NCBI GenBank assembly: GCA_029856045.1
Contig: JAHQWG010000028.1
Span: 256,001-320,000, forward strand
DNA from: Promethearchaeia archaeon
GTDB lineage: Archaea; Asgardarchaeota; Lokiarchaeia; Sigyniarchaeales; SOKP01
DNA length: 64,000 bases
Direction of reading: 5' to 3'
A program made the translations under genes and the position numbers. Positions 1-64,000 of this stretch are shown one piece after another (position 1 is the stretch's first letter; every line of letters starts with the position of its first letter). The notes beneath the pieces are model-generated. The model made no database searches and was not told the origin of the DNA. It was given only the letters and a program-made list of their open reading frames with translations.

Positions 1-56
1 TTATTGACTTTTTCAAAAATATTTATTTCTTTAGTGATTGTCATAAATTTTACCTC

Positions 57-479
57 TTATCTGGTCTTCTTATTCAATTCAAAATAATTGGTATTAGGTT
101 CTGCTGCAACCATTTGCATAGAAACCATAAAAATGTTATAAAATTTAACCAATAAATCACTATCATTACCTAACCCTTCCATCTCCATTAAACCATTTTC
201 CATACCAAAAATAGGATTTTCCCTACCATAAGCAAAATCTAGCATAGTTTGTAAGTTAAGCTTTACTTTCATATCTGCTTTATCAGATTCTCCCATCTCG
301 AACTTTATATCATTACCTTCAAAAATGACAGTTAATGGATAAAATGGTTCTATATGAATGACCACTTTCTTATTCCAATTAGTTACAAGTTTAACAAATT
401 CCCTATCATCTTTTCTGTAGCTAAAAATGTTATGAAGCGATATCGAAATTAAATCCTCGGGTTTTTGTATAGAAATCAT
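57..479 (-). CDS. SCP2 (sterol carrier)-like lipid-binding protein
   Basis: 140 aa. The pattern 'ADMKVKLNLQTMLDFAYGRENPIFGMENGLMEMEG' resembles the SCP2 C-terminal half. Confidence 0.55.
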   Translation of the reverse strand: MISIQKPEDLISISLHNIFSYRKDDREFVKLVTNWNKKVVIHIEPFYPLTVIFEGNDIKFEMGESDKADMKVKLNLQTMLDFAYGRENPIFGMENGLMEMEGLGNDSDLLVKFYNIFMVSMQMVAAEPNTNYFELNKKTR

Positions 480-563
480 TTTTTAATCACATTAGTTTTG
501 GAAAATATTATTTATGTTATTATTTGATATTAGTTATAATTAATTTTTATTTTTATTAAGTAT

Positions 564-1343
564 TTGAAAAGTGAAATAAAAATAGAATACTTGCAAAATC
601 TAAGGAAAATCATTGAAGATTTTAAAGAAAATAATGAAAATATTAAAATTTATAAAGCTCCTCAAAATATATCAGAATATTTGATAAACATAGGAATAGA
701 TGTTAAACTAGACACATATAAAGAGATTATTTTAGAGGAGGAAACTCAGATAGAATTAGGAGGTATTAATAAATACTCTACTTCTGTAATTTTTCCATTA
801 TCCAATAAAAATAACATTCAAAATGGACAAATAACATTAATTGGCCCGGAAATTCAAGAAATCCGAGAAAATAATATCGATTTTGGTCAAATAATAATTA
901 TTGGAGGAAAAAAAATATCAGAATCTCACTACAATGATTTCCAGAGATTGCAGTTTATTTCAGATGGAATACAAGGTTTCGTGATTCGCTCAATTCCTCG
1001 AAGATTTTGGTGTAGAATAAGTAAAGATGCGATTAAAAAAGGTTTTTCATTTAATTTATTAGGAAATTCAATTATATATCTATTCAAAAAACAATTTCCG
1101 GAGTTAATAGAAGCCATAGAAATAATTTTTATAAGCGCTAGTGAGCTAAATATCAAAAAATTTGAAGAAGTTATTTCAAAAATTAGAGAAATATATAAAA
1201 GAAATTGGGCTAAAAAAATTGAAGAATGGAAAGAACGTGTAGATTGTAATTATGATTGGGTCTGTGATGTGTGTCCTTATAACGAAACATGTTATAATAT
1301 TTCAGATATATATGAACTAAGAAAAAATATTGAATTTGATTAA
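564..1343 (+). CDS. Truncated acetyl-CoA synthase beta (CdhC)-like protein with C-terminal 4-Cys cluster
   Basis: 'IELGG', 'GQITLIGPEI' and 'FWCRISKDAIKKGFSF' resemble the ACS beta middle domain. Ends in CxxxxxCxxCxxxxxC. Directly upstream of cooC. Confidence 0.65.
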   Translation: MKSEIKIEYLQNLRKIIEDFKENNENIKIYKAPQNISEYLINIGIDVKLDTYKEIILEEETQIELGGINKYSTSVIFPLSNKNNIQNGQITLIGPEIQEIRENNIDFGQIIIIGGKKISESHYNDFQRLQFISDGIQGFVIRSIPRRFWCRISKDAIKKGFSFNLLGNSIIYLFKKQFPELIEAIEIIFISASELNIKKFEEVISKIREIYKRNWAKKIEEWKERVDCNYDWVCDVCPYNETCYNISDIYELRKNIEFD

Positions 1344-1357
1344 TTATAATCATTATT

Positions 1358-2158
1358 ATGAGCCAAAAAAAGCCTTATATTGTAGCAGTTATAGGAAAAG
1401 GTGGTTCAGGAAAATCAGTATTTTGTGCTATTTCAATAATGATAATTGCTAATATGAAAAAATTTAAATTATTTGCTGTTGATGCAGACCCAACTCATTC
1501 TCATTTATCTGATCTTCTTGATGTGAAAATTGATAAAAGTTTAGAAGCAATCAGGAAGGAAATTATTAAAACTGCAGCACAAGGAAGAGAATCTGGAAAA
1601 ATAAAATTGGCAGAAGACATAGATTATAAAGTTTATAATGCAATCGTTGAAAATAAAGATTTCTCCTTATTAGCTGTAGGACTGCCCGAAGGTCCTGGTT
1701 GTTTTTGTCCAGCAAATAGTTTACTGAAAAAAGTAATATCTTCAATATCTTTGGATTTTGATATAGTTCTAATTGATTGTGAAGCCGGTTTGGAGCAAAT
1801 AAGTAGAGAAGTAATCAGCAATGTGGACACAATAGTAATAATATCAGACATTTCAGTTAGGAGTATAGAAACAGCTAAAACCCTACTCCAAAACTCTAAA
1901 AAATTTACAAAATATAAACATATCGGGATTGTCGTTAATAGAGTTCGAGGAGATATATCTTATCTAAGAAAAAAAATTAAAGATATGAATTTACCTATTT
2001 TTGGAGAAATCCCTGAAGATGATAATGTTATAAAACTTGATATTGAAGGCAAATCTATAAGATATTTATCACAAGCCGCACCAATATATAAAAATATTGA
2101 AAAAATTATACAGAAAGTTTTAGGTTTCAGTGTATCATTAGAAGATTTAAAGATATAA
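1358..2158 (+). CDS. cooC: CooC/AcsF-type nickel-insertion ATPase
   Basis: Deviant Walker A GKGGSGKS, DADP, GPGCFC (CxC metal motif), DCEAGLEQ. Confidence 0.85.
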   Translation: MSQKKPYIVAVIGKGGSGKSVFCAISIMIIANMKKFKLFAVDADPTHSHLSDLLDVKIDKSLEAIRKEIIKTAAQGRESGKIKLAEDIDYKVYNAIVENKDFSLLAVGLPEGPGCFCPANSLLKKVISSISLDFDIVLIDCEAGLEQISREVISNVDTIVIISDISVRSIETAKTLLQNSKKFTKYKHIGIVVNRVRGDISYLRKKIKDMNLPIFGEIPEDDNVIKLDIEGKSIRYLSQAAPIYKNIEKIIQKVLGFSVSLEDLKI

Positions 2159-2183
2159 TAAAAAAAAAATAAAAAGTTATATT

Positions 2184-3584
2184 TCAGACACTTACTTGTT
2201 TTTCTAATTTTTCTTTATGTAATTTATCAGATTCCAATTTTATCTGTTCATATTTTTCCTTATTAATTGGAAATCGACTCATTGATACGATTCCAATGCA
2301 TAAGGCAATCGCTGGGAAAATAAATATCAAACTTCGAAGACCAAAAATAGTAAAATCTGTAACTTCTTCAGGCTTAAAAACTGTCCAACCAACATTAGTA
2401 AAAACTATACTAATTGTAAGAAATATTAAAATTGTTGATAATTTTGTTATCAAGGCATTTATTCCGTAATAACCCCCTTCTCGTCTTATTCCCGTAGTTA
2501 ATTCATCCTCATCAATGACCGTAGCTAAAACGAGATCCACATATAATAAATCTCCTGCAAGACCTATTCCAACAATAAAAAACGCTATAAAGCCAGTAAT
2601 AACATCAGAAATGAACATGAATGGAAGAAGTGTGATAATAAACGTAGCCATTGACATCATTAGACCTTTTTTTACTCCAACCTTAACAACTACCCAACGC
2701 CAAAAAAATACAAATATAGCTGCAGAAATAAATGTTACTCCTAATAAAAGACCTAATATTGTTGAATTTGTTTCCTTCAATACAAATTCACCATAGAGTG
2801 GAACAATGGTAGGAAGCATTCCTATAACATACCAATGTCCAAGATTTGCAATAATAAAAGTTCTAAATCCTTTGTTCTTTATTGAAGCTTTTAAAGATTT
2901 CAATAATGATGGAGCTGTTTTATAATCCTCAGAAAATTCAGTTCTTTCCCGTACACCAAATTTTATTAAGATAATTCCGCCTATTGCTATGCAAATGCAC
3001 ATAAAAATCCCTGCATAACTGTATTCGGTCAAATAAACAGGATTTGCTAATTCAGGAATGAAAAATGTTGGCATTATAAAAGCAAATATTAGACCAATAA
3101 CCGTAAAAAGCTGCTTAATAGTATTAGCCTTTGCTCTATCACTTAATTTTAAAAACATTTCAGGAAATAAAGATGCATAGTTTAAATCAAACATCGTATA
3201 GAAGAATTCCCATATGATTATTATAACTAAAAAATATGTGAATTTTGTAATATCAGTTGTAAGAACTGGAGTCCACAATAAAATCATTACTATACATAAC
3301 GGGATAATGGCAGCAATAATATACGGTTTTCTTCTTCCCCATTTTGTTCTCGTGCGATCAGATAATGCACCCAATAGAGGATCATTAAATGCATTCCAAA
3401 CAGACCAAATAATAAAACCAACCGTAATATAAATTACATCTAATCCAACTACAGCATAATAAAATGTAAAAATTAAGAATGTAAACATTTGAGAGGCAAT
3501 TGTATCCGAGAATTGACCTACTCCATAGGTTGCTGCATTTCTTAATGAAAATTGCTCTTCTATTTTTTTAGTTTCTTTACTCAT
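2184..3584 (-). CDS. MFS transporter, GPH/MelB family
   Basis: About 12 TM helices, 'WNAFNDPLLGALSDRTRTKWGRRKPY' and 'TGIRREGGYYG'. Confidence 0.9.
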   Translation of the reverse strand: MSKETKKIEEQFSLRNAATYGVGQFSDTIASQMFTFLIFTFYYAVVGLDVIYITVGFIIWSVWNAFNDPLLGALSDRTRTKWGRRKPYIIAAIIPLCIVMILLWTPVLTTDITKFTYFLVIIIIWEFFYTMFDLNYASLFPEMFLKLSDRAKANTIKQLFTVIGLIFAFIMPTFFIPELANPVYLTEYSYAGIFMCICIAIGGIILIKFGVRERTEFSEDYKTAPSLLKSLKASIKNKGFRTFIIANLGHWYVIGMLPTIVPLYGEFVLKETNSTILGLLLGVTFISAAIFVFFWRWVVVKVGVKKGLMMSMATFIITLLPFMFISDVITGFIAFFIVGIGLAGDLLYVDLVLATVIDEDELTTGIRREGGYYGINALITKLSTILIFLTISIVFTNVGWTVFKPEEVTDFTIFGLRSLIFIFPAIALCIGIVSMSRFPINKEKYEQIKLESDKLHKEKLEKQVSV

Positions 3585-3730
3585 TTTTATTCATTTACTT
3601 TAAATTTGAATTTAATTATATTGAATAGATTTTCATCAACAAATTATATAATATTTTAGTTTGGGAAATATAATTTATAGTTAAATAATTCCTCTAAATA
3701 TTAAAAAGTATCAACAAACCGTTCAATTCT

Positions 3731-4714
3731 TCATTTTTTTAATGTGGTAATTGGACGGCTTTGTAATATGTATATTTTATCATTTTCTATTGCCCATTCA
3801 ATATCTTGAGGTAAATTGAATGTATTTTCAATTTTTAATCCTAAATTATGAAGTTGGCGAAGTTGTTTTTCGTTTATAGAGCAGACTGTCCTGGATTGTG
3901 GGTCTGTTTCTATCAAAATTGAATATGGACCTTCAGGATTCTTAATCGATTTTTTCTCTTTTTTACCGATAATCTTCTTTATAATTTCGAATTGATTTTT
4001 TTTAATTATAATAGTATCTGGGATTATTAAATTATCAGCAATAGTATCACCAAGCCCCCATGCGGAATTTATCAACATTTGGTTCGAATCATTATTTATT
4101 ACATTAGCTGTAAAAAAAACTCCTGATATTTGTGAATTAACCATTTGTTGAACAATAACAGCCATATAAATATCAGACAATGAAATATTTAATCCTTTTT
4201 TCCGCATTTGAAGGATGTAAAGCATTGATCGAGGGGAAAATAATGAGAGCCAGCAATTTTTTAAAGATGCCATAATATCATAAATGTTATTATTATACAA
4301 ATAGGTGTCAGCTTGTCCTGCAAAGGAAAACTTATTTGTATCTTCAATTGTTGCTGAAGATCTAACTGCGAAAGAATTTTTACTCCCAATATTTTCTTTA
4401 ATTTTATCGAATGCTACTCTGATTTCATCGATTATTTTTTTCGGAATTTTTGATTTCAATATTAAATCTCTGATTTTTATTGAGTGTTGTAGAATTTCTT
4501 TAAAATGAAACTGTTTTGATAATAATTTCATCAATTCACTGCTGTATTTAGATTCTTCAAGGAATTTTCTATAAGATTTTGTATTGATAATGAATCCGGG
4601 AGGGATCATTACTCCTATTTCTATTAATTTGATTAAATTGGATCCTTTACCTCCCAATAAATCAGTATTAGGTGTTACTTCTGAAAAAAATACAACGTAT
4701 TCCGAAAGTTTCAT
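3731..4714 (-). CDS. Stand-alone PEP/pyruvate-binding (ATP-grasp, PPDK_N) domain
   Basis: GGKGSNL, AVRSSATIED, SFAGQ, QDIEWA, LQSRPIT, followed directly by the stop. Confidence 0.9.
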   Translation of the reverse strand: MKLSEYVVFFSEVTPNTDLLGGKGSNLIKLIEIGVMIPPGFIINTKSYRKFLEESKYSSELMKLLSKQFHFKEILQHSIKIRDLILKSKIPKKIIDEIRVAFDKIKENIGSKNSFAVRSSATIEDTNKFSFAGQADTYLYNNNIYDIMASLKNCWLSLFSPRSMLYILQMRKKGLNISLSDIYMAVIVQQMVNSQISGVFFTANVINNDSNQMLINSAWGLGDTIADNLIIPDTIIIKKNQFEIIKKIIGKKEKKSIKNPEGPYSILIETDPQSRTVCSINEKQLRQLHNLGLKIENTFNLPQDIEWAIENDKIYILQSRPITTLKK

Positions 4715-4984
4715 AGATATTCTTTGAAATAGTAATAAATAAAATATATTTAATTAAATATTAAAAATTTTTATCATTTTAAAATAACTCCTTTATTATT
4801 TTTATTTAATTTAATAAAAATAGCAAACCCAAGTTTCCTAATTTGTTAATTTTTTAATTTTTAAGATATCATATAGCATATTTTTATTTGAATCTTTTAA
4901 AAAATAAAGTATTTATTAGATATTAAAAATAAAATTATAAACTGATATTTTTTCAAAATAATATTTTTAGTATAGTTGATTTAG

Positions 4985-5341
4985 ATGAAGAAAATTGGGG
5001 AAGGATTATCTTGTTCGTCCAATTCAGAAGTTGAAGGAGAATTAGTGTATATTCAATCCGTTCAGGACGTAATAAATTTATTTGATGATGCCAATGGGAA
5101 AATATGTATAGTTGAGGATTCTGGTACTACTACTCTTGGTCCAATTTTATCAGAATTAACAGGAGTATTATGCCCACTCGGTTCTGCAGGCTCACATCTC
5201 GCCATAGTTTCAAGAGAATTCGAAATACCTTGTATAATGAGTGTAGAATTTTTAATAGACGATTTATCCTCACTGACTGGGAAAAAGGGAAAAATAGTTA
5301 CGGAAAGTGAAGACAAGGGGATTATTTATTTACTTGAGTAA
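4985..5341 (+). CDS. Stand-alone PEP-utilising enzyme mobile (phospho-His swivel) domain
   Basis: GSAGSHLAIVSREFEIPCI signature with the catalytic His. Confidence 0.85.
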   Translation: MKKIGEGLSCSSNSEVEGELVYIQSVQDVINLFDDANGKICIVEDSGTTTLGPILSELTGVLCPLGSAGSHLAIVSREFEIPCIMSVEFLIDDLSSLTGKKGKIVTESEDKGIIYLLE

Positions 5342-5443
5342 TTAATAAAATTATTTTCCATTTAAATTTAAAAATATTATATTTAGAAAATGAGTTTAAG
5401 TAATTAAAATCTTAAAAATATCAAATTATAAGGTGTTGTTTAT

Positions 5444-6808
5444 ATGTTAGGTGATATTAGCGACCAAGAAGCAAATGAACTAATCGCGTTGATTTCTAAG
5501 GGCGTTGTAGAAAATATTCTAAAGCGAGGAATGGTTGAAAGTAAAATATTTCCGGTATCGCATTACATTGGCGTTGCTTGTTATATTTTATACGATCAAT
5601 CTTATCAATATAATATCTTAAAAGAAGTTGCAAGTAAGATATCGCCTGAGGAAATCGCCAGAAGATCGAAATCCTTGGGCTCATATTTAAACCAATTGGC
5701 TTTTTATTCTACGTGTATGTTGTATTTGCATGGTCGAGCTCAAGTTATTTATGATAACCTCAATAAAAAAAAAGCTGGCGAAACTAATATCGTTGTTGAG
5801 CCTGAAACGAAGAAAAAAGAAACAAAATTCATTCTTGACTTTTGGAAAAGATTGAGTCCCAATTATCTCAATGACGAGACACTAATATTGAAAAATAAAA
5901 AAATTACGTGCCTTTCCGACGATTATATTGAAAAATTAAAAGATAATATGATCCCTATAAATAATAATAAAGAGATAACCAAGCGTTTAAAGCAAACCAT
6001 CGCCCATTTAACCAACTATAGTTTCCTTTCCCGAGCCGAGTGTAGAATGAGCATATCTGAGCATGGACCATATTATTTTAAAGACAACACTGAACCTTTA
6101 ATATTCAAAGAATTCCTAGAACTACATACTGGGGATGTAATGTTTGGAATAGATATGACTGGAAATATGCCATATAAAATCACCAAGATTGCGCCGTTTT
6201 CAAATGTGATATTTGGAATGACGCTGAAAGATATGAAAAAAATCGAGTTTAATGATTGGAGCACTTTATTTGCCGATCCAACCGATTTTTCTTCAAACAT
6301 AACATCAATAGGGATTTGGACAAGAGAATTATCGCACCCAAAAGATCTTAGATATCCTGATAATTTAGGTGAATTAAAACCCCTCTCGCTTAATATCTTA
6401 GAGGAACTGTCGAAATTTGCAAAAAGTGCCATGAAAGAATTATATATTGATATATCGAAATGGAACTCTACTAAAAAATTGCTTTTTGGGAGTAACCTTT
6501 ATATTAATAGCCTCTTAAGTATGTGTGCCCAATACGCAGGTATAGAAGATAATTTTAACTGGAATTGGGCTTTTGACTATGCATCGGGTAAACCACTTAA
6601 AACTGACTTAATAGACAAAGATAGAATAAAGTTTTACATTGATAAATTAGGGAAAAAAATAAAGTCTAACCTAGATGAAACACAAGTAGAGAAATTGTAC
6701 ATTACAGCTTTAGAAAAATACGAAGGGGTACATCCCAATCTTACGCGAATGTTTAGGAGTAGAAAAGCCCAAAAAATAGACCCGTTTTATTATAATTTAC
6801 AAGATTAA
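5444..6808 (+). CDS. Hypothetical soluble protein, candidate substrate-binding subunit of the split dikinase
   Basis: 454 aa ORF with an AGGTG SD, downstream of the swivel-domain gene. Family not recognised. Confidence 0.45.
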   Translation: MLGDISDQEANELIALISKGVVENILKRGMVESKIFPVSHYIGVACYILYDQSYQYNILKEVASKISPEEIARRSKSLGSYLNQLAFYSTCMLYLHGRAQVIYDNLNKKKAGETNIVVEPETKKKETKFILDFWKRLSPNYLNDETLILKNKKITCLSDDYIEKLKDNMIPINNNKEITKRLKQTIAHLTNYSFLSRAECRMSISEHGPYYFKDNTEPLIFKEFLELHTGDVMFGIDMTGNMPYKITKIAPFSNVIFGMTLKDMKKIEFNDWSTLFADPTDFSSNITSIGIWTRELSHPKDLRYPDNLGELKPLSLNILEELSKFAKSAMKELYIDISKWNSTKKLLFGSNLYINSLLSMCAQYAGIEDNFNWNWAFDYASGKPLKTDLIDKDRIKFYIDKLGKKIKSNLDETQVEKLYITALEKYEGVHPNLTRMFRSRKAQKIDPFYYNLQD

Positions 6809-6874
6809 TTGTCAATTGTAGATTCAATAATAATAAAAAGTAAAATAAAATAGTTCAAACTTCAGTTCTTAGTA

Positions 6875-7861
6875 TTAATCCCGCGTTGTGGATAAATACT
6901 CCGAAATGCCATCACCTTCTTTTCCATTGCACGTGAATATTGCTACTTGCTCGTAAATTTCAGTTAATCCTTTCTCAGATGGAAGAGGTAAATATTGCGA
7001 AAATATTGTTTTTGATTCTATGGTTCTTTTCTTTCCATTTTCATCCGTTAAGATAAATGTTGATGAAACAGGTGTTTTTTCGTTTTCTTTCGTTTTTGTG
7101 GTCACTTCTATGTTTTCTATTCTAATATTATCAGCGCCTTTAGAATAAATTATTCCATCTTGTTTTACTTCACCAAGGGCTTCAGCTTTATAAAAATTAA
7201 TTGTCTCATCTTCAAACTGGGCAGAAACCCAATTCCATGCATCAATTCCAGCCCAATCCCTAATACCCCAGCTGTGATCACGATGACCGAGACCCTTAAT
7301 GTTTCTTGTTTCAATTATCTCCCCATTTTTCTTCAGATCTAAAGTACCTGTAGCTATCATAGGTTGCTCATAATGCATCTGAGCAAATACTTGATCTGTC
7401 TTAATTTGATCCTTCTTAAGAAAAGCTAAGGGATCTTCACCCTCAGCTGAATTAAATATTGGAAACCTTCCCTCAAATTTAATATCTAAATTAACTCTAC
7501 TATTTTTAAATTTAATTCTCCATTGTTTCATTGGTTTGATGCAATAATACTTAACTTTCGCATCGAATTCCCAATTATCAGGCATTTTTTCAAGGGGAAT
7601 TTCCTTAAAATAGGTTTTCGTCTTACCATCAATTACTAATAATAATAAAATTAGAGATTTCTTTTTATCCATGTGGTAGGATAATCTAGTAATAAGAAAA
7701 ACCCTATTTGGTCGATCAATAAAATTAAAGTACCAACTCTCGTTGTGGAATGGTGGGAATTTTCCCCAATCATGTCTATATTCATCCTTTTCGGATAATT
7801 CAAAACCTATATTAACTTGTTTTTTGAGTTTTTTCTCTTTTGTCATAATATTCCCATTCAA
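6875..7861 (-). CDS. CrtC/AttH/tocopherol-cyclase-like beta-barrel protein
   Basis: NESWYFNF, HYEQ and GHRDHSWGIRDW motifs. Confidence 0.6.
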   Translation of the reverse strand: MNGNIMTKEKKLKKQVNIGFELSEKDEYRHDWGKFPPFHNESWYFNFIDRPNRVFLITRLSYHMDKKKSLILLLLVIDGKTKTYFKEIPLEKMPDNWEFDAKVKYYCIKPMKQWRIKFKNSRVNLDIKFEGRFPIFNSAEGEDPLAFLKKDQIKTDQVFAQMHYEQPMIATGTLDLKKNGEIIETRNIKGLGHRDHSWGIRDWAGIDAWNWVSAQFEDETINFYKAEALGEVKQDGIIYSKGADNIRIENIEVTTKTKENEKTPVSSTFILTDENGKKRTIESKTIFSQYLPLPSEKGLTEIYEQVAIFTCNGKEGDGISEYLSTTRD

Positions 7862-7966
7862 AAATTTTGTCCTAATAAAAATTAATAATAAATATCTAAA
7901 ATTATTTAAAAATCTTCTTTACTCGATCTTCCATTTTTGTCCTGCCAACCATTTCTTTAACTACTT

Positions 7967-9229
7967 TTATAATAATGTTTTTGTAAACATTCTAATCTTA
8001 TCCTTCACAGTTTTAATAGAGGCAAAGCGCTTGTCACCGACATCTATATCTATAATTAATAAAGGTATTCCTAATTCATCTCGCAAGGCTTCCCTAAGAA
8101 TTTGGGGTAAAGCTCCGAACTGTTTGCAACCTAAATGAGAAGTAAATATCCCACAATCAGCTTTAAATTCTTTTGTAATATTTATAAATTCTGGAATGAA
8201 ATCATCATAAAAACCAACAGATTGCTTAATCATTGGAAAATTCATTGCTTTTCGTGCCATATCTTTAAACATTTTATCTTCCGAACTTGTATCTACAGGA
8301 TTATATAAATTGTAAGTAAAAACATCTAATAAAACTGACATCCCAATTTCTCTATCCAACCATTCACATAAAGCTAAATCAAAGAATATGGTCATATTAG
8401 GCCAGATTGAACGAATTTGTTCTTCTATGGGACTTTCTTTCTTTTTATATCTTTTTTTTGCTAGATCTAGCACATTTTCATAAAGATCTAATTTCTCTGG
8501 ACGTCCTGCCATAAATACTGCAGCAGCAGCAGATATTGGGTTTATCATACTCTCAAGTGGGCAAGGAACAGCTTTTTTTAATTCATATAATTCTAATTCA
8601 AGTTTTATTGATTGATTTTCAATTTCTAAAGATTTCTTCAGTTTATCGAAATCTGGTTCTTGACCAATTATTTTGCCAATTTCACTTAATCCTATTTTGA
8701 TTTGCTCAGCAAAAAATTCATAACTTTTCTCTTCTTGGATAAAGGGCATGTCTGTAATAACTAAAGGAATATCTTTATATTTAAAGAAAGGGTATGAGGC
8801 ATATGTATTATCGCAGGGAGCAGTTGGAGTGGTTATTACATCAAATTTAAATAGATCATCCAATACCATACCCATTACTCCCTTCTGGGAAGAACATGTA
8901 TGGTAGGGGTGTCCCCAGTTAGTAATTAAGTCATAATATTTTTCTGAACCGTTAGGAAGTAATGCCGCCAATAGATATGATGTTCCTTCAATACAAATAG
9001 GAACACAATCAAAACAATGTAAAAATTCTGCTGGACATGCAAAATGATAACCGATTATTGGCAATCCTTCTTCTGCTTTTTGAATATAGTCAATTAAGCA
9101 TTTTTCTAAATTTTTTAATCCCATTTTTAAAACTTGCATTTCATGTTCTGGAACAATTCTCCATACTAACTCATATGAATTTGAAACAACTTCTAACAAC
9201 ATTTTATAAGGGATAACTTTTTCTTTCAT
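7967..9229 (-). CDS. 2-hydroxyacyl-CoA dehydratase / benzoyl-CoA reductase-type subunit (HGD-D family)
   Basis: TCSSQKG, APCD, HLGCK, IPLLIIDIDVGDKR. Confidence 0.85.
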   Translation of the reverse strand: MKEKVIPYKMLLEVVSNSYELVWRIVPEHEMQVLKMGLKNLEKCLIDYIQKAEEGLPIIGYHFACPAEFLHCFDCVPICIEGTSYLLAALLPNGSEKYYDLITNWGHPYHTCSSQKGVMGMVLDDLFKFDVITTPTAPCDNTYASYPFFKYKDIPLVITDMPFIQEEKSYEFFAEQIKIGLSEIGKIIGQEPDFDKLKKSLEIENQSIKLELELYELKKAVPCPLESMINPISAAAAVFMAGRPEKLDLYENVLDLAKKRYKKKESPIEEQIRSIWPNMTIFFDLALCEWLDREIGMSVLLDVFTYNLYNPVDTSSEDKMFKDMARKAMNFPMIKQSVGFYDDFIPEFINITKEFKADCGIFTSHLGCKQFGALPQILREALRDELGIPLLIIDIDVGDKRFASIKTVKDKIRMFTKTLL

Positions 9230-9257
9230 TTTTTATATCCTAATTATGTTTTTACTA

Positions 9258-10406
9258 TTATTTTATCATTTCCAAAAAAGCTTCAATACGAGTTTGGAGT
9301 CGTGTTGTATCGGTTTGTACATATTCCCTATCAATATTTAATACTGGAATTTCTAACTCTTTTAGTTCATGCTCGAACAACATATTGTCACATCCATGAA
9401 GATCACAATTATTTATTCTTTGGAGTATGACACCATCAATTTTTGCTGTTTTAATCTCATCTTTTAAAAATTTTAATCTTCGCTCGTGATCATCCATCAT
9501 GCGTGGACAGGATAATTTATGATACACACGTTTTGAAATTTGTTCTAAGGGATTACTTCCAATTTGTACATCATCTAAAAAATTACGGGTTCCAAAACAC
9601 AAAAAATCTGACACAATTAACGCTCCAGAATTCTCAATCAAATTAATAAACTTTAAATCATCTATAATGCTTCCAACTAACATAATTCTTTTTCGGAGAT
9701 CTTTTATCCCTTCACTTTCTTTTAACTTATAATTAATTCGATATAATTCTTGATTAGTAATACTTTTAGGAATAGAACTATTTGCAACTGAAATCTGTAA
9801 TGCTTCAGCACCAGAAAGTTTTGGGTTTTCTAAAATTCGTAGTCTATGAATCTCTCTTAATAGTGTACGATTTTCATTATGAACCTTAATTGAATTTTCA
9901 AGGTTATTATCAGTTATATCTATATTATAGACTGTTTCTAATTCTTCCTTTAATTCTACAATTTCTTGCCAATACCAATTAAATCCTTCTTCTGATATAA
10001 TATGTGGTACAGAAAAATAAAACCTCGGAACTTTCTTTTTAAAGCCCTCTCGATTAAAAACTTTCATATTAAAAATTTCAAACATCCTACGACTATGGTC
10101 ACAGCTGTTACATATAAGGTATCCATCAAAAAAATCAAAACCACCTCGTAACGCTAAATCGAGTGATGCTCTTACAAAACTACAAGTGAATCTCACCATA
10201 TATATATCTCCAAGTTCAGTTTTATCATTTCCAGTTGCCCGTATTCTAAAAGGTAATAAATTAGCTGCATACAATAATTCTTCAGGGATGTAAGTGCAAT
10301 AATAACCAATAACTTTTTTTTTACTTGCTTGCCATTCTTTAATGTATTGATTATTAATCGAATTAGAAATATTCAGAAATGGGTCATTTTGTAGACTCAT
10401 CTTCAT
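9258..10406 (-). CDS. 2-hydroxyacyl-CoA dehydratase / benzoyl-CoA reductase-type subunit (HGD-D family)
   Basis: YCTYIPEEL, TCSF, NSCD, NNCD, TRIEAFLEM. Confidence 0.88.
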   Translation of the reverse strand: MKMSLQNDPFLNISNSINNQYIKEWQASKKKVIGYYCTYIPEELLYAANLLPFRIRATGNDKTELGDIYMVRFTCSFVRASLDLALRGGFDFFDGYLICNSCDHSRRMFEIFNMKVFNREGFKKKVPRFYFSVPHIISEEGFNWYWQEIVELKEELETVYNIDITDNNLENSIKVHNENRTLLREIHRLRILENPKLSGAEALQISVANSSIPKSITNQELYRINYKLKESEGIKDLRKRIMLVGSIIDDLKFINLIENSGALIVSDFLCFGTRNFLDDVQIGSNPLEQISKRVYHKLSCPRMMDDHERRLKFLKDEIKTAKIDGVILQRINNCDLHGCDNMLFEHELKELEIPVLNIDREYVQTDTTRLQTRIEAFLEMIK

Positions 10407-10891
10407 TCTCCTTTATCTTTGATTTTATACATTTCACGCTTTCCTATTGCAATACATCTCAATAGTTTTATAGTAGCTCTTAAAGAACCACTCATTTTAA
10501 TTTTTCCGGTAATGACATACTTAATAAAGAAGCTTAATATTCCAAAAATATTATTTTTTGTTCGCACTATAGCACTTACTACACGAACCACTTCATCTCT
10601 TTTTACATTCAAAGTCACGCACGAAATAGGATTTATAGATCTCCCCTTTCGAGGGTCAAAATTATCTTTATTTTTTACAAGTACAAAAGTTAGATAACCA
10701 TTTAAAGAGGGAAAATAGAATTCAACTTCTTGTCCCTCTCTTTTGCCAATTTTATTAAAAGGTTCATTGAATCCATATATTTCGATTAAAAGTTTAGCTA
10801 ACCTTGCAATATTAAGTAATTTTGTTTCATTTATTAAGTCATGGGCTTTTTTTTCCCGATTTAAAATATGGGTATCATTTTTTTCAATCAT
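10403..10891 (-). CDS. SCP2-like protein
   Basis: 'YVITGKIKMSGSLRATIKL' SCP2-like end. Overlaps the start of the dehydratase gene by 4 nt. Confidence 0.45.
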   Translation of the reverse strand: MIEKNDTHILNREKKAHDLINETKLLNIARLAKLLIEIYGFNEPFNKIGKREGQEVEFYFPSLNGYLTFVLVKNKDNFDPRKGRSINPISCVTLNVKRDEVVRVVSAIVRTKNNIFGILSFFIKYVITGKIKMSGSLRATIKLLRCIAIGKREMYKIKDKGE

Positions 10892-11163
10892 TTAATCATC
10901 ACGATATAGGATTAATAATATCTTTATAAATTTGGTTTGTGATCATTTATTTTAACTTGTTCTTTTTTTATAAAAAATTAATTATTGATGTAAAGTGTTT
11001 TTGATTTTAATTAATTTTTATATTTCAATAATCAATTTTAAAAAAGAATAGAAAAAATTTTTAAAATATTGTCACTTATTTTTCAGAATAGGTTATATCA
11101 TTTCGTGAGTAAAGTTAAAAAAGTAAGGAATAAAAGAATTAAAGATTTATTGGAGATATAAAA

Positions 11164-11577
11164 ATGATAAAACAAATTTCAATATTTTTACCAAATCACC
11201 CTGGTGTTTTAGTGGAGTTAACAAAATTATTAACGGATAATTCCATTAATTTGAGAGCTCTCACGATCTCAGAAACTACGGATTACGGTATTTTAAAGAT
11301 AATAGTGGACAAAACTAGTGAATGTATTCAGATTTTAGAAAGGGAAAGTTATTTAACGGCAGTGACAGAAGTTATTGCAATAGAGATTCCAGATAAACCA
11401 GGTTCTCTACATGAAGTCATAAAATTATTGGGAGAAAATGAGACCAATATCGATTATTTGTATTCCACAATTGTTAAAAATGGTGCAGTTATAATTCTTA
11501 GAGTTTCTGACAATAAAAAAGTAATTGAGTTATTAAAGAGTAAAAATATTAAAGTACTCGATAAAACTGATTTTTGA
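11164..11577 (+). CDS. Tandem ACT-domain protein
   Basis: QISIFLPNHPGVL and IPDKPGSL repeats. Confidence 0.85.
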   Translation: MIKQISIFLPNHPGVLVELTKLLTDNSINLRALTISETTDYGILKIIVDKTSECIQILERESYLTAVTEVIAIEIPDKPGSLHEVIKLLGENETNIDYLYSTIVKNGAVIILRVSDNKKVIELLKSKNIKVLDKTDF

Positions 11578-11582
11578 ATATT

Positions 11583-11660
11583 TTAGTTTAAAACAGCATT
11601 ATTTCCTTCCTTCTTGAGATAACCTAAAAAACATACATTATTAGAAAATTTATAAAATTG
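11583..11660 (-). pseudogene. Diverged copy of the 3' end of the Hef helicase gene
   Basis: Translates QFYKFSNNVCFLGYLKKEGNNAVLN*, versus KFYQFFNSACYLGYLKKKGNNVILN* at 18483-18560. Confidence 0.85.
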
Positions 11661-11710
11661 ATTTGCTAAAGAGTAAAAATATTAAAAAAATAGATAAAAG
11701 CGATATTTAA
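11657..11710 (+). pseudogene. Diverged copy of the 3' end of the ACT gene
   Basis: Translates IDLLKSKNIKKIDKSDI*, versus IELLKSKNIKVLDKTDF* at 11524-11577. Confidence 0.8.
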
Positions 11711-11740
11711 ATTTTTAATTTGCATTTTTGAAATATGAGA

Positions 11741-12211
11741 TTAATATCTAATTCTATTTCTATTTGGATCTCTAAGTTTATCCTTATTTCCTCTCTCCTT
11801 ATGTGATATATAAAGTCCCATCATTCCACCAACCAGTATGCCAATAATTGTAGCTACAATAAAGATTTCGAAAAATAAACTAAGAGTTAAATAAAAATCG
11901 AAGCCGGCGTTCGGTAAAACAAATACAAAGAAAAGAAATATTATTATTGAAATTACAGATAAAAGTGCTCCGAAAAATCCTACAATGAACCCTATGTGAA
12001 TGGGATTATCACCTACTTTTCGAGCTTTTAATGCTAAAATCACCCCAACGATAGCTCCAAATAAAACATGGAGATCTCCTAAAAAAAAAAGAGAAATTGG
12101 ATTAATTAGATAAGCAATAAATGCAATCAAATCGAAAATGATAATTCCGGAAAAGACATTGTGTTCTTTAGATTTTTCATATAGATCTTGAATAAATGGA
12201 ATTTTTGGCAC
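11741..12211 (-). CDS. Small membrane protein (about 4 TM)
   Basis: Hydrophobic Gly-rich helices, directly downstream of the ABC ATPase. Confidence 0.6.
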   Translation of the reverse strand: MPKIPFIQDLYEKSKEHNVFSGIIIFDLIAFIAYLINPISLFFLGDLHVLFGAIVGVILALKARKVGDNPIHIGFIVGFFGALLSVISIIIFLFFVFVLPNAGFDFYLTLSLFFEIFIVATIIGILVGGMMGLYISHKERGNKDKLRDPNRNRIRY

Positions 12212-12239
12212 CCATCTTGAATAATTACTTTCAATCGTT

Positions 12240-13343
12240 TTATGAAGGAAAGTGAATAAGATTCATTTCCGTTTCACTGTCAAAAACATGAATTTGATCT
12301 GGAGAGAAAGATATATATGCAATATCACCCATTCGTCCAGGATAAAATCCAGGTGTAACCGCCATAGCGGAAATTTTATCAGGAAATTCGTAAGTAATAA
12401 TCGTTTCTGCACCAAGATATTCAATAACAGTAATTTCAACTTTGTATGAATCTTGATGAGTTTGAGTTGTAACCTTTATGTGTTCAGGTCGAATACCTAA
12501 AATCAAATTTTCAAAACTTGCTTTAACTAGCTTGTTAGCAATATCTTCAGGTAATGGATACTTCTGTTCTCCAAAAATGAGCATATTCCCATTTTTTTGA
12601 TCAAACTTTGTATCAATGAAATTCATAGTGGGAGAACCAATAAACCCAGCAACAAAGAGGTTAATAGGACAATTATATACTTCAGAAGGTGTCCCTAGTT
12701 GTTGAATACGACCATCAAAAAGAATAGCAATTCGATCTGCCATTGACATAGCCTCAACTTGATCATGAGTCACATAAACTAGAGTTATTCCAAGTCTTTT
12801 TTGAAGTTTGATTATCTCACCCCGCATTTGAGTTCGTAATTTAGCATCAAGATTACTCAAAGGCTCATCAAAAAGAAACGCGGTTGGGTTACGCACCATA
12901 CATCTCCCTAGAGCAACTCGTTGTCGTTGGCCCCCACTTAGTTCTTTAGGTTTACGATCCAATAATTCCGAGATTCCAAGGATTTCTGCTGCTACCTTTA
13001 CCCTCTTGTCAATGATACGTTTATCAGTTTTAGATAATTTTAAAGAAAAACTCAGATTATCTCTGACATTCATGTGGGGGTATAATGCATAACTTTGAAA
13101 TACCATCGCAACCTTTCTCTCTTTGGGCGGTAGATAAGATACATCAATATTATTAAACAAAATTCGACCATTAGTTACATATTCTAATCCAGCAATGATA
13201 TTCAAGCATGTTGATTTACCACAACCCGAAGGTCCTACTAGAACTAAAAATTCTTTGTCCTGAATTTCAAGATCAATATCCTTTAAAACGTGGACATCTG
13301 GACTAAAAATTTTATTTACTTTTTCTAAAATTATATTAACCAT
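12240..13343 (-). CDS. malK: Sugar ABC transporter ATPase (MalK/MsmX family)
   Basis: GPSGCGKST, LSGGQRQR, FDEPLSNLD, C-terminal TOBE/OB region (LGIRPEHI). Confidence 0.93.
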   Translation of the reverse strand: MVNIILEKVNKIFSPDVHVLKDIDLEIQDKEFLVLVGPSGCGKSTCLNIIAGLEYVTNGRILFNNIDVSYLPPKERKVAMVFQSYALYPHMNVRDNLSFSLKLSKTDKRIIDKRVKVAAEILGISELLDRKPKELSGGQRQRVALGRCMVRNPTAFLFDEPLSNLDAKLRTQMRGEIIKLQKRLGITLVYVTHDQVEAMSMADRIAILFDGRIQQLGTPSEVYNCPINLFVAGFIGSPTMNFIDTKFDQKNGNMLIFGEQKYPLPEDIANKLVKASFENLILGIRPEHIKVTTQTHQDSYKVEITVIEYLGAETIITYEFPDKISAMAVTPGFYPGRMGDIAYISFSPDQIHVFDSETEMNLIHFPS

Positions 13344-13366
13344 TTTAATAACCTCTTTTATTTTGT

Positions 13367-15382
13367 TTATCCTTTAACAGCACCACTTGTAATTCCACTT
13401 ATTATTTTATTTTGAAATATTAATACAATAATTACTAGTGGAACAGTAGCGATAGAAGTTGCAGCCATAAGAGCTAAATCAGTATTCCAATCAGCTTGAA
13501 GAAGGGGGCTTCGAACAAAACGTAAAATCGCTCTTGGTACAGTATGATTAATATCTGACGTTAACCATATTTGAGCAAAAAGAAGCTCGTTCCAAGAGGC
13601 AATAAACACTAAAATTGAGCATGTAAAAATCCCTGGAACAGTTAGTGGAAGAATAATTTTGCGGAAAATTTGAAAATTTGATGCTCCATCAACTTTTGCT
13701 GCATGCCATAAATCTTCAGGTATTTCCTTAAAGAAAGCTTGCAGGACAAAAACAGCTAAAGGTAAATTAAATGCAGCATATGGTAGCACAAGGCCCAAAA
13801 TATTATTTCGAAAATCTAAAAACGGGAAAATTTTTGCAATAGATGCCATTTGAATATAAAAGGGGATGGCTATCATTAAAGGTGGCAGACTTGTCATAAA
13901 AAAAATGAAAGAACCTAACGTTGGTTTTAGTCGGAAATTGAACTTCGCTAAAGCATAAGCTATAAAGGAACCAATAAAAATAACCACCAACACTGTTAAA
14001 CCTGAAAGAATGAAACTATTAAGTAATGCATGATCAAAAGAGACTCCAGTAAATTCAGAAGTTTGAAAAACAACTTCATATGATCTTAAATTAAAAACTT
14101 TGGGGAATAATTCAAATCCCGTTTGAGTAATATATGGGTCTCTGAATGATCGTAATATTATCCATATAAAGGGAGATGCACAAAAAAGACACATCATAAT
14201 GGTTATTAAATATAAAACACCTTTTTTTAAGAGAAGCTTCCTTTTAAACCACGCCATTTTCGATTCAGAGAGTTCTAAAATGCTCGATTCTGATTCAATT
14301 TCTATATCCTCTATGACTAATTCCGTAAGATCTTCCTTCCTTTTGAAGAATTTTTGAAATCTTGATTTAGACTTAATAGAAATAGATTTTTCTCTCCTGG
14401 TAAGTTTTAATATAATTACTGCAAATAATAAAATGAATAAAAATAACATAACGGTGACTGCTGCAGATAACCCCCATCTACTTGCAAACCATAAATTAAC
14501 AGCTTGGGAAGTCATTGAATCAACACTTTTATCATTAAAAACTACATTTAGATCATAAACCCTAAGAGCATCCATCATTCGAAAGATTAAAGCAACTCCA
14601 ACGCCTGGTTTAATCAAAGGCCAGGTTATATACCTGAATTTTTGCCAAGCAGTTGCCCCTTCAACATCCGCAGATTTATAAAGGTCTTCTGAAACAATTT
14701 GTAAAGCTGCAAGTATCAAGAGTGTAAAAAAGGGGGTCGTTTTCCACACATCAATTGCAATTATTGTAAACATTGTCATTTTTATAGGAAGAAAATCGAT
14801 AAATGGTTCAAATGGAATAAGGATTGGTAATTCGAATAGAATTAACGCATCAGGTCCATAAAAATCAATAGGACGAATTGAAAGTAGTTCAAGAATATTA
14901 TTAATTAACCCCCATGTAGGGGCTGGCGAGAATATTTCAAAACGGAAAATAGTTGATGAGGCAACAGTTGGAAGTGCCCAAGGGATCAAAAGTGTTGCTC
15001 TAGCTATTCCTCGACCTCGGAATTGTTTGTTCAAGATTTGAGCAAAAATTAGACCTAAAATGAATTCAATAAATAAGGACACTACGGAAAAGAAAATGGT
15101 TTGATAAGTATCTTGCCAAAAATCACGAGTATTATAATTGCCATATGTTAAAAGTTCGTAATAATTTGTAATAGAAAAAGCTGAACCAAAGTATCCAGTA
15201 GTTCCACTACTATTCGTGAAACTAATAAAAACCCCAATAATAATGGGTAAGAAAATAGCTAGACTAAATACAAGTAATGCTGGTATAATTAAAGTGATGA
15301 TAAATTTTGTATCAGTTGGAGGCTTCTCTTCAGTTTGTGAAAAATCGAAGATAATAGAATTTTTTTGAAAACTTTGTTCCAT
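13367..15382 (-). CDS. Fused MalF-MalG type sugar ABC permease
   Basis: Two permease halves, each with an EAA-like loop (SADVEGAT and AAKVDGAS), joined by a charged linker. Confidence 0.9.
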   Translation of the reverse strand: MEQSFQKNSIIFDFSQTEEKPPTDTKFIITLIIPALLVFSLAIFLPIIIGVFISFTNSSGTTGYFGSAFSITNYYELLTYGNYNTRDFWQDTYQTIFFSVVSLFIEFILGLIFAQILNKQFRGRGIARATLLIPWALPTVASSTIFRFEIFSPAPTWGLINNILELLSIRPIDFYGPDALILFELPILIPFEPFIDFLPIKMTMFTIIAIDVWKTTPFFTLLILAALQIVSEDLYKSADVEGATAWQKFRYITWPLIKPGVGVALIFRMMDALRVYDLNVVFNDKSVDSMTSQAVNLWFASRWGLSAAVTVMLFLFILLFAVIILKLTRREKSISIKSKSRFQKFFKRKEDLTELVIEDIEIESESSILELSESKMAWFKRKLLLKKGVLYLITIMMCLFCASPFIWIILRSFRDPYITQTGFELFPKVFNLRSYEVVFQTSEFTGVSFDHALLNSFILSGLTVLVVIFIGSFIAYALAKFNFRLKPTLGSFIFFMTSLPPLMIAIPFYIQMASIAKIFPFLDFRNNILGLVLPYAAFNLPLAVFVLQAFFKEIPEDLWHAAKVDGASNFQIFRKIILPLTVPGIFTCSILVFIASWNELLFAQIWLTSDINHTVPRAILRFVRSPLLQADWNTDLALMAATSIATVPLVIIVLIFQNKIISGITSGAVKG

Positions 15383-15484
15383 TATTAACCTCTCTTATAA
15401 GAATGATTTTATTTGGCAAAATATTAAATCGATTAAAAAAAAAAATATATAATTATTTTTTTAATTTTTTTTTGCTTATATTTA

Positions 15485-16933
15485 TTATTTTTTCCTCTTC
15501 TTCTTATAAATTGCTATAGTTGCAAGTGTTCCTGCTATAGTAAATAGTAAGATAGTGATATCAAATCCAGGAATTTCAGATACTACTCCAAGAACTTCAT
15601 TTACATCGGTTTCCATCTCTGCTAATCCTTCAGCGGGAGTTTTAACGCAACCAATTATGTCGGCAAATTTATCTGCGATTTGGGTTGACATTAATGAATA
15701 TTTTGGAGTGACTGGTCTTGCAAGTGTTAAGGGAAGCTGAGTTTTTACACCCGTTATCCACTCCCAACCCGTTGGAGGACTATCATAAACGGATTTTAAT
15801 GCTGGAAAATTAGAATCACCTGTGAGCTCATATTCTTGTGCAACTGTATCACCAAGGAATTTTATTAGATTAAGTGCTTCTGTTTGATGTGTACTAGTTT
15901 TAGGAATAGTTAAAATCGCACCACCTACAACTGATGATTTTTCACCTGTTGCACCTGTGAAAGTCGGGAGTGGGGCAACCCCAAACTGAATGTAATTACC
16001 ACCAGCATCAGTTGCATTCAAGGGTGATGATGTTGCTGATGCACTATAACCAAATGTCCACTGTCGCATAAAGATAGCATTACCCGCAGTCCATGCACCC
16101 ACCGAAGATCCTTCATCCATAACAAGTCCTTCACGAGGGATAATATAATCTGTATCTTGAACTCCAGTATATCTTGGGGCAATTAATGCCTTTAAAAATG
16201 TCATTGCTTCAACAACTTTGGTTTGATCTAAATTTACAGTATCGTCATCGACCATTATATTAGTAACGCCATTACTACCAATCCATTCAAAGAAATTGCA
16301 TACTCCACCTTCATAAGCATCAAGTTGAGTAACATATCCTACTAAATCTGCATTTAATGCTTGTTCACTTGCATTACCCAATATTGCATTGGCTGTCGTG
16401 TTTAATTCAGCCCAAGTATCGAAATCTGCCGTAGTAAAGCCATTTCTGGTTATAAGATCTTTCCTATAGAATAACAAACCTAAATTCATGAAATAAGGGT
16501 ACGCCCAGATTTTACCTTTATAAGTACACGCTGTTACCATACCTTCGACATAATCATCCATTTCATTTGCGTCTAAAAGACTAGTTAAATCAACGACCCA
16601 ATTATTTTCAGCGAATTGAGCCATCCAAGGAGGATCTACACCCATTACATCGAATTCAGTACTTCCTGCAGTCATTTGGGCTACTAGATAAACAAGTTGA
16701 TCATCAGCACGGGTTCCAGAAGCGATTACTTCCACAGAATCTACTCCTGTTCCGAGAGCAGATGCCAAAAAATCAGCCTTAACACCATCAATCAATGGTT
16801 TTTGTTGGTCAGTCACGATAATTTTCAAAGCCACACCATTAGCCTTGACAGGCATTGGTATAAAAGCAAACAAGAACATCGATAGAAATACAACTAGCAA
16901 AATAATTGCTTTTTTATTTATGGTTTTTTTCAT
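15485..16933 (-). CDS. Sugar (trehalose/maltose-type) ABC substrate-binding protein with C-terminal IPGF-TM-basic sorting tail
   Basis: Signal peptide, GLLFYRKDL, AYEGGVCNFFE, RPVTPKY. Ends EIPGFDITILLF...KKKRKK. Confidence 0.88.
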   Translation of the reverse strand: MKKTINKKAIILLVVFLSMFLFAFIPMPVKANGVALKIIVTDQQKPLIDGVKADFLASALGTGVDSVEVIASGTRADDQLVYLVAQMTAGSTEFDVMGVDPPWMAQFAENNWVVDLTSLLDANEMDDYVEGMVTACTYKGKIWAYPYFMNLGLLFYRKDLITRNGFTTADFDTWAELNTTANAILGNASEQALNADLVGYVTQLDAYEGGVCNFFEWIGSNGVTNIMVDDDTVNLDQTKVVEAMTFLKALIAPRYTGVQDTDYIIPREGLVMDEGSSVGAWTAGNAIFMRQWTFGYSASATSSPLNATDAGGNYIQFGVAPLPTFTGATGEKSSVVGGAILTIPKTSTHQTEALNLIKFLGDTVAQEYELTGDSNFPALKSVYDSPPTGWEWITGVKTQLPLTLARPVTPKYSLMSTQIADKFADIIGCVKTPAEGLAEMETDVNEVLGVVSEIPGFDITILLFTIAGTLATIAIYKKKRKK

Positions 16934-17004
16934 ATTTTTTTGTCACTTTTTTTTAGATATTAGGAGTAAAATTTGAATTTTTCTAATTTTATAAACATAG
17001 AAAA

Positions 17005-17022
17005 ATCATAGAAAGCTATGAT
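17005..17022. promoter_or_regulatory. Inverted repeat ATCATAG-N4-CTATGAT in the divergent ABC/treT promoter region
   Basis: Perfect 7-bp arms next to a minus-strand TTTAAATA TATA-like box. Confidence 0.4.
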
Positions 17023-17173
17023 ATATTTATTTAAAAATTTTTGCAACATTTTTGATTTTTACGTAAAAGTATAAATTTATTAAGTTTAAATCACAAAATA
17101 AAAATTTAAAGCAATAAAATTATAAAAAATTATTATAAAAAAGTTGTAATAAGTAAAAGGGTGTTCTAATTAA

Positions 17174-18394
17174 ATGAAAAAAAAAAATAATTCAATATTA
17201 GAAAAATATCAACGCCTTCTAGGAAAAAAAAAAATCAATTCACTACGAAAAAAAGCAATAAATTTCGAACAAAAAACAGTGTTACATATTAATTCAACCA
17301 AGTTTGGTGGCGGCGTCGCAGAGATTTTGAATAATATGATCCCAATGATGAGGGAACTCAAGATAGATGCTGAATGGAAAGTATTTTCTGCACCTAAAAG
17401 TTTCTTTGAAATTTCAAAGAAGATGCATAATGCATTACAAGGGAATATGTCTATTAATTTCTCGGAAGATGAAATTTCTGCCTTTCTTGAACAAGCCAAA
17501 TCAACATATGAACAAATTCATCCTAATAGTGATTTTGTAATTATTCACGATCCTCAGCCATCTCCTGTGATAGAATACGCTCATGAGAGGAGTGGTAAGT
17601 GGATTTGGCGCTGTCATATCGATACTTCTGATCCGAATCCACAGGCTTGGAATTTGATCTCTCGGTATTTACCCAATTATGATGCACTTATTTTTACTAA
17701 GTTGGAGTATGCTAAACCCGAAATAAACAATCTAATCTATCCGATACCACCTTCAATTGATCCATTTTCAGAAAAAAACAAAAAACTTGATAAAGAAACT
17801 GCAAATGAGATTGTGAAAAAATTTGTTCCACTTGATCGTCCTCTAATAACTCAAGTTTCTCGGTTTGATCCTTGGAAAGATCCCTTGGGTGTCATTGACG
17901 TATTTCGAAAGGTAAGAGAAAAAATCCCAGTTCGATTAGCTTTAATTGGGAGTTTAGCGCACGATGATCCAGAGGGAATTGAATTCTTAGAGAAAGTTAA
18001 GAACTATGCATCCAATGACCCCGAAATCCATATTCTGACTAATCTTGATGGTGTAGCTGACCTTGAAGTAAATGCTTTCCAGCATGTATCAGATATTGTT
18101 CTTCAAAAATCGCTCCGAGAAGGATTTGGATTAACTATTGCCGAAGCTCTTTGGAAAGAGACTCCAGTTATTGGAGGTAATGTAGGAGGGATTAAATTGC
18201 AGATTGAAAATGGTATAACTGGGTTTTTAGTTAATTCTATAGATGAGACAGTTGAAAAAATACTATATCTCCTTGCCAACCCGAGTATCGCAAAAAAAAT
18301 GGGTAAGAAAGGATATGAGAAAATAAAAAATGAATTTCTATTAACACATCATCTCGAGAAATATTTAGATTTATTTAAAATCTTATCCAAATAA
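17174..18394 (+). CDS. treT: Trehalose glycosyltransferring synthase (GT4)
   Basis: HINSTKFGGGVAEIL, IHDPQP, WRCHID, QVSRFDPWKDP, EGFGLTIAEALWK. Confidence 0.9.
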   Translation: MKKKNNSILEKYQRLLGKKKINSLRKKAINFEQKTVLHINSTKFGGGVAEILNNMIPMMRELKIDAEWKVFSAPKSFFEISKKMHNALQGNMSINFSEDEISAFLEQAKSTYEQIHPNSDFVIIHDPQPSPVIEYAHERSGKWIWRCHIDTSDPNPQAWNLISRYLPNYDALIFTKLEYAKPEINNLIYPIPPSIDPFSEKNKKLDKETANEIVKKFVPLDRPLITQVSRFDPWKDPLGVIDVFRKVREKIPVRLALIGSLAHDDPEGIEFLEKVKNYASNDPEIHILTNLDGVADLEVNAFQHVSDIVLQKSLREGFGLTIAEALWKETPVIGGNVGGIKLQIENGITGFLVNSIDETVEKILYLLANPSIAKKMGKKGYEKIKNEFLLTHHLEKYLDLFKILSK

Positions 18395-18482
18395 AAAAAT
18401 AACTCTCAATATTTCTTTTTTTTAAACCCAATATAAAAATTTCTAATTTAGAATATTTCTTGGATTAAAATTGCATTTTCAT

Positions 18483-20645
18483 TTAATTTAAAATTACGTT
18501 GTTTCCTTTCTTCTTGAGATACCCTAAATAACATGCACTATTAAAAAATTGGTAAAACTTTTTTCCAGTAATTTCTTCATTGTCTGCGTATTTATTAAAT
18601 TCATCAAATCTAATTATTCCTTTTTCGTCACCGTATGTTTTAACAATATTTATTAGAGTTTTTACATTTCTATTAACATATTTCTTTTTTTCTTTTACCT
18701 TCTTTTTATGTAGTCGAGATTTTATTTTTTCGATATCTTTCGTTAACTGCTCTATGGATTTTTGATAAATGTCCGAATATAATGTTACTCCAAGTTCTCT
18801 AAATTTATTTGAATCTACAGAATTTGATAAAGAGTCAATCTCGTCAATTATTTGACTAATAGACCTTTTTGCTAATATTTTATATTCTTGATTTTTCTTT
18901 TCACGGTATTCTCTCAATAAATCATGAAAATTTATAATGTTAGTTCCGTTAAATGGTCTACAGATATTGTTTCTACTTAATTGTGGAGTTAATTGTAAAT
19001 CTTCTGAAGAAATTAAAGTTTTTAACATAGTATTTTCTTTTTTTAACGAGATATAATTATAAGGTTCATCTACAGTGTATTTAGTTATTAGTATATAACA
19101 ACGTCCAGGAGCTTTTCTACCTGTCCTACCTCTTCTTTGAATCAAACGAATTTCAGATGGAACAGGTTCATAAAAAATAACTGAATCTACATTTGGTATA
19201 TCAAGACCTTCTTCTGCGACACTTGTGGCAATTAAAACATCAATATCTCCATTTCTAAATTGATTTAAAATCTCAATCTGTTTTTTCTGGCTGTATCCAA
19301 GTTCCTTTTTACTCATTGCTTGTCCAATGAATTTTTCTGCACGTAGTTTACCTTTAAATTTTTCATCAAAAAATCTTTTGAGAAGGGAGACCATTTCTCT
19401 GTATTGAGAAAAGATAATAACTTTTTGACAATCTAACTCAAAAAACTCTTTTGTAATTATATTTAATGTTTTTTCAATTTTTGGGTGATTTATTCGCTTA
19501 TTTTTATTTCTCCATTGTTGAATATATGAAAAAATGTACTGGAAATTTTCAGAATTTAAAATACGTTTAGCAGATAAAATATCATTATCAGCCTTTTTAA
19601 CTATTGTTTCTAAAAATGATTCGTATAATGTAATATCTTGAGTTTCTATTAGATCTTTTCCATGCAAAAGAGAGATACAACTTGAAGCCATTGAATATAC
19701 CAAATGAATGTCTATTTTGTTTTTTCTAACGATGTCTATAATTCTAGGATTTTTATAGAATAATAAGTCTCGAATATCAGAAATTTCACCAAATTTAGAT
19801 TCATATAAACATTCATTTTCGTATTTTAAACTAATAGTTAAATCTTTTGCGATGCTAAGAAAGTCAATTTTAGTATAATAAGTCTTTGGCTTTAATAATT
19901 CATTATCCAGAAAAAAAGAGAGATATTTCTTGAACAAAGATTCCCATACTAGACTTAGTTCCATAAATTCTATGGGCAAATCGACATATTCAGTAAAAAT
20001 TTCAATTGGAAATATGTATTCTTTTACATCCACATCCTCTTCAGTTCTATAAAGAACATTTTCAATGAACAGTTTATCACACAGATACTGAATTATTTCA
20101 AAGTTTTTTCCAGGAGATGCACTTAGAGCTAAAATTAAGGGATCTTTACAAGTCCTAATATATTCTTCAGCTAAAAAGGTATAAGCATAATTATTACGAG
20201 CTTTATGTGCCTCATCAAAAATTATTAATGAAACTTGAGATAAATCATATCGATTTCTTAAAATATCATTTTTTATTACTTGAGGTGTGCTAATAATTAT
20301 TTGAGAATTTTGAAACTGTACCATCCTAATAGGAGGTTGAATTTTACCAGTCATTAGACAGACTTTGTTTTTAGGTAAAGTTGTAAATTTTGAAAACATC
20401 TCATAATGTTGATGGACTAACGGGCGTGTTGGAGCCAAAACAAGGATTTTTGTCCAGTTATATTTTAATAATCTATTTGCTGCAGCAATGAGTCCAATAA
20501 TAGTCTTTCCTAAACCAGTAGGTATAACAACTAAAGAATTTCCAGACAAACATCTATTCGAAATATCAACTTGATATTGTCGGTATGAAATACAGTCTTT
20601 TTTCAAATATCTTATATTGAAATAAGTCGGATGTATTTTATTCAT
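18483..20645 (-). CDS. hef: Hef/FANCM-family DEAH helicase, no recognisable nuclease domain
   Basis: PTGLGKT, APTRPLV, DEAH, SAS, TSVAEEGLDIP, QRRGRTGR. Confidence 0.88.
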   Translation of the reverse strand: MNKIHPTYFNIRYLKKDCISYRQYQVDISNRCLSGNSLVVIPTGLGKTIIGLIAAANRLLKYNWTKILVLAPTRPLVHQHYEMFSKFTTLPKNKVCLMTGKIQPPIRMVQFQNSQIIISTPQVIKNDILRNRYDLSQVSLIIFDEAHKARNNYAYTFLAEEYIRTCKDPLILALSASPGKNFEIIQYLCDKLFIENVLYRTEEDVDVKEYIFPIEIFTEYVDLPIEFMELSLVWESLFKKYLSFFLDNELLKPKTYYTKIDFLSIAKDLTISLKYENECLYESKFGEISDIRDLLFYKNPRIIDIVRKNKIDIHLVYSMASSCISLLHGKDLIETQDITLYESFLETIVKKADNDILSAKRILNSENFQYIFSYIQQWRNKNKRINHPKIEKTLNIITKEFFELDCQKVIIFSQYREMVSLLKRFFDEKFKGKLRAEKFIGQAMSKKELGYSQKKQIEILNQFRNGDIDVLIATSVAEEGLDIPNVDSVIFYEPVPSEIRLIQRRGRTGRKAPGRCYILITKYTVDEPYNYISLKKENTMLKTLISSEDLQLTPQLSRNNICRPFNGTNIINFHDLLREYREKKNQEYKILAKRSISQIIDEIDSLSNSVDSNKFRELGVTLYSDIYQKSIEQLTKDIEKIKSRLHKKKVKEKKKYVNRNVKTLINIVKTYGDEKGIIRFDEFNKYADNEEITGKKFYQFFNSACYLGYLKKKGNNVILN

Positions 20646-20889
20646 TCGTTATTTTTTATGATTCTATTGAGAAATTAAAAGAAAATAGACTGTAGATTTA
20701 GTATTTATTTATATTCTATAATTTTAAATTTTATAATCTTATATTAAAAGATCAATAACTAAATTTATTGAATAGTTCGAAAAGATGAGATTTGCTAATT
20801 TGGAAAAAACGTTTTAAACACAAAGTAAAAATATTAACTATTTTTCTATTACTATGAAGAAGCAATTACATTAGTAGTAAATTGGGAAA

Positions 20890-21144
20890 ATGAAGGAAAT
20901 TCCAATTAGTCAAATTAGAAAACTTGAAAGAAATTTCAAAAAACGAGTTGAATTAATGAAAAATATTCCCTTAGAGCATTTAGAGAAAACATTTATCGAA
21001 TTATACAACTTAGGATTGAAGGAGTATATTGACAATGAAAAAAAGAGATTTCCTAATAAATCTACAAAGGATATAATTATAGACATGTATATGTTTCATG
21101 AGAAAATGAAAGGGCGAAGAAATAAATGGAAATATCGTTTTTAA
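20890..21144 (+). CDS. Small helical protein, putative antitoxin partner
   Basis: 84 aa, overlaps the downstream nucleotidyltransferase start. Confidence 0.45.
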   Translation: MKEIPISQIRKLERNFKKRVELMKNIPLEHLEKTFIELYNLGLKEYIDNEKKRFPNKSTKDIIIDMYMFHEKMKGRRNKWKYRF

Positions 21145-21752
21145 GCGCTTTTAAGCAATTAATTAATTTTCTTGAAGATTTAGAAAGAAAAAAAAAAGTT
21201 AAATATTTTGTAGTTGGTGGTATTTTAACTAATATATACTCTGATTTTAGGATCACTCGAGATATTGACTTTGTAGTAGATATTGAATCCGTAAATATCT
21301 CAATAGATGAATATGTAAATTTTTTAAAAAATAAAGAATTTCAACCCATTCAAGATTGGAAAACAGCGATTTTTTTAGCCATCGAATCTAATTTTATTCA
21401 ATTTTTAGATAAACAAGGGATGATAAAATTTGATAATTACTTCCTTGATAATTTTAGTAAAAGTAAATACAAAAGAATAGGAGTTTTCTCACTAAAACAT
21501 AGAGTAAGAGAAACACTTTTTGATACCGAATGTTGGATTATATCAAAAGAAGATTTTATTATTAGTAAATTAATATATGGTGGATGGCAAGATTATACAG
21601 ATGCTTTAGGATGTTGGATAAGAAACCAAGATAAATTAAAGATTCCTTATATGGAGCAAATATGCCGTGAACTTGAAATTAAAAGGGAGTTAGAATTATT
21701 GAGATCTGGAATTGATGATCCAGATGAATTTTTCGATGAAATGAATCAATAA
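21126..21752 (+). CDS. Pol-beta superfamily nucleotidyltransferase (DUF6036/AbiEii-like)
   Basis: VVGG...RITRDIDFVV, EDFIISKL, QDYTD. Confidence 0.7.
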   Translation: MEISFLSAFKQLINFLEDLERKKKVKYFVVGGILTNIYSDFRITRDIDFVVDIESVNISIDEYVNFLKNKEFQPIQDWKTAIFLAIESNFIQFLDKQGMIKFDNYFLDNFSKSKYKRIGVFSLKHRVRETLFDTECWIISKEDFIISKLIYGGWQDYTDALGCWIRNQDKLKIPYMEQICRELEIKRELELLRSGIDDPDEFFDEMNQ

Positions 21753-21789
21753 TCAAATTTTTTAGTAAAAAAAATAATAATTATAATTA

Positions 21790-23472
21790 TTATTCTTTAA
21801 CTGGATATTTTCCTGTACTTTTTGCTGCCCTAATCATTGCTCTGATATTTTCTGGTGGCATATCTCGCGGGATTTCACATCCAAAAGCCAACCAATAACC
21901 ACCACCCTTACCTGCAATCTTTATATGTTTGGCACAATCTTCATACATCTGTTTCGGGCTTGCATTAACAAGTTTGTTGTAATTAAGATTTCCCATAATG
22001 GTCACTTTATCTCCAATAAGATTTTTAGCCCATTGCAAATCTACTTGATAATCAAACTGAATTGCTCCACCAGGATTTGTTTCCATTACATATTTAATAC
22101 ATTGAGGGACATAACCACAGCAATGGATAAGAACGGGCAACCCCATCTTGGTTATTTTACTACAAGCTTTTTTCTCTGGTTCTAGTGCAAACCTCTCAAA
22201 AAATTTTGGCGACATAAAATATGCTGCGGATTCTCCTGCACCTATTATATCTGCACCTGCCTCATACATAGCGCGTGCAATTTCAATTTGCCAATCTGCA
22301 TACCAATCTAAAATTTCTTTAAACTCATCTGGATGGTCCATTATAAAAAAGATTTGCATGGGGTCTGCCCCTGCTAAAAGTGATACTCCTTGAAAGGGAC
22401 CTTCCGTCCATCCAATAACGGGTACATCATCTCCAACTTCCTTTTTTGCGATTTCTATACCCTTTATGGTTTCAGTTAACCGACCCGCATTCATAGGATC
22501 TGGCATGTCAAGATTCTTAAAATCTTCATATATAGATCCATGTTTAAGGACAGCTTCTGCAATGCGTGGAATATCATCGTGAGGAAAATCAATTTTTGCT
22601 CCACATGCTCCAGCATATAGCCCAGCATCTGTTGAGAAGCAGAGTGCATCCCAACCAAACGTATTATATACTTTTAATTGACCTTCAGCAATTTTTTCAG
22701 CTTTACTGCAATAAACAGAGAATGGAATTCCAGAAAATTTTGCGGAGAAAGATTGAGCGAAGGGCATTACTGGAACTCTATCCGGTTCTTTGTGTTTAAG
22801 TGAAGTCATAACACGATCATACGATGTCATTTCTGATTTAAGATCTTCCGAAAATTCTTTAACTTTAGGTATCAACTCTATAACATCTTTTACATAAGCA
22901 TCTATGTGTAATTTTTCTGCTAATCCGGGTGATCCAGCTGGACCGCTCAGAATAGTTCTAATTTTATGGCGTATACCTAATTTCCATAATTCTTCTTCCA
23001 ATTTGGCTTCTTGTTCTGCTGAATGTGTTAAATAAATTGCCGAAGCTATAATTCTAGCATTTGAATCTAATGCCGTTTTTGCAATTTTTTCTGGGGGGAT
23101 ATCTGAACCTGCATCAATAACCTCAAAACCGTGAGCTTTCAAATTTGCTGATACAATAGCTGTGCCAATAGTCCAAGGACCACCCATAACACCCAGTACA
23201 ACTCGTTCTTCAGGTTTTCTGGATTCTTCTGTGGAAACTGGGAGTGATCGAACACCTAATTCGAAGGCTCCGGCGGCTAAAACAATATCATCAAGATACA
23301 TTCCCTTATTTTGATACTTTTTACTTGCAGAAGTTATACCATCTGATAGAGCTTGTATAATTTCTTGAGGTGTGAATCCTTTTCTTTTGGCTTTTCTTAC
23401 TATACTTCCTATATGTTTATATTCTCCATTACTTGTTGCTTGAGTAATTTCTTCAAGAAGATTATCTGACGT
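21790..23472 (-). CDS. Corrinoid-protein-like domain fused to MtaA/UroD-family methyltransferase
   Basis: The frame is open 57 codons upstream of the tracked ATG (23301) and encodes the cap helices. The B12 Rossmann domain has GFEVIDAG. The C-terminal domain has EPDRVPV, HCCG and GCE. The start appears to be ACG. Confidence 0.78.
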   Translation of the reverse strand, partial: TSDNLLEEITQATSNGEYKHIGSIVRKAKRKGFTPQEIIQALSDGITSASKKYQNKGMYLDDIVLAAGAFELGVRSLPVSTEESRKPEERVVLGVMGGPWTIGTAIVSANLKAHGFEVIDAGSDIPPEKIAKTALDSNARIIASAIYLTHSAEQEAKLEEELWKLGIRHKIRTILSGPAGSPGLAEKLHIDAYVKDVIELIPKVKEFSEDLKSEMTSYDRVMTSLKHKEPDRVPVMPFAQSFSAKFSGIPFSVYCSKAEKIAEGQLKVYNTFGWDALCFSTDAGLYAGACGAKIDFPHDDIPRIAEAVLKHGSIYEDFKNLDMPDPMNAGRLTETIKGIEIAKKEVGDDVPVIGWTEGPFQGVSLLAGADPMQIFFIMDHPDEFKEILDWYADWQIEIARAMYEAGADIIGAGESAAYFMSPKFFERFALEPEKKACSKITKMGLPVLIHCCGYVPQCIKYVMETNPGGAIQFDYQVDLQWAKNLIGDKVTIMGNLNYNKLVNASPKQMYEDCAKHIKIAGKGGGYWLAFGCEIPRDMPPENIRAMIRAAKSTGKYPVKE

Positions 23473-23618
23473 TTTTAATCAACTCTTTTCTTACAATTAA
23501 TTGTCTATAAGTTGTAATTTAATAAACTTATTAATTTTATTTAAACAATTTTAAAAAACTTGTTATAAATGATAATTATAAAACAAATTAAAAGAAAAAA
23601 TATAAATCTAAAATTCAA

Positions 23619-24113
23619 CTATAAGAACAGCTCCATGAAGATTTCATCATCATATTGCCCATCAATTTTAACCTGCCGCGTTAATACTCCTTTAGGGAAA
23701 AATTCTAAGCTGCGGTAAAAAGCTTGGGCTCCAACATTATTTGCTCGAACATAGATAATGATCTTTTCATAGGATTTAGTGCGAGCAAAATTAAGGGTAT
23801 ATTTCATCAAGTACCTTCCAATGCCCTTCCGACGCCATTCTGGGAGAATAATGGTGCCTAATACCCCAATGTGGTCAAATGAATCGGTGTATTTGCCCCA
23901 TAGATCCAGGGATTGGAAACCCACGATATTATCATTCACCTCTGCTAGGAAGATACCTTCGCGATCAGAGAGGAATGCAATGTAATTTCGCTCCTGTTGA
24001 GGAGTAAAAGGGTGATTCACAGCGGTGTAAATCCTTTCCGCGCAGACAACACCCCATATACCAGAAATGGCTTCTGCATCTTCAATTTCGGCTTTATGAA
24101 TATTAATTTGCAT
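23619..24113 (-). CDS. GNAT acetyltransferase
   Basis: PEWRRKGIG motif A and NVGAQAFYRSL. Confidence 0.88.
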   Translation of the reverse strand: MQINIHKAEIEDAEAISGIWGVVCAERIYTAVNHPFTPQQERNYIAFLSDREGIFLAEVNDNIVGFQSLDLWGKYTDSFDHIGVLGTIILPEWRRKGIGRYLMKYTLNFARTKSYEKIIIYVRANNVGAQAFYRSLEFFPKGVLTRQVKIDGQYDDEIFMELFL

Positions 24114-24136
24114 TTTAAATAACCCTTTAAATAAGT

Positions 24137-24682
24137 TTAAATTAATGAGACCTTTTCCATAACTTTAAAAGGGTCTCTTGGATTTTCTTTATTTCGCCAT
24201 ATTAATGCAATATCTTTAATAATAAAAGATAATGGTTTCCAATTATATTCCAGTTCCTTTTTTATTGAATATAAATTTGATTTTCCTTTAATTTGACCTA
24301 AACTCAAATGTGGAGTAAATCCAGTTTTAAATTTATTAACGTCATCGCATTCTGGTACATACTCTAATAACTTTTTTTGAAGCTCTATTATTTTATCTGG
24401 AGGTTCAGGTTTTAACCAGAGGGTGTAATTTTCCTTTTTATGATGAAAAAAATCCATTTTTTCAAACCTAATCTCAAATGACTCAAATTTAATTTCACTA
24501 AATTCTTTAATTATCCAAGAAAATTCACTTTGAGGGTAAAAAGGATATAGCATTGTGATATGAGGCATCCAGCGGTCTATATGTTTATCGTATTTTTTAC
24601 GTATTTTTTGAATTGACCCCCAAATATTTTCTGGTGGAATAATTACCACCGCAGTATTATATACCTTCTTCATATTATTCAA
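24137..24682 (-). CDS. 2H phosphoesterase (2'-5' RNA ligase-like)
   Basis: Two HxT/S motifs: PHITM and PHLSL. Confidence 0.85.
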   Translation of the reverse strand: MNNMKKVYNTAVVIIPPENIWGSIQKIRKKYDKHIDRWMPHITMLYPFYPQSEFSWIIKEFSEIKFESFEIRFEKMDFFHHKKENYTLWLKPEPPDKIIELQKKLLEYVPECDDVNKFKTGFTPHLSLGQIKGKSNLYSIKKELEYNWKPLSFIIKDIALIWRNKENPRDPFKVMEKVSLI

Positions 24683-25470
24683 ATTTTTTTTTCTGCATAA
24701 ATAAATCCACGAGTAGTGGTAATATCTAATTTTTGATTATTTTCATTTAAATAAATTTCTAAAAATTTTTCTTCAAATTCATTTTTTAAATTATCTGGCA
24801 GAACATTTAAAAATGGAACCATTGCAGCAGATTTAAAATATCCTAATAAATCCTCAAACTTTTTAAATTCATGAATAAACTGATAAGGTTCTATATTTAT
24901 ATTAAAAAATTTATTTTCTTTTAATATTTTGATATTTTCGTCTATTGTGAGAAATCTCCACGGGAGAGTTATTTTACGGAAGTGCTCTCTAAATCTTTTA
25001 ATTCTGTATAATTTATAAATCGTTTTTGTTAAAAGATTTCTCTCTTTCAGACCAGTTTGAATAGAAATACGCCCATTATTTTTCAACGCGTTATAAATTA
25101 ATTTATACAATAATTCAAGATCAGATATCCAATGAATTGCAGAATTAGAAAATACTGCATCAAATTCATTATTAAATTTAATTTTTAATGCATCCATTTT
25201 AATTAACTTGATATTTTTTAAGTTATTTGCATTAATATTTTTCTTTACTTGTTCTGTCATTTCCTTAGAGACCTCAATGGCAGTAATTACGCCATTAGGA
25301 ATTTTTTTGGCTAGTTCAACTGTAAGCATTCCATTTCCCGAACCTATTTCTAATATTTTCTCAGAATCTCTTGGATTCAATCGCTCAATTACCATCAAAC
25401 CAAGATTATATTGAAGTTTGGAATGTTCCTGATATAATTTAGCGTCCCATTGTAAAGATTTTTTTTTCAT
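24679..25470 (-). CDS. Class I SAM methyltransferase (Tam-like)
   Basis: WDAKLY, ILEIGSGNG, FDAVFSNSAIHW. Confidence 0.85.
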   Translation of the reverse strand: MKKKSLQWDAKLYQEHSKLQYNLGLMVIERLNPRDSEKILEIGSGNGMLTVELAKKIPNGVITAIEVSKEMTEQVKKNINANNLKNIKLIKMDALKIKFNNEFDAVFSNSAIHWISDLELLYKLIYNALKNNGRISIQTGLKERNLLTKTIYKLYRIKRFREHFRKITLPWRFLTIDENIKILKENKFFNINIEPYQFIHEFKKFEDLLGYFKSAAMVPFLNVLPDNLKNEFEEKFLEIYLNENNQKLDITTTRGFIYAEKKI

Positions 25471-25592
25471 AACTATAAAGTATTTAATATTAAAGTTAAA
25501 TTCAATATTTTCAGTTATGATTTTATTTTATATCAAGTTTTGAAAAAAGTATAAAATTATAATATATTTTACTCTTTTTATATCTTAAAAAA

Positions 25593-26372
25593 GTGAGGAT
25601 TTTCATGGGTAAATTGAATGAATTGGATAGAAAATTAAATAAGTACCTTAGATTAGCTACTTTTCCAGTAGCAGCAAAATTACTTGAAGATAAAAATGAG
25701 TTAAACAAAATAAACTTCTTAAAGAAAACAGATAAGCAAATCGCCCTATGTCAAATATTCAGTTATTCAAGATATTATGGATGGACAATGGGATGCACTA
25801 TGGAGGATAATTTATGTCCTCTCGCGAATATAGCACTTGGTTTTGAAGAACCGTACAAGCTTTTTTTAGAAGGTGCTTTTTTTGTTGGTAGATATAATGA
25901 AACTAAAGAAGCAGCGAAAAAAACAACAGCAACAATGCCTAAAATACCTTATGGAAAGTTCTCCGCAATAGTTTCGGGAGCTTTAAATCGTGTAGAATTT
26001 GAACCAGATATTATTATGATTTGGGGAAATTCTGCTCAGATAATGAGAATAATTCAGGGTTCTTTATGGAAGGAGGGGGGAAGAATCTCAATGTCAACCT
26101 TTTGTGATGGGGTTTGTGCAGATACCATCGCAAAAGCATATCTTACGGAGGAATTACAAATCGCATTTCCTTGTCTTGGTGATCGCCGGTTTGGAATGGC
26201 AAAAGATACAGACTTAATAGCATCTATACCATACAGAGTTGTTGATTCAATAATAAAAGGAATGGAGAAGACTCATAAAGCTGGCACAAGATATCCAATA
26301 CCTTATGAACTGAGCACACCTGAGTTCTTTGTCAAATTAAAAAAACAATTAGATAAAGTCAAAAAAGATTAA
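25593..26372 (+). CDS. DUF169 family Cys-containing protein
   Basis: ALCQ, CPLANIALG, GVCAD, FPCLGDRRF. Confidence 0.75.
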   Translation: MRIFMGKLNELDRKLNKYLRLATFPVAAKLLEDKNELNKINFLKKTDKQIALCQIFSYSRYYGWTMGCTMEDNLCPLANIALGFEEPYKLFLEGAFFVGRYNETKEAAKKTTATMPKIPYGKFSAIVSGALNRVEFEPDIIMIWGNSAQIMRIIQGSLWKEGGRISMSTFCDGVCADTIAKAYLTEELQIAFPCLGDRRFGMAKDTDLIASIPYRVVDSIIKGMEKTHKAGTRYPIPYELSTPEFFVKLKKQLDKVKKD

Positions 26373-26417
26373 TTCTTTTTTCATCATCCATAAGATGTAA
26401 AATAATTAAATATTAAA

Positions 26418-27533
26418 ATGAATATGATAAGAATTCGAGCACCTGGGAGGATTTGTTTATTTGGGGAGCATCAAGATTATTTAGGATTTCCAGTTATTTC
26501 GATGGCATTTTCTAAATACATTTATTTAGAAGCTGAACCAATAATTGATCCCAAATTCATAATAGAATTAACAGATATGGGATATAACGATGAATTTTTA
26601 CTCAATAATAATGAAGTTGATTATTTATCAAATCGAGATTATTTAAGAAGTGGATATAATCTTTTTATTAGATCAGATGCAAAGTTCAATAAAGGTTATA
26701 AAATAAAAATATCAGGAGATATCCCAATTAATGCTGGTTGCGGAAGTTCTTCTGCTTTAATAATCGCATGGCTATTTTTTTTAGCTCACGTTTCTAATCG
26801 TCATCTGAACTTAGAAGATCTTGCAAAATTGGGTTATTCTGCGGAAGTACGAGAATTTGGAGAGGCAGGGGGTATGATGGATCATTATACATCTGCATTA
26901 GGTAAACTAATTTATTTAGAGACATATCCAGAATTTATACCATTAAACTTTAATATAAATATCGAACATTTTATTCTCGGTAATTCTAAAGGGTCTAAAG
27001 ATACAATTGAAGATTTACATAAAGTTAAAAACCGGGCATTAAAAACATTTAAGATATTAAAAGAAATTATGAAAGAATTTAATCCTTATAGAACTAGTCT
27101 TAACGAAATTGAAGAATATCTCCCCAATCTTAATAAGGATCTTCGAAAAATATTAATTGGAAACATAATAAACCGGGATATTACCCAAAAAGCTAAAATA
27201 CTTATTACTAATTACATCCAAAAAAGTTCCAAGATTATAATTGAAAAAAATCAAAACATTGAGTTAGAATTTTACGGAGAATTGGGAAATTTATTAACTG
27301 AACACCATCGGCAATTATCTGGTAATATAGGGATTTCTACTCCAAAAATTGAGAAAATGATATCAATTGCTATTGAAAATGGTGCTTTTGGAGCAAAAAT
27401 CAACGGTTCAGGATTTGGAGGATGTATGTTTGCTTTAGCTTCTGAAAATAAAAAAGAAATAATGGATAACATTGCAGAGGTTGGGGGGATAGGTTATACA
27501 GTTAAAACAAGTGAAGGAGTTGAGCTTTATTGA
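26418..27533 (+). CDS. GHMP sugar kinase (galactokinase-like)
   Basis: APGRICLFGEHQDY, PINAGCGSSSA, GSGFGG. Confidence 0.85.
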   Translation: MNMIRIRAPGRICLFGEHQDYLGFPVISMAFSKYIYLEAEPIIDPKFIIELTDMGYNDEFLLNNNEVDYLSNRDYLRSGYNLFIRSDAKFNKGYKIKISGDIPINAGCGSSSALIIAWLFFLAHVSNRHLNLEDLAKLGYSAEVREFGEAGGMMDHYTSALGKLIYLETYPEFIPLNFNINIEHFILGNSKGSKDTIEDLHKVKNRALKTFKILKEIMKEFNPYRTSLNEIEEYLPNLNKDLRKILIGNIINRDITQKAKILITNYIQKSSKIIIEKNQNIELEFYGELGNLLTEHHRQLSGNIGISTPKIEKMISIAIENGAFGAKINGSGFGGCMFALASENKKEIMDNIAEVGGIGYTVKTSEGVELY

Positions 27534-28273
27534 AAGCGGTTATTTTGGCAGCCGGTAAAGGTTTAAGAATGCGTCCTTTAACAGAAAGACTACCTAAACC
27601 AATGCTGGAACTGCATGGAAAACCAATTTTACAATATATTATTGAGGGTTTAAGAATCGCCAATTTTAATGAAATTGCGTTAATTGTTGGATATAAACAT
27701 GAATTCATTAGAAAATATTTTAGAAATGGAGAGAATTTTGGTGTTCGGATAAATTATATTTTACAAGCAGACCAAAAAGGAACCGGACATGCAACTTTAT
27801 TGGCCGAACAGTTTTGCGGAGATGAACAATTTCTCCTAACTTATTCAGATGTATTAATATCATATAGTATCTATCAAGAATTATATAAATCATACAAAGA
27901 ACAAAATGAAAGGTTTGTATTGGTAGCAAATCCAACCAACGACCCATATAGAGGTGCTGCAATTTATTATGAAAATGATTATGTTACAGAAATTATCGAA
28001 AAACCTCCAAAAGGGACATCTAAATCAAAATTAAACAATTCAGGTATATTTATCTTATCTCCACAAATCTTTCAAATTTTAAGAAAAACTCCTGATTCTA
28101 TAAGAGGAGAAATTGAACTGACTGAAGCAATTAAATTGGGAATATTAAATCAAAATATAAAATTTAGGCTGATAATGGTGAAAGAGTATCAAATTAGGAA
28201 AGATCTTGGAGATACTAAGGATTATGAAGAATTAATGAATACTACAAAATGGTTAGAAAAACTTAAACAATGA
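27530..28273 (+). CDS. Sugar-phosphate nucleotidyltransferase
   Basis: ILAAGKGLRMRPLT, PKPML, EKP, RGEIELTEAI. Overlaps the kinase stop. Confidence 0.88.
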   Translation: MKAVILAAGKGLRMRPLTERLPKPMLELHGKPILQYIIEGLRIANFNEIALIVGYKHEFIRKYFRNGENFGVRINYILQADQKGTGHATLLAEQFCGDEQFLLTYSDVLISYSIYQELYKSYKEQNERFVLVANPTNDPYRGAAIYYENDYVTEIIEKPPKGTSKSKLNNSGIFILSPQIFQILRKTPDSIRGEIELTEAIKLGILNQNIKFRLIMVKEYQIRKDLGDTKDYEELMNTTKWLEKLKQ

Positions 28274-28343
28274 AAAATTTATAGATTCCTTAATTCTTTG
28301 AAATATTATTCACGATTTTTGATAATAATTTGGGGTTATAAAG

Positions 28344-28757
28344 ATACCTAACTGGTTCATCCATTTGAAGTGGGCAAAAAAGGTAGGAATTCCCGAAGGT
28401 ATAGCTAATATTACAAATCGCGTTATTGATTATGGCTTTAATTGGGTATTTTCTGCTAAAAGTGAAAACATTAAAAATAATGATGATCCTAGATTCCTTC
28501 ATTTAACCTATTTTTATGAAATGGACCCAAAAAATAAGAATTACATAAAAGCCTATTATCTCCATCGTGCTCTGGACCATCTTAAGGAAACGAGGCACAA
28601 AGAATTAGATAAAGCATTAAAGAAATTTGAAACAGAGAAATGTTTAATTGAAATCGAGAGACCGAATGGTCAAATTATAACTTTCAAAAAAGAGTTAGAG
28701 GGAATTCTTACTCTTCTAAGACAAAATGAAAAAAATGTATTATCTGATATCAATTAA
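28344..28757 (+). CDS. Small hypothetical protein, possible metal-binding (N-terminal PNWFIH, HxxxD motif)
   Basis: Tracked ORF starts at 28365. The frame extends to ATA-CCT-AAC-TGG at 28344. Contains YLHRALDH. Confidence 0.45.
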   Translation: MPNWFIHLKWAKKVGIPEGIANITNRVIDYGFNWVFSAKSENIKNNDDPRFLHLTYFYEMDPKNKNYIKAYYLHRALDHLKETRHKELDKALKKFETEKCLIEIERPNGQIITFKKELEGILTLLRQNEKNVLSDIN

Positions 28758-28763
28758 TAGTTA

Positions 28764-29156
28764 TTAAATAAAATTGTGTTTTTTTAGATATTTAATTATC
28801 TCATTTATGAAGCTTTGTCCATTTTTTAGTATTTTTTTAGCTTCACTTTTAGGAATATTTATAAAAAAATCATAATCACCTATTTGTCTTTTATCATAAG
28901 CATTTCTGAGTTGTCTACTCATTTCTATAGGGAAAATATTTGTTTTTATAAAATATTTGCCTAAAGCAGAAATTACGCCTCCGTGAGATTTAAATTTCAA
29001 ATTTTTTGTCAGTAAAACTGCTTCCACTGAATAAAACATAGCATAATATGTTCTGGATACTGACCCATCATAATCTCCATCTTCTAAAAGTGTTTTAGCA
29101 CTTTTAAGTGCTCTGTTTGCTTTTTTAATTAATGAACTCAGATTATTTTTAATCAA
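28764..29156 (-). CDS. HEPN domain protein
   Basis: SRTYYAMF, KSHGGV, RQIGDY. Paired with an MNT gene. Confidence 0.85.
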   Translation of the reverse strand: MIKNNLSSLIKKANRALKSAKTLLEDGDYDGSVSRTYYAMFYSVEAVLLTKNLKFKSHGGVISALGKYFIKTNIFPIEMSRQLRNAYDKRQIGDYDFFINIPKSEAKKILKNGQSFINEIIKYLKKHNFI

Positions 29157-29467
29157 ATTGATATTCCTTCTTCTCTAAGATTAATTAGAAATGGTGTGTT
29201 AAAATGAAAATAATTATGTTCTGAAATAGGATAGAGTGATATTAATACTTCATATTTTAAATCGATATCACATGTAATTTCCGTCAATCTATCAATTTCT
29301 TCAAATGGAACTACTTCACCTTCAAGAATAATCGCTAAATCTACATCTGATTCATCAGTTGCGTCCCCCCTTGCCCATGAACCATATAAGATAATATATT
29401 TTAATCTTTTACCATATAAAGTTTTGAGTTCCATTTTGAATTCTTCTAATAACTTATTTATTTTCAT
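29153..29467 (-). CDS. Minimal nucleotidyltransferase (MNT)
   Basis: LYGSWARGDATDESDVD. Confidence 0.9.
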   Translation of the reverse strand: MKINKLLEEFKMELKTLYGKRLKYIILYGSWARGDATDESDVDLAIILEGEVVPFEEIDRLTEITCDIDLKYEVLISLYPISEHNYFHFNTPFLINLREEGISI

Positions 29468-29674
29468 AATTACAACTCTCTCTATTTCATTGGTATTAAA
29501 TAAGATTTTTGAATTTTTATTATTAATGGAGATAAGAGATATGTAAATTTATTAATTAATACTTAATTCAAATTCGGATATTATTTCTTATGTTGAATAA
29601 TCTTTAAATTTGTCAATATAACATAAAAGTGGTAACTCCTTATTGCTAATCTTCATATAATGGATTTTAAACAA

Positions 29675-30289
29675 TTAAATCTTTTTATAAAGGAAATAAA
29701 TAGAATTTTCTATGACCCAAAAGACAATAGCAAAAAATACCATCCATTCTGAAATAGGCCATCCAGTAAAAATAAAAAATATGAATACTCCAGAAACGGC
29801 AAATCCTATTATGGTTTGCATTTTGGAAAATCTTGAATCAATCCAAATTAAGATACTATAAATGGTGCAAAATATTAATTCACAAAAAAAGAAAATAGTT
29901 GCAAAAAAGATATGAATGATGCCAAGTAAAAGAGTGTAATGTGGAAAACACCCAACAAGAGATATGGAGATTGCCCCAATTATTGATATTTTAATAGCAA
30001 ATTTTTTTATTTTTTCATTAATTTTTTCTTGGGTTAAAGACCTACCAAGATATACTAAAAATGGGATTACCGTAATACCAGTTAAAATGAAACCTATATT
30101 AAACAATGGGGCAGCCAATCCAGGAGATATCCCCAAAACACTAATAAAGCTTTCAATCATATTGTATCCAGGAACTAATAAATATGATAAGAAGGTAAAA
30201 ATAACTCCAATAACCATTGATAAAAGCCCATAATATCCTCCAGGTACTAATTTGAGAAGTTTATCCATTAAATTGTTTATTTTATCCAT
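29675..30289 (-). CDS. DUF998-like membrane protein
   Basis: PGYN...ISVLG, FNIG, GCFP, H. About 5-6 TM helices. Confidence 0.65.
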   Translation of the reverse strand: MDKINNLMDKLLKLVPGGYYGLLSMVIGVIFTFLSYLLVPGYNMIESFISVLGISPGLAAPLFNIGFILTGITVIPFLVYLGRSLTQEKINEKIKKFAIKISIIGAISISLVGCFPHYTLLLGIIHIFFATIFFFCELIFCTIYSILIWIDSRFSKMQTIIGFAVSGVFIFFIFTGWPISEWMVFFAIVFWVIENSIYFLYKKI

Positions 30290-30380
30290 AATTCCTTAAA
30301 TGAATTAGAATCTAAAAATAATCTTGATAAATAACTAAAAATGAAATAATTAATACTATTGAAAAATATTAATTATTATT

Positions 30381-31211
30381 ATGAGTTTTGCAGAAGTAAA
30401 TGGAATAAAAATTTGTTATGAGATGCATGGCGATGGATATCCAATTATTTTAGTTGAAGAATATGGCGCAAAAAAAGAAGGGTGGATTGCACAAATTGGT
30501 CCATTATCAGAACATTTCAAAGTTATTACTTTGGATAACCGTGGGTCTGGCAAATCAGATCGCCCAAACTATCCTTATACAATGGAAATGTTTGCAGATG
30601 ACATTAAAGGTTTAATAGATTTTCTTGGTCTAAAAAAGGCGCATATTGTAGGAAAATCCCTAGGTGGGATGATCGTCCAAGAATTTGCGTTAAAATATTC
30701 ACAATATGTAAATAAATTGGTATTATTGAATACATCTACTGGTTATCCGAGTGATCAAGGACCAGAAATGTACAAGCGAGGAAAAATTGATGAATATTAT
30801 GCAATACTTAAAGATCCAGTTAAATTTTTTTTCGAAGATATAAAAGCGGGATTCTCTCGGGAATTTAGAAAACTAATACAGGAAGATCCAAAAAGAAAAT
30901 TCCATGGTCTTTGGTCAGCTGAAGATCTTATAAAAGAAAGTACAATTGACCCTACGACCCCGCAAGATATTGGAAATCAAGCAAATGCACTTAAGGGATT
31001 TCATCCTCTTGAAGAATTACATAAAATTAAGAGTGAAACTTTAATTCTAGGAGCTGAAAAAGATAGAGTTATGTCGGTCTATAACCAACAACAAATGCAT
31101 GAAAGGATTCCAAATAGTACCCTAAAGATTCTTGAAAATACACGTCACAGTTCTAATTTAGAAAAAGCACCAGAAGTAAATCAAATCCTTATAGATTTTT
31201 TAAAAGATTAA
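30381..31211 (+). CDS. Alpha/beta hydrolase
   Basis: DNRGSGKSD, GKSLGG nucleophile elbow, Asp (EKD) and His (TRHS). Confidence 0.9.
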   Translation: MSFAEVNGIKICYEMHGDGYPIILVEEYGAKKEGWIAQIGPLSEHFKVITLDNRGSGKSDRPNYPYTMEMFADDIKGLIDFLGLKKAHIVGKSLGGMIVQEFALKYSQYVNKLVLLNTSTGYPSDQGPEMYKRGKIDEYYAILKDPVKFFFEDIKAGFSREFRKLIQEDPKRKFHGLWSAEDLIKESTIDPTTPQDIGNQANALKGFHPLEELHKIKSETLILGAEKDRVMSVYNQQQMHERIPNSTLKILENTRHSSNLEKAPEVNQILIDFLKD

Positions 31212-31248
31212 ACACAATTTTTTATAATATTTCTTTATTTCAATTATT

Positions 31249-31347
31249 ATGAGCTTTGCAGAAATAAATGGAATTAAAATTTGTTATGAAATCCATTGAG
31301 AAGGTTATCCCGTAATATTGATTCATGGATTTGGTGGAAAAAAAGAG
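31249..31347 (+). pseudogene. 5' remnant of a paralogous alpha/beta hydrolase
   Basis: MSFAEINGIKICYEIH*EGYPVILIHGFGGKKE with an internal TGA at 31297, matching the N-terminus of 30381..31211. Confidence 0.88.
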
Positions 31348-31467
31348 AATAGTTCAATCATAACTATTAAAAAAGTAGAATGAAAATAGGTTTAATTATA
31401 AATTGATTTTAAGAAATATAATCTCTTTAATTAACGACTTGTAATATATAGTATTTAGGGAAAGCTT

Positions 31468-32232
31468 TTGATAGAAAAAAGAGTGTTAATTCAAAGTACC
31501 ACTGGAAGTGATCTTCATGGGATCCATTTTTTGCATAGTAAAGAATCAAAAAAAAAATCAATTCTAATAATGTGTCATGGTTTTACAGGGGATAAATATG
31601 AACATGGCCATTTTCCTGAATTAGCTAAAACTTGTAATAAAGAGGGAATCGATGGACTGATTTTTGATTTTACGGGCTCTGGAGAAAATGAGAGAGTACC
31701 CATAACATTATTCAAACAAATTGAGGATTTAGAATCAGTATATAAATGGGTGCAAAATCAAGGTTATGGAAACATTGCTGTATTGGGATTATCATTCGGA
31801 GGTCTTACTGCACTAGGAGCTAATTTATTTGGAATTAAAACATACATTTTTTGGGCACCAGTTTTATTTCTTCATACTACTGATGATCAAACCGACTGGT
31901 TTAAGGATTTAAACAAAGGTCCCGTAGAAATTCCATCAACTATAGAGGGAAGACCTGTAATCATCGATTTAAGTTTTATGACAGATTTTGCAAAGCTTCG
32001 AGTAAAATCTCATTTAAAGAAGTTGGATTACCCCGTATTAATTATACAAGGAACTTCCGATGAAAAAGTGCCTTATGAATTAACAAGAAAAGCATTCAAT
32101 TTTATTCCAAATAATAATAAAAACAAGCTTGTAGAAATAGAAAATGCTCCTCATGACTTCGAAGGGGAAAATCTAAAAGAATTCATAAAACATACAATTG
32201 ATTGGTTGAAATTCCATTTAGGTGGAAACTGA
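31468..32232 (+). CDS. Alpha/beta hydrolase (different subfamily)
   Basis: CHGFTG, GLSFGG, QGTSD, APHDF. Confidence 0.88.
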   Translation: MIEKRVLIQSTTGSDLHGIHFLHSKESKKKSILIMCHGFTGDKYEHGHFPELAKTCNKEGIDGLIFDFTGSGENERVPITLFKQIEDLESVYKWVQNQGYGNIAVLGLSFGGLTALGANLFGIKTYIFWAPVLFLHTTDDQTDWFKDLNKGPVEIPSTIEGRPVIIDLSFMTDFAKLRVKSHLKKLDYPVLIIQGTSDEKVPYELTRKAFNFIPNNNKNKLVEIENAPHDFEGENLKEFIKHTIDWLKFHLGGN

Positions 32233-32324
32233 TTAATTATATTTTGCTTTCAAAAATTTTTGGTGTTTTCAATTTTAAATAGTTTTTGTGCCATAAGATA
32301 TCTCATTAAGAATAATATTTCGCA

Positions 32325-32426
32325 AATAGTACTTTAATAATACGGGAAAATGTTGGACATGATGCCCACTTTGAAAAAGCACCCGAAGTTAATCAAAATA
32401 TAATAAATTTTCTAAGAAATGAATAA
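32325..32426 (+). pseudogene. 3' remnant of a paralogous alpha/beta hydrolase
   Basis: NSTLIIRENVGHDAHFEKAPEVNQNIINFLRNE*, versus NSTLKILENTRHSSNLEKAPEVNQILIDFLKD*. Confidence 0.85.
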
Positions 32427-32465
32427 AAATATTGTAATATTAGTTATTTTAAATTATCAGATGAT

Positions 32466-33497
32466 ATGAAAAATATGCAGAATGAAATTAGAGAACCATC
32501 TGATTTGTTAGATGAGAATGGAAAATTAATTCAAAAAGGCTGGGCTCGAAAGTTAATTTTAAATTATAATAGAGAGAATATAAAAGCCGGTTGGCACAGA
32601 ATAAAAGAGTGGGATTATTACGCTATTTTACATCCCGATTTCGGTATTTCATTAGTTATTGCAGATGTAGGATATCTGGGTTTAACTACTGTCACTTGGC
32701 TCGATTTTGTAGAAAAAAGATTTACATCAGAAGACCAATTAAAATTATTTACTAGGGGGAAATTAGATTTACCGAGAACTTCCGAATCTGGAGATATCAA
32801 CTTCTCAAGTAAAAAAATAAATATAAATTTTGAAAAGAGAGGTATTAATCGCATCCTGTCAGTTGATTATCCAGGATTTATGATGGGTAAAGGAATTAAG
32901 GGTGAAATAACGCTATTTCAAGACCCAAATATGGATACAATGGTAATTGCAACACCCTTTAAAGAAAATGAGACTAGATTTTATTATAACCAAAAAATAA
33001 ATTGCATGCCTGCAAAGGGAACAATACAACTCGGGGAAAATAGTTATGAATTTACAGAAGATAAATGTTTTGGTGTTCTAGATTGGGGTCGGGGGGTCTG
33101 GACTTATAAAAATAGATGGTATTGGGGTTCTGCTTCGGGGTTATTAGAAGGAGTCCCGATTGGATGGAATATTGGTTATGGATTTGGTGACACATCAGCT
33201 GCAAGTGAAAATTTAATATTCTATAATGGCAAGGGACATAAATTTGACCAAGTTACTTTCCATATTGACCCAAATGATTACTTGAAACCATGGAAATTTA
33301 CAAGCAATGATGGACGTTTTGAGATGGACTTTGAGCCAATACTTGATCGTACAAATAAAATGAATCTTTTAATTTTAAAAACTGAGCCACATCAAGTTTT
33401 TGGGTATTATACAGGAGATTTAGTCCTTGATGATAGCACGAAACTTCATATTGATAAATTTATAGGATTTGCCGAAGAGGTTTTTAATAAATGGTAA
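32466..33497 (+). CDS. DUF2804 family protein
   Basis: RIKEWDYY, FYYNQKINCMPA, LDWGRGVW, HQVFG. Confidence 0.8.
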   Translation: MKNMQNEIREPSDLLDENGKLIQKGWARKLILNYNRENIKAGWHRIKEWDYYAILHPDFGISLVIADVGYLGLTTVTWLDFVEKRFTSEDQLKLFTRGKLDLPRTSESGDINFSSKKININFEKRGINRILSVDYPGFMMGKGIKGEITLFQDPNMDTMVIATPFKENETRFYYNQKINCMPAKGTIQLGENSYEFTEDKCFGVLDWGRGVWTYKNRWYWGSASGLLEGVPIGWNIGYGFGDTSAASENLIFYNGKGHKFDQVTFHIDPNDYLKPWKFTSNDGRFEMDFEPILDRTNKMNLLILKTEPHQVFGYYTGDLVLDDSTKLHIDKFIGFAEEVFNKW

Positions 33498-33514
33498 GGA
33501 AAATTTGAAAAAAT

Positions 33515-34684
33515 TTAGACTTGTAAAGATTTTTGATTTTTCAATTGTTTCCTGATTTTTCTTTTAAATTCTTTGAAATTGCCGGAACCACCTTGCCCAC
33601 CGATAAAAGTTGGCAAATAAAAATCTAGCTTAATTTTATTTAAAGAGACAATAGATGCAAACAAACTTTTAGCATCGAATTGTTTATAAATATGAGGTAA
33701 AAATTTTATATCTTCAAAAAAATCCATTACAACATTTTTTCCCGCACCTTGAATCTTTTTATATATTGGTATCCATTTCTCATGGTATTTAGGTTCGGTT
33801 CCTGCCCCAGGAACCCATTGGATCCCGGTTATTAACGGAATATCTAATATATCATCTAAGTGCGTAAGTGCAAGTGGACCATCTAAATGATAAATTGCAT
33901 AATCCAAATGCTCAGCTTGAGTAATTATATCTGGTAAAGCAAATCTTTTAAACCATTTGGGGGATAACATTGCACTAAAATCGCATTGAATTGGATACCA
34001 ACGTTTAGGACACCATATGTTCATCCAACTATTGCATCCATCTCCATATTGTTCGATAATTGTTTGGAGATCATCATAAATTTTTAAGGTTTTTTCTAGA
34101 ATTATAGCCCGACAAGTATCAATAATATTTGGGCTACGTTTCATAGCAAGTATTAAATTTTCAGGTCTCAAAAAGGAGGATAGAATATCTAAAATACCTC
34201 CAAGATCGGTCATTGCAATAGAATAATCCATGCCCGCTCGTTTAGCCGCGTATTCAGTGATTCTGATAAGTCGGGCATACCATGGATTATTCATATTGAT
34301 TTTTACGCTTTCCAGTAAAGGGACGATTTCTTCAATAGAAGTAGTTTTATTAAACCATACGGTCTGAGACATAAACTTAGGTTCAATACCAAAAATTGAT
34401 GCCATAATTCCAGCTCCATAATTAGGAAAAAATGTAGGAATAGCATCTCCCCCAAAATATAATTTTTTTGATACTCTTTCAAAATCATCCAAACAAGGAC
34501 CGATATCATCCCAATTTTTTGCTAAACACCAAGGAATAAAATATTCAATTATTTCCTCAATTAAGAATTTTTCATTTAATCGAGGATGACAATAACTAAG
34601 ACAAGGACGATCAAGTATTTCATGATCCCACCATGCTTTTAAGCATTCCTTGGCTTCATTAATATCTTCTTTAAAAACCCTCAT
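33515..34684 (-). CDS. UroD/methyltransferase-fold protein
   Basis: QCDFSAMLSP, IYHLDGP, IQWVPGAG. Confidence 0.7.
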   Translation of the reverse strand: MRVFKEDINEAKECLKAWWDHEILDRPCLSYCHPRLNEKFLIEEIIEYFIPWCLAKNWDDIGPCLDDFERVSKKLYFGGDAIPTFFPNYGAGIMASIFGIEPKFMSQTVWFNKTTSIEEIVPLLESVKINMNNPWYARLIRITEYAAKRAGMDYSIAMTDLGGILDILSSFLRPENLILAMKRSPNIIDTCRAIILEKTLKIYDDLQTIIEQYGDGCNSWMNIWCPKRWYPIQCDFSAMLSPKWFKRFALPDIITQAEHLDYAIYHLDGPLALTHLDDILDIPLITGIQWVPGAGTEPKYHEKWIPIYKKIQGAGKNVVMDFFEDIKFLPHIYKQFDAKSLFASIVSLNKIKLDFYLPTFIGGQGGSGNFKEFKRKIRKQLKNQKSLQV

Positions 34685-34699
34685 TTTTCCTCATAAAAT

Positions 34700-35887
34700 T
34701 TATACATATTCTATAGTTCCAGGAGGTTTGGGGGTTATGTCATAATATATAAATTTTGTTTCAGAAATTTCAAGCAATTTACTTTTAATCTGATTTATCA
34801 AATCTATTGGCAGATTTGTAACGCTTGCTGTTCTTGCGTCTTTACTATTAATACTTCGGATTATAACATCATACCGTCCTTTTTGATTGCAACCAAGTTC
34901 AAAAAACATTCTAGCATATCCTTTAATTTGCGCTGCTATCTTTATAAGTTTTTTATAATCCCAATTTCCCTTCACACATAATGGAACTTCATAAGATCTT
35001 TTACCATCAACTATCCCAGTGACTTTTTTATTAAGAACATCTTCACTAATTGCTGCAAACGCTTGGAACGGTTCTTCTTCTCCTTTTTCGTTTATTATCA
35101 TTGATTTCCCATATTTTTCTATATAATAATCATCAATACGAGTTTCTACAATGTCATGAACCTTTTTTTCAAATTTTAAATTATCAAGAGTTACTGGTCC
35201 TATAATTCTTGCTGAAAGTGCAGGTCCAGGGAATGCTTTCCTATAAACTAATTCTTGAGGCATTTTAAGATATTCAAGAACCTTTCGAACTTCTGGTTTC
35301 GTTAGACTGGCTACGGGCTGAATAGTTGCATCAACATCGTATTCAATTTCCACATTATGCTGACTTTTTATAAATCCTTTAATATTTTTTTTTTTCAATA
35401 TATTCTCTTCTTCTATAGACATTGTTTCTTTTAAGTCTGTGATTTTAACTCCAAAACTTTCTTCAATATCTGGAAGAATAGTACCATCTGCGAGTAAATC
35501 GCAATTCTCCTTATCTATGACTTTACTTATGGTTTCTGAGTAGGCATCTTTGAAAAGTTTTCTCTTTACTTCTGCATCGCCCTTACCTATAATTTTAGGG
35601 AGAAATTTCTCCCGAATATCTAAAATAATGGTATCAGGAAAGTTTTTCTTAATATCTTCTCTTTCTTCTACACCATTAATTATTCTCATTAGTCCATGAT
35701 CAATAAATACTGGAATCGCATTGATTTTTGCTTTTTTAAGTAGAAGATATGTGGCGGAACTATCCACCCCTCCAGATAGTGCGCAAAAAACTTTTTTTTC
35801 CTTTGCATGTTTTTGTAAAAATTGAACAGCAGCATCTACAAACTTCTCAGGTTCGTGAGGTGCATTTATTAAACGATGGTTTAACAT
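34700..35887 (-). CDS. guaAB: GMP synthase ATP-pyrophosphatase subunit B
   Basis: ALSGGVDSS, IDHGLMR, IKSQHNV, FPGPALSARI, YDITPKPPGTIE. Confidence 0.88.
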   Translation of the reverse strand: MLNHRLINAPHEPEKFVDAAVQFLQKHAKEKKVFCALSGGVDSSATYLLLKKAKINAIPVFIDHGLMRIINGVEEREDIKKNFPDTIILDIREKFLPKIIGKGDAEVKRKLFKDAYSETISKVIDKENCDLLADGTILPDIEESFGVKITDLKETMSIEEENILKKKNIKGFIKSQHNVEIEYDVDATIQPVASLTKPEVRKVLEYLKMPQELVYRKAFPGPALSARIIGPVTLDNLKFEKKVHDIVETRIDDYYIEKYGKSMIINEKGEEEPFQAFAAISEDVLNKKVTGIVDGKRSYEVPLCVKGNWDYKKLIKIAAQIKGYARMFFELGCNQKGRYDVIIRSINSKDARTASVTNLPIDLINQIKSKLLEISETKFIYYDITPKPPGTIEYV

Positions 35888-35989
35888 AGCGTATTTAATG
35901 ATGTAAGATTTAATTAACTTTTTGGTTATTATTAAAAAATTAGTAAAATTATATGAGAATCTGGGCTAATCATACAATTTTATTTTAAA

Positions 35990-36346
35990 TTAATCGATAT
36001 TCATTGAATCGGGTAAAATCCATACAGGTGGATCTTTTCGAAGTCCTTTTTTTTTTAAAGATTCGATTTTTCTCTTATAAATTTTATAAAAATCCTGTCC
36101 TAATAAGCAAATTCCCTCATCTATTGCATCTAAGATCGATACAATGCCTTCAATAAACATTGTATCGAACTCTTGAGGAGTGTAGCAAAAAGCATCTAAG
36201 CCAAGTTTACGGTTATGTTTCTCGTAAATTATACTAGAACGATTTATAAATTTCTCTTTAAAATCTCCTATAAATATTAAATCTATGTCGCTATGAGGTA
36301 AAAAATCCTCTCTAACTCGAGATCCAAACAAAATTACACAATCCAA
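35990..36346 (-). CDS. Minimal nucleotidyltransferase (true start probably about 27 codons upstream)
   Basis: LFGSRVREDFLPHSDID. The frame is open upstream to about 36430 with no ATG/GTG/TTG. Confidence 0.85.
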   Translation of the reverse strand: MDCVILFGSRVREDFLPHSDIDLIFIGDFKEKFINRSSIIYEKHNRKLGLDAFCYTPQEFDTMFIEGIVSILDAIDEGICLLGQDFYKIYKRKIESLKKKGLRKDPPVWILPDSMNID

Positions 36347-36401
36347 AGAGATATAATTCTTAATTTCTTTAATAAAATTGCTAAGATAATTTATTACATC
36401 T

Positions 36402-36818
36402 TCATTTTTTTGAATTTTTTTTGAAATAATTCATCTCCTCTTCTACATAATTAATAATTTTTTCTGCTTGTTTTATGGAATGTTGAGCTTCTTCCTTATT
36501 ATATGCTTTATGAGGTGCAATTCCTGGTAATGAATCTGGATATCTGGTTGGAATATATTGTTTATCAAGACTGAGTGCTTCCTTTTCTACGCTACTAATT
36601 TGGCGATTTTTTATTTCCTTGTATTTTTCCAATAAAGAAGTTATTGAGTGCCCCCATCCATTTAAATTACAAGAAAACATTAATGCTTTTACTGCCTTTT
36701 CTGATGTTTGTTGAGAATGAAACACAGCGGTATTATATCTTTGATTTTTCAACAATATTTTTGCATTCTCAAGATCCCAATACGCCTCATTAAGCCAATT
36801 TTCTACTATTTTCTTCAT
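36402..36818 (-). CDS. HEPN domain protein
   Basis: FHSQQTSEKAVKA, WGHS, YIPTRYPD. Confidence 0.88.
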   Translation of the reverse strand: MKKIVENWLNEAYWDLENAKILLKNQRYNTAVFHSQQTSEKAVKALMFSCNLNGWGHSITSLLEKYKEIKNRQISSVEKEALSLDKQYIPTRYPDSLPGIAPHKAYNKEEAQHSIKQAEKIINYVEEEMNYFKKNSKK

Positions 36819-36943
36819 GAAATCTCTTTTTATTTTGATCTAGTTCCTTTTAAACTAAATAATAATAATCGCATATATAATATAATTTTATTATATAAGT
36901 AAAGATAAAAAAAGAATGAATTAAAGTTCTGATTTAAAGTTCT

Positions 36944-36973
36944 AACTTTAACTATAACTTTAACTTTAACTTT
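36944..36973. repeat. Short hexamer tandem repeat (AACTTT)x5, one imperfect unit
   Basis: aacttt aactat aacttt aacttt aacttt immediately 3' of the GH3 gene. Confidence 0.7.
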
Positions 36974-39146
36974 AAATTATTTCAAATTTCCCTTCTACAA
37001 TATTAATATTTGTATCACTATATCCAGGTTGGCACCCACCTACAGTTATAAATATTTCACCCGGCTGAATAATCTGTTCTCCATTCTCATTAAATATTGA
37101 AAACTGCTCTGGTAAAAGTATAAATGAAACCGTTTTTCTCTCTCCTTTTTTTAGTGTAATTCTTTTAAAACCTTGAAGTTCTCGAATTGGAGCTTGAGAT
37201 GAGATAGAACGCTTATTTAAATAAAGTTGTACAACCTCATCACCTAATTGATTACCAATATTTTCAATATCTACACCAATAGTAACTTTATCATCCGTTT
37301 TTACTTTACTTGGAGAAATCTGAAGATTACAATATTTGAATTTCGTATAACTAAGACCATAGCCGAAAGAAAATAATGGTTTATCTTTAAAATATCGATA
37401 AGTTCTCCCCACCATACTATAATCGTGAAAATCAGGTAATTGATCAACTGATTTATAAAAAGTCACAGGCAACCTTCCTGCGGGGTTATAGTTTCCAAAA
37501 ATTACATCGGCTAACGCTGCCCCACCTTCTTCACCAGGATACCATATTTGTATAATCGCAGGAATATTTTCTTTCGCAAAATTAAAAGATAATGCACTAC
37601 CACTAGATAATAGGAGAATAATAGGTTTGCCGATATTATATATTTCCTTTAAAAGTTCTTCTTGAATTTCTGGAATATTCAGATGAATGCGATCGCCTCT
37701 TAAATCTGATTCTGCTGCCTCACCTTCTTCACTTTCAATGCGTGGTGATATACCCAATACCATAATAACTACATCGGATTTTTTAGAAATCTCAATTGCT
37801 TCATTAAAATCATCTGTAGATTTTTCTTTAAGAGGACATCCTTTTGCATAATAGACTTCAGTCTCAGGTGATGCAACATTTTTAATTCCTTGAAGAGGTG
37901 TCGTGTATTTAGATGGAATACCATTATAATTCCCAAGGAGTACATCTAAATTATCAGCATTAGGTCCAATTATGGCTATTGATTTAATATTTTTGTTTAA
38001 GGGAAGTATATTATTTTCATTTTTCAATAACACAATCGATTCTCTTGCCGCTTTTCGAGCAAGATCCCTATGTTTTTCACAGTCATTCACTTCGAAAGGT
38101 ATTTGTGCATATGGAACAATCTCTGGTGGATCAAACATGCCGAGCCTAAATTGCGCGTTAAAGAGGCGTTTAATTGATTTATCAATGATATCTTCTGTAA
38201 GTAAACCTTTTTCTACCGCTCCCTTTATCCAATCCCATACAATCCTTTTACTTCGTTTGGTTCCAATCCCAATGCAGCAAAAAAGGTCACAACCCGCATT
38301 AAGTGCCATTGCCACCGCTTCCTCGGGAGAGAAGACAACTTTATGAAACTTAAAAATATCTGAAATTGCACCACAATCAGAAACCACATATCCATCAAAA
38401 TTCCATTTTTTGCGCAAAATATCCTCTAATAATAATTTACTTCCACAACATGGTTCCCCATTGATTCTATTATAGGCTCCCATAATAGAAAAGGCCTTAC
38501 CTTCCTGTATACAAGCTTTAAAAGCGGGGAGATATGTTTCATAGAGATCCTTTTGACTAACTTTTGCATCAAAATGATGACGCTCCGATTCCAACCCACT
38601 ATAAGCAACATAATGCTTAGGTGTTGCAACTAATTTTAAATATTTTGATTCATTTCCTTGGAGTCCTTTAACAAATGTTACTCCCATCCTTGACGTGAGA
38701 TAAGGATCTTCGCCATAAGTCTCTTGACCTCGCCCCCATCGAGGATCTCTGAAAATATTTACATTCGGACTCCAAAAAGTAAGACCTTGAAATATTTTTC
38801 TTTGATTTTTTCTTACTGCTTCATGATGTTTGGCTCTCGCTTCATCAGATATAGCTGTTGCCACCTGACCCATTAATTGAGTGTTCCAAGTAGCTGCTAA
38901 ACCAATTGCCTGAGGAAATACAGTTGCAGTCCCAGAAAAACCAACTCCGTGCAGACATTCATTCCACCAGTTATATTTAGGTATTTTCAGCCGGTCAATT
39001 TTTGGAGCATCGTTCAATAACTGTGAAATCTTTTCATCAAAGGTCATTCTTGCTACTAAATCTTCCACTCTCTTTTCAATAGGTTGAGCATAATCAAGGT
39101 AAAGTGGTTTATTCATTTCATTCTTTTTTTCCATACATTTTTTCAC
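36972..39146 (-). CDS. Glycoside hydrolase family 3 (beta-xylosidase/glucosidase)
   Basis: WWNECLHG, RDPRWGRGQETYGEDP, KHY, VVSDCGA, C-terminal Fn3-like domain. Confidence 0.93.
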   Translation of the reverse strand: MKKCMEKKNEMNKPLYLDYAQPIEKRVEDLVARMTFDEKISQLLNDAPKIDRLKIPKYNWWNECLHGVGFSGTATVFPQAIGLAATWNTQLMGQVATAISDEARAKHHEAVRKNQRKIFQGLTFWSPNVNIFRDPRWGRGQETYGEDPYLTSRMGVTFVKGLQGNESKYLKLVATPKHYVAYSGLESERHHFDAKVSQKDLYETYLPAFKACIQEGKAFSIMGAYNRINGEPCCGSKLLLEDILRKKWNFDGYVVSDCGAISDIFKFHKVVFSPEEAVAMALNAGCDLFCCIGIGTKRSKRIVWDWIKGAVEKGLLTEDIIDKSIKRLFNAQFRLGMFDPPEIVPYAQIPFEVNDCEKHRDLARKAARESIVLLKNENNILPLNKNIKSIAIIGPNADNLDVLLGNYNGIPSKYTTPLQGIKNVASPETEVYYAKGCPLKEKSTDDFNEAIEISKKSDVVIMVLGISPRIESEEGEAAESDLRGDRIHLNIPEIQEELLKEIYNIGKPIILLLSSGSALSFNFAKENIPAIIQIWYPGEEGGAALADVIFGNYNPAGRLPVTFYKSVDQLPDFHDYSMVGRTYRYFKDKPLFSFGYGLSYTKFKYCNLQISPSKVKTDDKVTIGVDIENIGNQLGDEVVQLYLNKRSISSQAPIRELQGFKRITLKKGERKTVSFILLPEQFSIFNENGEQIIQPGEIFITVGGCQPGYSDTNINIVEGKFEII

Positions 39147-39229
39147 TAAAAATATTTGTATAAATATGCGATCTATTCAAATTTATAATTAATTTCAGTT
39201 TAGAAATAAATTTTTTGAATTTTTATTTG

Positions 39230-40570
39230 TTAATTAAACATTTCCATAAAAGCCCCGAGTCTTGTTTTCACTTGTTCGATGTTTTCTCCAATTTTATTAA
39301 AAGTTAGAGCAGTTGTGGGAATTTCAAGCTCATTTCTAACTTTTTGACGAAGTATTGTATAACAATTTGATATTGAATGACAACCAAATAGTTCGATAAA
39401 TATTAAGCCGTCAACATCCATTTTCCTTGCAACCCTAATATAAGAATCGGTTAGGGCATTATTATCACAACCAACGCCTTTTGTTGTAATGTCCATCAGG
39501 TATTTAGCATAATTTTCCGCTGGATCAGAATAAGTATTAACCTCAACATTTTCCAAAGCCCCTAATATTTCCCAATCAGCATAAAGAAGTCGACCACCCA
39601 TTTTATATATTAAATTGTGAGATTCTGGTTCCCAACCTCCAAACCGAGGTGTTAAAAGAATACGAGGTCGATTAGATACATCCATCCCTATTTTCTTCCT
39701 AATCCTTTCTTTCATTTCTTTAACTAAATTTCTAAAATTTTTCAAATATGTCTCAGCATTAGAATTAAAATCTTGAAATGATATGCTCAAAAGGGCGAGT
39801 ATTTCAGAAAAGGTTGCAGGGTTACAAGGGTAAAAATCAGAATTACTTATTTCATAAATAATTTCTCTGTACAATTCTCTACATTCATTACTGATTCTAA
39901 ACTGTTTTCTTAGGTCATTATCAGTAATGGAATTTCCAGTTAATTTTTCTAATTGAGAAATAGTTTCTTTTACATTTTCGGTGCAAATTTCCAAAGCATT
40001 GCCAATATTTCTCGGAGGAATGTCCAACCAGATTAATTTATCACTAAATCGCTTTAAAGATTCATAATATTTGTTAAAGGCACTACACCTTATTATAACA
40101 TTTAAGTTTGCGTCCAAATTATTATGTCTTGATGAATGCATGCCATAAAGCGCCTTAATTCCATAACAAAAGTCATTGGAAACCCCTTCTTCAATCCCCA
40201 AATCATACATTTTATTATATTTATAGTTTAGTGAGTTAATCACGTCATCTATTATTCCATCAAATACTTTAAGAAAATCAAATTTTCTTATAAATCCTAA
40301 AAAATTTGACACTGCCTTCCAACCAAAAAGACCTGAGGCCGAATTTAATGCCTCTAAGTACGTATTAACTTTAAATTTTTCTAATCTTATCGGGAAAATA
40401 GGAATTGCTTTTGCTGCAAATACTAAGTCACTAAAGGGGAACACAACTGAAATTAATTTCTTTCCTTTTCTATTGGATTTAATATTGAATTTTCGTCCGG
40501 AATGCAAAAAATCATAGGACATTCTTAACATTGAAGTAAAATTTATAACATCATCCGTCATTAAACTCAT
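39230..40570 (-). CDS. HGD-D family (2-hydroxyacyl-CoA dehydratase-type) subunit
   Basis: DFCYGIK, IIRCS, FGCH, TRLGAFMEM. Confidence 0.75.
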   Translation of the reverse strand: MSLMTDDVINFTSMLRMSYDFLHSGRKFNIKSNRKGKKLISVVFPFSDLVFAAKAIPIFPIRLEKFKVNTYLEALNSASGLFGWKAVSNFLGFIRKFDFLKVFDGIIDDVINSLNYKYNKMYDLGIEEGVSNDFCYGIKALYGMHSSRHNNLDANLNVIIRCSAFNKYYESLKRFSDKLIWLDIPPRNIGNALEICTENVKETISQLEKLTGNSITDNDLRKQFRISNECRELYREIIYEISNSDFYPCNPATFSEILALLSISFQDFNSNAETYLKNFRNLVKEMKERIRKKIGMDVSNRPRILLTPRFGGWEPESHNLIYKMGGRLLYADWEILGALENVEVNTYSDPAENYAKYLMDITTKGVGCDNNALTDSYIRVARKMDVDGLIFIELFGCHSISNCYTILRQKVRNELEIPTTALTFNKIGENIEQVKTRLGAFMEMFN

Positions 40571-41707
40571 TTAAATCATCTCCAAAAATGCTTCAATCCT
40601 TGTGGATAATTGTCCATGTGAGGCTCTTGAGTAATCCCTCTCAATATTTAACACAAAATAATTTTTTTCTTGTAATTTCTCTTTTAATTGTTCTCTTGGT
40701 AAGCTCATATGGTCGCAGAATTTAATTATATGATTAATTACACCGATATTACTTATTCCCAATTTTTCTTTAAGGTCATTTATGATTGAAACGATTTTTT
40801 TAATTTTATATTCGATAAATTTTGGGACTACATGATCAGTATAAGTATTTCTCTTAAACATCTCTGTTAAAATGTCAAATGGATCGTTTTCTTTTTGTTG
40901 ATCTAACCAATTATCCTCAAATGTTTGTGAGAAATAAACGTCTCCAACCCAGGTATCTAAAAATATAACATTACCGCCTCCCTCTTCTATAATCTCTATT
41001 AAATCATCACCAAGAAATATCGAACATCCCGTTAAAATTACATTTTTCTTATTATTGATTTTGATTTGACCAGCGTTATTAATATTAAAATCTCTCAATT
41101 CCAATATTTTTGGACCATATAATAATGCTTTTTGGTATAATTCCAACTTATCTGAGCCGGAAATATCTAAATATTTTATTTTTGATATTTTTTTACGAAA
41201 TTTATTATATTTTTCAATACTAATGATAATATTTTCACTTGAAATAGAAGATCCTCTAATTTCTTCCAACTTTTTCTTAAATTCTATTAACTCTAGTCTA
41301 TAATATTTCAGTCCGTTTTCTGATAAAATATAAGGAACATAAAAATCAATTCTTGGAATATCAAAATATTTACAAATTATTTCTGAAGAACAAATATCGG
41401 AAACGCAGTGATTGGATACAATAAAATAATCGATTAAATCAAGAAATCGATATTTATTCGGCTTTACTGAAAATAAGCCTATAGTACTAAGAGCGAAACT
41501 ACAAGTTGAAGTCGGCAAATAATCCGCGCCTCTATCCATTAATTCGTCGTTTCCCGAAAAGATCAATCTCAATGGAATAAACCCAGCAGCGTCGATAAGT
41601 TCCTCAGGAATATTATCATGAGACATATAAGCAATTATTTTTTTACCTTTTTCCTTCTCTTGTTTCAAGAATTCATAGTACTCAAGAAAAAATTCTAAAT
41701 CTACCAT
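40571..41707 (-). CDS. HGD-D family (2-hydroxyacyl-CoA dehydratase-type) subunit
   Basis: IPEELIDAAG, TCSF, NHC, KFCD, TRIEAFLEM. Confidence 0.82.
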   Translation of the reverse strand: MVDLEFFLEYYEFLKQEKEKGKKIIAYMSHDNIPEELIDAAGFIPLRLIFSGNDELMDRGADYLPTSTCSFALSTIGLFSVKPNKYRFLDLIDYFIVSNHCVSDICSSEIICKYFDIPRIDFYVPYILSENGLKYYRLELIEFKKKLEEIRGSSISSENIIISIEKYNKFRKKISKIKYLDISGSDKLELYQKALLYGPKILELRDFNINNAGQIKINNKKNVILTGCSIFLGDDLIEIIEEGGGNVIFLDTWVGDVYFSQTFEDNWLDQQKENDPFDILTEMFKRNTYTDHVVPKFIEYKIKKIVSIINDLKEKLGISNIGVINHIIKFCDHMSLPREQLKEKLQEKNYFVLNIERDYSRASHGQLSTRIEAFLEMI

Positions 41708-42003
41708 TTGAATTAGAAAATTAAATTCAGTAAAAAAGGTTTTTGAAAATTAAATGAATATGAATAGTATTTGAATGTTTTATTTTAATTTATGATTGTG
41801 TATTTAATGAAAATAATTTAAATTATCAAAAAAATATAAATTTTTAAATACTAAATTTAAATAATAAAGAATGCTTTACCACAAAGATAATAAATGTACC
41901 CAAAGACTTAAATATTAGTTATGATTTTTATCATTTTGGTTATCAAATTTTTTTAGATTTTTACCAAAAACAGAATTTATATTTTTTTAGGGGTTGAGGA
42001 AGT

Positions 42004-42408
42004 ATGTATTTAGAATCTCAAAAAGATTGTGTAGAGTTTATAGCAAGTGTAGGAAAACATAAAGATATCAAGCCTTGTTTTTCTACTATATTAAAAAGTG
42101 TAAGCAAGGCAGTTATTGTTATAGACTTAAGTGGGAATGTAAAATACATGAATTCTTTGTCTGAACATTTATCGGGGTGGAAAGAACATAAAGCTGCAGG
42201 AAAGCCATGGAGAGAAGTATTTAATATTATTAAAGAAAGTCCGTGTGAAAACAACGAGAATCGTAAGGTAATTTTAATTTCAAATAAGGGTCTAAAAATT
42301 CCAATCAAATACGAAACGTCATTGGTAATAGACGATGATGGAACTATAAGGGGAATTTTTTTGATTTTTAGTGATATTCATGGATTCAACCAAGTAAATT
42401 GTTTTTAA
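42004..42408 (+). CDS. Stand-alone PAS domain protein
   Basis: Aligns by eye with the last PAS of the kinase at 53664 (AVIVIDLSGNVKYMN..LSGW..GKP..VFNII). Confidence 0.75.
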   Translation: MYLESQKDCVEFIASVGKHKDIKPCFSTILKSVSKAVIVIDLSGNVKYMNSLSEHLSGWKEHKAAGKPWREVFNIIKESPCENNENRKVILISNKGLKIPIKYETSLVIDDDGTIRGIFLIFSDIHGFNQVNCF

Positions 42409-42597
42409 AAAACTCTATTGTGAGGTAGTATTTGCCCGTCACATTAGTAAATATATCTATAAAAACACGTATCCTCTCTTAATTGTCAATTAAATTCTAT
42501 GATTTTGTTTTTATTTTAATATTCTAATTTTTAAAAGGATTATTAAGATGGAACATTTATATTTATGAGTTTTTATTAAAATAATAAGACAAAATAA

Positions 42598-44025
42598 ATG
42601 ATTTTTATGTCAGATTCAGCTAAAAACATAATAAAATTTCTTTGTGATCGGTTTTTTGAATTAGATTATTATCCAACCAGTTTAAGTGCACTATTGGATT
42701 TACCAATAGAGAAGTTGAGGGATTTTACACAAAAAGATATCTCTAAATTTAACAAGATAGATATTAAAATATTACGTGATTTAACCACAATTAGTGAAGA
42801 AGAGTTTTTAGAACTTGCAACGCTAACAAACATGGATTCAAATGTATTAAATAATGCAAAAATTGCCGCTACTTTAATAGCAAATGCATGGACTAAAAGA
42901 AAAGAATATATAAAAAAATCTCAGAGTAAAATCGTTGTAGCAGGTCTTGATTATGCAGGAAAAACATCTCTTATTAATAGATTAATGCATGATCATACTC
43001 CTGGGGATGTGATTAATTTAGAGCCTACAATAGGCGCAAATATCCAAGAATTTGAATCGGATAATTTAAACTTGATAATATGGGATCTTGGAGGGCAAAA
43101 AAGTAATTTAGAGGAATATATCCAAGAACCAGAGAAATTTTTTATCCAGCTAGATGTTTTATTTTTTGTATTTGATGCTCAAGATGATGTTCGCTATGAA
43201 GTTGCTCTTAAATATTTAAATGATCTCTTAGAAATTCTTGAATTTATAAAAGAAATTCCCCATATCTTAATTCTTATAAATAAAGTAGATCCTGACATCG
43301 AAAAAGATCCCGATTTTCAAATCAAACTTGAATATTTATCTGATAAAATTACAAGAATCTTTCTTAAGAAACCAAAAAATGTAAACTATGAAATAATACA
43401 AACAAGTATTTATAATATTTATTCCCATGAGCCTGAAATCGTAAAAACCATAAAAAATGTTTTTTCAAAAGATATTATTGCGAAGAAAGAAAAAAAAGAA
43501 ATGGAAATTGATGAAAAACTTCAGAAAATATTGGATATTAATTTTAAATTAATGGATAAAGTTGTTTCTGAACTCTCTGACATAAAAAGAGTTTTATATA
43601 AATTAGCACCATCAGATCTTAAACAATCAATCTATGCTGTTCCTTTTGATAAAGTTCCCTCTGAATATGTATCAACTCCCAAAAAAATCGCAAAAAAGCC
43701 TATAATTGCAAAAATTGAAAAGGAAAAACCTAAAAAAAAGAAAAAACCTAAAAAACCAGGGGTTCCTACTAAAATTCCTAAACCTATAAAATTATCTCCA
43801 CCGGCATCCAAAATTGAAGAAACAATGGATAAATTAAGTCAAAAATTTGAAGAAAGCGAACAAAGAATGGCATTGGAAAATTTAACACCACCCAAACCTC
43901 CTCCAAAAGCACCTGCAATTCCATCAACAACCCCACATAACATTATTAATCCTCGCAGCCAAATAATGTCAGAGTTAAAAGATATCTTCAAAAAAAAGGG
44001 AATCGTGAAAAAAGAAATTGTCTAA
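42598..44025 (+). CDS. Multidomain Arf-like small GTPase with Lys/Pro-rich C-terminal tail
   Basis: GLDYAGKTS, PTIG, WDLGGQ, NKVD. About 105 aa helical N-domain and a PPKPPPKAP tail. Confidence 0.85.
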   Translation: MIFMSDSAKNIIKFLCDRFFELDYYPTSLSALLDLPIEKLRDFTQKDISKFNKIDIKILRDLTTISEEEFLELATLTNMDSNVLNNAKIAATLIANAWTKRKEYIKKSQSKIVVAGLDYAGKTSLINRLMHDHTPGDVINLEPTIGANIQEFESDNLNLIIWDLGGQKSNLEEYIQEPEKFFIQLDVLFFVFDAQDDVRYEVALKYLNDLLEILEFIKEIPHILILINKVDPDIEKDPDFQIKLEYLSDKITRIFLKKPKNVNYEIIQTSIYNIYSHEPEIVKTIKNVFSKDIIAKKEKKEMEIDEKLQKILDINFKLMDKVVSELSDIKRVLYKLAPSDLKQSIYAVPFDKVPSEYVSTPKKIAKKPIIAKIEKEKPKKKKKPKKPGVPTKIPKPIKLSPPASKIEETMDKLSQKFEESEQRMALENLTPPKPPPKAPAIPSTTPHNIINPRSQIMSELKDIFKKKGIVKKEIV

Positions 44026-44263
44026 AAAATAATCTAAATATCAAATATCAAACTAAAATTAAGTAATTATTATTAAATATCTGAAATTTTTATCGTAATT
44101 TTTCAATTAATTAAAAATCTATTACTTAGCTAATTTTTCTTGGATCTAAAGCTGTTATATTCCCATTCTCGTATTTACACATAATTTATAAGTAGATTTT
44201 TTTTTTGATTTATAGTAAATTTAATGATATTTGTAAAAACAAACAATTTTAGAAATATAGAGT

Positions 44264-44971
44264 TTACAACATGAAATCATTGATATCTTCTTTTATTGAG
44301 CGATCTATTTTTGGACATGGTTTTTCATTCAAGGCATATTGAATCAAGGTTTCCACACCAAGCAATGATGATGCCCTCCAGAGAACGTAATCTGCTAAAC
44401 CAATGTATTTTTCTCTATTATTTTTAATTATTATTTTAAAAATTATTCTTGTATCCAAATTTAGCTTATTTGAAAGATTTGTAATATGCCTATCAGGTTT
44501 AAAACAATCGATCCCGATATTTCGCATTAAATGATATACAGTAACATTACTAATATGCGGTAATTCTATTAGTTTTTTCTTAATCACTTCAAAATCATTT
44601 GCATTTCTAATATCATTTAACCATGAATTTGTAATTATTTTGCTACCCTTGATTATTGAACATATTTTTAATTTATTCTTTATAGGGATTCTTTCAAATA
44701 ATTCTGTCTCATTCATTTTGCAAACTTTTTCAACATTAAGCCCATAGAGAACATTTTTAATTAACCCCCAATTTTTTCTCACAATACTAGCATTAAAACC
44801 ACTAGTGAATACAACCCACACATATTGCTTGAAGAATTCATTTAATGATATGAATTTGTAAAAATCTTTTCCTAATAAATCTCTTATATATATCAAATAT
44901 GGATCGAATCCGGCTCTTTTTACAATTATCTTTGCATAATTATAGATTTTTAATATTTTTTCTTCAGACAC
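44264..44971 (-). CDS. HhH-type DNA glycosylase-like protein
   Basis: VVFTSGF, LPHISNVTVYHLMRNIG, KPDRH. Confidence 0.6.
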   Translation of the reverse strand: MSEEKILKIYNYAKIIVKRAGFDPYLIYIRDLLGKDFYKFISLNEFFKQYVWVVFTSGFNASIVRKNWGLIKNVLYGLNVEKVCKMNETELFERIPIKNKLKICSIIKGSKIITNSWLNDIRNANDFEVIKKKLIELPHISNVTVYHLMRNIGIDCFKPDRHITNLSNKLNLDTRIIFKIIIKNNREKYIGLADYVLWRASSLLGVETLIQYALNEKPCPKIDRSIKEDINDFML

Positions 44972-45082
44972 TTTTAATCTTACTCAATCCTAGCCAATGA
45001 TATTACATTATAATTATTTTATAATTATAAATAAAAAATAAAAAAGCTTAATTAATACAGAATTACTTCTTTTTTAACGATT

Positions 45083-45784
45083 TTGGAAAAAGATGGACTG
45101 AAAAAAATAATGATAAAACAATATTGCGTTATCTTCGATATGGATGGTGTCTTAGCAGATACAGGTCCTGTTCATTTAAAAAGTTGGATAATGATCGCAA
45201 ATGAATTAGGGATTAAAATAACTAAAAAGTTTTTTGAAGAAACATTTGGACAACAAAGCATTCCAATCATGCGAAAATTAGCTGGTCCTAATATAAATCA
45301 ATTAGAAATAGAAAAATTTGCAGCTTTAAAAGAAAAATATTACAGGGATATGGTCAAAGATGAAATAAAACCATTACCTGGAGTAATATCCCTAATTAAA
45401 TTATTGAAAGAAAAAAAATTTAAATTAGCAATAGGATCAAGTGGACCTCCTGAAAATATAGATTTATTACTTAATGGATTGAAGATTAAGCAATATTTTG
45501 ATGTTATTATTTCAGCTAAAGATGTCAAAAAAGGAAAACCTGCTCCTGATGTTTTTTTAATTGCAGCAAAACGCCTTAATATTGCACCTAAAAGATGTCT
45601 TGTAATTGAAGATGCTCCTGTAGGATTAGAAGCAGCAAAGAGAGCTGGGATGAAGTCAATTGCATTAACAACAACACATAATAAAGATGAGCTTTCTAAT
45701 GCTGATTTCGTTTGTCCTGATTTGTCCTATCTCAATGTGAACCAGATAACAGAATTGATAAACATAAAATATAAAAAAAATTAA
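45083..45784 (+). CDS. HAD-superfamily phosphatase (beta-PGM-like)
   Basis: FDMDGVLAD, GKPAPD, IEDAPVG. Confidence 0.9.
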   Translation: MEKDGLKKIMIKQYCVIFDMDGVLADTGPVHLKSWIMIANELGIKITKKFFEETFGQQSIPIMRKLAGPNINQLEIEKFAALKEKYYRDMVKDEIKPLPGVISLIKLLKEKKFKLAIGSSGPPENIDLLLNGLKIKQYFDVIISAKDVKKGKPAPDVFLIAAKRLNIAPKRCLVIEDAPVGLEAAKRAGMKSIALTTTHNKDELSNADFVCPDLSYLNVNQITELINIKYKKN

Positions 45785-46080
45785 GAATTTTGTTAGAAAT
45801 AATAATGATTATCGTTCTTTTATCTATTTAATAGTTAATAATTAACTATCATATAACGCGAATTCAAATAATAAGAATATTACCATAATGGTTAATTATT
45901 TATTTTTAGATGTTCTAGAGATAAGAGAACAAAACAAAATTAAATAGCTGTAATCTCATTATAATTTTATAGCACTAATCCACCAAAAAATAAATTTTTA
46001 AAAAATTGAAATAAATTAAATACTTAAGAATCCCCAATTACATATCATCAACTATTAATTAAATACAATGTGTATAAAAT

Positions 46081-46632
46081 TTGAAAGATGCCACATTTAA
46101 AATTTGCATTTTTGGAGACGGAGGTGTGGGTAAAACATCTTTGACCAAAAAATATGTTACTGGCTTATTTGATCCTGATTTGAAATTTACAATTGGACTG
46201 GATTTTTATGTGAAAAACCTAGAAGTTAATGAAAAGTTAATATCTTTACAAATCTGGGACTTTGCTGGTGAATCTCGATTTAGATTTCTTTTACCCGACT
46301 ATGTAAAAGGGGCATCTGGAGCAATTTTTATGTACGATATTACTCGATACTCATCCCTAAAAAATATGGATGATTGGTTGCTTGTTTTTAATCAAGGTTT
46401 AATTAAAACTGATAAGCAAATGCCTATTATTATGGTCGGAGGAAAAGCAGATCTCATTCAGAGACGGGCAATTCAGAGTGAAGACGCTATTGAGATCGCG
46501 AAAAAGCAAAAATTTATTGGATTTATTGAATGTTCCTCTAAAACAGGAGAAAATGTAGAAAAAATATTTATTACATTAGCTAATATAATGATGAAAGAAG
46601 CAGGTTTAACCCAAGATAATATTTTGTTATAA
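46081..46632 (+). CDS. Rab-like small GTPase
   Basis: GDGGVGKTS, TIGLDF, LQIWDFAGE, GKAD, ECSSKTG. No C-terminal Cys. Confidence 0.92.
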   Translation: MKDATFKICIFGDGGVGKTSLTKKYVTGLFDPDLKFTIGLDFYVKNLEVNEKLISLQIWDFAGESRFRFLLPDYVKGASGAIFMYDITRYSSLKNMDDWLLVFNQGLIKTDKQMPIIMVGGKADLIQRRAIQSEDAIEIAKKQKFIGFIECSSKTGENVEKIFITLANIMMKEAGLTQDNILL

Positions 46633-46780
46633 ATTCTTTTTCTAAACCAGAAGAATTAAACCAATAATAGGATGTTATTCGTATTATTGAGGTTTATTCA
46701 ATTTATAATAAAAAAAAAGAAAAAAAATTGGTTATTATTTATTCCTCCGCTTGAAAGAAAACTCTAAAACATAAGATTTA

Positions 46781-46990
46781 CTAGAAGTATTTAATAGCGA
46801 GTAAGATATCTTCTTTTGTAATTTTCTTCCTCTTCGAATGTTTTGTTAACTTCAAAGCGGTTTCAGTTATTGATTTACTGGCAACACCCAACCAATCGAT
46901 TAATTCATCAACAGCGTCGCGTGCAACGATTGTAGCACCACTGTTTTTCATTAATCGGCGGATGGGGCTCCATGAAAAGTATTCTGCCAT
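46781..46990 (-). CDS. Archaeal histone (no tail)
   Basis: SPIRRLMK, VARDAV, HSKRKKITKEDI histone fold. Confidence 0.92.
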   Translation of the reverse strand: MAEYFSWSPIRRLMKNSGATIVARDAVDELIDWLGVASKSITETALKLTKHSKRKKITKEDILLAIKYF

Positions 46991-47424
46991 AATTTTTCAC
47001 ACTTTTTTATTTTTTTTATTAATTTTTTATTTTATATTTATATAAAAATTTGTGTTTGAATTAATATATTCTCTTCAAATATTTAAAGATTTTGGTGTGT
47101 ATTGAAAAATAGTAAAAAAAAAGTGAGAAAAATTGAAATATTTTTGTCGAGTCATGGAATTTGTTAATCTGGTAAGAGATAATTTTTTTAATTAAATTTC
47201 ATCAGCTGACCAAAATTTGTAGCCAATTAATAATATTTGTAATGATTTTTATATATTTTTTATTTATGGGATTAAATTTTAGAATTAAAGTAGGTTTTTA
47301 TAAAAATGTGAGATAGAATATTAGAAAAAATATTAAAAGATATGAGAAAACTTTTACTATTTGTTAAGTAGATTTATAATTTATTTGGTAAAATTTATTT
47401 TAATCTAAATCAAATTGAACTATT

Positions 47425-47928
47425 ATGATAAATCCAAAAGATTTCTTAGAATTTCTAAAGAGAAGAAGAAGTATAAGAATGTTTCAGAATAAGATGATTC
47501 CAGATGATGAAATTGAAATGATTTTAAAAGCAGCAAGATGGACACCCAGCGCTTCAAATAGACAGCCATGGCAATTTATAGTTATAAAGGATAAGGAATT
47601 GTTAAAAACTCTTTCAAAAATAACGATTTATGGGTATTTTATGGCGCAAGCACCAGTAGCCATTGCTATTGTGGGTAAGATTTCAGAAAGTCCAAATTGG
47701 TATATTCAAGATACTACACTGGCTTCAATGAGTATAATACTTATGGCTTGGTCTCTAGGTATTGGAACATGTTGGATTGGCAGTTTAGATCGAGAAAAAA
47801 CTAAAGAATTGTTAAACCTAGATAAAAAGGACTATTTACTTACAGTATTACCATTGGGTTATATTAAAGGAGATATTCCTAAACCTACACCGCGTAAGGA
47901 ATTAAAAGAAATAAAAAAAGAAATTTAA
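47425..47928 (+). CDS. Nitroreductase
   Basis: RRSIR, PSASNRQPW, GIGTCW. Confidence 0.9.
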   Translation: MINPKDFLEFLKRRRSIRMFQNKMIPDDEIEMILKAARWTPSASNRQPWQFIVIKDKELLKTLSKITIYGYFMAQAPVAIAIVGKISESPNWYIQDTTLASMSIILMAWSLGIGTCWIGSLDREKTKELLNLDKKDYLLTVLPLGYIKGDIPKPTPRKELKEIKKEI

Positions 47929-47951
47929 AAATATTATATTAATAATCTGAA

Positions 47952-48380
47952 TTAAAACATATCTTTTTGAATAGAATTTTCAATTTCTTTATCGATTTCA
48001 TCATTTGGTTTTTTGACACATCCTATTTCTGCTATTGTTTGAAGTCCTGTTGGACTTACCGTTTCCTTTATATCGTTACAAATCTTTGGTGGACTATTTG
48101 GATCAGCACCTGTCCCAAATATGATAAGTTTTTTGCCTTGTAGATTCAATTGGTTAACTTTTTTCAAGAATTTTTTAAAAGTCATCGCCATTTGACCACC
48201 ATGAGTTGGAGAACCCAACCCGATAATATCAAAACTTTTAATAGAATCAATTGATTTGAATTCTTTATCCCGATAAATTTCGACTGAAGTCCCCAGATCT
48301 TCCAATCTTTTCATAATTTTTTCTGCTAATAATTTTGTGTTTCCAGAGCGTGTATCATAAATAATAATTGCTTTCGACAT
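47952..48380 (-). CDS. Flavodoxin-like protein
   Basis: YDTRSGNT and GSPT. Confidence 0.85.
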   Translation of the reverse strand: MSKAIIIYDTRSGNTKLLAEKIMKRLEDLGTSVEIYRDKEFKSIDSIKSFDIIGLGSPTHGGQMAMTFKKFLKKVNQLNLQGKKLIIFGTGADPNSPPKICNDIKETVSPTGLQTIAEIGCVKKPNDEIDKEIENSIQKDMF

Positions 48381-48534
48381 TTTTTATCACTCTCTAAAAA
48401 TAATGTAATATAATATCTGGAAGACCTTAAATAACTTTTTCATCATTTTGAAAGGTAAATAAAATTACTTAAAATTTTTTAAGTTCCATAACAAATAATC
48501 TTTTATTTTTAATGATTCTGGAATTTCTAAAGGT

Positions 48535-48906
48535 TTAAGATAAAAATTCTTTTATAACTTCTTTGAATTCCTTGAGATTTAATGGTTTTGAGAGCGATTT
48601 ATTAAACCTGGCACTGGCAAATACGGATTCCCTATTACCTTCAACTGGAGAAGAAGAGGCGGCAATGATTGGAGTCTCTTTAAATTTATCTATTTTACGG
48701 AGTTCTTTACAAATATCAATTCCTTTTAATTTTGGAAGGTTATTATCTAAAATAATAAGATCAGGATTCTCAGATTTTATCATTTCTAAGCCTTTATCTC
48801 CCCGAGTTTCATAGAAAACTTTAATATTTGGGATTTTCTTGAAGATAGCTTTATATAATTTGATATTGGTTTCGTTATCTTCGATAATAAAAATTTTTTT
48901 TGTCAA
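48535..48906 (-). CDS. Single-domain response regulator
   Basis: IEDN, LIILD, KP. Confidence 0.88.
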   Translation of the reverse strand: MTKKIFIIEDNETNIKLYKAIFKKIPNIKVFYETRGDKGLEMIKSENPDLIILDNNLPKLKGIDICKELRKIDKFKETPIIAASSSPVEGNRESVFASARFNKSLSKPLNLKEFKEVIKEFLS

Positions 48907-49004
48907 TGATTTTCCCTCTTATACTAAATTATAAACTTTTTGTCAAATAATAACATAATAATAATAAATTATTTCTATTTAAATTAAATGGAGAAAAACT
49001 TCAA

Positions 49005-49931
49005 TTGAAATATATTTTTGGTCCAGTTCCATCTCGACGGTTGGGAAATTCATTAGGGGTTGATCCAATCCCTTCTAAAACTTGTAATTTTTCATGTGTT
49101 TATTGTCAATTAGGAAGAACAACAAACTTAACAAATACAAGAAAAAATTTTTTTCCAAAAGAAGATATAATTCAAGAAATGAAACTATCATTAAAAATTC
49201 ACGAAAAAACGATGGATTTTTTAACTTTTGTAGGAAGTGGAGAACCAACATTATATAAGGATTTGAAAGATCTTATTTTAGTGGCAAAACGATTGACAAA
49301 GAAACCAGTTTGTGTAATAACCAATGGAGCATTATTGTATGATCAGGAAGTGCAAAATACTCTGATGGAAGCAGATGTTATTATGCCAAGTTTAGATGCA
49401 GGAGATGAAAAAATGTTTAAAAGGATTAATCGCCCTCATCCTGATATAAAATTTAATAAAATGGTTGAAGGGTTGATTGAATTTAGAAAAAAATTTTCCG
49501 GTAAAATCTGGATGGAGATAATGTTAATGGATGAAATTAATGATGGAATCGAATCACTTAAATTGACTAAAGTAATCCTAAATCAGATTAATCCAGACCG
49601 TACATACATTAATGTACCTATAAGACCTCCTGCAGAATCTTGGGTAAAAAAGCCAAGTAAAGAATCAATTGAAAGATGTAAGGACATTTTAGGTGAAATC
49701 TATAATATCTCTTTTCCTGAAGAAGGACAATTTTTTAGTCCAAGTTCTGACTTAGAAAATGAAATTTTATTATTAATAGAAAGACATCCAATGAGGCATG
49801 AGCAAATTCTTAAAACATTTTCAAATTTCTCTGAAAAGAAAATATTAACAATCCTAAATAAATTAGAAAAGGAAGGGAAAGTAATAAAAAAGAAATATGA
49901 TGAGGTAATATTCTGGAATTTCATTCCGTAG
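49005..49931 (+). CDS. Radical SAM protein
   Basis: FGPVPSRRLG, CNFSCVYC, GSGEPTL. Confidence 0.88.
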   Translation: MKYIFGPVPSRRLGNSLGVDPIPSKTCNFSCVYCQLGRTTNLTNTRKNFFPKEDIIQEMKLSLKIHEKTMDFLTFVGSGEPTLYKDLKDLILVAKRLTKKPVCVITNGALLYDQEVQNTLMEADVIMPSLDAGDEKMFKRINRPHPDIKFNKMVEGLIEFRKKFSGKIWMEIMLMDEINDGIESLKLTKVILNQINPDRTYINVPIRPPAESWVKKPSKESIERCKDILGEIYNISFPEEGQFFSPSSDLENEILLLIERHPMRHEQILKTFSNFSEKKILTILNKLEKEGKVIKKKYDEVIFWNFIP

Positions 49932-49962
49932 TTATTGAATCTGATTTTATGTATTATTATAT

Positions 49963-50601
49963 TTATTTTATTGAGTTTGTTGCGAGCATCTCATCAAGGG
50001 CTTTAGTTATTTCTTTACATGATTCAAGCATCATTTCTGTGTAATTCACAACTGTTTGCTCAGATAGATTTCCTTGTTTTTTCCCTTCTAAAATTAATTC
50101 ACAAAATCCTTGAATAGTATTAATTCCGCTTCTAATTTGCATAGTAAATGATTCTAATGGCAAGACTTCTTCCTTTTTCATATATATCTCATTTATTTCA
50201 CTAAAAAATTTCTTAAATGATTTTATATCATCTGATAAAATTTGTTTGTTTCCTAATTTTAGGAATTCCATTTCAATTCTTCGGAAATGAATTATTGGAA
50301 TTAGCGGATATGCTACATCCCGAAGAATTATCAGTGAATATAATTGTTTCCCTCCCCGAGCGCTAGGATCTTCAACTTCTATTTTACAGATCTGGGAATA
50401 AAATTGACTATAATCCAAAATGACAAATTTATTTTTAGTATTTAATGCATCTCTCAAAAGATTTTTGACAAATTGCTCTTCCTTAAGTGGAAAAGATGAA
50501 TATAAAGTTCTGGGACCCAAAATTTGATCATATTTTCCAATAATTAAAATAAATTGATATTTATCCAATCCTTCTTTAAAATTTAGGTAATCATCAGACA
50601 T
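49963..50601 (-). CDS. Folliculin-like longin/uDENN domain fused to a His-less HisKA (DHp)-like domain
   Basis: YDQILGPRTL and DPSARGG..YSLII motifs. C-terminal FTMQIRSGINTIQGFCELIL aligns to the H-box helix. Confidence 0.65.
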   Translation of the reverse strand: MSDDYLNFKEGLDKYQFILIIGKYDQILGPRTLYSSFPLKEEQFVKNLLRDALNTKNKFVILDYSQFYSQICKIEVEDPSARGGKQLYSLIILRDVAYPLIPIIHFRRIEMEFLKLGNKQILSDDIKSFKKFFSEINEIYMKKEEVLPLESFTMQIRSGINTIQGFCELILEGKKQGNLSEQTVVNYTEMMLESCKEITKALDEMLATNSIK

Positions 50602-50658
50602 AGCCTTCCTCCATTTTCATATTAGATTTTATTTTTATGCTGATTTCTTTGGTTATTT

Positions 50659-52965
50659 TTAATTAGTCTCACTAATTTTTTGTAATTGTTCTTCAGTTAA
50701 TGTGATTTTAGGAATTGTAAAAAAGAATGTGGTTCCTTTATCTAATTTACTTTCAAACCAAATTTCCCCTCCATGAAGATTTACTAGTCTTTTCGTTAAT
50801 GCTAAACCCAACCCTGTCCCCTGAACCTGTTTTATCTTATCACCTTCTACTCTTCCAAATTCTCTAAAGACTACATCGTAATCCTTCTTTGCAATACCAA
50901 CACCAGTATCTTTAATTTGAAATTCCCAATGATCGATTCTTTGAATACCACGAAGTGAAACATTTCCTTGCTCTGTAAATTTAAATGCATTACTTAAAAT
51001 ATTATATAATATTTGTTTGAAACGAATAGGATCAGCAGTTAAATAATCGTGTTCATCTATACCTTTAACTTTAAATTCCAAATTTTTGTTTGAATATAAT
51101 GGTTTTATTACTGCATTAATTTCTACAATAAATTCATTTAAATCAAATTTCTGCATATTTAATTTTAATTTTCCAGCTTCAATTTTTGAGATATCTAAAA
51201 TTGAATTTATTAAACTGAGTAAATGATCTCCTGCAGAATTAATATCATTTATAAAATCTTGTTGATCTACATTTAAATTACCATATGAACCATCTAATAA
51301 CAACTGTGAAAAACCTAATATGGCATTCAACGGTGTTCTTAATTCATGAGACATTGTAGCCATAAATCTTGATTTAATATCCAAGGAAGCAAGTAATTGA
51401 TCAAATAACATTTCTCGATTCTTTTCAAAATTTTTTCTATCAGTAATATCGGAAAAAAAAGATTGAATAATTATTTGATCTTCAATTCTTAATATGGTTG
51501 ACGTAACTTCTACATACAATAGTTTTCCATACTGTGCTTTTATCAATGCTTCGACTTTATTAGGAATTGATAAATCATAAATACCTTCTTCGTAATGTTT
51601 TTTAACTATATCTATAAATTCTGGGTCAAATAACTCGTATATATTGTGTGTTAATAATTCTTCTCGATTATAGTTGAATAAATTCTCTGTTTCTCTATTA
51701 GCCTTTAAAATTTCACCCTTTTGATTTAATAGAAAAATTCCCAATGGAGCTGTTTCATTAAGCGCATCTATTTCTTGTAATGTTTTCTCTAATTTTTTTA
51801 TTTCTTTCTCAGACTGTTTTTGAGCGGTAATATCTTGTATCATCAATTGTACAATATTTTTCTCCCCCATTTTAAATAAAGAAGATTGTATATTCACCCA
51901 AGCAATGTTCCCATCCTTTTTCTTAATTTGAATTTCAAGAGGCGTTGGAGCATTTCCATCATATATATCTTTATATTTTTCTTTTATATCTGAAAGACTT
52001 GATGAAGGAAGAATAGGTGTTTCATAATATCTTTTATTGATTAACTCTTCCTTTTTATATCCAAATATTTTTTCGGTAGTATTATTGCAATCAATAATCA
52101 CACCTTCCAAATTAAGTAGGATTATGGAATTTGGAGAATTTTCAAATAGATATCTGAATTTTTCTTCTGACTCTTTTTTCTTTTTTTCCGTCTTCTTGCG
52201 TTCCGTAATATCTTCGCAATTAGTTAGGAGTACATTTTTACCACCCAACTCTATTAAGTCTATATTCATTAGAGCTGTATAAATTGTGCCGTCTTTTTTT
52301 TTCAGTTTTACTTCGAAATTATAGACCTTATCAGTTTCATGCAATTTATTAAGCAATTTTTTACGTTCATTTGGATCAACATAAGTAGAAATAAGTCTAT
52401 GAGTGTTTAACTCATCTAAGGTAAAACCTGTTATTTCTTGCATTTTTTTGTTCATAGCAAGAATATTACCCTCAAGGTCAGCAATCCCAATCCCTATTGG
52501 AGAAGAATTAAATAAAAATTGATATTTTTCCTCAGATTTTTGTATCTGGGTAGTTAATTTTTCCATTTTAATCCATGTTCGATTTCTTTCAATAGCATAT
52601 TGGATTGAACGTAATAATAGATTACTATTAATCTCATTTTTAATCAAGTAATCTTGAGTTCCTGCTTTAACCGCTTCTACACCTATTTGAAAACCATCAT
52701 TTACAGTTAGAACAATAACAGGAATATTTTGAACCTTTTCACAAGTCTTAAATACAGTATTAAGTCCAAAACTATCTGGAAGGTTTATATCTAAGAGAAT
52801 TACGTCATAATTTCTATTATCAATATGGTTAAATCCTTTCTTAAGGGTATCAGCCCAAACCAAATTAAATTTTAAATTTTTAATCTTTTTTAGCATTTCT
52901 TCTATTAATCGAACATCACCAGGATTATCTTCGATTAACAGAATATTAATTAAATTATCTAACAT
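50659..52965 (-). CDS. Hybrid histidine kinase REC-PASx3-HisKA-HATPase
   Basis: EDNPGD/LLD receiver, three PAS domains ending DIT, SHELRTPL, NAFKFT, DTGVG, GTGLGL. Confidence 0.93.
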   Translation of the reverse strand: MLDNLINILLIEDNPGDVRLIEEMLKKIKNLKFNLVWADTLKKGFNHIDNRNYDVILLDINLPDSFGLNTVFKTCEKVQNIPVIVLTVNDGFQIGVEAVKAGTQDYLIKNEINSNLLLRSIQYAIERNRTWIKMEKLTTQIQKSEEKYQFLFNSSPIGIGIADLEGNILAMNKKMQEITGFTLDELNTHRLISTYVDPNERKKLLNKLHETDKVYNFEVKLKKKDGTIYTALMNIDLIELGGKNVLLTNCEDITERKKTEKKKKESEEKFRYLFENSPNSIILLNLEGVIIDCNNTTEKIFGYKKEELINKRYYETPILPSSSLSDIKEKYKDIYDGNAPTPLEIQIKKKDGNIAWVNIQSSLFKMGEKNIVQLMIQDITAQKQSEKEIKKLEKTLQEIDALNETAPLGIFLLNQKGEILKANRETENLFNYNREELLTHNIYELFDPEFIDIVKKHYEEGIYDLSIPNKVEALIKAQYGKLLYVEVTSTILRIEDQIIIQSFFSDITDRKNFEKNREMLFDQLLASLDIKSRFMATMSHELRTPLNAILGFSQLLLDGSYGNLNVDQQDFINDINSAGDHLLSLINSILDISKIEAGKLKLNMQKFDLNEFIVEINAVIKPLYSNKNLEFKVKGIDEHDYLTADPIRFKQILYNILSNAFKFTEQGNVSLRGIQRIDHWEFQIKDTGVGIAKKDYDVVFREFGRVEGDKIKQVQGTGLGLALTKRLVNLHGGEIWFESKLDKGTTFFFTIPKITLTEEQLQKISETN

Positions 52966-53157
52966 ATTTTTATTTTTATTTTTTGTTTAGTTTAATTAAT
53001 AATTACGATAATATGAAAAATGATAATTTTTAATGTTATAGAAATATTGGATGAGAGAGAGATGCATAGATTATTCCACTTTTTTTTACATTAGAAAATT
53101 TTTTAAATTTATTATGTGAATACCATTAGCATTTTCTTTCAATTATAATTTATCAAA

Positions 53158-53616
53158 TTAAGTTATTTCATGCCCATCAGGTGGTAATTTGACAATCGAA
53201 AACCAGAAATCTCCAATAGATTTCACCACTTTTATAAATTGTACCATACCTATAGGTTTGGAGATATAACAGTTCGCATGTAAATTGTATGTTTTTATAA
53301 TATCCTCCTGAGATTTAGAAGTTGTTAAAACTACGACCGGAATTCGCCTTAAATCTTTATCTTGCTTAATTTCAGCTAAAACCTCACGTCCGTCTTTCTT
53401 AGGTAGATTTAAATCAAGTAAAATTACATCAGGTCGTGGTGAATTATTAAATTTTCCTTTTTTATATAAAAAATCTATTGCTTCTATACCATCCAATGCT
53501 ACGTGTAATTTATTGGCAATTTTACATTCTTTAAGAGCTTCTTTTGTCAAACGCACATCTCCTGGATTATCTTCAATTAGCAAAATTTCTATCATTTTAT
53601 ATTTTTGTTTTGTCAA
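53158..53616 (-). CDS. Rcp1-like single-domain response regulator
   Basis: EDNPGD, LLDLNLPKKDG, LTTS, ANCYISKP, DFW. Confidence 0.92.
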   Translation of the reverse strand: MTKQKYKMIEILLIEDNPGDVRLTKEALKECKIANKLHVALDGIEAIDFLYKKGKFNNSPRPDVILLDLNLPKKDGREVLAEIKQDKDLRRIPVVVLTTSKSQEDIIKTYNLHANCYISKPIGMVQFIKVVKSIGDFWFSIVKLPPDGHEIT

Positions 53617-53663
53617 AACTTTTACCTTATTTTTTTCTTTAAATTTCTTCTTTTTTCATATAA

Positions 53664-56345
53664 TTATTTTTTTATTGGAATAGTAAAATGAAATGTTGAA
53701 CCCTTTCCAACTTCTGATTCAACCCAGATTTTTCCATTATGTCTTTCTATAATTCTTTTACATAGGGCTAAACCTATTCCTGTGCCAGGATATTCAGATT
53801 TTGAATGTAAACGTTGAAAAATAATAAAAATACGATCAAAATATTCTGGATCTATGCCGATCCCGTTATCTTTTACTGAAAATTGCCAGTTTTTTTTAAT
53901 CTTTTTCGCCGAAATATGTATACGCACGGGATCTTCACTGCGGAATTTTATTGCATTACCAATCAAATTTTGAAACACTTGCAGAAGTTGTGTTTTATCT
54001 ACCATTACATTTGGTAAATAATCATAGGTTATCTTTACATCTATTTCTCTTATAATCTTATGTAGATTTAAAAGAACATCTTTTAAAACCTCTTCACAGT
54101 TAGTAAATTCAAAAGGATTACCACGAGTCTGAATTCTTGAATATTCTAATAAATTTTCTATAAGAACTTTCATATTATTTGCACCATCTACAGCATATTT
54201 AATGAACTCATTTGCATCCTCATCTAATTTATCTTTATAACGCTTTGCTAGGAGTTGGGTATAACTTGCCACCATTCTTAATGGTTCTTGTAAGTCATGA
54301 GATGCAATATAAGCAAATTGTTGTAATTCTTCATTGGAACACTTTAAATCGGCCATAATTTGTTGTAATTCTTTTTCTTTCTTCCTGCGCTCGGCAATAT
54401 CTCGGAAGATAAGGATAACACCTATAATATTACCTTTATCATTCTTTATTGGTGCGCCACTATCAGCGATCGGTATTTCCTTTCCATTTTTCGCTATTAA
54501 GATAGTATTATTCGCCAGACCGACAATAAATCCTTCTCGAAGGACTCTAGATACAGGATTTTCAACAGATTTACGCGTTTCCTCTTTAATGATATTAAAA
54601 ATATATTGTATGGGTTTTTCTATAGCTTCTTCTAACTTCCAGCCAGTCAAAGACTCGGCAATTGGATTTAAAAATGATACCTTACTTTTTATGTCAGTAG
54701 TAATTACTGCATCCCCAATACTTCTGAGTGTTGTGGAAAGCCATTCTTCACTCTCTTTTAATCTTTCTTCGGATTTTTGGAGCTTTTGAGTGCGCTTCTC
54801 TACCAATTCTTCAAGATGATCACGATATTTTCTCAATTCCTTCTCCGTTTTTTTACGCTCGGTAATGTCTATAAAAGAAGCCATCCTACCGATATCGTTC
54901 CCATCCTGATCCGTCACAACGGAAGTGGATACTTCAACAGGAAACTCCGTGCCGTCATTGCGTTGCGCAATAAATTCTTCAGTCTCGCCTTTTACCTTGT
55001 CAATAATCGTTTGCACATCAGAAAACCTCTGTACTACCTCTCTGGGAATTAATTCTCTAGCAGATTTACCGAGTAAACCTTCCTTGCTTTCATATTCAAA
55101 CATTCTCGCAAAAACTGGATTGACATACGTTATTTCTCCTTTAAGGTTCGTTATGATAACGCCGCTCACTGAAGAATCTATCGCATCGTAAGCAACGCTT
55201 AACTCTCGCTCCAACTTCTTGCGCTCGGTAATATCTTTTATAATAAATGCAATATCTATTGTCTTACCATCAGGTCCCTTTACAATAAAAGTGGTTAGTA
55301 AAATGGGAATTCTCGAACCGTCTTTTCTTATATATTCTTTTTCATACGTTTCAGGATTTCCTGTTTTTATGATCCTTTCTATTATTTTGTATTCATATTC
55401 TTCGTACTCCTCCGGAGTTATATCTTGAAATTTTTTTCTGGCTAATAATTCCTCTTTTGAATAACCCGTTAGCTCGGAAAAAGCATCATTAACATCCAAT
55501 AGCATTCCATCCAAATTAGCATAGGCTATGGCATCTTTTGAGGAGTTGAATATCCCATTGAAACGTTCTTGAACCTTTCCATTCTCCTCCTCTGCTTTCT
55601 TTCGCTCCGTAATATCCTGTCCAACTCCTTGAATCCCAATTGCCTTTCCATCAGCATCTTTTACTGCAGTAACATTCCATGAGATCAAAATCCTTTCTTT
55701 TTTACCCTTTTTCCAATAATATTGCTCAAAACCTTCTTGACTCCTATTTGGATCTATTATAACCTTCTGCCTTACGGGTTCAGCCTTTTCTAATTCATTT
55801 TTCTCAAGCATTGATCTTATATCATTACCAATCATCTCCCCTTCTTCATATCCTAATATTTTACAGGCGTATGGATTCATTAAAGTTACTCTCCACTCAT
55901 CATCGTATGCCAAAACGATGGCATTGGCATTATTTACTAGCATTTTGTAGCTATACAATTCTGCCTTTATCTTCTTACTCTCAGTAATATCTCTGAAAAC
56001 TTCAATAACTACTGGATTACCATAAAAATCTTCTACGAAAAAAGCGTCAATTCCAAAATATTTTGTTTCTTTGGTTGAAGGAAATGTTGTAATTTTTTCG
56101 AATCTCATCCTACGTTGTTCTATTGTCAAAGAGTTTTCAATAGGACAAGATTCACAAGGTTTTGAGCGCTTAAATAAAGTATTATAGCAGTTTTTTCCAA
56201 CCAAATTCTTTCCGAATTCTTTGAGAGCATTTTCATTTGCAAATAATATCTTATTCTTCTGAGAAATAACCAAAATTGGATCTTTCATATTTGAAAAGAT
56301 TAATCCTAATTCTTCTAGAGATTTTTTTAAATCTTGTGTTGCTAT
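53664..56345 (-). CDS. Multi-PAS (x5) sensor histidine kinase with a Cph1-like transmitter core
   Basis: SHDLQEPLR, NAIKF, DNGIG, FQRLH, GTGIGL. The tracked ATG is 56288. An AGGTGA SD points to ATA at 56345. Confidence 0.9.
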   Translation of the reverse strand: MATQDLKKSLEELGLIFSNMKDPILVISQKNKILFANENALKEFGKNLVGKNCYNTLFKRSKPCESCPIENSLTIEQRRMRFEKITTFPSTKETKYFGIDAFFVEDFYGNPVVIEVFRDITESKKIKAELYSYKMLVNNANAIVLAYDDEWRVTLMNPYACKILGYEEGEMIGNDIRSMLEKNELEKAEPVRQKVIIDPNRSQEGFEQYYWKKGKKERILISWNVTAVKDADGKAIGIQGVGQDITERKKAEEENGKVQERFNGIFNSSKDAIAYANLDGMLLDVNDAFSELTGYSKEELLARKKFQDITPEEYEEYEYKIIERIIKTGNPETYEKEYIRKDGSRIPILLTTFIVKGPDGKTIDIAFIIKDITERKKLERELSVAYDAIDSSVSGVIITNLKGEITYVNPVFARMFEYESKEGLLGKSARELIPREVVQRFSDVQTIIDKVKGETEEFIAQRNDGTEFPVEVSTSVVTDQDGNDIGRMASFIDITERKKTEKELRKYRDHLEELVEKRTQKLQKSEERLKESEEWLSTTLRSIGDAVITTDIKSKVSFLNPIAESLTGWKLEEAIEKPIQYIFNIIKEETRKSVENPVSRVLREGFIVGLANNTILIAKNGKEIPIADSGAPIKNDKGNIIGVILIFRDIAERRKKEKELQQIMADLKCSNEELQQFAYIASHDLQEPLRMVASYTQLLAKRYKDKLDEDANEFIKYAVDGANNMKVLIENLLEYSRIQTRGNPFEFTNCEEVLKDVLLNLHKIIREIDVKITYDYLPNVMVDKTQLLQVFQNLIGNAIKFRSEDPVRIHISAKKIKKNWQFSVKDNGIGIDPEYFDRIFIIFQRLHSKSEYPGTGIGLALCKRIIERHNGKIWVESEVGKGSTFHFTIPIKK

Positions 56346-56363
56346 TTTTTATTTCACCTTTTT

Positions 56364-56519
56364 TTAGAACCAATAATTTCTATTAAAAAATTTATTAAAT
56401 GTATTTTGAACAATTTGTCTAAATTCATTAATATTAATGGGTTTTGAAATATATTCATTAAAATCTGCTTGTAATATACGCTTCTTATATCCTTTCATCG
56501 CAAAAGAGGTAATTCCGAC
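56364..56519 (-). pseudogene. 3' remnant of a single-domain response regulator
   Basis: VGITSFAMKGYKKRILQADFNEYISKPININEFRQIV, versus IAVTSFAMKGDKERILKAGFDTYIAKPININDFRETV in 56827..57195. Confidence 0.85.
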
Positions 56520-56592
56520 ATATTCTAACGAATTTTCATCTTATTTTTATGTGATTGAATAAAATTGGCAAATTTTAATTTAACAATATCTG

Positions 56593-56608
56593 ATAACAAA
56601 TTTGTTAT
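56593..56608. promoter_or_regulatory. Perfect 16-bp palindrome ATAACAAATTTGTTAT, candidate operator
   Basis: About 22 nt downstream of a minus-strand TTTATATA box (56631-56638). The half-site recurs at 57270-57387. Confidence 0.5.
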
Positions 56609-56826
56609 AAAGAATTAATAATTGTATAACTATATAAATATACTTGTTGTAATTCTTACATCATAATATCAGTTTTTTAAAAGATTTTTTATAACGATTA
56701 AGAAGTAATAATTTAATTTTTCATGAAAAAAGTTAATTCATTAGAAAATAGTGTAAAAAATTTTCTTTAAAAAGAAATATAATCTTAAAAATTGTAATAT
56801 CAGAATTTTTATATTAAAATATAAGA

Positions 56827-57195
56827 TTAGACAATAACATTTTTGACTGTTTCCCTAAAATCGTTAATATTTATTGGTTTTGCAATGTAAGTATCGAAAC
56901 CTGCTTTCAATATACGTTCTTTATCACCTTTCATCGCGAAAGACGTGACAGCAATAATTGGAATGTTTTTATATTTTTCAAGTTTACGAAGTTCTTTACA
57001 AATATCGATTCCACTCATATCTGGTAGTTGAATGTCTAAAATTATTAGGTCTGGATTATCTGACTTTAGAGATTCAAAAGCTCGGGCACCATGCGTTTCT
57101 GCTACAATTTCAATATCAAGCATTGTATTTAGGACTGCTTTAAACAATTTCATGTTTTTTTCATTATCTTCCACAAGAAATACTCGTTTTTTCAT
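56827..57195 (-). CDS. DivK-like single-domain response regulator
   Basis: VEDN, LDIQLP, TSFAMKGD, KPI. Confidence 0.92.
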   Translation of the reverse strand: MKKRVFLVEDNEKNMKLFKAVLNTMLDIEIVAETHGARAFESLKSDNPDLIILDIQLPDMSGIDICKELRKLEKYKNIPIIAVTSFAMKGDKERILKAGFDTYIAKPININDFRETVKNVIV

Positions 57196-57269
57196 AAAAT
57201 CTTAACTCTACATTATTGTAATAATGAAATACGCATCTCTTCATCATCAAATGTTCATATATTACTATA

Positions 57270-57387
57270 ATAACAAATTTTGATAACAAATAGATACAAA
57301 ATATTAGTGATAAACATAGTATTTAAATGTTTTGTTATAATAATGTGTTTGTTAACATTGAATTCTTTTTTACAATATTATAACAAA
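57270..57387. promoter_or_regulatory. Cluster of ATAACAAA/TTTGTTAT sites in a divergent promoter
   Basis: Exact copies at 57270, 57283, 57331 (reverse) and 57380. Near-copy at 57348. Confidence 0.5.
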
Positions 57388-57622
57388 TATTTAAAAATTA
57401 AAAGAATTATATAATAATTACATATAAATAGCTGTTTGTGTGTAAAAACCGAAACATAAAAAGACAAAATAAAATTGAATAATGAGAGTTTATTAATGCA
57501 TTCAAATAGTAGGGCGGTACGGAATTTGGTTTCTTGTAAGAAAATAATCTCAATTATTTCATTAAGTTCTTTGTTTCCGAAACAATATTGAAATCCTCAT
57601 ACTAAAAATTATTTGAGAAAGA

Positions 57623-58483
57623 ATGAATAATAAGAAAACTGAAGAGATGGAAAAATATGAAAAAATGACTGGCAAACACGCAATTTGGCGTGGTGTAATA
57701 ACTGAAGGATTTAAAAAATGGCAACGAGGAGAAAAAATTTATGATAGATTTAAGGAGAGAATAGCTCTATATGTAGCTAAAGAAACTAAAGAAGAATGGC
57801 AGAATTTCATAAATAATTCAAAATATACTTCTGTTTCTAAGCTTGTGAGAGATGCAGTAAATAATTTCATTGAAAAAAAATTAAAAGTAATAGATTATAA
57901 GAATTATAGTAAAGATAATCAGCTTAGAGATCTTTCAGATATCTCACATGTTTTAAAAGAAGCATTAACTTCAATAAAAGGTTTCTCACAATTATTAATT
58001 GAAAATTATAAGGAAGAACTCAATGAGGAAATCATTTTAAAAATAAAAGAAATTTTTGATAAAAGCATCTTCCTTGAAAACAAGATTAATGAATCTTTAG
58101 AATATTCTCAAACTAAAAAATCACAATACGACATTTTATTAATTGAAGATGATATTTCAACAATAAAATTATTAACATCATTTTTTGAAAGGAAAGGTTA
58201 TAGTTGTAAAGGTGTCATAAGTGGTTCTAGAGGATTGGATGAATTGAAGAGAAATATTCCAAAAATAATTTTATTAGACATTATTTTACCTGATATTAAT
58301 GGATTTGAAGTTTGCAAAATAATAAAATCTAATAAAGAATATCAAAATATTCCCATCTTTCTATTAACTGCTGTATCAAGTCTAAAAGTTGAGCATCTTA
58401 TTAAAAAAGCAAAAGTAGATGGTTATATCTCAAAACCTTTTGATTTTTCGGATTTTAATATAATATTGGAATACTTACATTAA
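57623..58483 (+). CDS. RHH-DHp(HisKA)-receiver protein
   Basis: ERIALYV..KEEW..SVSKLVRDAV (RHH-like), ISHVLKEALTSIKGF (H-box), IEDD/LLD/LTA/KP receiver. No ATPase domain. Confidence 0.75.
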   Translation: MNNKKTEEMEKYEKMTGKHAIWRGVITEGFKKWQRGEKIYDRFKERIALYVAKETKEEWQNFINNSKYTSVSKLVRDAVNNFIEKKLKVIDYKNYSKDNQLRDLSDISHVLKEALTSIKGFSQLLIENYKEELNEEIILKIKEIFDKSIFLENKINESLEYSQTKKSQYDILLIEDDISTIKLLTSFFERKGYSCKGVISGSRGLDELKRNIPKIILLDIILPDINGFEVCKIIKSNKEYQNIPIFLLTAVSSLKVEHLIKKAKVDGYISKPFDFSDFNIILEYLH

Positions 58484-58486
58484 TTT

Positions 58487-60493
58487 TTAATCTTTTAAAA
58501 TGGGAAGAGAAAAATAAAATTTACTTCCTCTATTTCTTCCTTCTGATGCCATCCAGATATTTCCCTCGTGTAAATCAATAATCTTTTTCGCAATATATAG
58601 ACCGAGCCCTGTACCCTCAATTCTAACATCCCAACCTTGACCATATCTTTCAATTTTTCCAAATTGTTTAAATAATTGATTCTTTTCCTCAGCGGAAAAC
58701 CCAATTCCATTATCTTCTATTGAGATTATGAAAAAGTTAGATTTTACTTCAGAAAAGATTTTAATTTCTCCTCCAGGAGGAGTGTAATTAATTGCGTTTA
58801 ATAATAAATTTGAAAAGACTTCATAAATCCGCTGTTTATCAAAAGTTGTAATTAAATTATTATCAATATTTAAGGAAATAGATTGGTTTCTCAGCTCTAA
58901 CACAGCTTGCATTTCTTTTAAGCAGGATTTGATCAATTTTGATAAATTTCCTTGTTTTAAAATTAATTTTAATTGTCCAGATTCTAATTGGGATGATTCT
59001 AGGAGAGAATTAACTATATTATCAAGGCGCAGACATCCTTGTTTAATTTCTTTTAAAATGGATATTGTCTTATTATCATATTTCTCTTCAAATTTTGTTA
59101 ATAAAAAGTCAGAGAACCCCTTAATTGAGACAAGAGGAGTTTTCAATTCATGGGAAGTTCTATTTAGTAAATTGGTTTTAAATTTATTTATTTCACTTAG
59201 TCGTATATTTTGCTCCTTTAAATTTTTCTGAATTTGCCATCTTTGTTCTTCAACCTTAATGGCACCACAAACTAAGGACAAAATCAAATGTTCTTGGTGT
59301 GAAATAGCAGGATTTTCTCTTTTTAAAATACAAATAAAACTATTAAATTTATCTTTAGACTTAATTAATCTTCCAAATCCTCCTTTTATGTTGTATTTAA
59401 TAATAAAAGGATCAGTTTTTGCATATTGGGTTTCATTTAGATTTATAAATGTTTGTATAATATTCTGTTTAAGCTCGAATGTTTCATTTGTAAAATAATT
59501 CTTTTTAAATTCTTCCTTATTGCAATTAAAATTATTATCATCACTAGAAATGATTTGATATATTTTATTTCCATTTTGCACCCTTTTTCGAATATATAAT
59601 ACACTTTCTGCTTTACTCAATTTCTTTACTGTTTGAATTAGAGTTTTAATATTCGATTGGAAATCTGGTGTAAACTTTAAAAAACTTAAATTTATTTCAT
59701 AAATTAAATTTTCATAAGTCTTTCTTTCATTAATATCTTGATAAGTTGTTTGAACATAAATATTATTTCCGAATTTTATTAAAGAGCTCTGGAGACTTAC
59801 CCAAATCTTTTGTCCATCTACATTTAGTAATTCAACTTCAATAGGACTAATTACTCCTCCTTTAATTATAGTTTCAAATCGATCTTTAAGTAGCAGTAAA
59901 ATTTCTTGAGGATATATATCAAGTTGGTTCTTAGTTTTACCAACAATTGTATCCTTTCTATATCCAAATAATCGTTCCGTTGCAGAGTTACAATCAATAA
60001 CTCTTCCTTTTAAATTTGCTAAAATGATGGCGTAGGGAGAATTTTCAAATAAGAATCGATATTTCGCTTCAGATTCTATTAATTTTTGCTCAGTTTCTTT
60101 ACGTTCAGTGATTTCTAACACAAATTCAACTGCTCCAATAATATTATCATTATTATCTTTCACTGGAGAAGCTTTTACCTTCCATACCCTTCCATCGGGA
60201 GTAGTTTGTTCTGCTTCATGAGATTGCCTTGTTTCAATAGTTTTCAGCACAGGGCAATTAGCACATGGTGCATTTCTCTGATGCCATATCTCATAGCAAT
60301 AGCCACCAATTAATTTATCAGTTGTTAGACTCACAGATTCAGAAGCGGCTTTGTTTGCCCACAAAATTTTTAATTCGTTATTATAATATAATATAAGCTC
60401 AGAAATACTGTTCAAAATAGGAGAGTTAAAAGTAATTTTAAGATTTCCTTCATTCTTTGAACTCGCATTATTTTCGAATTTTTGATTTTGCAT
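58487..60493 (-). CDS. Sensor histidine kinase PAS-PAS-GAF-like-HisKA-HATPase
   Basis: SHELKTPL, NAINYT, DNGIG, GTGLGL. The first PAS is Cys-rich. Confidence 0.9.
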   Translation of the reverse strand: MQNQKFENNASSKNEGNLKITFNSPILNSISELILYYNNELKILWANKAASESVSLTTDKLIGGYCYEIWHQRNAPCANCPVLKTIETRQSHEAEQTTPDGRVWKVKASPVKDNNDNIIGAVEFVLEITERKETEQKLIESEAKYRFLFENSPYAIILANLKGRVIDCNSATERLFGYRKDTIVGKTKNQLDIYPQEILLLLKDRFETIIKGGVISPIEVELLNVDGQKIWVSLQSSLIKFGNNIYVQTTYQDINERKTYENLIYEINLSFLKFTPDFQSNIKTLIQTVKKLSKAESVLYIRKRVQNGNKIYQIISSDDNNFNCNKEEFKKNYFTNETFELKQNIIQTFINLNETQYAKTDPFIIKYNIKGGFGRLIKSKDKFNSFICILKRENPAISHQEHLILSLVCGAIKVEEQRWQIQKNLKEQNIRLSEINKFKTNLLNRTSHELKTPLVSIKGFSDFLLTKFEEKYDNKTISILKEIKQGCLRLDNIVNSLLESSQLESGQLKLILKQGNLSKLIKSCLKEMQAVLELRNQSISLNIDNNLITTFDKQRIYEVFSNLLLNAINYTPPGGEIKIFSEVKSNFFIISIEDNGIGFSAEEKNQLFKQFGKIERYGQGWDVRIEGTGLGLYIAKKIIDLHEGNIWMASEGRNRGSKFYFSLPILKD

Positions 60494-60742
60494 ATTTTCT
60501 AACTAATTAATATTTATTCAAAAGAATCAAATGAATAATTTTAATAAAAATTAAACTTAGAAGGTTATTTTTGCTAATAGCATAAAGAAAATAATAAAAG
60601 AAGTATATTAAATTAAGCATCATAAAGTTAAAATTGGAAAAATAAGATTAAATTTTGTGCTAATAATAAAAAAACTTATATTATAATTTGTGATAATAAT
60701 AATCTAGATATGTTATAAATACAGTGAATCCTTCCTTTTTTA

Positions 60743-61618
60743 TTGGTGATTTCAATTTTGAATAATGAAAAAAAAAATAGTGAAATGGAACAATATGAAA
60801 AAGAGACAGGAAAATATGCTGTTTGGCGTGGTATCATAACTGAAGGATTTAAAAAGTGGAAAAGAGGAGAAAAGATTTATGATAGAGATAAGGAGAGAAT
60901 ATCACTCTATATATCGGAAGAAACTAAAAAAAAATGGCAAAATTTTATTGAAAGTAGCAAATATTCTTCAATTTCAAAATTGATAAGAGATGCTATGGAT
61001 TTTTTTATTAATGAGAAATTAAGAGGAGGTATTGATGAAAAACTTAAAAAATCAAGACCTTTTAAATCAATTACTGATATTTCCCATGATTTAAAAGAGG
61101 CTTTAACTACCATAAAAGGATTTTCACAGTTATTGCTTAATAACTATAAGGATGATATAAAAGAAGATGTATTATCAAAAATTAAGGAGATTTTTAATAA
61201 AAGTATATTTCTTGAAAATAAAATAAAAGAAGTCTTGGAAAAAGGAGAAAATAGAAAGACACAATATGACCTTTTATTAATTGAAGATGACCCATCGACT
61301 ATAAAATTATTAACCACGTTTTTTGAAAGTAAAGGTTATTCTAGTAGAGGGGTAATTAGTGGTTCTAAGGGAATAGAAGAATTAAAAGTAAATGTTCCAA
61401 AATTAATATTATTAGATATAATATTGCCAGATATAAATGGATATGATGTTTGTAAAATTATAAAATCTGATGAGAATCTTAAATATATTCCAGTTTTTTT
61501 CTTAACGGCAATTCCAAGTTCAGAAGTTGAGAAAAAAATTAAATTTGCTGGTGCAGATGGATATATTTTGAAACCATTTGATTTTAGTGATTTTGAAATT
61601 TTATATACATATCTATAA
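60743..61618 (+). CDS. RHH-DHp(HisKA)-receiver protein (paralog of 57623..58483)
   Basis: ERISLYISEETKKKW..SISKLIRDAM, ISHDLKEALTTIKGF, IEDD/LLD/LTA/KP. Confidence 0.75.
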   Translation: MVISILNNEKKNSEMEQYEKETGKYAVWRGIITEGFKKWKRGEKIYDRDKERISLYISEETKKKWQNFIESSKYSSISKLIRDAMDFFINEKLRGGIDEKLKKSRPFKSITDISHDLKEALTTIKGFSQLLLNNYKDDIKEDVLSKIKEIFNKSIFLENKIKEVLEKGENRKTQYDLLLIEDDPSTIKLLTTFFESKGYSSRGVISGSKGIEELKVNVPKLILLDIILPDINGYDVCKIIKSDENLKYIPVFFLTAIPSSEVEKKIKFAGADGYILKPFDFSDFEILYTYL

Positions 61619-61765
61619 ATTTTAAAATTCTCTTTTCTTAGTTACAGAAAGCGTTTCTTTTACATAATTCCATAATCGATTTAGTAATAATCAAATTAAA
61701 TAACTAAGAAATAAAGTATTTATTCAATTTATTGGCAAAATTAACTTAAAAATTTGGTTTAATTA

Positions 61766-63073
61766 ATGGTTATAGGCATAGCATTATTTAGTTGGGATAA
61801 GAAGATGGGTCCGGTTTTAGAGATTAAACATCCTGAAAATCTTGATTTATCACAAAATTTAATTAATAAAATATATATGACTCATGCTTATAGGCAGGAA
61901 AATCAAAATGAAGAGTTAATGGAAATTAATCTGGAGAATAAAATTATACTTAGCTACTGTGATATGTCTAAAGTTGCAAAATTTGGGTATGAAATAATTA
62001 TTCTTATTGTTCATGAGAAGGAGAAAATACATCTTAAAAATTTAAAATCCAAATTATTTGAATTTGCGAGAGAAGTGTTAAATAAACCTAAAATTGAGAG
62101 ACATAAGTATTTTTTTGAAAATCTCGATTTGTTTTTTAAAGAAACATTAAAGAAAAAGATATTATTAGTTGGACGAGCAGCTACAGGAAAATCTAGTATT
62201 AAGCAAGTTATTTTTGAAGGAAAGATGCCACAGGAGTTATTATCTAATCCCCTTGAGCCAACTCGTGGTTTAACACCCTCTGTTTATTCATGGTTAGATC
62301 TGGATTTGGGTATTTTCGATTCAGCTGGTCAAGAACTGGATTATTTATTAGATGATAAAAATGAACAAACCTTAGCATTCGAAAATACTGATATTATAAT
62401 ATATATGTTTGATTACCTAACGTGGGTTGAAAATAACGAAATAATAATAAAAGATATCAGAAAAATTTCAAGAATTATTAAACAAGAGTCTTATAATGCT
62501 AGGATTATATTATTTCTACATAAAATTGACTTAATTAAGGAAGAAAATAGAGAACAAAACATAAAAAATATCCAGCGAGAAATAAAAGAACAATTGAATT
62601 TACAGATTTATTTTACAAGTCTTTATCCAAATTTAATTTATAATACTTATAATGCATTTTATGAGATTTTGAGTAATTTTTCCAAAGAGACAATTTATTT
62701 TAAAGAAATTTTGGATGAAAAAATTAAAGACAGTTCAAAATCTATGTGTTTTATAACTAATCAAAACAGTAGTATAGTTGTTCAGACAATGTCTAATGAT
62801 TTCAATTTTAAATTAATCAACCAAATTCATAGATTAATTGCTCAATTTGACCAATCATTTGAAGACATGTGTATGAATGATAATATCGATTATATGATAC
62901 TTTCAAGTTTGAAAAATTTTAATATTATTATGAAATTTCTTAACCTCTCGAATTATAATCTTAAAAATTTAATTTTAATCTCTGAAATAGCTAGTATCAA
63001 TCAATTAATAGGATTTTGTGAGGAAATTAAAAGTACTTTGAATAGATATTTTTATAAAGATATTCAACTATGA
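61766..63073 (+). CDS. Longin-like + Rag/Gtr-like GTPase + roadblock-like domain protein
   Basis: N-terminal FSWDKKMGP. GRAATGKSSIKQVIF, LEPT, DSAGQ, HKID, FTSL. About 120 aa alpha/beta C-domain. Confidence 0.78.
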   Translation: MVIGIALFSWDKKMGPVLEIKHPENLDLSQNLINKIYMTHAYRQENQNEELMEINLENKIILSYCDMSKVAKFGYEIIILIVHEKEKIHLKNLKSKLFEFAREVLNKPKIERHKYFFENLDLFFKETLKKKILLVGRAATGKSSIKQVIFEGKMPQELLSNPLEPTRGLTPSVYSWLDLDLGIFDSAGQELDYLLDDKNEQTLAFENTDIIIYMFDYLTWVENNEIIIKDIRKISRIIKQESYNARIILFLHKIDLIKEENREQNIKNIQREIKEQLNLQIYFTSLYPNLIYNTYNAFYEILSNFSKETIYFKEILDEKIKDSSKSMCFITNQNSSIVVQTMSNDFNFKLINQIHRLIAQFDQSFEDMCMNDNIDYMILSSLKNFNIIMKFLNLSNYNLKNLILISEIASINQLIGFCEEIKSTLNRYFYKDIQL

Positions 63074-63082
63074 GAATCTAAA

Positions 63083-64000
63083 ATGGGTAAGAAGATAATT
63101 TTCGTTGGACCGCCTGGAGCGGGAAAAACCACCTTAAGAAAAGTTTTTTTTGAGGGAGAATCTTCTTCAAAATTATTAGATTATGCATTAGAGCCTACAC
63201 ATGGTAAAGAATCAGTTATTCTTCAGTTAAGTGAGGATGTTGGAGTGTTTGATCTAGCAGGTCAGGAAAATACAAGGTGGTTTGAAACAGATGATAAAGA
63301 AATTTTCTACGATACAAAAATTCTTATAGTAGTTATTGATATTACAACAGACCATGAAAGAATTATAGAGTTTATTAACAGAGTTATTAAAATTCGAAAT
63401 GAATTAACACCGACTGCATTTATATATATATTAATTCATAAAATTGATTTGGTAGCACAAAAAACAATCAAAGCAATAAAATATAAAATTTCTGATGTTA
63501 TTGGTGAGGAAAAGTCTGTTAAAATTGCATTTACAAGTATTCAGAAAGTATATTTCCCCTCAACATTTTCATTGTTTATGGATATCTTAGATACATGTAT
63601 AAGTGAAAGGGTAACTCCTGAAAGAATTAATTTGAATCTACTTCAAAACACTATTGATTTTTTATATGAATTACAAAAGAGTGTTTTAATTTCGAAAGAT
63701 GATTTACAGATAAGATTAAAAGCTCCTGATGAAATGATTGATTCTATAAGCAAACTATTGAGTAATAAAGGACATATTGATGTTTCAAAAATAAATGATA
63801 GAACAATTTTTAGTTTAACTGATAAAGGTAAAAATTATTTTAAAGAAATTTTAAATAAATTTTCTTTGCAAAAATTGATTAAATTTGAGAAAGAACATTA
63901 TAAGACAGAAGCCGCTTTAGGGCCAAAAGTTCCTCCATATTTAGGTTTTTTGGTGGCTGATAAAGATGGAAAAACAATAATAAATGTAGAAATATTTGAC
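63083..64000 (+). CDS. Rag/Gtr-like GTPase with winged-helix domain (runs off the window end)
   Basis: Hand translation, not in the ORF track: GPPGAGKTTLRKVFF, LEPT, DLAGQ, HKID, FTSI, then ISKDDL...KGHI...FSLTDKG, then YLGFLVADKDGKT. Confidence 0.8.
   Translation, partial: MGKKIIFVGPPGAGKTTLRKVFFEGESSSKLLDYALEPTHGKESVILQLSEDVGVFDLAGQENTRWFETDDKEIFYDTKILIVVIDITTDHERIIEFINRVIKIRNELTPTAFIYILIHKIDLVAQKTIKAIKYKISDVIGEEKSVKIAFTSIQKVYFPSTFSLFMDILDTCISERVTPERINLNLLQNTIDFLYELQKSVLISKDDLQIRLKAPDEMIDSISKLLSNKGHIDVSKINDRTIFSLTDKGKNYFKEILNKFSLQKLIKFEKEHYKTEAALGPKVPPYLGFLVADKDGKTIINVEIFD

Follow-up and report, generated by a model that had tools for sequence, protein, structure and literature searches.

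In a Loki-type Asgard archaeon (Promethearchaeia archaeon, GCA_029856045.1), bacterial-type sensor kinases and receivers, two eukaryote-like Rag GTPases and a small folliculin/NPRL2-like protein are encoded in a single gene cluster, and this linkage of two-component and GTPase genes is beyond chance. Judging from sequences and structure models, we regard the cluster as a conserved, accessory Lokiarchaeia cassette in which cytoplasmic PAS kinases and stand-alone receivers probably work with the Rag-like GTPase pair. The cluster occupies positions 48535-64000 of the window, i.e., the whole 64,000-nt stretch analysed (JAHQWG010000028.1:256001-320000; Table 1). A preliminary description made from the DNA had listed three PAS kinases, three single-domain receivers, a longin/pseudo-DHp fusion and a tandem Rag-like pair, and Pfam searches and structure models found all of these genes in place. 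The second GTPase is incomplete in the window, and its full length was read from the contig. All cassette proteins, the kinases included, are devoid of hydrophobic segments.

Table 1 Genes of the two-component/Rag cluster, with positions counted from the first base of the window.
Feature	Position	Strand	Evidence
REC123, single-domain receiver, 123 aa	48535-48906	-	Pfam Response_reg E 1.1e-18
Radical-SAM gene, within cluster span	49005-49931	+	
LonDHp212, NPRL2/FLCN-like longin + His-less DHp-like hairpin, 212 aa	49963-50601	-	Pfam, AF2, fold searches
Hybrid sensor kinase, soluble, REC-3xPAS-HisKA-HATPase, 768 aa	50659-52965	-	Pfam
REC152, single-domain receiver, 152 aa	53158-53616	-	Pfam Response_reg E 1.4e-18
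Multi-PAS sensor kinase, soluble, 4-5 PAS-HisKA-HATPase_c, 874 aa	53664-56288	-	Pfam
REC122, single-domain receiver, 122 aa	56827-57195	-	Pfam Response_reg E 1.1e-26
RHH(?)-DHp(His)-REC protein, 286 aa	57623-58483	+	Pfam REC E 1.1e-19, HisKA E 2.7e-4
PAS sensor kinase, soluble, 2xPAS-HisKA-HATPase, 668 aa	58487-60493	-	Pfam
RHH(?)-DHp(His)-REC protein, 291 aa	60743-61618	+	Pfam REC E 9.9e-20, HisKA E 1.6e-5, RHH_1 E 0.083
Rag435, longin-Rag-roadblock GTPase	61766-63073	+	Pfam Gtr1_RagA E 8.1e-25
Rag501, Rag-type GTPase, 501 aa full	63083-64000, continues 588 bases beyond the window	+	Pfam Gtr1_RagA E 3.9e-16 (full protein)

The three large kinases all carry HisKA and HATPase_c domains above the Pfam cut-off, and the three receivers (REC122, REC123 and REC152) all keep the acidic pair, the phospho-accepting Asp, the Thr/Ser and the Lys. 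The kinases flanking the Rag pair in other genera match the 768-aa kinase best, and REC152, whose gene follows that of the 874-aa kinase after 47 bp, has a 70% identical orthologue within the corresponding cluster of another genome (G012). It is REC122 that is conserved as a neighbour of the Rag pair. Its orthologues (58-66% identity) lie head-to-head with those of Rag435 at a distance of 150-250 bp in 12 genomes from seven other genera, and in another family (f2) REC122 orthologues are likewise arranged next to longin-Rag genes of 25-27% identity. In that same family, a receiver 52-56% identical to REC123 is located directly upstream of the Rag501 orthologue.

Across genomes, orthologues of both Rags, REC122, PAS kinases and LonDHp are found together in at least eight other genera of this family, and likewise in two more families belonging to the order. 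Orthologues of Rag435 (47-59% identity) and Rag501 (40-49%) have REC122 orthologues and PAS kinases on their flanks in 14 genomes (G007, G011, G012, G013, G014, G016, G018, G019, G022, G024, G025, G027, G032 and G036), and a Pfam-annotated contig, used as an independent check, gave the same neighbours. Gene order is shuffled from genome to genome and the unrelated genes alongside do not stay with the cluster, the radical SAM, phosphoesterase and methylase flanks being shared only within the same genus. Operon-like runs take the order LonDHp, Rag-like GTPase, kinases in family f1; REC, LonDHp, kinase, GTPase in family f2; and REC, Rag, GTPase, Rag, LonDHp in f4, where stops and starts abut. The GTPase of ~295 aa found 3' of LonDHp in other genera is absent from this genome. 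The preliminary description had named a lack of linkage of the Rag pair and the longin-DHp gene to two-component genes elsewhere as part of what would speak against its proposal; the linkage is found in many genomes of three families, with the order rearranged.

The distribution of the cassette is patchy. Among 37 genomes of the family, REC122 and Rag435 are both present in about 20 and both absent from about 15, with one discordant case, and LonDHp shows the same presence/absence pattern; pattern and linkage are not independent lines of evidence, because one deletion can remove adjacent genes. Among 301 genomes of the phylum, LonDHp is confined to this order. About 40-60% of the family genomes lack the cassette, including several with a completeness of 98% or more, and it is decaying in sister species: the 668-aa kinase, intact here, is reduced to a 109-aa remnant in G004 and G002, and Rag435 to 94 aa in G001 and interrupted by an in-frame TGA in G002. 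Hence the cassette is dispensable. A TnpB/IS605-type gene adjoins the cassette in G024.

The Rag435 and Rag501 genes lie 9 bp apart and are co-inherited. Both proteins match PF04670 above the cut-off, with intact G1-G5 motifs that are invariant among orthologues. The structure model supports a longin-Rag-roadblock architecture for Rag435 (AF2, pLDDT 83.9), with a longin domain at residues 2-118, a Rag-type G domain at 131-303 and a roadblock domain at 307-434, the latter modelled as alpha-beta-beta-alpha-beta-beta-beta-alpha; the model aligns with RagA/Gtr1 over about 310 columns, and its top Foldseek matches are Gtr1, RagA, RagC and the Loki RagA-like 8yl2 (E 1e-16 to 1e-14). W10-D11, the P-loop, DxxGQE, HKxD and TS are invariant among Rag435 orthologues. 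In Rag501, a Rag-type G domain is followed by a helical insert that may be a winged helix, a longin/roadblock-like domain and helices at the C terminus; its Atlas model can be aligned over residues 1-499 to GTR2 clusters of fungi (TM 0.40/0.56), which supports a roadblock domain indirectly.

LonDHp212 is encoded 57 bp downstream of the 768-aa kinase. Its Pfam matches are weak (Folliculin, E 1.7e-3, below the gathering score, residues 61-102; HisKA, E 0.012), and at E<=1 the Folliculin model matches all 28 family members (best 3.8e-5) and HisKA 8 of the 28. Models and fold searches support the architecture of an NPRL2/FLCN-like longin followed by a DHp hairpin. The AF2 model (pLDDT 83.7) places the longin at ~15-122 and a helical hairpin at ~142-208. 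In VIA-align, the longin best matches NPRL2 (Z 12.3), FLCN (Z 11.6; rmsd 2.7 A, 126 residues) and yeast Npr2 (Z 11.0), with generic longins ~2 Z units below NPRL2/FLCN (Z about 10), and Foldseek also ranks NPRL2 and FLCN at the top (E 6e-5 to 2e-4). The hairpin can be superposed on the DHp of HK853 (Z 8.7, 1.8 A, 69 residues) and keeps the kinase H-box signature except for the His, whose position is occupied by Met154 (M/L across the family). The folliculin-like longin/pseudo-DHp fusion seen in the preliminary description is backed by this model and these searches. With the His replaced and HATPase_c absent from its Pfam matches, we rejected LonDHp212 as a functional HisKA kinase. Its C-terminal half is the DHp-like hairpin in the model, with neither a DENN nor an NPRL2-specific domain. 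Two motifs, G29-P30 at the start of strand 2 (from residue 29 in the model) and A81-R82-G83, are invariant in the 28 sequences, and a Gly-Pro at strand 2 together with a conserved Arg has been reported for Asgard FLCN/SMCR8-type longins (Traffic 2025, PMC12290439). R82, in the loop that joins strand 4 to strand 5 and inside the Folliculin match, is a candidate for the catalytic arginine finger (FLCN R164, NPRL2 R78).

The 286-aa and 291-aa proteins are paralogues (65% identity) that share an N-domain, HisKA and REC. HisKA and REC are found in 25 of 25 relatives, and His115 is invariant across the family. RHH_1 matches 7 of the 25 (best E 0.0019), always below the cut-off, and a PDB profile search returned the receiver domain only; the RHH part of these genes, as first described, is putative. 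The Rag pair does follow the second of these genes on the same strand, as originally noted, but the adjacency is specific to this genus: elsewhere the RHH-DHp-REC genes form their own pair without GTPases, as seen in 36 of 36 family genomes. They probably represent a separate, family-wide transcriptional branch that by happenstance lies inside the cassette in this genus.

From the domain architectures, the intact catalytic and phospho-acceptor motifs and the conserved gene linkage described above, we propose the following route for the signal. An intracellular cue would be sensed by the soluble PAS kinases, leading to phosphorylation of the single-domain receivers, which have no output domain and therefore would act by binding partners. 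The likely partners are the Rag-like products of the genes that they flank, REC122 pairing with the longin-Rag-roadblock protein and the REC123-type receiver with the second Rag. Rag435 and Rag501 probably dimerise like eukaryotic Rags, through roadblock-type domains at the C terminus. LonDHp212 is a likely adaptor, its longin presenting the invariant Gly-Pro and Arg82 toward a GTPase while the His-less hairpin would either dimerise or dock on a kinase or receiver; the net effect would be to couple nucleotide state to phosphorylation state. The preliminary description had His-Asp sensing reach the Rag module by DHp-mediated contacts, which are hypothetical, as is the transcriptional output that it assigned to RHH and winged-helix domains. 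A bolder version, which we consider improbable, makes LonDHp212 a phosphorelay-gated GAP whose Arg82 switches off one of the neighbouring Rags, with the hairpin recruiting it to a phosphorylated receiver or kinase. If true, LonDHp212 would be a prokaryotic forerunner of GATOR1/folliculin control of Rags, with His-Asp signalling in place of amino-acid sensors.

Where a genome abounds in small GTPases and sensors, chance adjacency might be expected, and the Gtr1_RagA model indeed has ~15 strong matches and ~25 over the cut-off in the 3.34 Mb genome, with five GTPase genes within 25 kb at the cluster. This explanation is very improbable, as 6 of the 13 receiver domains of the genome sit here and the synteny survey contradicts it, the same orthologues being neighbours in more than 20 other genomes in which unrelated flanks are not conserved. 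It is also improbable, though less starkly so, that the genes form a co-inherited island in which two-component and GTPase genes travel together or share regulation while their pathways stay separate. The patchiness of the cassette even within genera, the TnpB/IS605-type gene beside it in G024 and the several further GTPases of other types clustered around the region in this genome would fit such an island. However, the linkage outlives shuffling of order and orientation in three families, down to 25% GTPase identity, the operon-like runs intermix both kinds of gene, and LonDHp212 unites a GTPase-regulator fold and a two-component fold in one protein.

Signal flow could also run in reverse, with the Rags and the longin protein upstream tuning a kinase, and the receivers and RHH-DHp-REC proteins as the output; for example, the His-less hairpin could form GTP- or GDP-dependent mixed dimers with a kinase DHp. 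Actinobacterial conservons, in which a kinase is joined to a roadblock protein and a small GTPase through interactions that need both catalytic activities, offer a precedent, and the position of LonDHp212 just behind a kinase gene (directly upstream of one in f2) and its retained H-box signature point the same way. We nevertheless find this direction rather unlikely, since the tightest conserved pairing is that of receiver with GTPase rather than kinase with GTPase, and receivers lacking an output require a downstream partner; that no kinase-longin fusion of the LonDHp family occurs among longer proteins counts weakly against it.

The proposed kinase-to-Rag cassette can be compared with several known systems. 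As in GATOR1 (NPRL2-NPRL3-DEPDC5) and FLCN-FNIP, there is a longin whose best fold matches are NPRL2/FLCN, with the Gly-Pro and a conserved Arg, next to two paralogous Rag-type GTPases with roadblock-type C-domains. In contrast, the cassette lacks a DENN or NPRL2 C-domain, an established partner longin and a Ragulator/TOR context (no Ragulator/EGO or TORC1 genes occur in the cluster), its input is a His-Asp phosphorelay, one Rag has its own N-terminal longin, and the GAP role is putative. The conservon (CvnA kinase, CvnB roadblock, CvnC, CvnD GTPase) is likewise a conserved set joining a histidine kinase, a small GTPase and a roadblock-superfamily regulator. We rejected an assignment of the cassette to this system: kinases are present, but Pfam scans of the cluster gave no stand-alone roadblock or CvnC/DUF742, the GTPases are Gtr1_RagA-type rather than MglA-type with the roadblock fused to the GTPase, the kinases are soluble PAS proteins with stand-alone receivers, and a longin-pseudoDHp protein is present. 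In the Myxococcus Frz system, receiver proteins (RomR, FrzX, FrzZ) relay a phosphorelay to a small GTPase and a roadblock-type regulator (MglA/MglB); family-level homology to the genes of the cassette is lacking, and the cassette has no chemosensory kinase.

Closer relatives are the Lokiarchaeal Rag-like proteins (PDB 8yl2 'LokiRagO', 8zla/9m28 'LokiRagM'), which have the G domain and roadblock in common with this pair, and the operonic Rag-like pair of MK-D1, predicted to dimerise by roadblock domains (Tran et al. 2024, PMC10933270). That study reports GTPase genes as generally not in operons with regulators and makes no mention of two-component genes, whereas here the genes around the Rag pair encode kinases, receivers and a longin regulator. 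The preliminary description knew of no earlier account of such a link; kinase-GTPase links are in fact known from bacteria (conservons, Frz/RomR/MglA), and for Asgard archaea the idea was anticipated by Liu, Makarova, Koonin, Li et al. (bioRxiv 10.1101/2020.10.19.343400). In that paper, most Asgard eukaryotic-signature genes are placed outside conserved neighbourhoods, no TOR kinase homologue is reported for Asgard archaea, NPRL2-like longins are reported in many fusions to two-component domains (Fig. 5c), and growth control is surmised to be two-component-centred with eukaryote-like regulators. LonDHp212 resembles those fusions in joining an NPRL2/FLCN-type longin to a two-component module and differs in that the fused part is a His-less DHp hairpin only; the 212-aa family, its fixed Rag-like neighbours and the receiver/longin-Rag gene pair are not described in the text consulted. 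At the level of gene content and linkage, the cassette supports the published surmise of two-component signalling wired to proto-Rag switches.

All of the signalling genes listed in the preliminary description were found from 48.5 kb to the end of the window, where eleven such genes and one radical-SAM gene are encoded in a genome of 3.34 Mb and 27% G+C. None of the eleven proteins contains a hydrophobic segment, the phospho-acceptor residues are retained in all receivers, and 6 of the 13 receiver-domain matches of the whole genome fall in this cluster. In the structural model of Rag435 (pLDDT 83.9), an N-terminal longin with an invariant Trp-Asp is followed by a Rag-type G domain and a roadblock, with Gtr1, RagA, RagC, and a Lokiarchaeal RagA-like protein as the best structural matches. 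In Rag501, an insert separates the Rag-type G domain from a longin/roadblock-like domain. Each of the proteins RDR286 and RDR291 has a HisKA box with its His and a receiver, without an ATPase domain; the RHH assignment of their family is recurrent and always sub-threshold, and a PDB profile search with the family profile returned receiver domains only.

Signalling genes of the cluster, in window coordinates
Gene	Position	Strand	Placement
REC122 (single-domain receiver, 122 aa)	56827-57195	minus	first in transcription order on the minus strand
Multi-PAS kinase, 874 aa	53664-56288	minus	after REC122 in transcription order
REC152 (single-domain receiver, 152 aa)	53158-53616	minus	47 bp downstream of the 874-aa kinase
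REC-3xPAS kinase, 768 aa	50659-52965	minus	after REC152 in transcription order
LonDHp212 (longin plus DHp-like hairpin, 212 aa)	49963-50601	minus	57 bp downstream of the 768-aa kinase
REC123 (single-domain receiver, 123 aa)	48535-48906	minus	beyond the convergent radical-SAM gene
RDR286 (RHH(?)-DHp-REC)	57623-58483	plus	
PAS kinase, 668 aa	58487-60493	minus	between RDR286 and RDR291
RDR291 (RHH(?)-DHp-REC)	60743-61618	plus	
Rag435 (longin-Rag-roadblock GTPase)	61766-63073	plus	147 bp after RDR291
Rag501 (second Rag-like GTPase)	63083 onward	plus	9 bp after Rag435; ends 588 bases past the window edge

The signalling island may extend back to about 42 kb, judging from an Arf/Rag-like GTPase of 475 aa (42598-44025, plus strand) that has a helical N-domain and a tail rich in Lys and Pro: its 46% identical full-length orthologue (L038:3551-5023) is found inside the equivalent cluster of another genus, flanked by an RHH-DHp-REC gene and the LonDHp212 orthologue. 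A 134-aa PAS protein is encoded nearby (42004-42408). Two Ras-family GTPases, of 183 aa (46081-46632) and 334 aa (L001:12347-13351), lie on either side of the region, the latter followed by a 188-aa coiled-coil protein.

The association of PAS kinases, receivers, Rag435/Rag501, and LonDHp212, hereafter the cassette, was examined in loci around Rag435 orthologues from 19 other genomes, in which each ORF was compared with the window's proteins. Within the family of the window's genome, the Rag435-Rag501 pair is accompanied by a head-to-head REC122 orthologue (58-66% identity), 150-250 bp from Rag435, in 12 genomes of seven other genera. The other end of the pair borders on one or two PAS kinases, and LonDHp212 orthologues (56-66% identity) lie at most 15 kb away wherever contigs allow, typically followed by a Rag-like GTPase of about 295 aa and then by kinases. 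The three non-signalling genes flanking the cluster recur in the same genus only; thus, general synteny has decayed while the linkage of the cassette has been retained. The linkage also extends to other families of the order. A second family is represented by genus g21, whose genomes include a closed one of 4.32 Mb. Here the head-to-head arrangement with a REC122-like gene recurs for a longin-Rag of 25-27% identity, the Rag501 orthologue follows a REC123-like gene, and REC, LonDHp (the LonDHp212 family), kinase, and GTPase genes form a co-directional run. A third family has a single run of REC, Rag, GTPase, Rag, and LonDHp genes with abutting stops and starts. Precomputed Pfam labels on a metagenomic contig place LonDHp next to a Gtr1_RagA GTPase on one side and to PAS, REC, and kinase genes on the other.

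Downstream of the REC122 orthologue in four other genera, we also observe a 280-400-aa coiled-coil protein (L044:6904-8109, L046:8005-8943, L047:5669-6517, and L038:13297-14355), which has only weak coiled-coil Pfam matches, is missing from the window's genome, and may be a further cassette component. In one genome, an IS605 OrfB/TnpB-type gene directly adjoins the REC122 orthologue (L042:5811-7016).

LonDHp212 itself unites features of both systems. In its AF2 model (pLDDT 83.7), long helices come after a longin fold, and its top solved-structure matches are NPRL2 in GATOR1 (Z 12.3) and FLCN (Z 11.6, 2.7 A over 126 residues), with yeast Npr2 and a Lokiarchaeal longin also among the best and generic longins about 2 Z units below this class. 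Residues 142-212 of the model superimpose on the DHp of HK853 at 1.8 A over 69 residues. A near-length search returned 297 relatives of a tightly conserved family; the best 120 of the 297 are 59-96% identical to LonDHp212, carry no precomputed Pfam domains, and, where named, are called 'hypothetical'. In a separate survey of 301 genomes sampled across the phylum, members were found only in the order of the window's genome. Pfam Folliculin matches all 28 sampled members at E<=1 (best 3.8e-5; LonDHp212 itself scores below the gathering cut-off) and HisKA matches 8 of the 28, and a PDB search with the family profile gave no significant match. Gly29-Pro30 and Ala81-Arg82-Gly83 are invariant, and the H-box of kinases is recognisable, with Met or Leu at the His position. 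The hairpin may descend from the DHp of the neighbouring kinase, to which only a pairwise match (E 6e-5) and the fold match point; a genome-wide tblastn with the C-terminal half returned no kinase at E < 1. A search for longer relatives gave none, which is weak evidence; in a sister species, a 34% identical LonDHp-like stretch within a 391-aa open frame (G001:C258:701-1261) may represent a fused or extended relative.

Other features are restricted to particular lineages. The preliminary description had a phosphorelay feeding a Rag-type switch, with RHH-DHp-REC genes leading into the Rag genes. This interpretation is supported in part: the two-component/Rag linkage behind it is conserved across three families, but RHH-DHp-REC genes lie between REC122 and Rag435 only in the window's genus, and that order is thus a local arrangement; in all 36 other family genomes, they are paired with each other, in tandem or divergently, and no GTPases accompany them. 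A third, shorter paralogue adjoins LonDHp in three genomes. The cassette is accessory and in flux, as its composition varies between genomes: the GTPase of about 295 aa is absent from the window's genome, where its closest relative is Rag501; the 668-aa PAS kinase, intact here, is a 109-aa C-terminal remnant in two sister species (L034:13335-13664 and L006:2494-2823); and a 950-aa kinase absent here lies between the radical-SAM gene and LonDHp in one sister species (L034:2588-5440). One sister species retains only 94 aa of the Rag435 orthologue (L005:1066-1350), and in another this gene has an in-frame TGA (G002:C207:19077-20376), which hints either at a decaying GTPase arm or at errors in the assemblies.

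Because the linkage is conserved and a GTPase-regulator fold is combined with a two-component fold in one protein, sequence and models suggest that phosphorelay and Rag-like switches probably act in one pathway. In the most economical model, the soluble PAS kinases would phosphorylate the stand-alone receivers, these would bind the Rag proteins encoded next to them, and LonDHp212 would bridge the two systems. The main rival, a flow in the reverse direction suggested by analogy with conservons, is in our view less likely. Still less likely is co-inheritance of two-component and GTPase genes without interaction. Both Rag435 and REC122 are present in about 20 of the 37 family genomes and neither in about 15, with one discordant, and LonDHp follows the same pattern; this is not evidence independent of linkage, since neighbouring genes can be removed in one deletion.

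Further readings were dropped. As an anti-phage defence system, the cluster had PADLOC matches to generic receivers only. The genome's only other multi-gene two-component locus, on contig C3 (L003:7743-11278), encodes a 765-aa REC-PAS kinase, a 279-aa REC-ArsR-type regulator, and a 115-aa ArsR protein; it differs in architecture, has no adjacent GTPase, is separated by 30 kb from the Rag-like genes of the same contig, and adds no support. The repeat TAACAAA/TTTGTTA occurs five times within 120 bp (57271-57387) of the divergent REC122/RDR286 spacer, several copies as (T/G)ATAACAAA, and twice more at 56594-56607, against a window background of 0.45 per kb. A cassette-wide operator was rejected, as the enrichment is confined to this spacer and absent from receiver/Rag spacers and from the vicinity of RHH-DHp-REC pairs in other genera.

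Asgard FLCN/SMCR8-type longins carry a Gly-Pro motif and an arginine, and the 2025 paper describing them leaves the partner GTPase open, stating the GTPase targets and control of folliculin/NPRL2-like longins as an open question (PMC12290439). MK-D1 encodes Rag-like proteins and one operonic pair, and gene order rarely pairs GTPases with regulators (Tran et al., PMC10933270). In Asgard archaea, NPRL2-like longins were reported to be fused to two-component domains in many cases, and growth control was surmised to be still two-component-centred (Liu et al., bioRxiv 10.1101/2020.10.19.343400). Our literature search found no paper combining Asgard, histidine kinase, response regulator, and small GTPase, and Liu et al. 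alone combining Asgard, NPRL2, and two-component systems. The value of the cassette lies in concrete, testable partners: a longin-Rag-roadblock protein, a second Rag, stand-alone receivers, soluble PAS kinases, and a 212-aa putative adaptor uniting a GAP-type longin with a kinase-type hairpin. As all of them are small, soluble proteins, the idea put forward by Liu et al. could be examined in vitro with a few recombinant products, and a positive outcome would reveal a mode of regulating a eukaryote-like switch from before the advent of TOR. Coupling of kinases to GTPases is already known in prokaryotes, from the bacterial conservons and from Frz/RomR/MglA.

Follow-up and report, generated by a model that had tools for sequence, protein, structure and literature searches.

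A longin protein with a candidate arginine finger and a histidine-less DHp-like hairpin, encoded beside Rag-like GTPases and sensor kinases in Lokiarchaeia

The locus

The window, by which we mean the whole stretch of 64,000 nucleotides analysed here, is AT-rich, with a GC content of ~28%. On its reverse strand, at 49963..50601, lies an open reading frame of 212 aa with an ATG start, referred to here as the longin-hairpin gene. The stop of an upstream hybrid histidine kinase gene (50659-52965) is found 57 bp before this start codon, and a GGAGG motif sits within the spacer. Rab-, Rag- and Arf-like GTPase genes, which a preliminary description of this DNA had reported in the window, are indeed present. 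The features used in this work are the following:

49963..50601 (-), whole longin-hairpin gene, coding for 212 aa with an N-terminal helix followed by the longin domain and the His-less DHp-like hairpin
50608..50612 (-), GGAGG, motif resembling a ribosome-binding site, 8 nt ahead of the ATG (read from the sequence)
50173..50559 (-), longin domain, residues 15-143, with the order strand-strand-helix-strand-strand-strand-helices (AF2 model, VIA-align, Foldseek)
50512..50517 (-), GP motif, Gly29-Pro30, on the loop that joins strands 1 and 2
50353..50361 (-), Ala81-Arg82-Gly83, candidate arginine finger, on the loop that joins strands 4 and 5
49975..50163 (-), His-less DHp-like hairpin, residues 147-209, helices 149-176 and 181-209 (AF2, hhalign, VIA-align)
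50140..50142 (-), Met154 (atg codon) at the phospho-acceptor His position; hhalign pairs ESFTMQIR with ATMSHELR
50659..52965 (-), upstream neighbour, REC-3xPAS-HisKA-HATPase hybrid kinase (Pfam)
53158..53616 (-), single-domain receiver (Pfam Response_reg, E 1.4e-18)
53664..56288 (-), PAS-rich histidine kinase (Pfam)
42598..44025 (+), 475-aa Rag/Arf-like GTPase (Pfam Gtr1_RagA 7.3e-22, Arf 1.6e-21)
61766..63073 (+), 435-aa Rag-like GTPase, first of a tandem pair (Pfam Gtr1_RagA 8.1e-25)
63083..64000 (+), 504-aa Rag-like GTPase, second of the tandem pair, extending beyond the window

Other genes of the window deserve a mention. Two paralogues of ~290 aa, at 57623-58483 (+) and 60743-61618 (+), combine HisKA and receiver domains without an ATPase domain; they flank a PAS kinase, their orthologues recur beside the longin-hairpin gene in other genomes, and they may be phosphotransfer intermediates. 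A Rab-like GTPase gene at 46081-46632 (+) (Pfam Ras, 7e-44) adjoins an ORF of 69 aa at 46781-46990 (-), whose product looks histone-fold-like by eye.

A narrow and conserved family

The reading frame is a real single-copy gene, found once in its own 3.3-Mb genome. A word-indexed search returned 297 relatives of its product, all of them annotated as hypothetical, nearly all of 207-240 aa, 59-96% identical to it and nearly all coming from a single order of Lokiarchaeia. When 1.8 billion representatives were searched exhaustively with HMMER, only 26 clusters at 50% identity came up, which indicates a narrow and slow-evolving family. Full-length matches, looked for in 400 sampled genomes of the phylum, were confined to the gene's own order. 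One of the orthologues is found in a genome assembled as a single contig of 4.3 Mb (G143). Within the gene cluster, the longin-hairpin gene shows the highest identity, about 60-65%, in comparison with 35-55% for its neighbours. The idea of a decayed kinase fragment was rejected, since 121 relatives share the same two-domain form of 207-240 aa at about 60-95% identity, and both the His and the ATPase are absent from every one of them.

General resources say little about the protein. Comparison with NCBIfam gave no meaningful match, and FLCN and NPRL2 were absent from the matches of PDB sequence searches that took the protein or the profile of its family as query, among which were noise hits to uL22 (E 1.6) and L-dopachrome isomerase (E 0.022) and a weak match to a DHp domain (7n0e, E 0.26). 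The AF2 model of the protein has a mean pLDDT of 88.8.

Several variant architectures were also observed. Two proteins of 388 and 391 aa (P0131 and P0134) carry a PAS domain upstream, fused to a diverged copy of the longin-hairpin protein, and in variants of this type the linker between the PAS and longin domains reads like a second His-less H-box. In another genome of the same genus (G145), a PAS-fused variant (L055:686-1858, (-)) is divergent to a Rag-like GTPase gene, and a further member of the family, P0145, is membrane-anchored. Among more remote proteins, a 6.0-Mb single-contig genome (G138) encodes a protein of 423 aa (L047:7191-8462, (-)) with a related longin that keeps the GP motif and has VRG replacing ARG; the C-terminal part of this protein has the look of two PAS domains, and BLAST aligns it with a PAS kinase. 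The product of L046:8013-8801 is a longin of 262 aa with a helical tail. Together, these last two architectures indicate that the related longin type has been combined with several sensor modules.

A longin domain with a candidate arginine finger

In the AF2 model, a short N-terminal helix precedes a domain that the preliminary description had taken for a folliculin-like longin, an assignment upheld by both structural searches. Foldseek ranked NPRL2 and FLCN chains at the top (E 6.5e-5 to 1.6e-4), and VIA-align gave Z 12.9 against NPRL2 (rmsd 2.8, 132 aligned residues), Z 11.9 against FLCN (rmsd 2.7, 127 aligned, 16% identity) and Z 11.6 against the solved Lokiarchaeal longin 8yqg. Longins that are not GAPs, such as Fuzzy (Z 10.9) and VAMP7 (Z 10.5), score nearly as high, ~2 Z units under NPRL2, so the fold by itself identifies a longin and the assignment to the GAP class depends on the motifs.

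Those motifs lie in two segments of the protein, GKYDQILGPRTLY (residues 22-34) and IEVEDPSARGGKQLYSLII (residues 74-92). All the strings quoted in the preliminary description from this protein and from the neighbouring kinase are found at the residues to which it had assigned them, and the FLCN strings that it had set beside them occur exactly in the solved folliculin chain 6ulg_L (residues 1-30 and 148-188), where the arginine is R164. The triplet L28-G29-P30 is present in all 121 core-family members; when distant members are included, Gly29 is still invariant and Pro30 near-invariant (at least 90%). The A81-R82-G83 triplet, with the Arg82 codon cgg at 50356-50358, is likewise found in 121 of 121 close relatives.

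As for the correspondence with the human protein, the Pfam profile PF11704 (Folliculin) aligns residues 61-102 to its positions 40-81; for the FLCN fragment 148-188, the aligned positions are 45-85. Residue and profile spans are equal in both alignments, which can thus be read as gap-free, and R82 and R164 both fall on position 61. Moreover, a BLASTP comparison of the FLCN fragment with the longin-hairpin protein aligned ARG to ARG (E 0.002). The Folliculin match itself (E 0.0017, 18.6 bits) is under the curated cut-off of 23.3; a match at E ≤ 0.1 was obtained for 53 of 60 family members, the best of them with an E of 3.8e-5, so that few members, if any, would be above that cut-off. The equation of Arg82 with the FLCN finger stands as far as profile position and the core family are concerned, and does not extend to three distant relatives (P0128, P0130 and P0135), in which the residue is substituted. 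Judged from these alignments and from the model, the N-terminal domain is a longin that belongs with FLCN, NPRL2 and SMCR8 in the 'GAP' class, and it carries a GP motif and an arginine at the FLCN R164 position.

The same residues could serve another purpose. The longin, possibly as a dimer, might be a non-catalytic platform for Rag-like GTPases and bind them in the role of a GEF, effector or scaffold; Arg82 and the GP motif would then serve binding or structure and not provide a catalytic finger. Such a role would be in line with the close structural matches to VAMP7, Fuzzy and TRAPP longins, with the arginine missing in distant members and with the observation that longin/roadblock dimers are mainly GEF platforms (PMC10933270), but it has to face an arginine kept at the FLCN finger position by the entire core family together with the GP motif, a combination described as specific to GAP longins (PMC12290439). 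We consider a platform of this kind unlikely. GAP activity proper, directed to the co-encoded Rag-like GTPases, seems to us somewhat less likely than not, whereas a direct regulatory role of any kind towards these GTPases is probable.

A DHp-like hairpin without histidine

The C-terminal part of the protein had been described as a kinase dimerisation domain without its histidine, with Met154 at the phospho-His position, and profile comparisons and structural alignment both substantiate this description. Residues 152-171, FTMQIRSGINTIQGFCELIL, include Met154, and the segment with which they had been compared, MSHELRTPLNAILGFSQLLL, is present in the upstream kinase (50659-52965). When a profile of the C-terminal domain was compared by hhalign with a profile of 43 DHp domains from neighbouring kinases, a score of 35.0 was reached (probability 90%, E 1.4e-6), whereas the reversed template gave 9.3 and a set of 20 column shuffles stayed between 7.7 and 13.2. 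The alignment pairs an H-box-like IRSGINTIQGF with LRTPLNAILGF of the kinases. At the phospho-His position, the 121 relatives have Leu (86), Met (33) or Ile (2), and never His.

At the structural level, VIA-align superposed residues 142-212 on residues 248-316 of the HK853 DHp domain (Z 8.8, rmsd 2.4, 69 aligned), a Z value that, for a helical hairpin in a predicted model, would by itself be nondiagnostic of a DHp domain. The Pfam HisKA match (E 0.012, 16.1 bits) lies under the cut-off of 26.9, and Pfam found no match to HATPase_c in the protein, whose chain ends at residue 212 just after the hairpin. An alternative assignment of the hairpin to the region that follows the longin in NPRL2 was rejected, as long alignments gave an rmsd of 5.8-7.0. 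From the profile evidence, the C-terminal domain is a homologue of kinase DHp hairpins, incapable of phosphorylation and devoid of an ATPase.

His-less DHp-like sequences also occur as repeats. A metagenomic protein of 556 aa (P0144) has six tandem HisKA-like hairpins behind a Gly/Ala-rich N-terminus, all six with Phe at the His position (MSFKLRT...), and represents a family of His-less DHp repeats.

Conservation is uneven along the protein: helix 1 of the hairpin reaches 77% across the family, the longin 70% and helix 2 only 46%. Such strong conservation of helix 1 is a hint that it offers a surface to a particular partner and does more than zip two chains together. In real kinases, the receiver-docking face is on DHp helix 1. 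It is at this point that a role as a kinase modulator has to be weighed, in which the pseudo-DHp would mix with the DHp of a neighbouring kinase or of a DHp-REC protein, or compete for receivers, and so tune phosphotransfer, while the longin would be an input reading the state of a GTPase and information would run from GTPase to kinase. The contrast between the two helices favours this idea, as does the fact that, in the local set, an HMM of the C-terminal domain matches both the operon's first kinase and the DHp-REC proteins, with E values of 3e-5 to 1e-3; by default, however, a pseudo-DHp would self-dimerise, and the invariant arginine, the GP motif and the longin-GTPase fusions described below are left unexplained. 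We regard such a modulator as quite unlikely. A two-domain regulator of the GTPases, the reading that we prefer, would make use of the same hairpin as a dimerisation device.

Conserved linkage with Rag-like GTPases and kinases

The longin-hairpin locus was taken from 36 genomes, which cover at least 14 genera and 2 families, and the neighbours were classed by Pfam and by BLAST against the proteins of the window. The commonest layout starts with a divergent ~490-aa Rag/Arf-like GTPase gene, the longin-hairpin gene and a gene for a GTPase of ~295 aa, and ends with two PAS kinases followed by tandem Rag-like GTPases of ~440 and ~515 aa, with receivers and DHp-REC proteins close by. The next gene on the same strand encodes the ~295-aa GTPase in 23 of the 36 genomes and a histidine kinase in 11. 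The spacing between the longin-hairpin gene and the GTPase gene was measured in nine loci: it is 12-46 bp in eight of them and 174 bp in the ninth, where the GTPase start is called short (243 aa). Considering that the window's own genome, of 3.3 Mb, has only 17 HATPase_c and 20 Gtr1_RagA matches, an adjacency of this sort would arise by chance around a percent of the time.

In the genus of the window this layout is rearranged, the longin-hairpin gene ending a kinase-receiver-kinase run and facing a radical-SAM gene. The same elements can nevertheless be recognised: the orthologue of the upstream hybrid kinase is linked to the longin-hairpin gene in other genera, that of the 475-aa GTPase is its divergent upstream neighbour in most other genomes, and that of the 435-aa Rag-like GTPase, which according to the alignment has an N-terminal longin with the GP motif and without ARG, closes the operon in other genomes. 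No orthologue of the 295-aa GTPase was found in this genome, where its nearest relative is the 504-aa GTPase, with 34% identity and a score of 194 bits against the Rag295 profile.

Gene content was then compared across 135 genomes of the family, with thresholds of E ≤ 1e-60 for the longin-hairpin gene and E ≤ 1e-40 to the 295-aa profile for the Rag module: both are present in 42 genomes, neither in 84, the gene alone in 4 and the module alone in 5, counts that overstate the case, given that related genomes are not independent. Presence of the gene and of the module is patchy within genera. In one genome (G227), which lacks the downstream GTPase and kinase genes, the orthologue (L054:7053-7618, (-)) is broken: a frameshift splits it between two reading frames, and it stops short of most of the hairpin.

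The longin-hairpin gene is thus co-operonic with a RagA-like GTPase gene, with sensor kinase genes, or with both. A bridge between two-component and GTPase signalling had been proposed from the window alone, and this proposal finds strong support at the genomic level in the operons that the gene shares with RagA-like GTPase and PAS kinase genes. What the linkage says about function is another matter. Together with the fusions, synteny ties the longin to GTPases and gives no direction of catalysis, which suits the non-catalytic platform; the kinase found directly after the gene in 11 of 36 genomes and directly before it in the window, and the PAS-fused variants P0131 and P0134, suit the kinase modulator. 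It might also be argued that the resemblances carry no shared function, the protein being a lineage-specific dimer with a role unrelated to GTPases or phosphorelay and the linkage a matter of shared regulation. The evidence is wholly computational and the Pfam scores are sub-threshold, as such an explanation would have it, but linkage kept across genera with gaps of 12-46 bp, gain and loss of the gene together with the Rag module and the existence of direct longin-GTPase fusions all make it very improbable.

The RagA-like neighbour and longin-GTPase fusions

The ~295-aa GTPase, with reference locus L033:7081-7962 (-), where the longin-hairpin gene is at 7998-8681, and its orthologues, matches Gtr1_RagA in Pfam (1.7e-15), and its model superposes by VIA-align on RagA/Gtr1 with a Z of 21.3, in comparison with about 16-17 for Arf and Rab. 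The catalytic Gln64 is invariant, and the Rag hallmarks HKxD and TSI are present. A roadblock C-terminal domain was expected in this protein and was rejected: the last 100 residues have a secondary-structure order of three helices, two strands and then further helices, which is winged-helix-like instead. To judge from this predicted order, the protein could be a DNA-binding GTPase.

Longins of the same type are also found in direct fusion with GTPases. In the genome of the window, L051:5903-7333 (+) (G000:C3) encodes a protein of 476 aa in which a folliculin-like longin, with GP and ARG motifs and a Pfam Folliculin score of 22.6 bits, is fused to a Gtr1/RagA-like GTPase, and which is by its sequence a candidate GTPase with a built-in GAP. 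Another fusion, of 345 aa (L053:5985-7022, (+), genome G199), joins a related longin, with GP and ARG, to an Arf-like GTPase, and the weak matches seen in many genomes that lack the longin-hairpin gene are ~350-aa longin-Arf-like fusions of this latter kind.

Proposed function

Taken as a whole, the longin-hairpin protein would be a two-domain regulator within a conserved Lokiarchaeal module that combines Rag-like GTPases with PAS histidine kinases and receivers, a reading to which we give an even chance. The longin would bind at least one co-encoded Rag-like GTPase and would most likely speed up GTP hydrolysis via Arg82. The pseudo-DHp would make a dimer of the protein through a four-helix bundle, and this dimer may substitute for the second longin/DENN subunit found in eukaryotic complexes. 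In the genus of the window, the likely targets would be the Rag-like genes located 6-12 kb away.

More speculatively, the conserved helix 1 of the pseudo-DHp might dock a receiver or pair with a kinase DHp, allowing the phosphorelay to gate the GTPase switch. In its fullest form, a phosphorylated receiver or a mixed kinase bundle would switch the Arg82-dependent GAP and turn off the RagA-like GTPase, whose winged-helix-like domain would control transcription; such a complete chain of events seems to us distinctly improbable. Our literature searches did not find an experimental test of an Asgard longin GAP.

Relation to known systems and significance

[quoted passage not shown] Longin platforms for the most part work as GEFs or adaptors rather than as GAPs. 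With FLCN, NPRL2 and SMCR8 the longin-hairpin protein shares the predicted longin fold, the GP motif, the arginine at the profile position of FLCN R164 and an association with Rag-family GTPases that is here genomic. Unlike these proteins of 380-580 aa, it has only 212 aa, its sequence score is under the Pfam cut-off, and it lacks a DENN domain, the C-terminal domain of NPRL2 and a partner longin subunit, the longin being followed by a His-less DHp hairpin.

As observed for the HisKA/DHp domain of HK853, the C-terminal part is a two-helix hairpin with an H-box-like sequence and a structural match, but with Leu, Met or Ile in place of the His, Gly in place of the H-box Pro and no HATPase_c, and its partner in the chain is a longin instead of sensor and catalytic domains. 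Kinase modules that have degenerated in this way, losing the His while retaining the fold, are known in DivL, in plant phytochrome and in the kinase-related domains of subfamily-2 ethylene receptors.

As for the Asgard archaea, Liu et al. (2020, bioRxiv 10.1101/2020.10.19.343400) describe many fusions of NPRL2-like longins with two-component domains and propose that growth control is still two-component-centred in these organisms, with 'eukaryotic' regulators. The GP motif and the Arg finger have been described in Asgard longins of the FLCN/SMCR8 type (Traffic 2025, PMC12290439), where the questions are raised explicitly whether such longins act as GAPs and whether Rag or Arf-related GTPases are their partners. 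The protein described here belongs to the same lineage and longin class and has the same motifs as the longins of these two works, and the inference that two-component signalling feeds a FLCN/GATOR-like switch is the same as that in print. Longin-Rag-like and longin-Arf-like fusions of Lokiarchaeia have been noted as well (PMC10933270; Liu et al.). Longins fused to two-component domains and Asgard longins with GP and Arg are already in print. The related longins of L051 and L053 share GP and ARG with the longin-hairpin protein, whereas in those fusions the longin is in cis and in our case it is separate, carries a pseudo-DHp and is encoded beside the GTPase. For MK-D1, Tran et al. (PMC10933270) state that operons do not generally combine genes for GTPases and longins, a rule to which the longin-hairpin family is an exception. 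New in this work are the next-gene linkage, the co-distribution of the gene with the Rag module and the direct longin-GTPase fusions of the same longin type.

The value of the finding lies in a defined and conserved candidate pair of regulator and GTPase that can be tested directly. The family offers a compact and soluble-looking candidate of 212 aa whose fixed neighbour is a 295-aa RagA-like GTPase that keeps the catalytic Gln. If the proposed function is true, the pairing of Rag GTPases with longin GAPs would predate eukaryotes and would have been driven at first by two-component signalling rather than by TOR. If, in addition, the GAP were gated by phosphorelay, a prokaryotic His-Asp phosphorelay would be wired directly to a Rag switch of the FLCN/GATOR type, a plausible forerunner of eukaryotic nutrient signalling.
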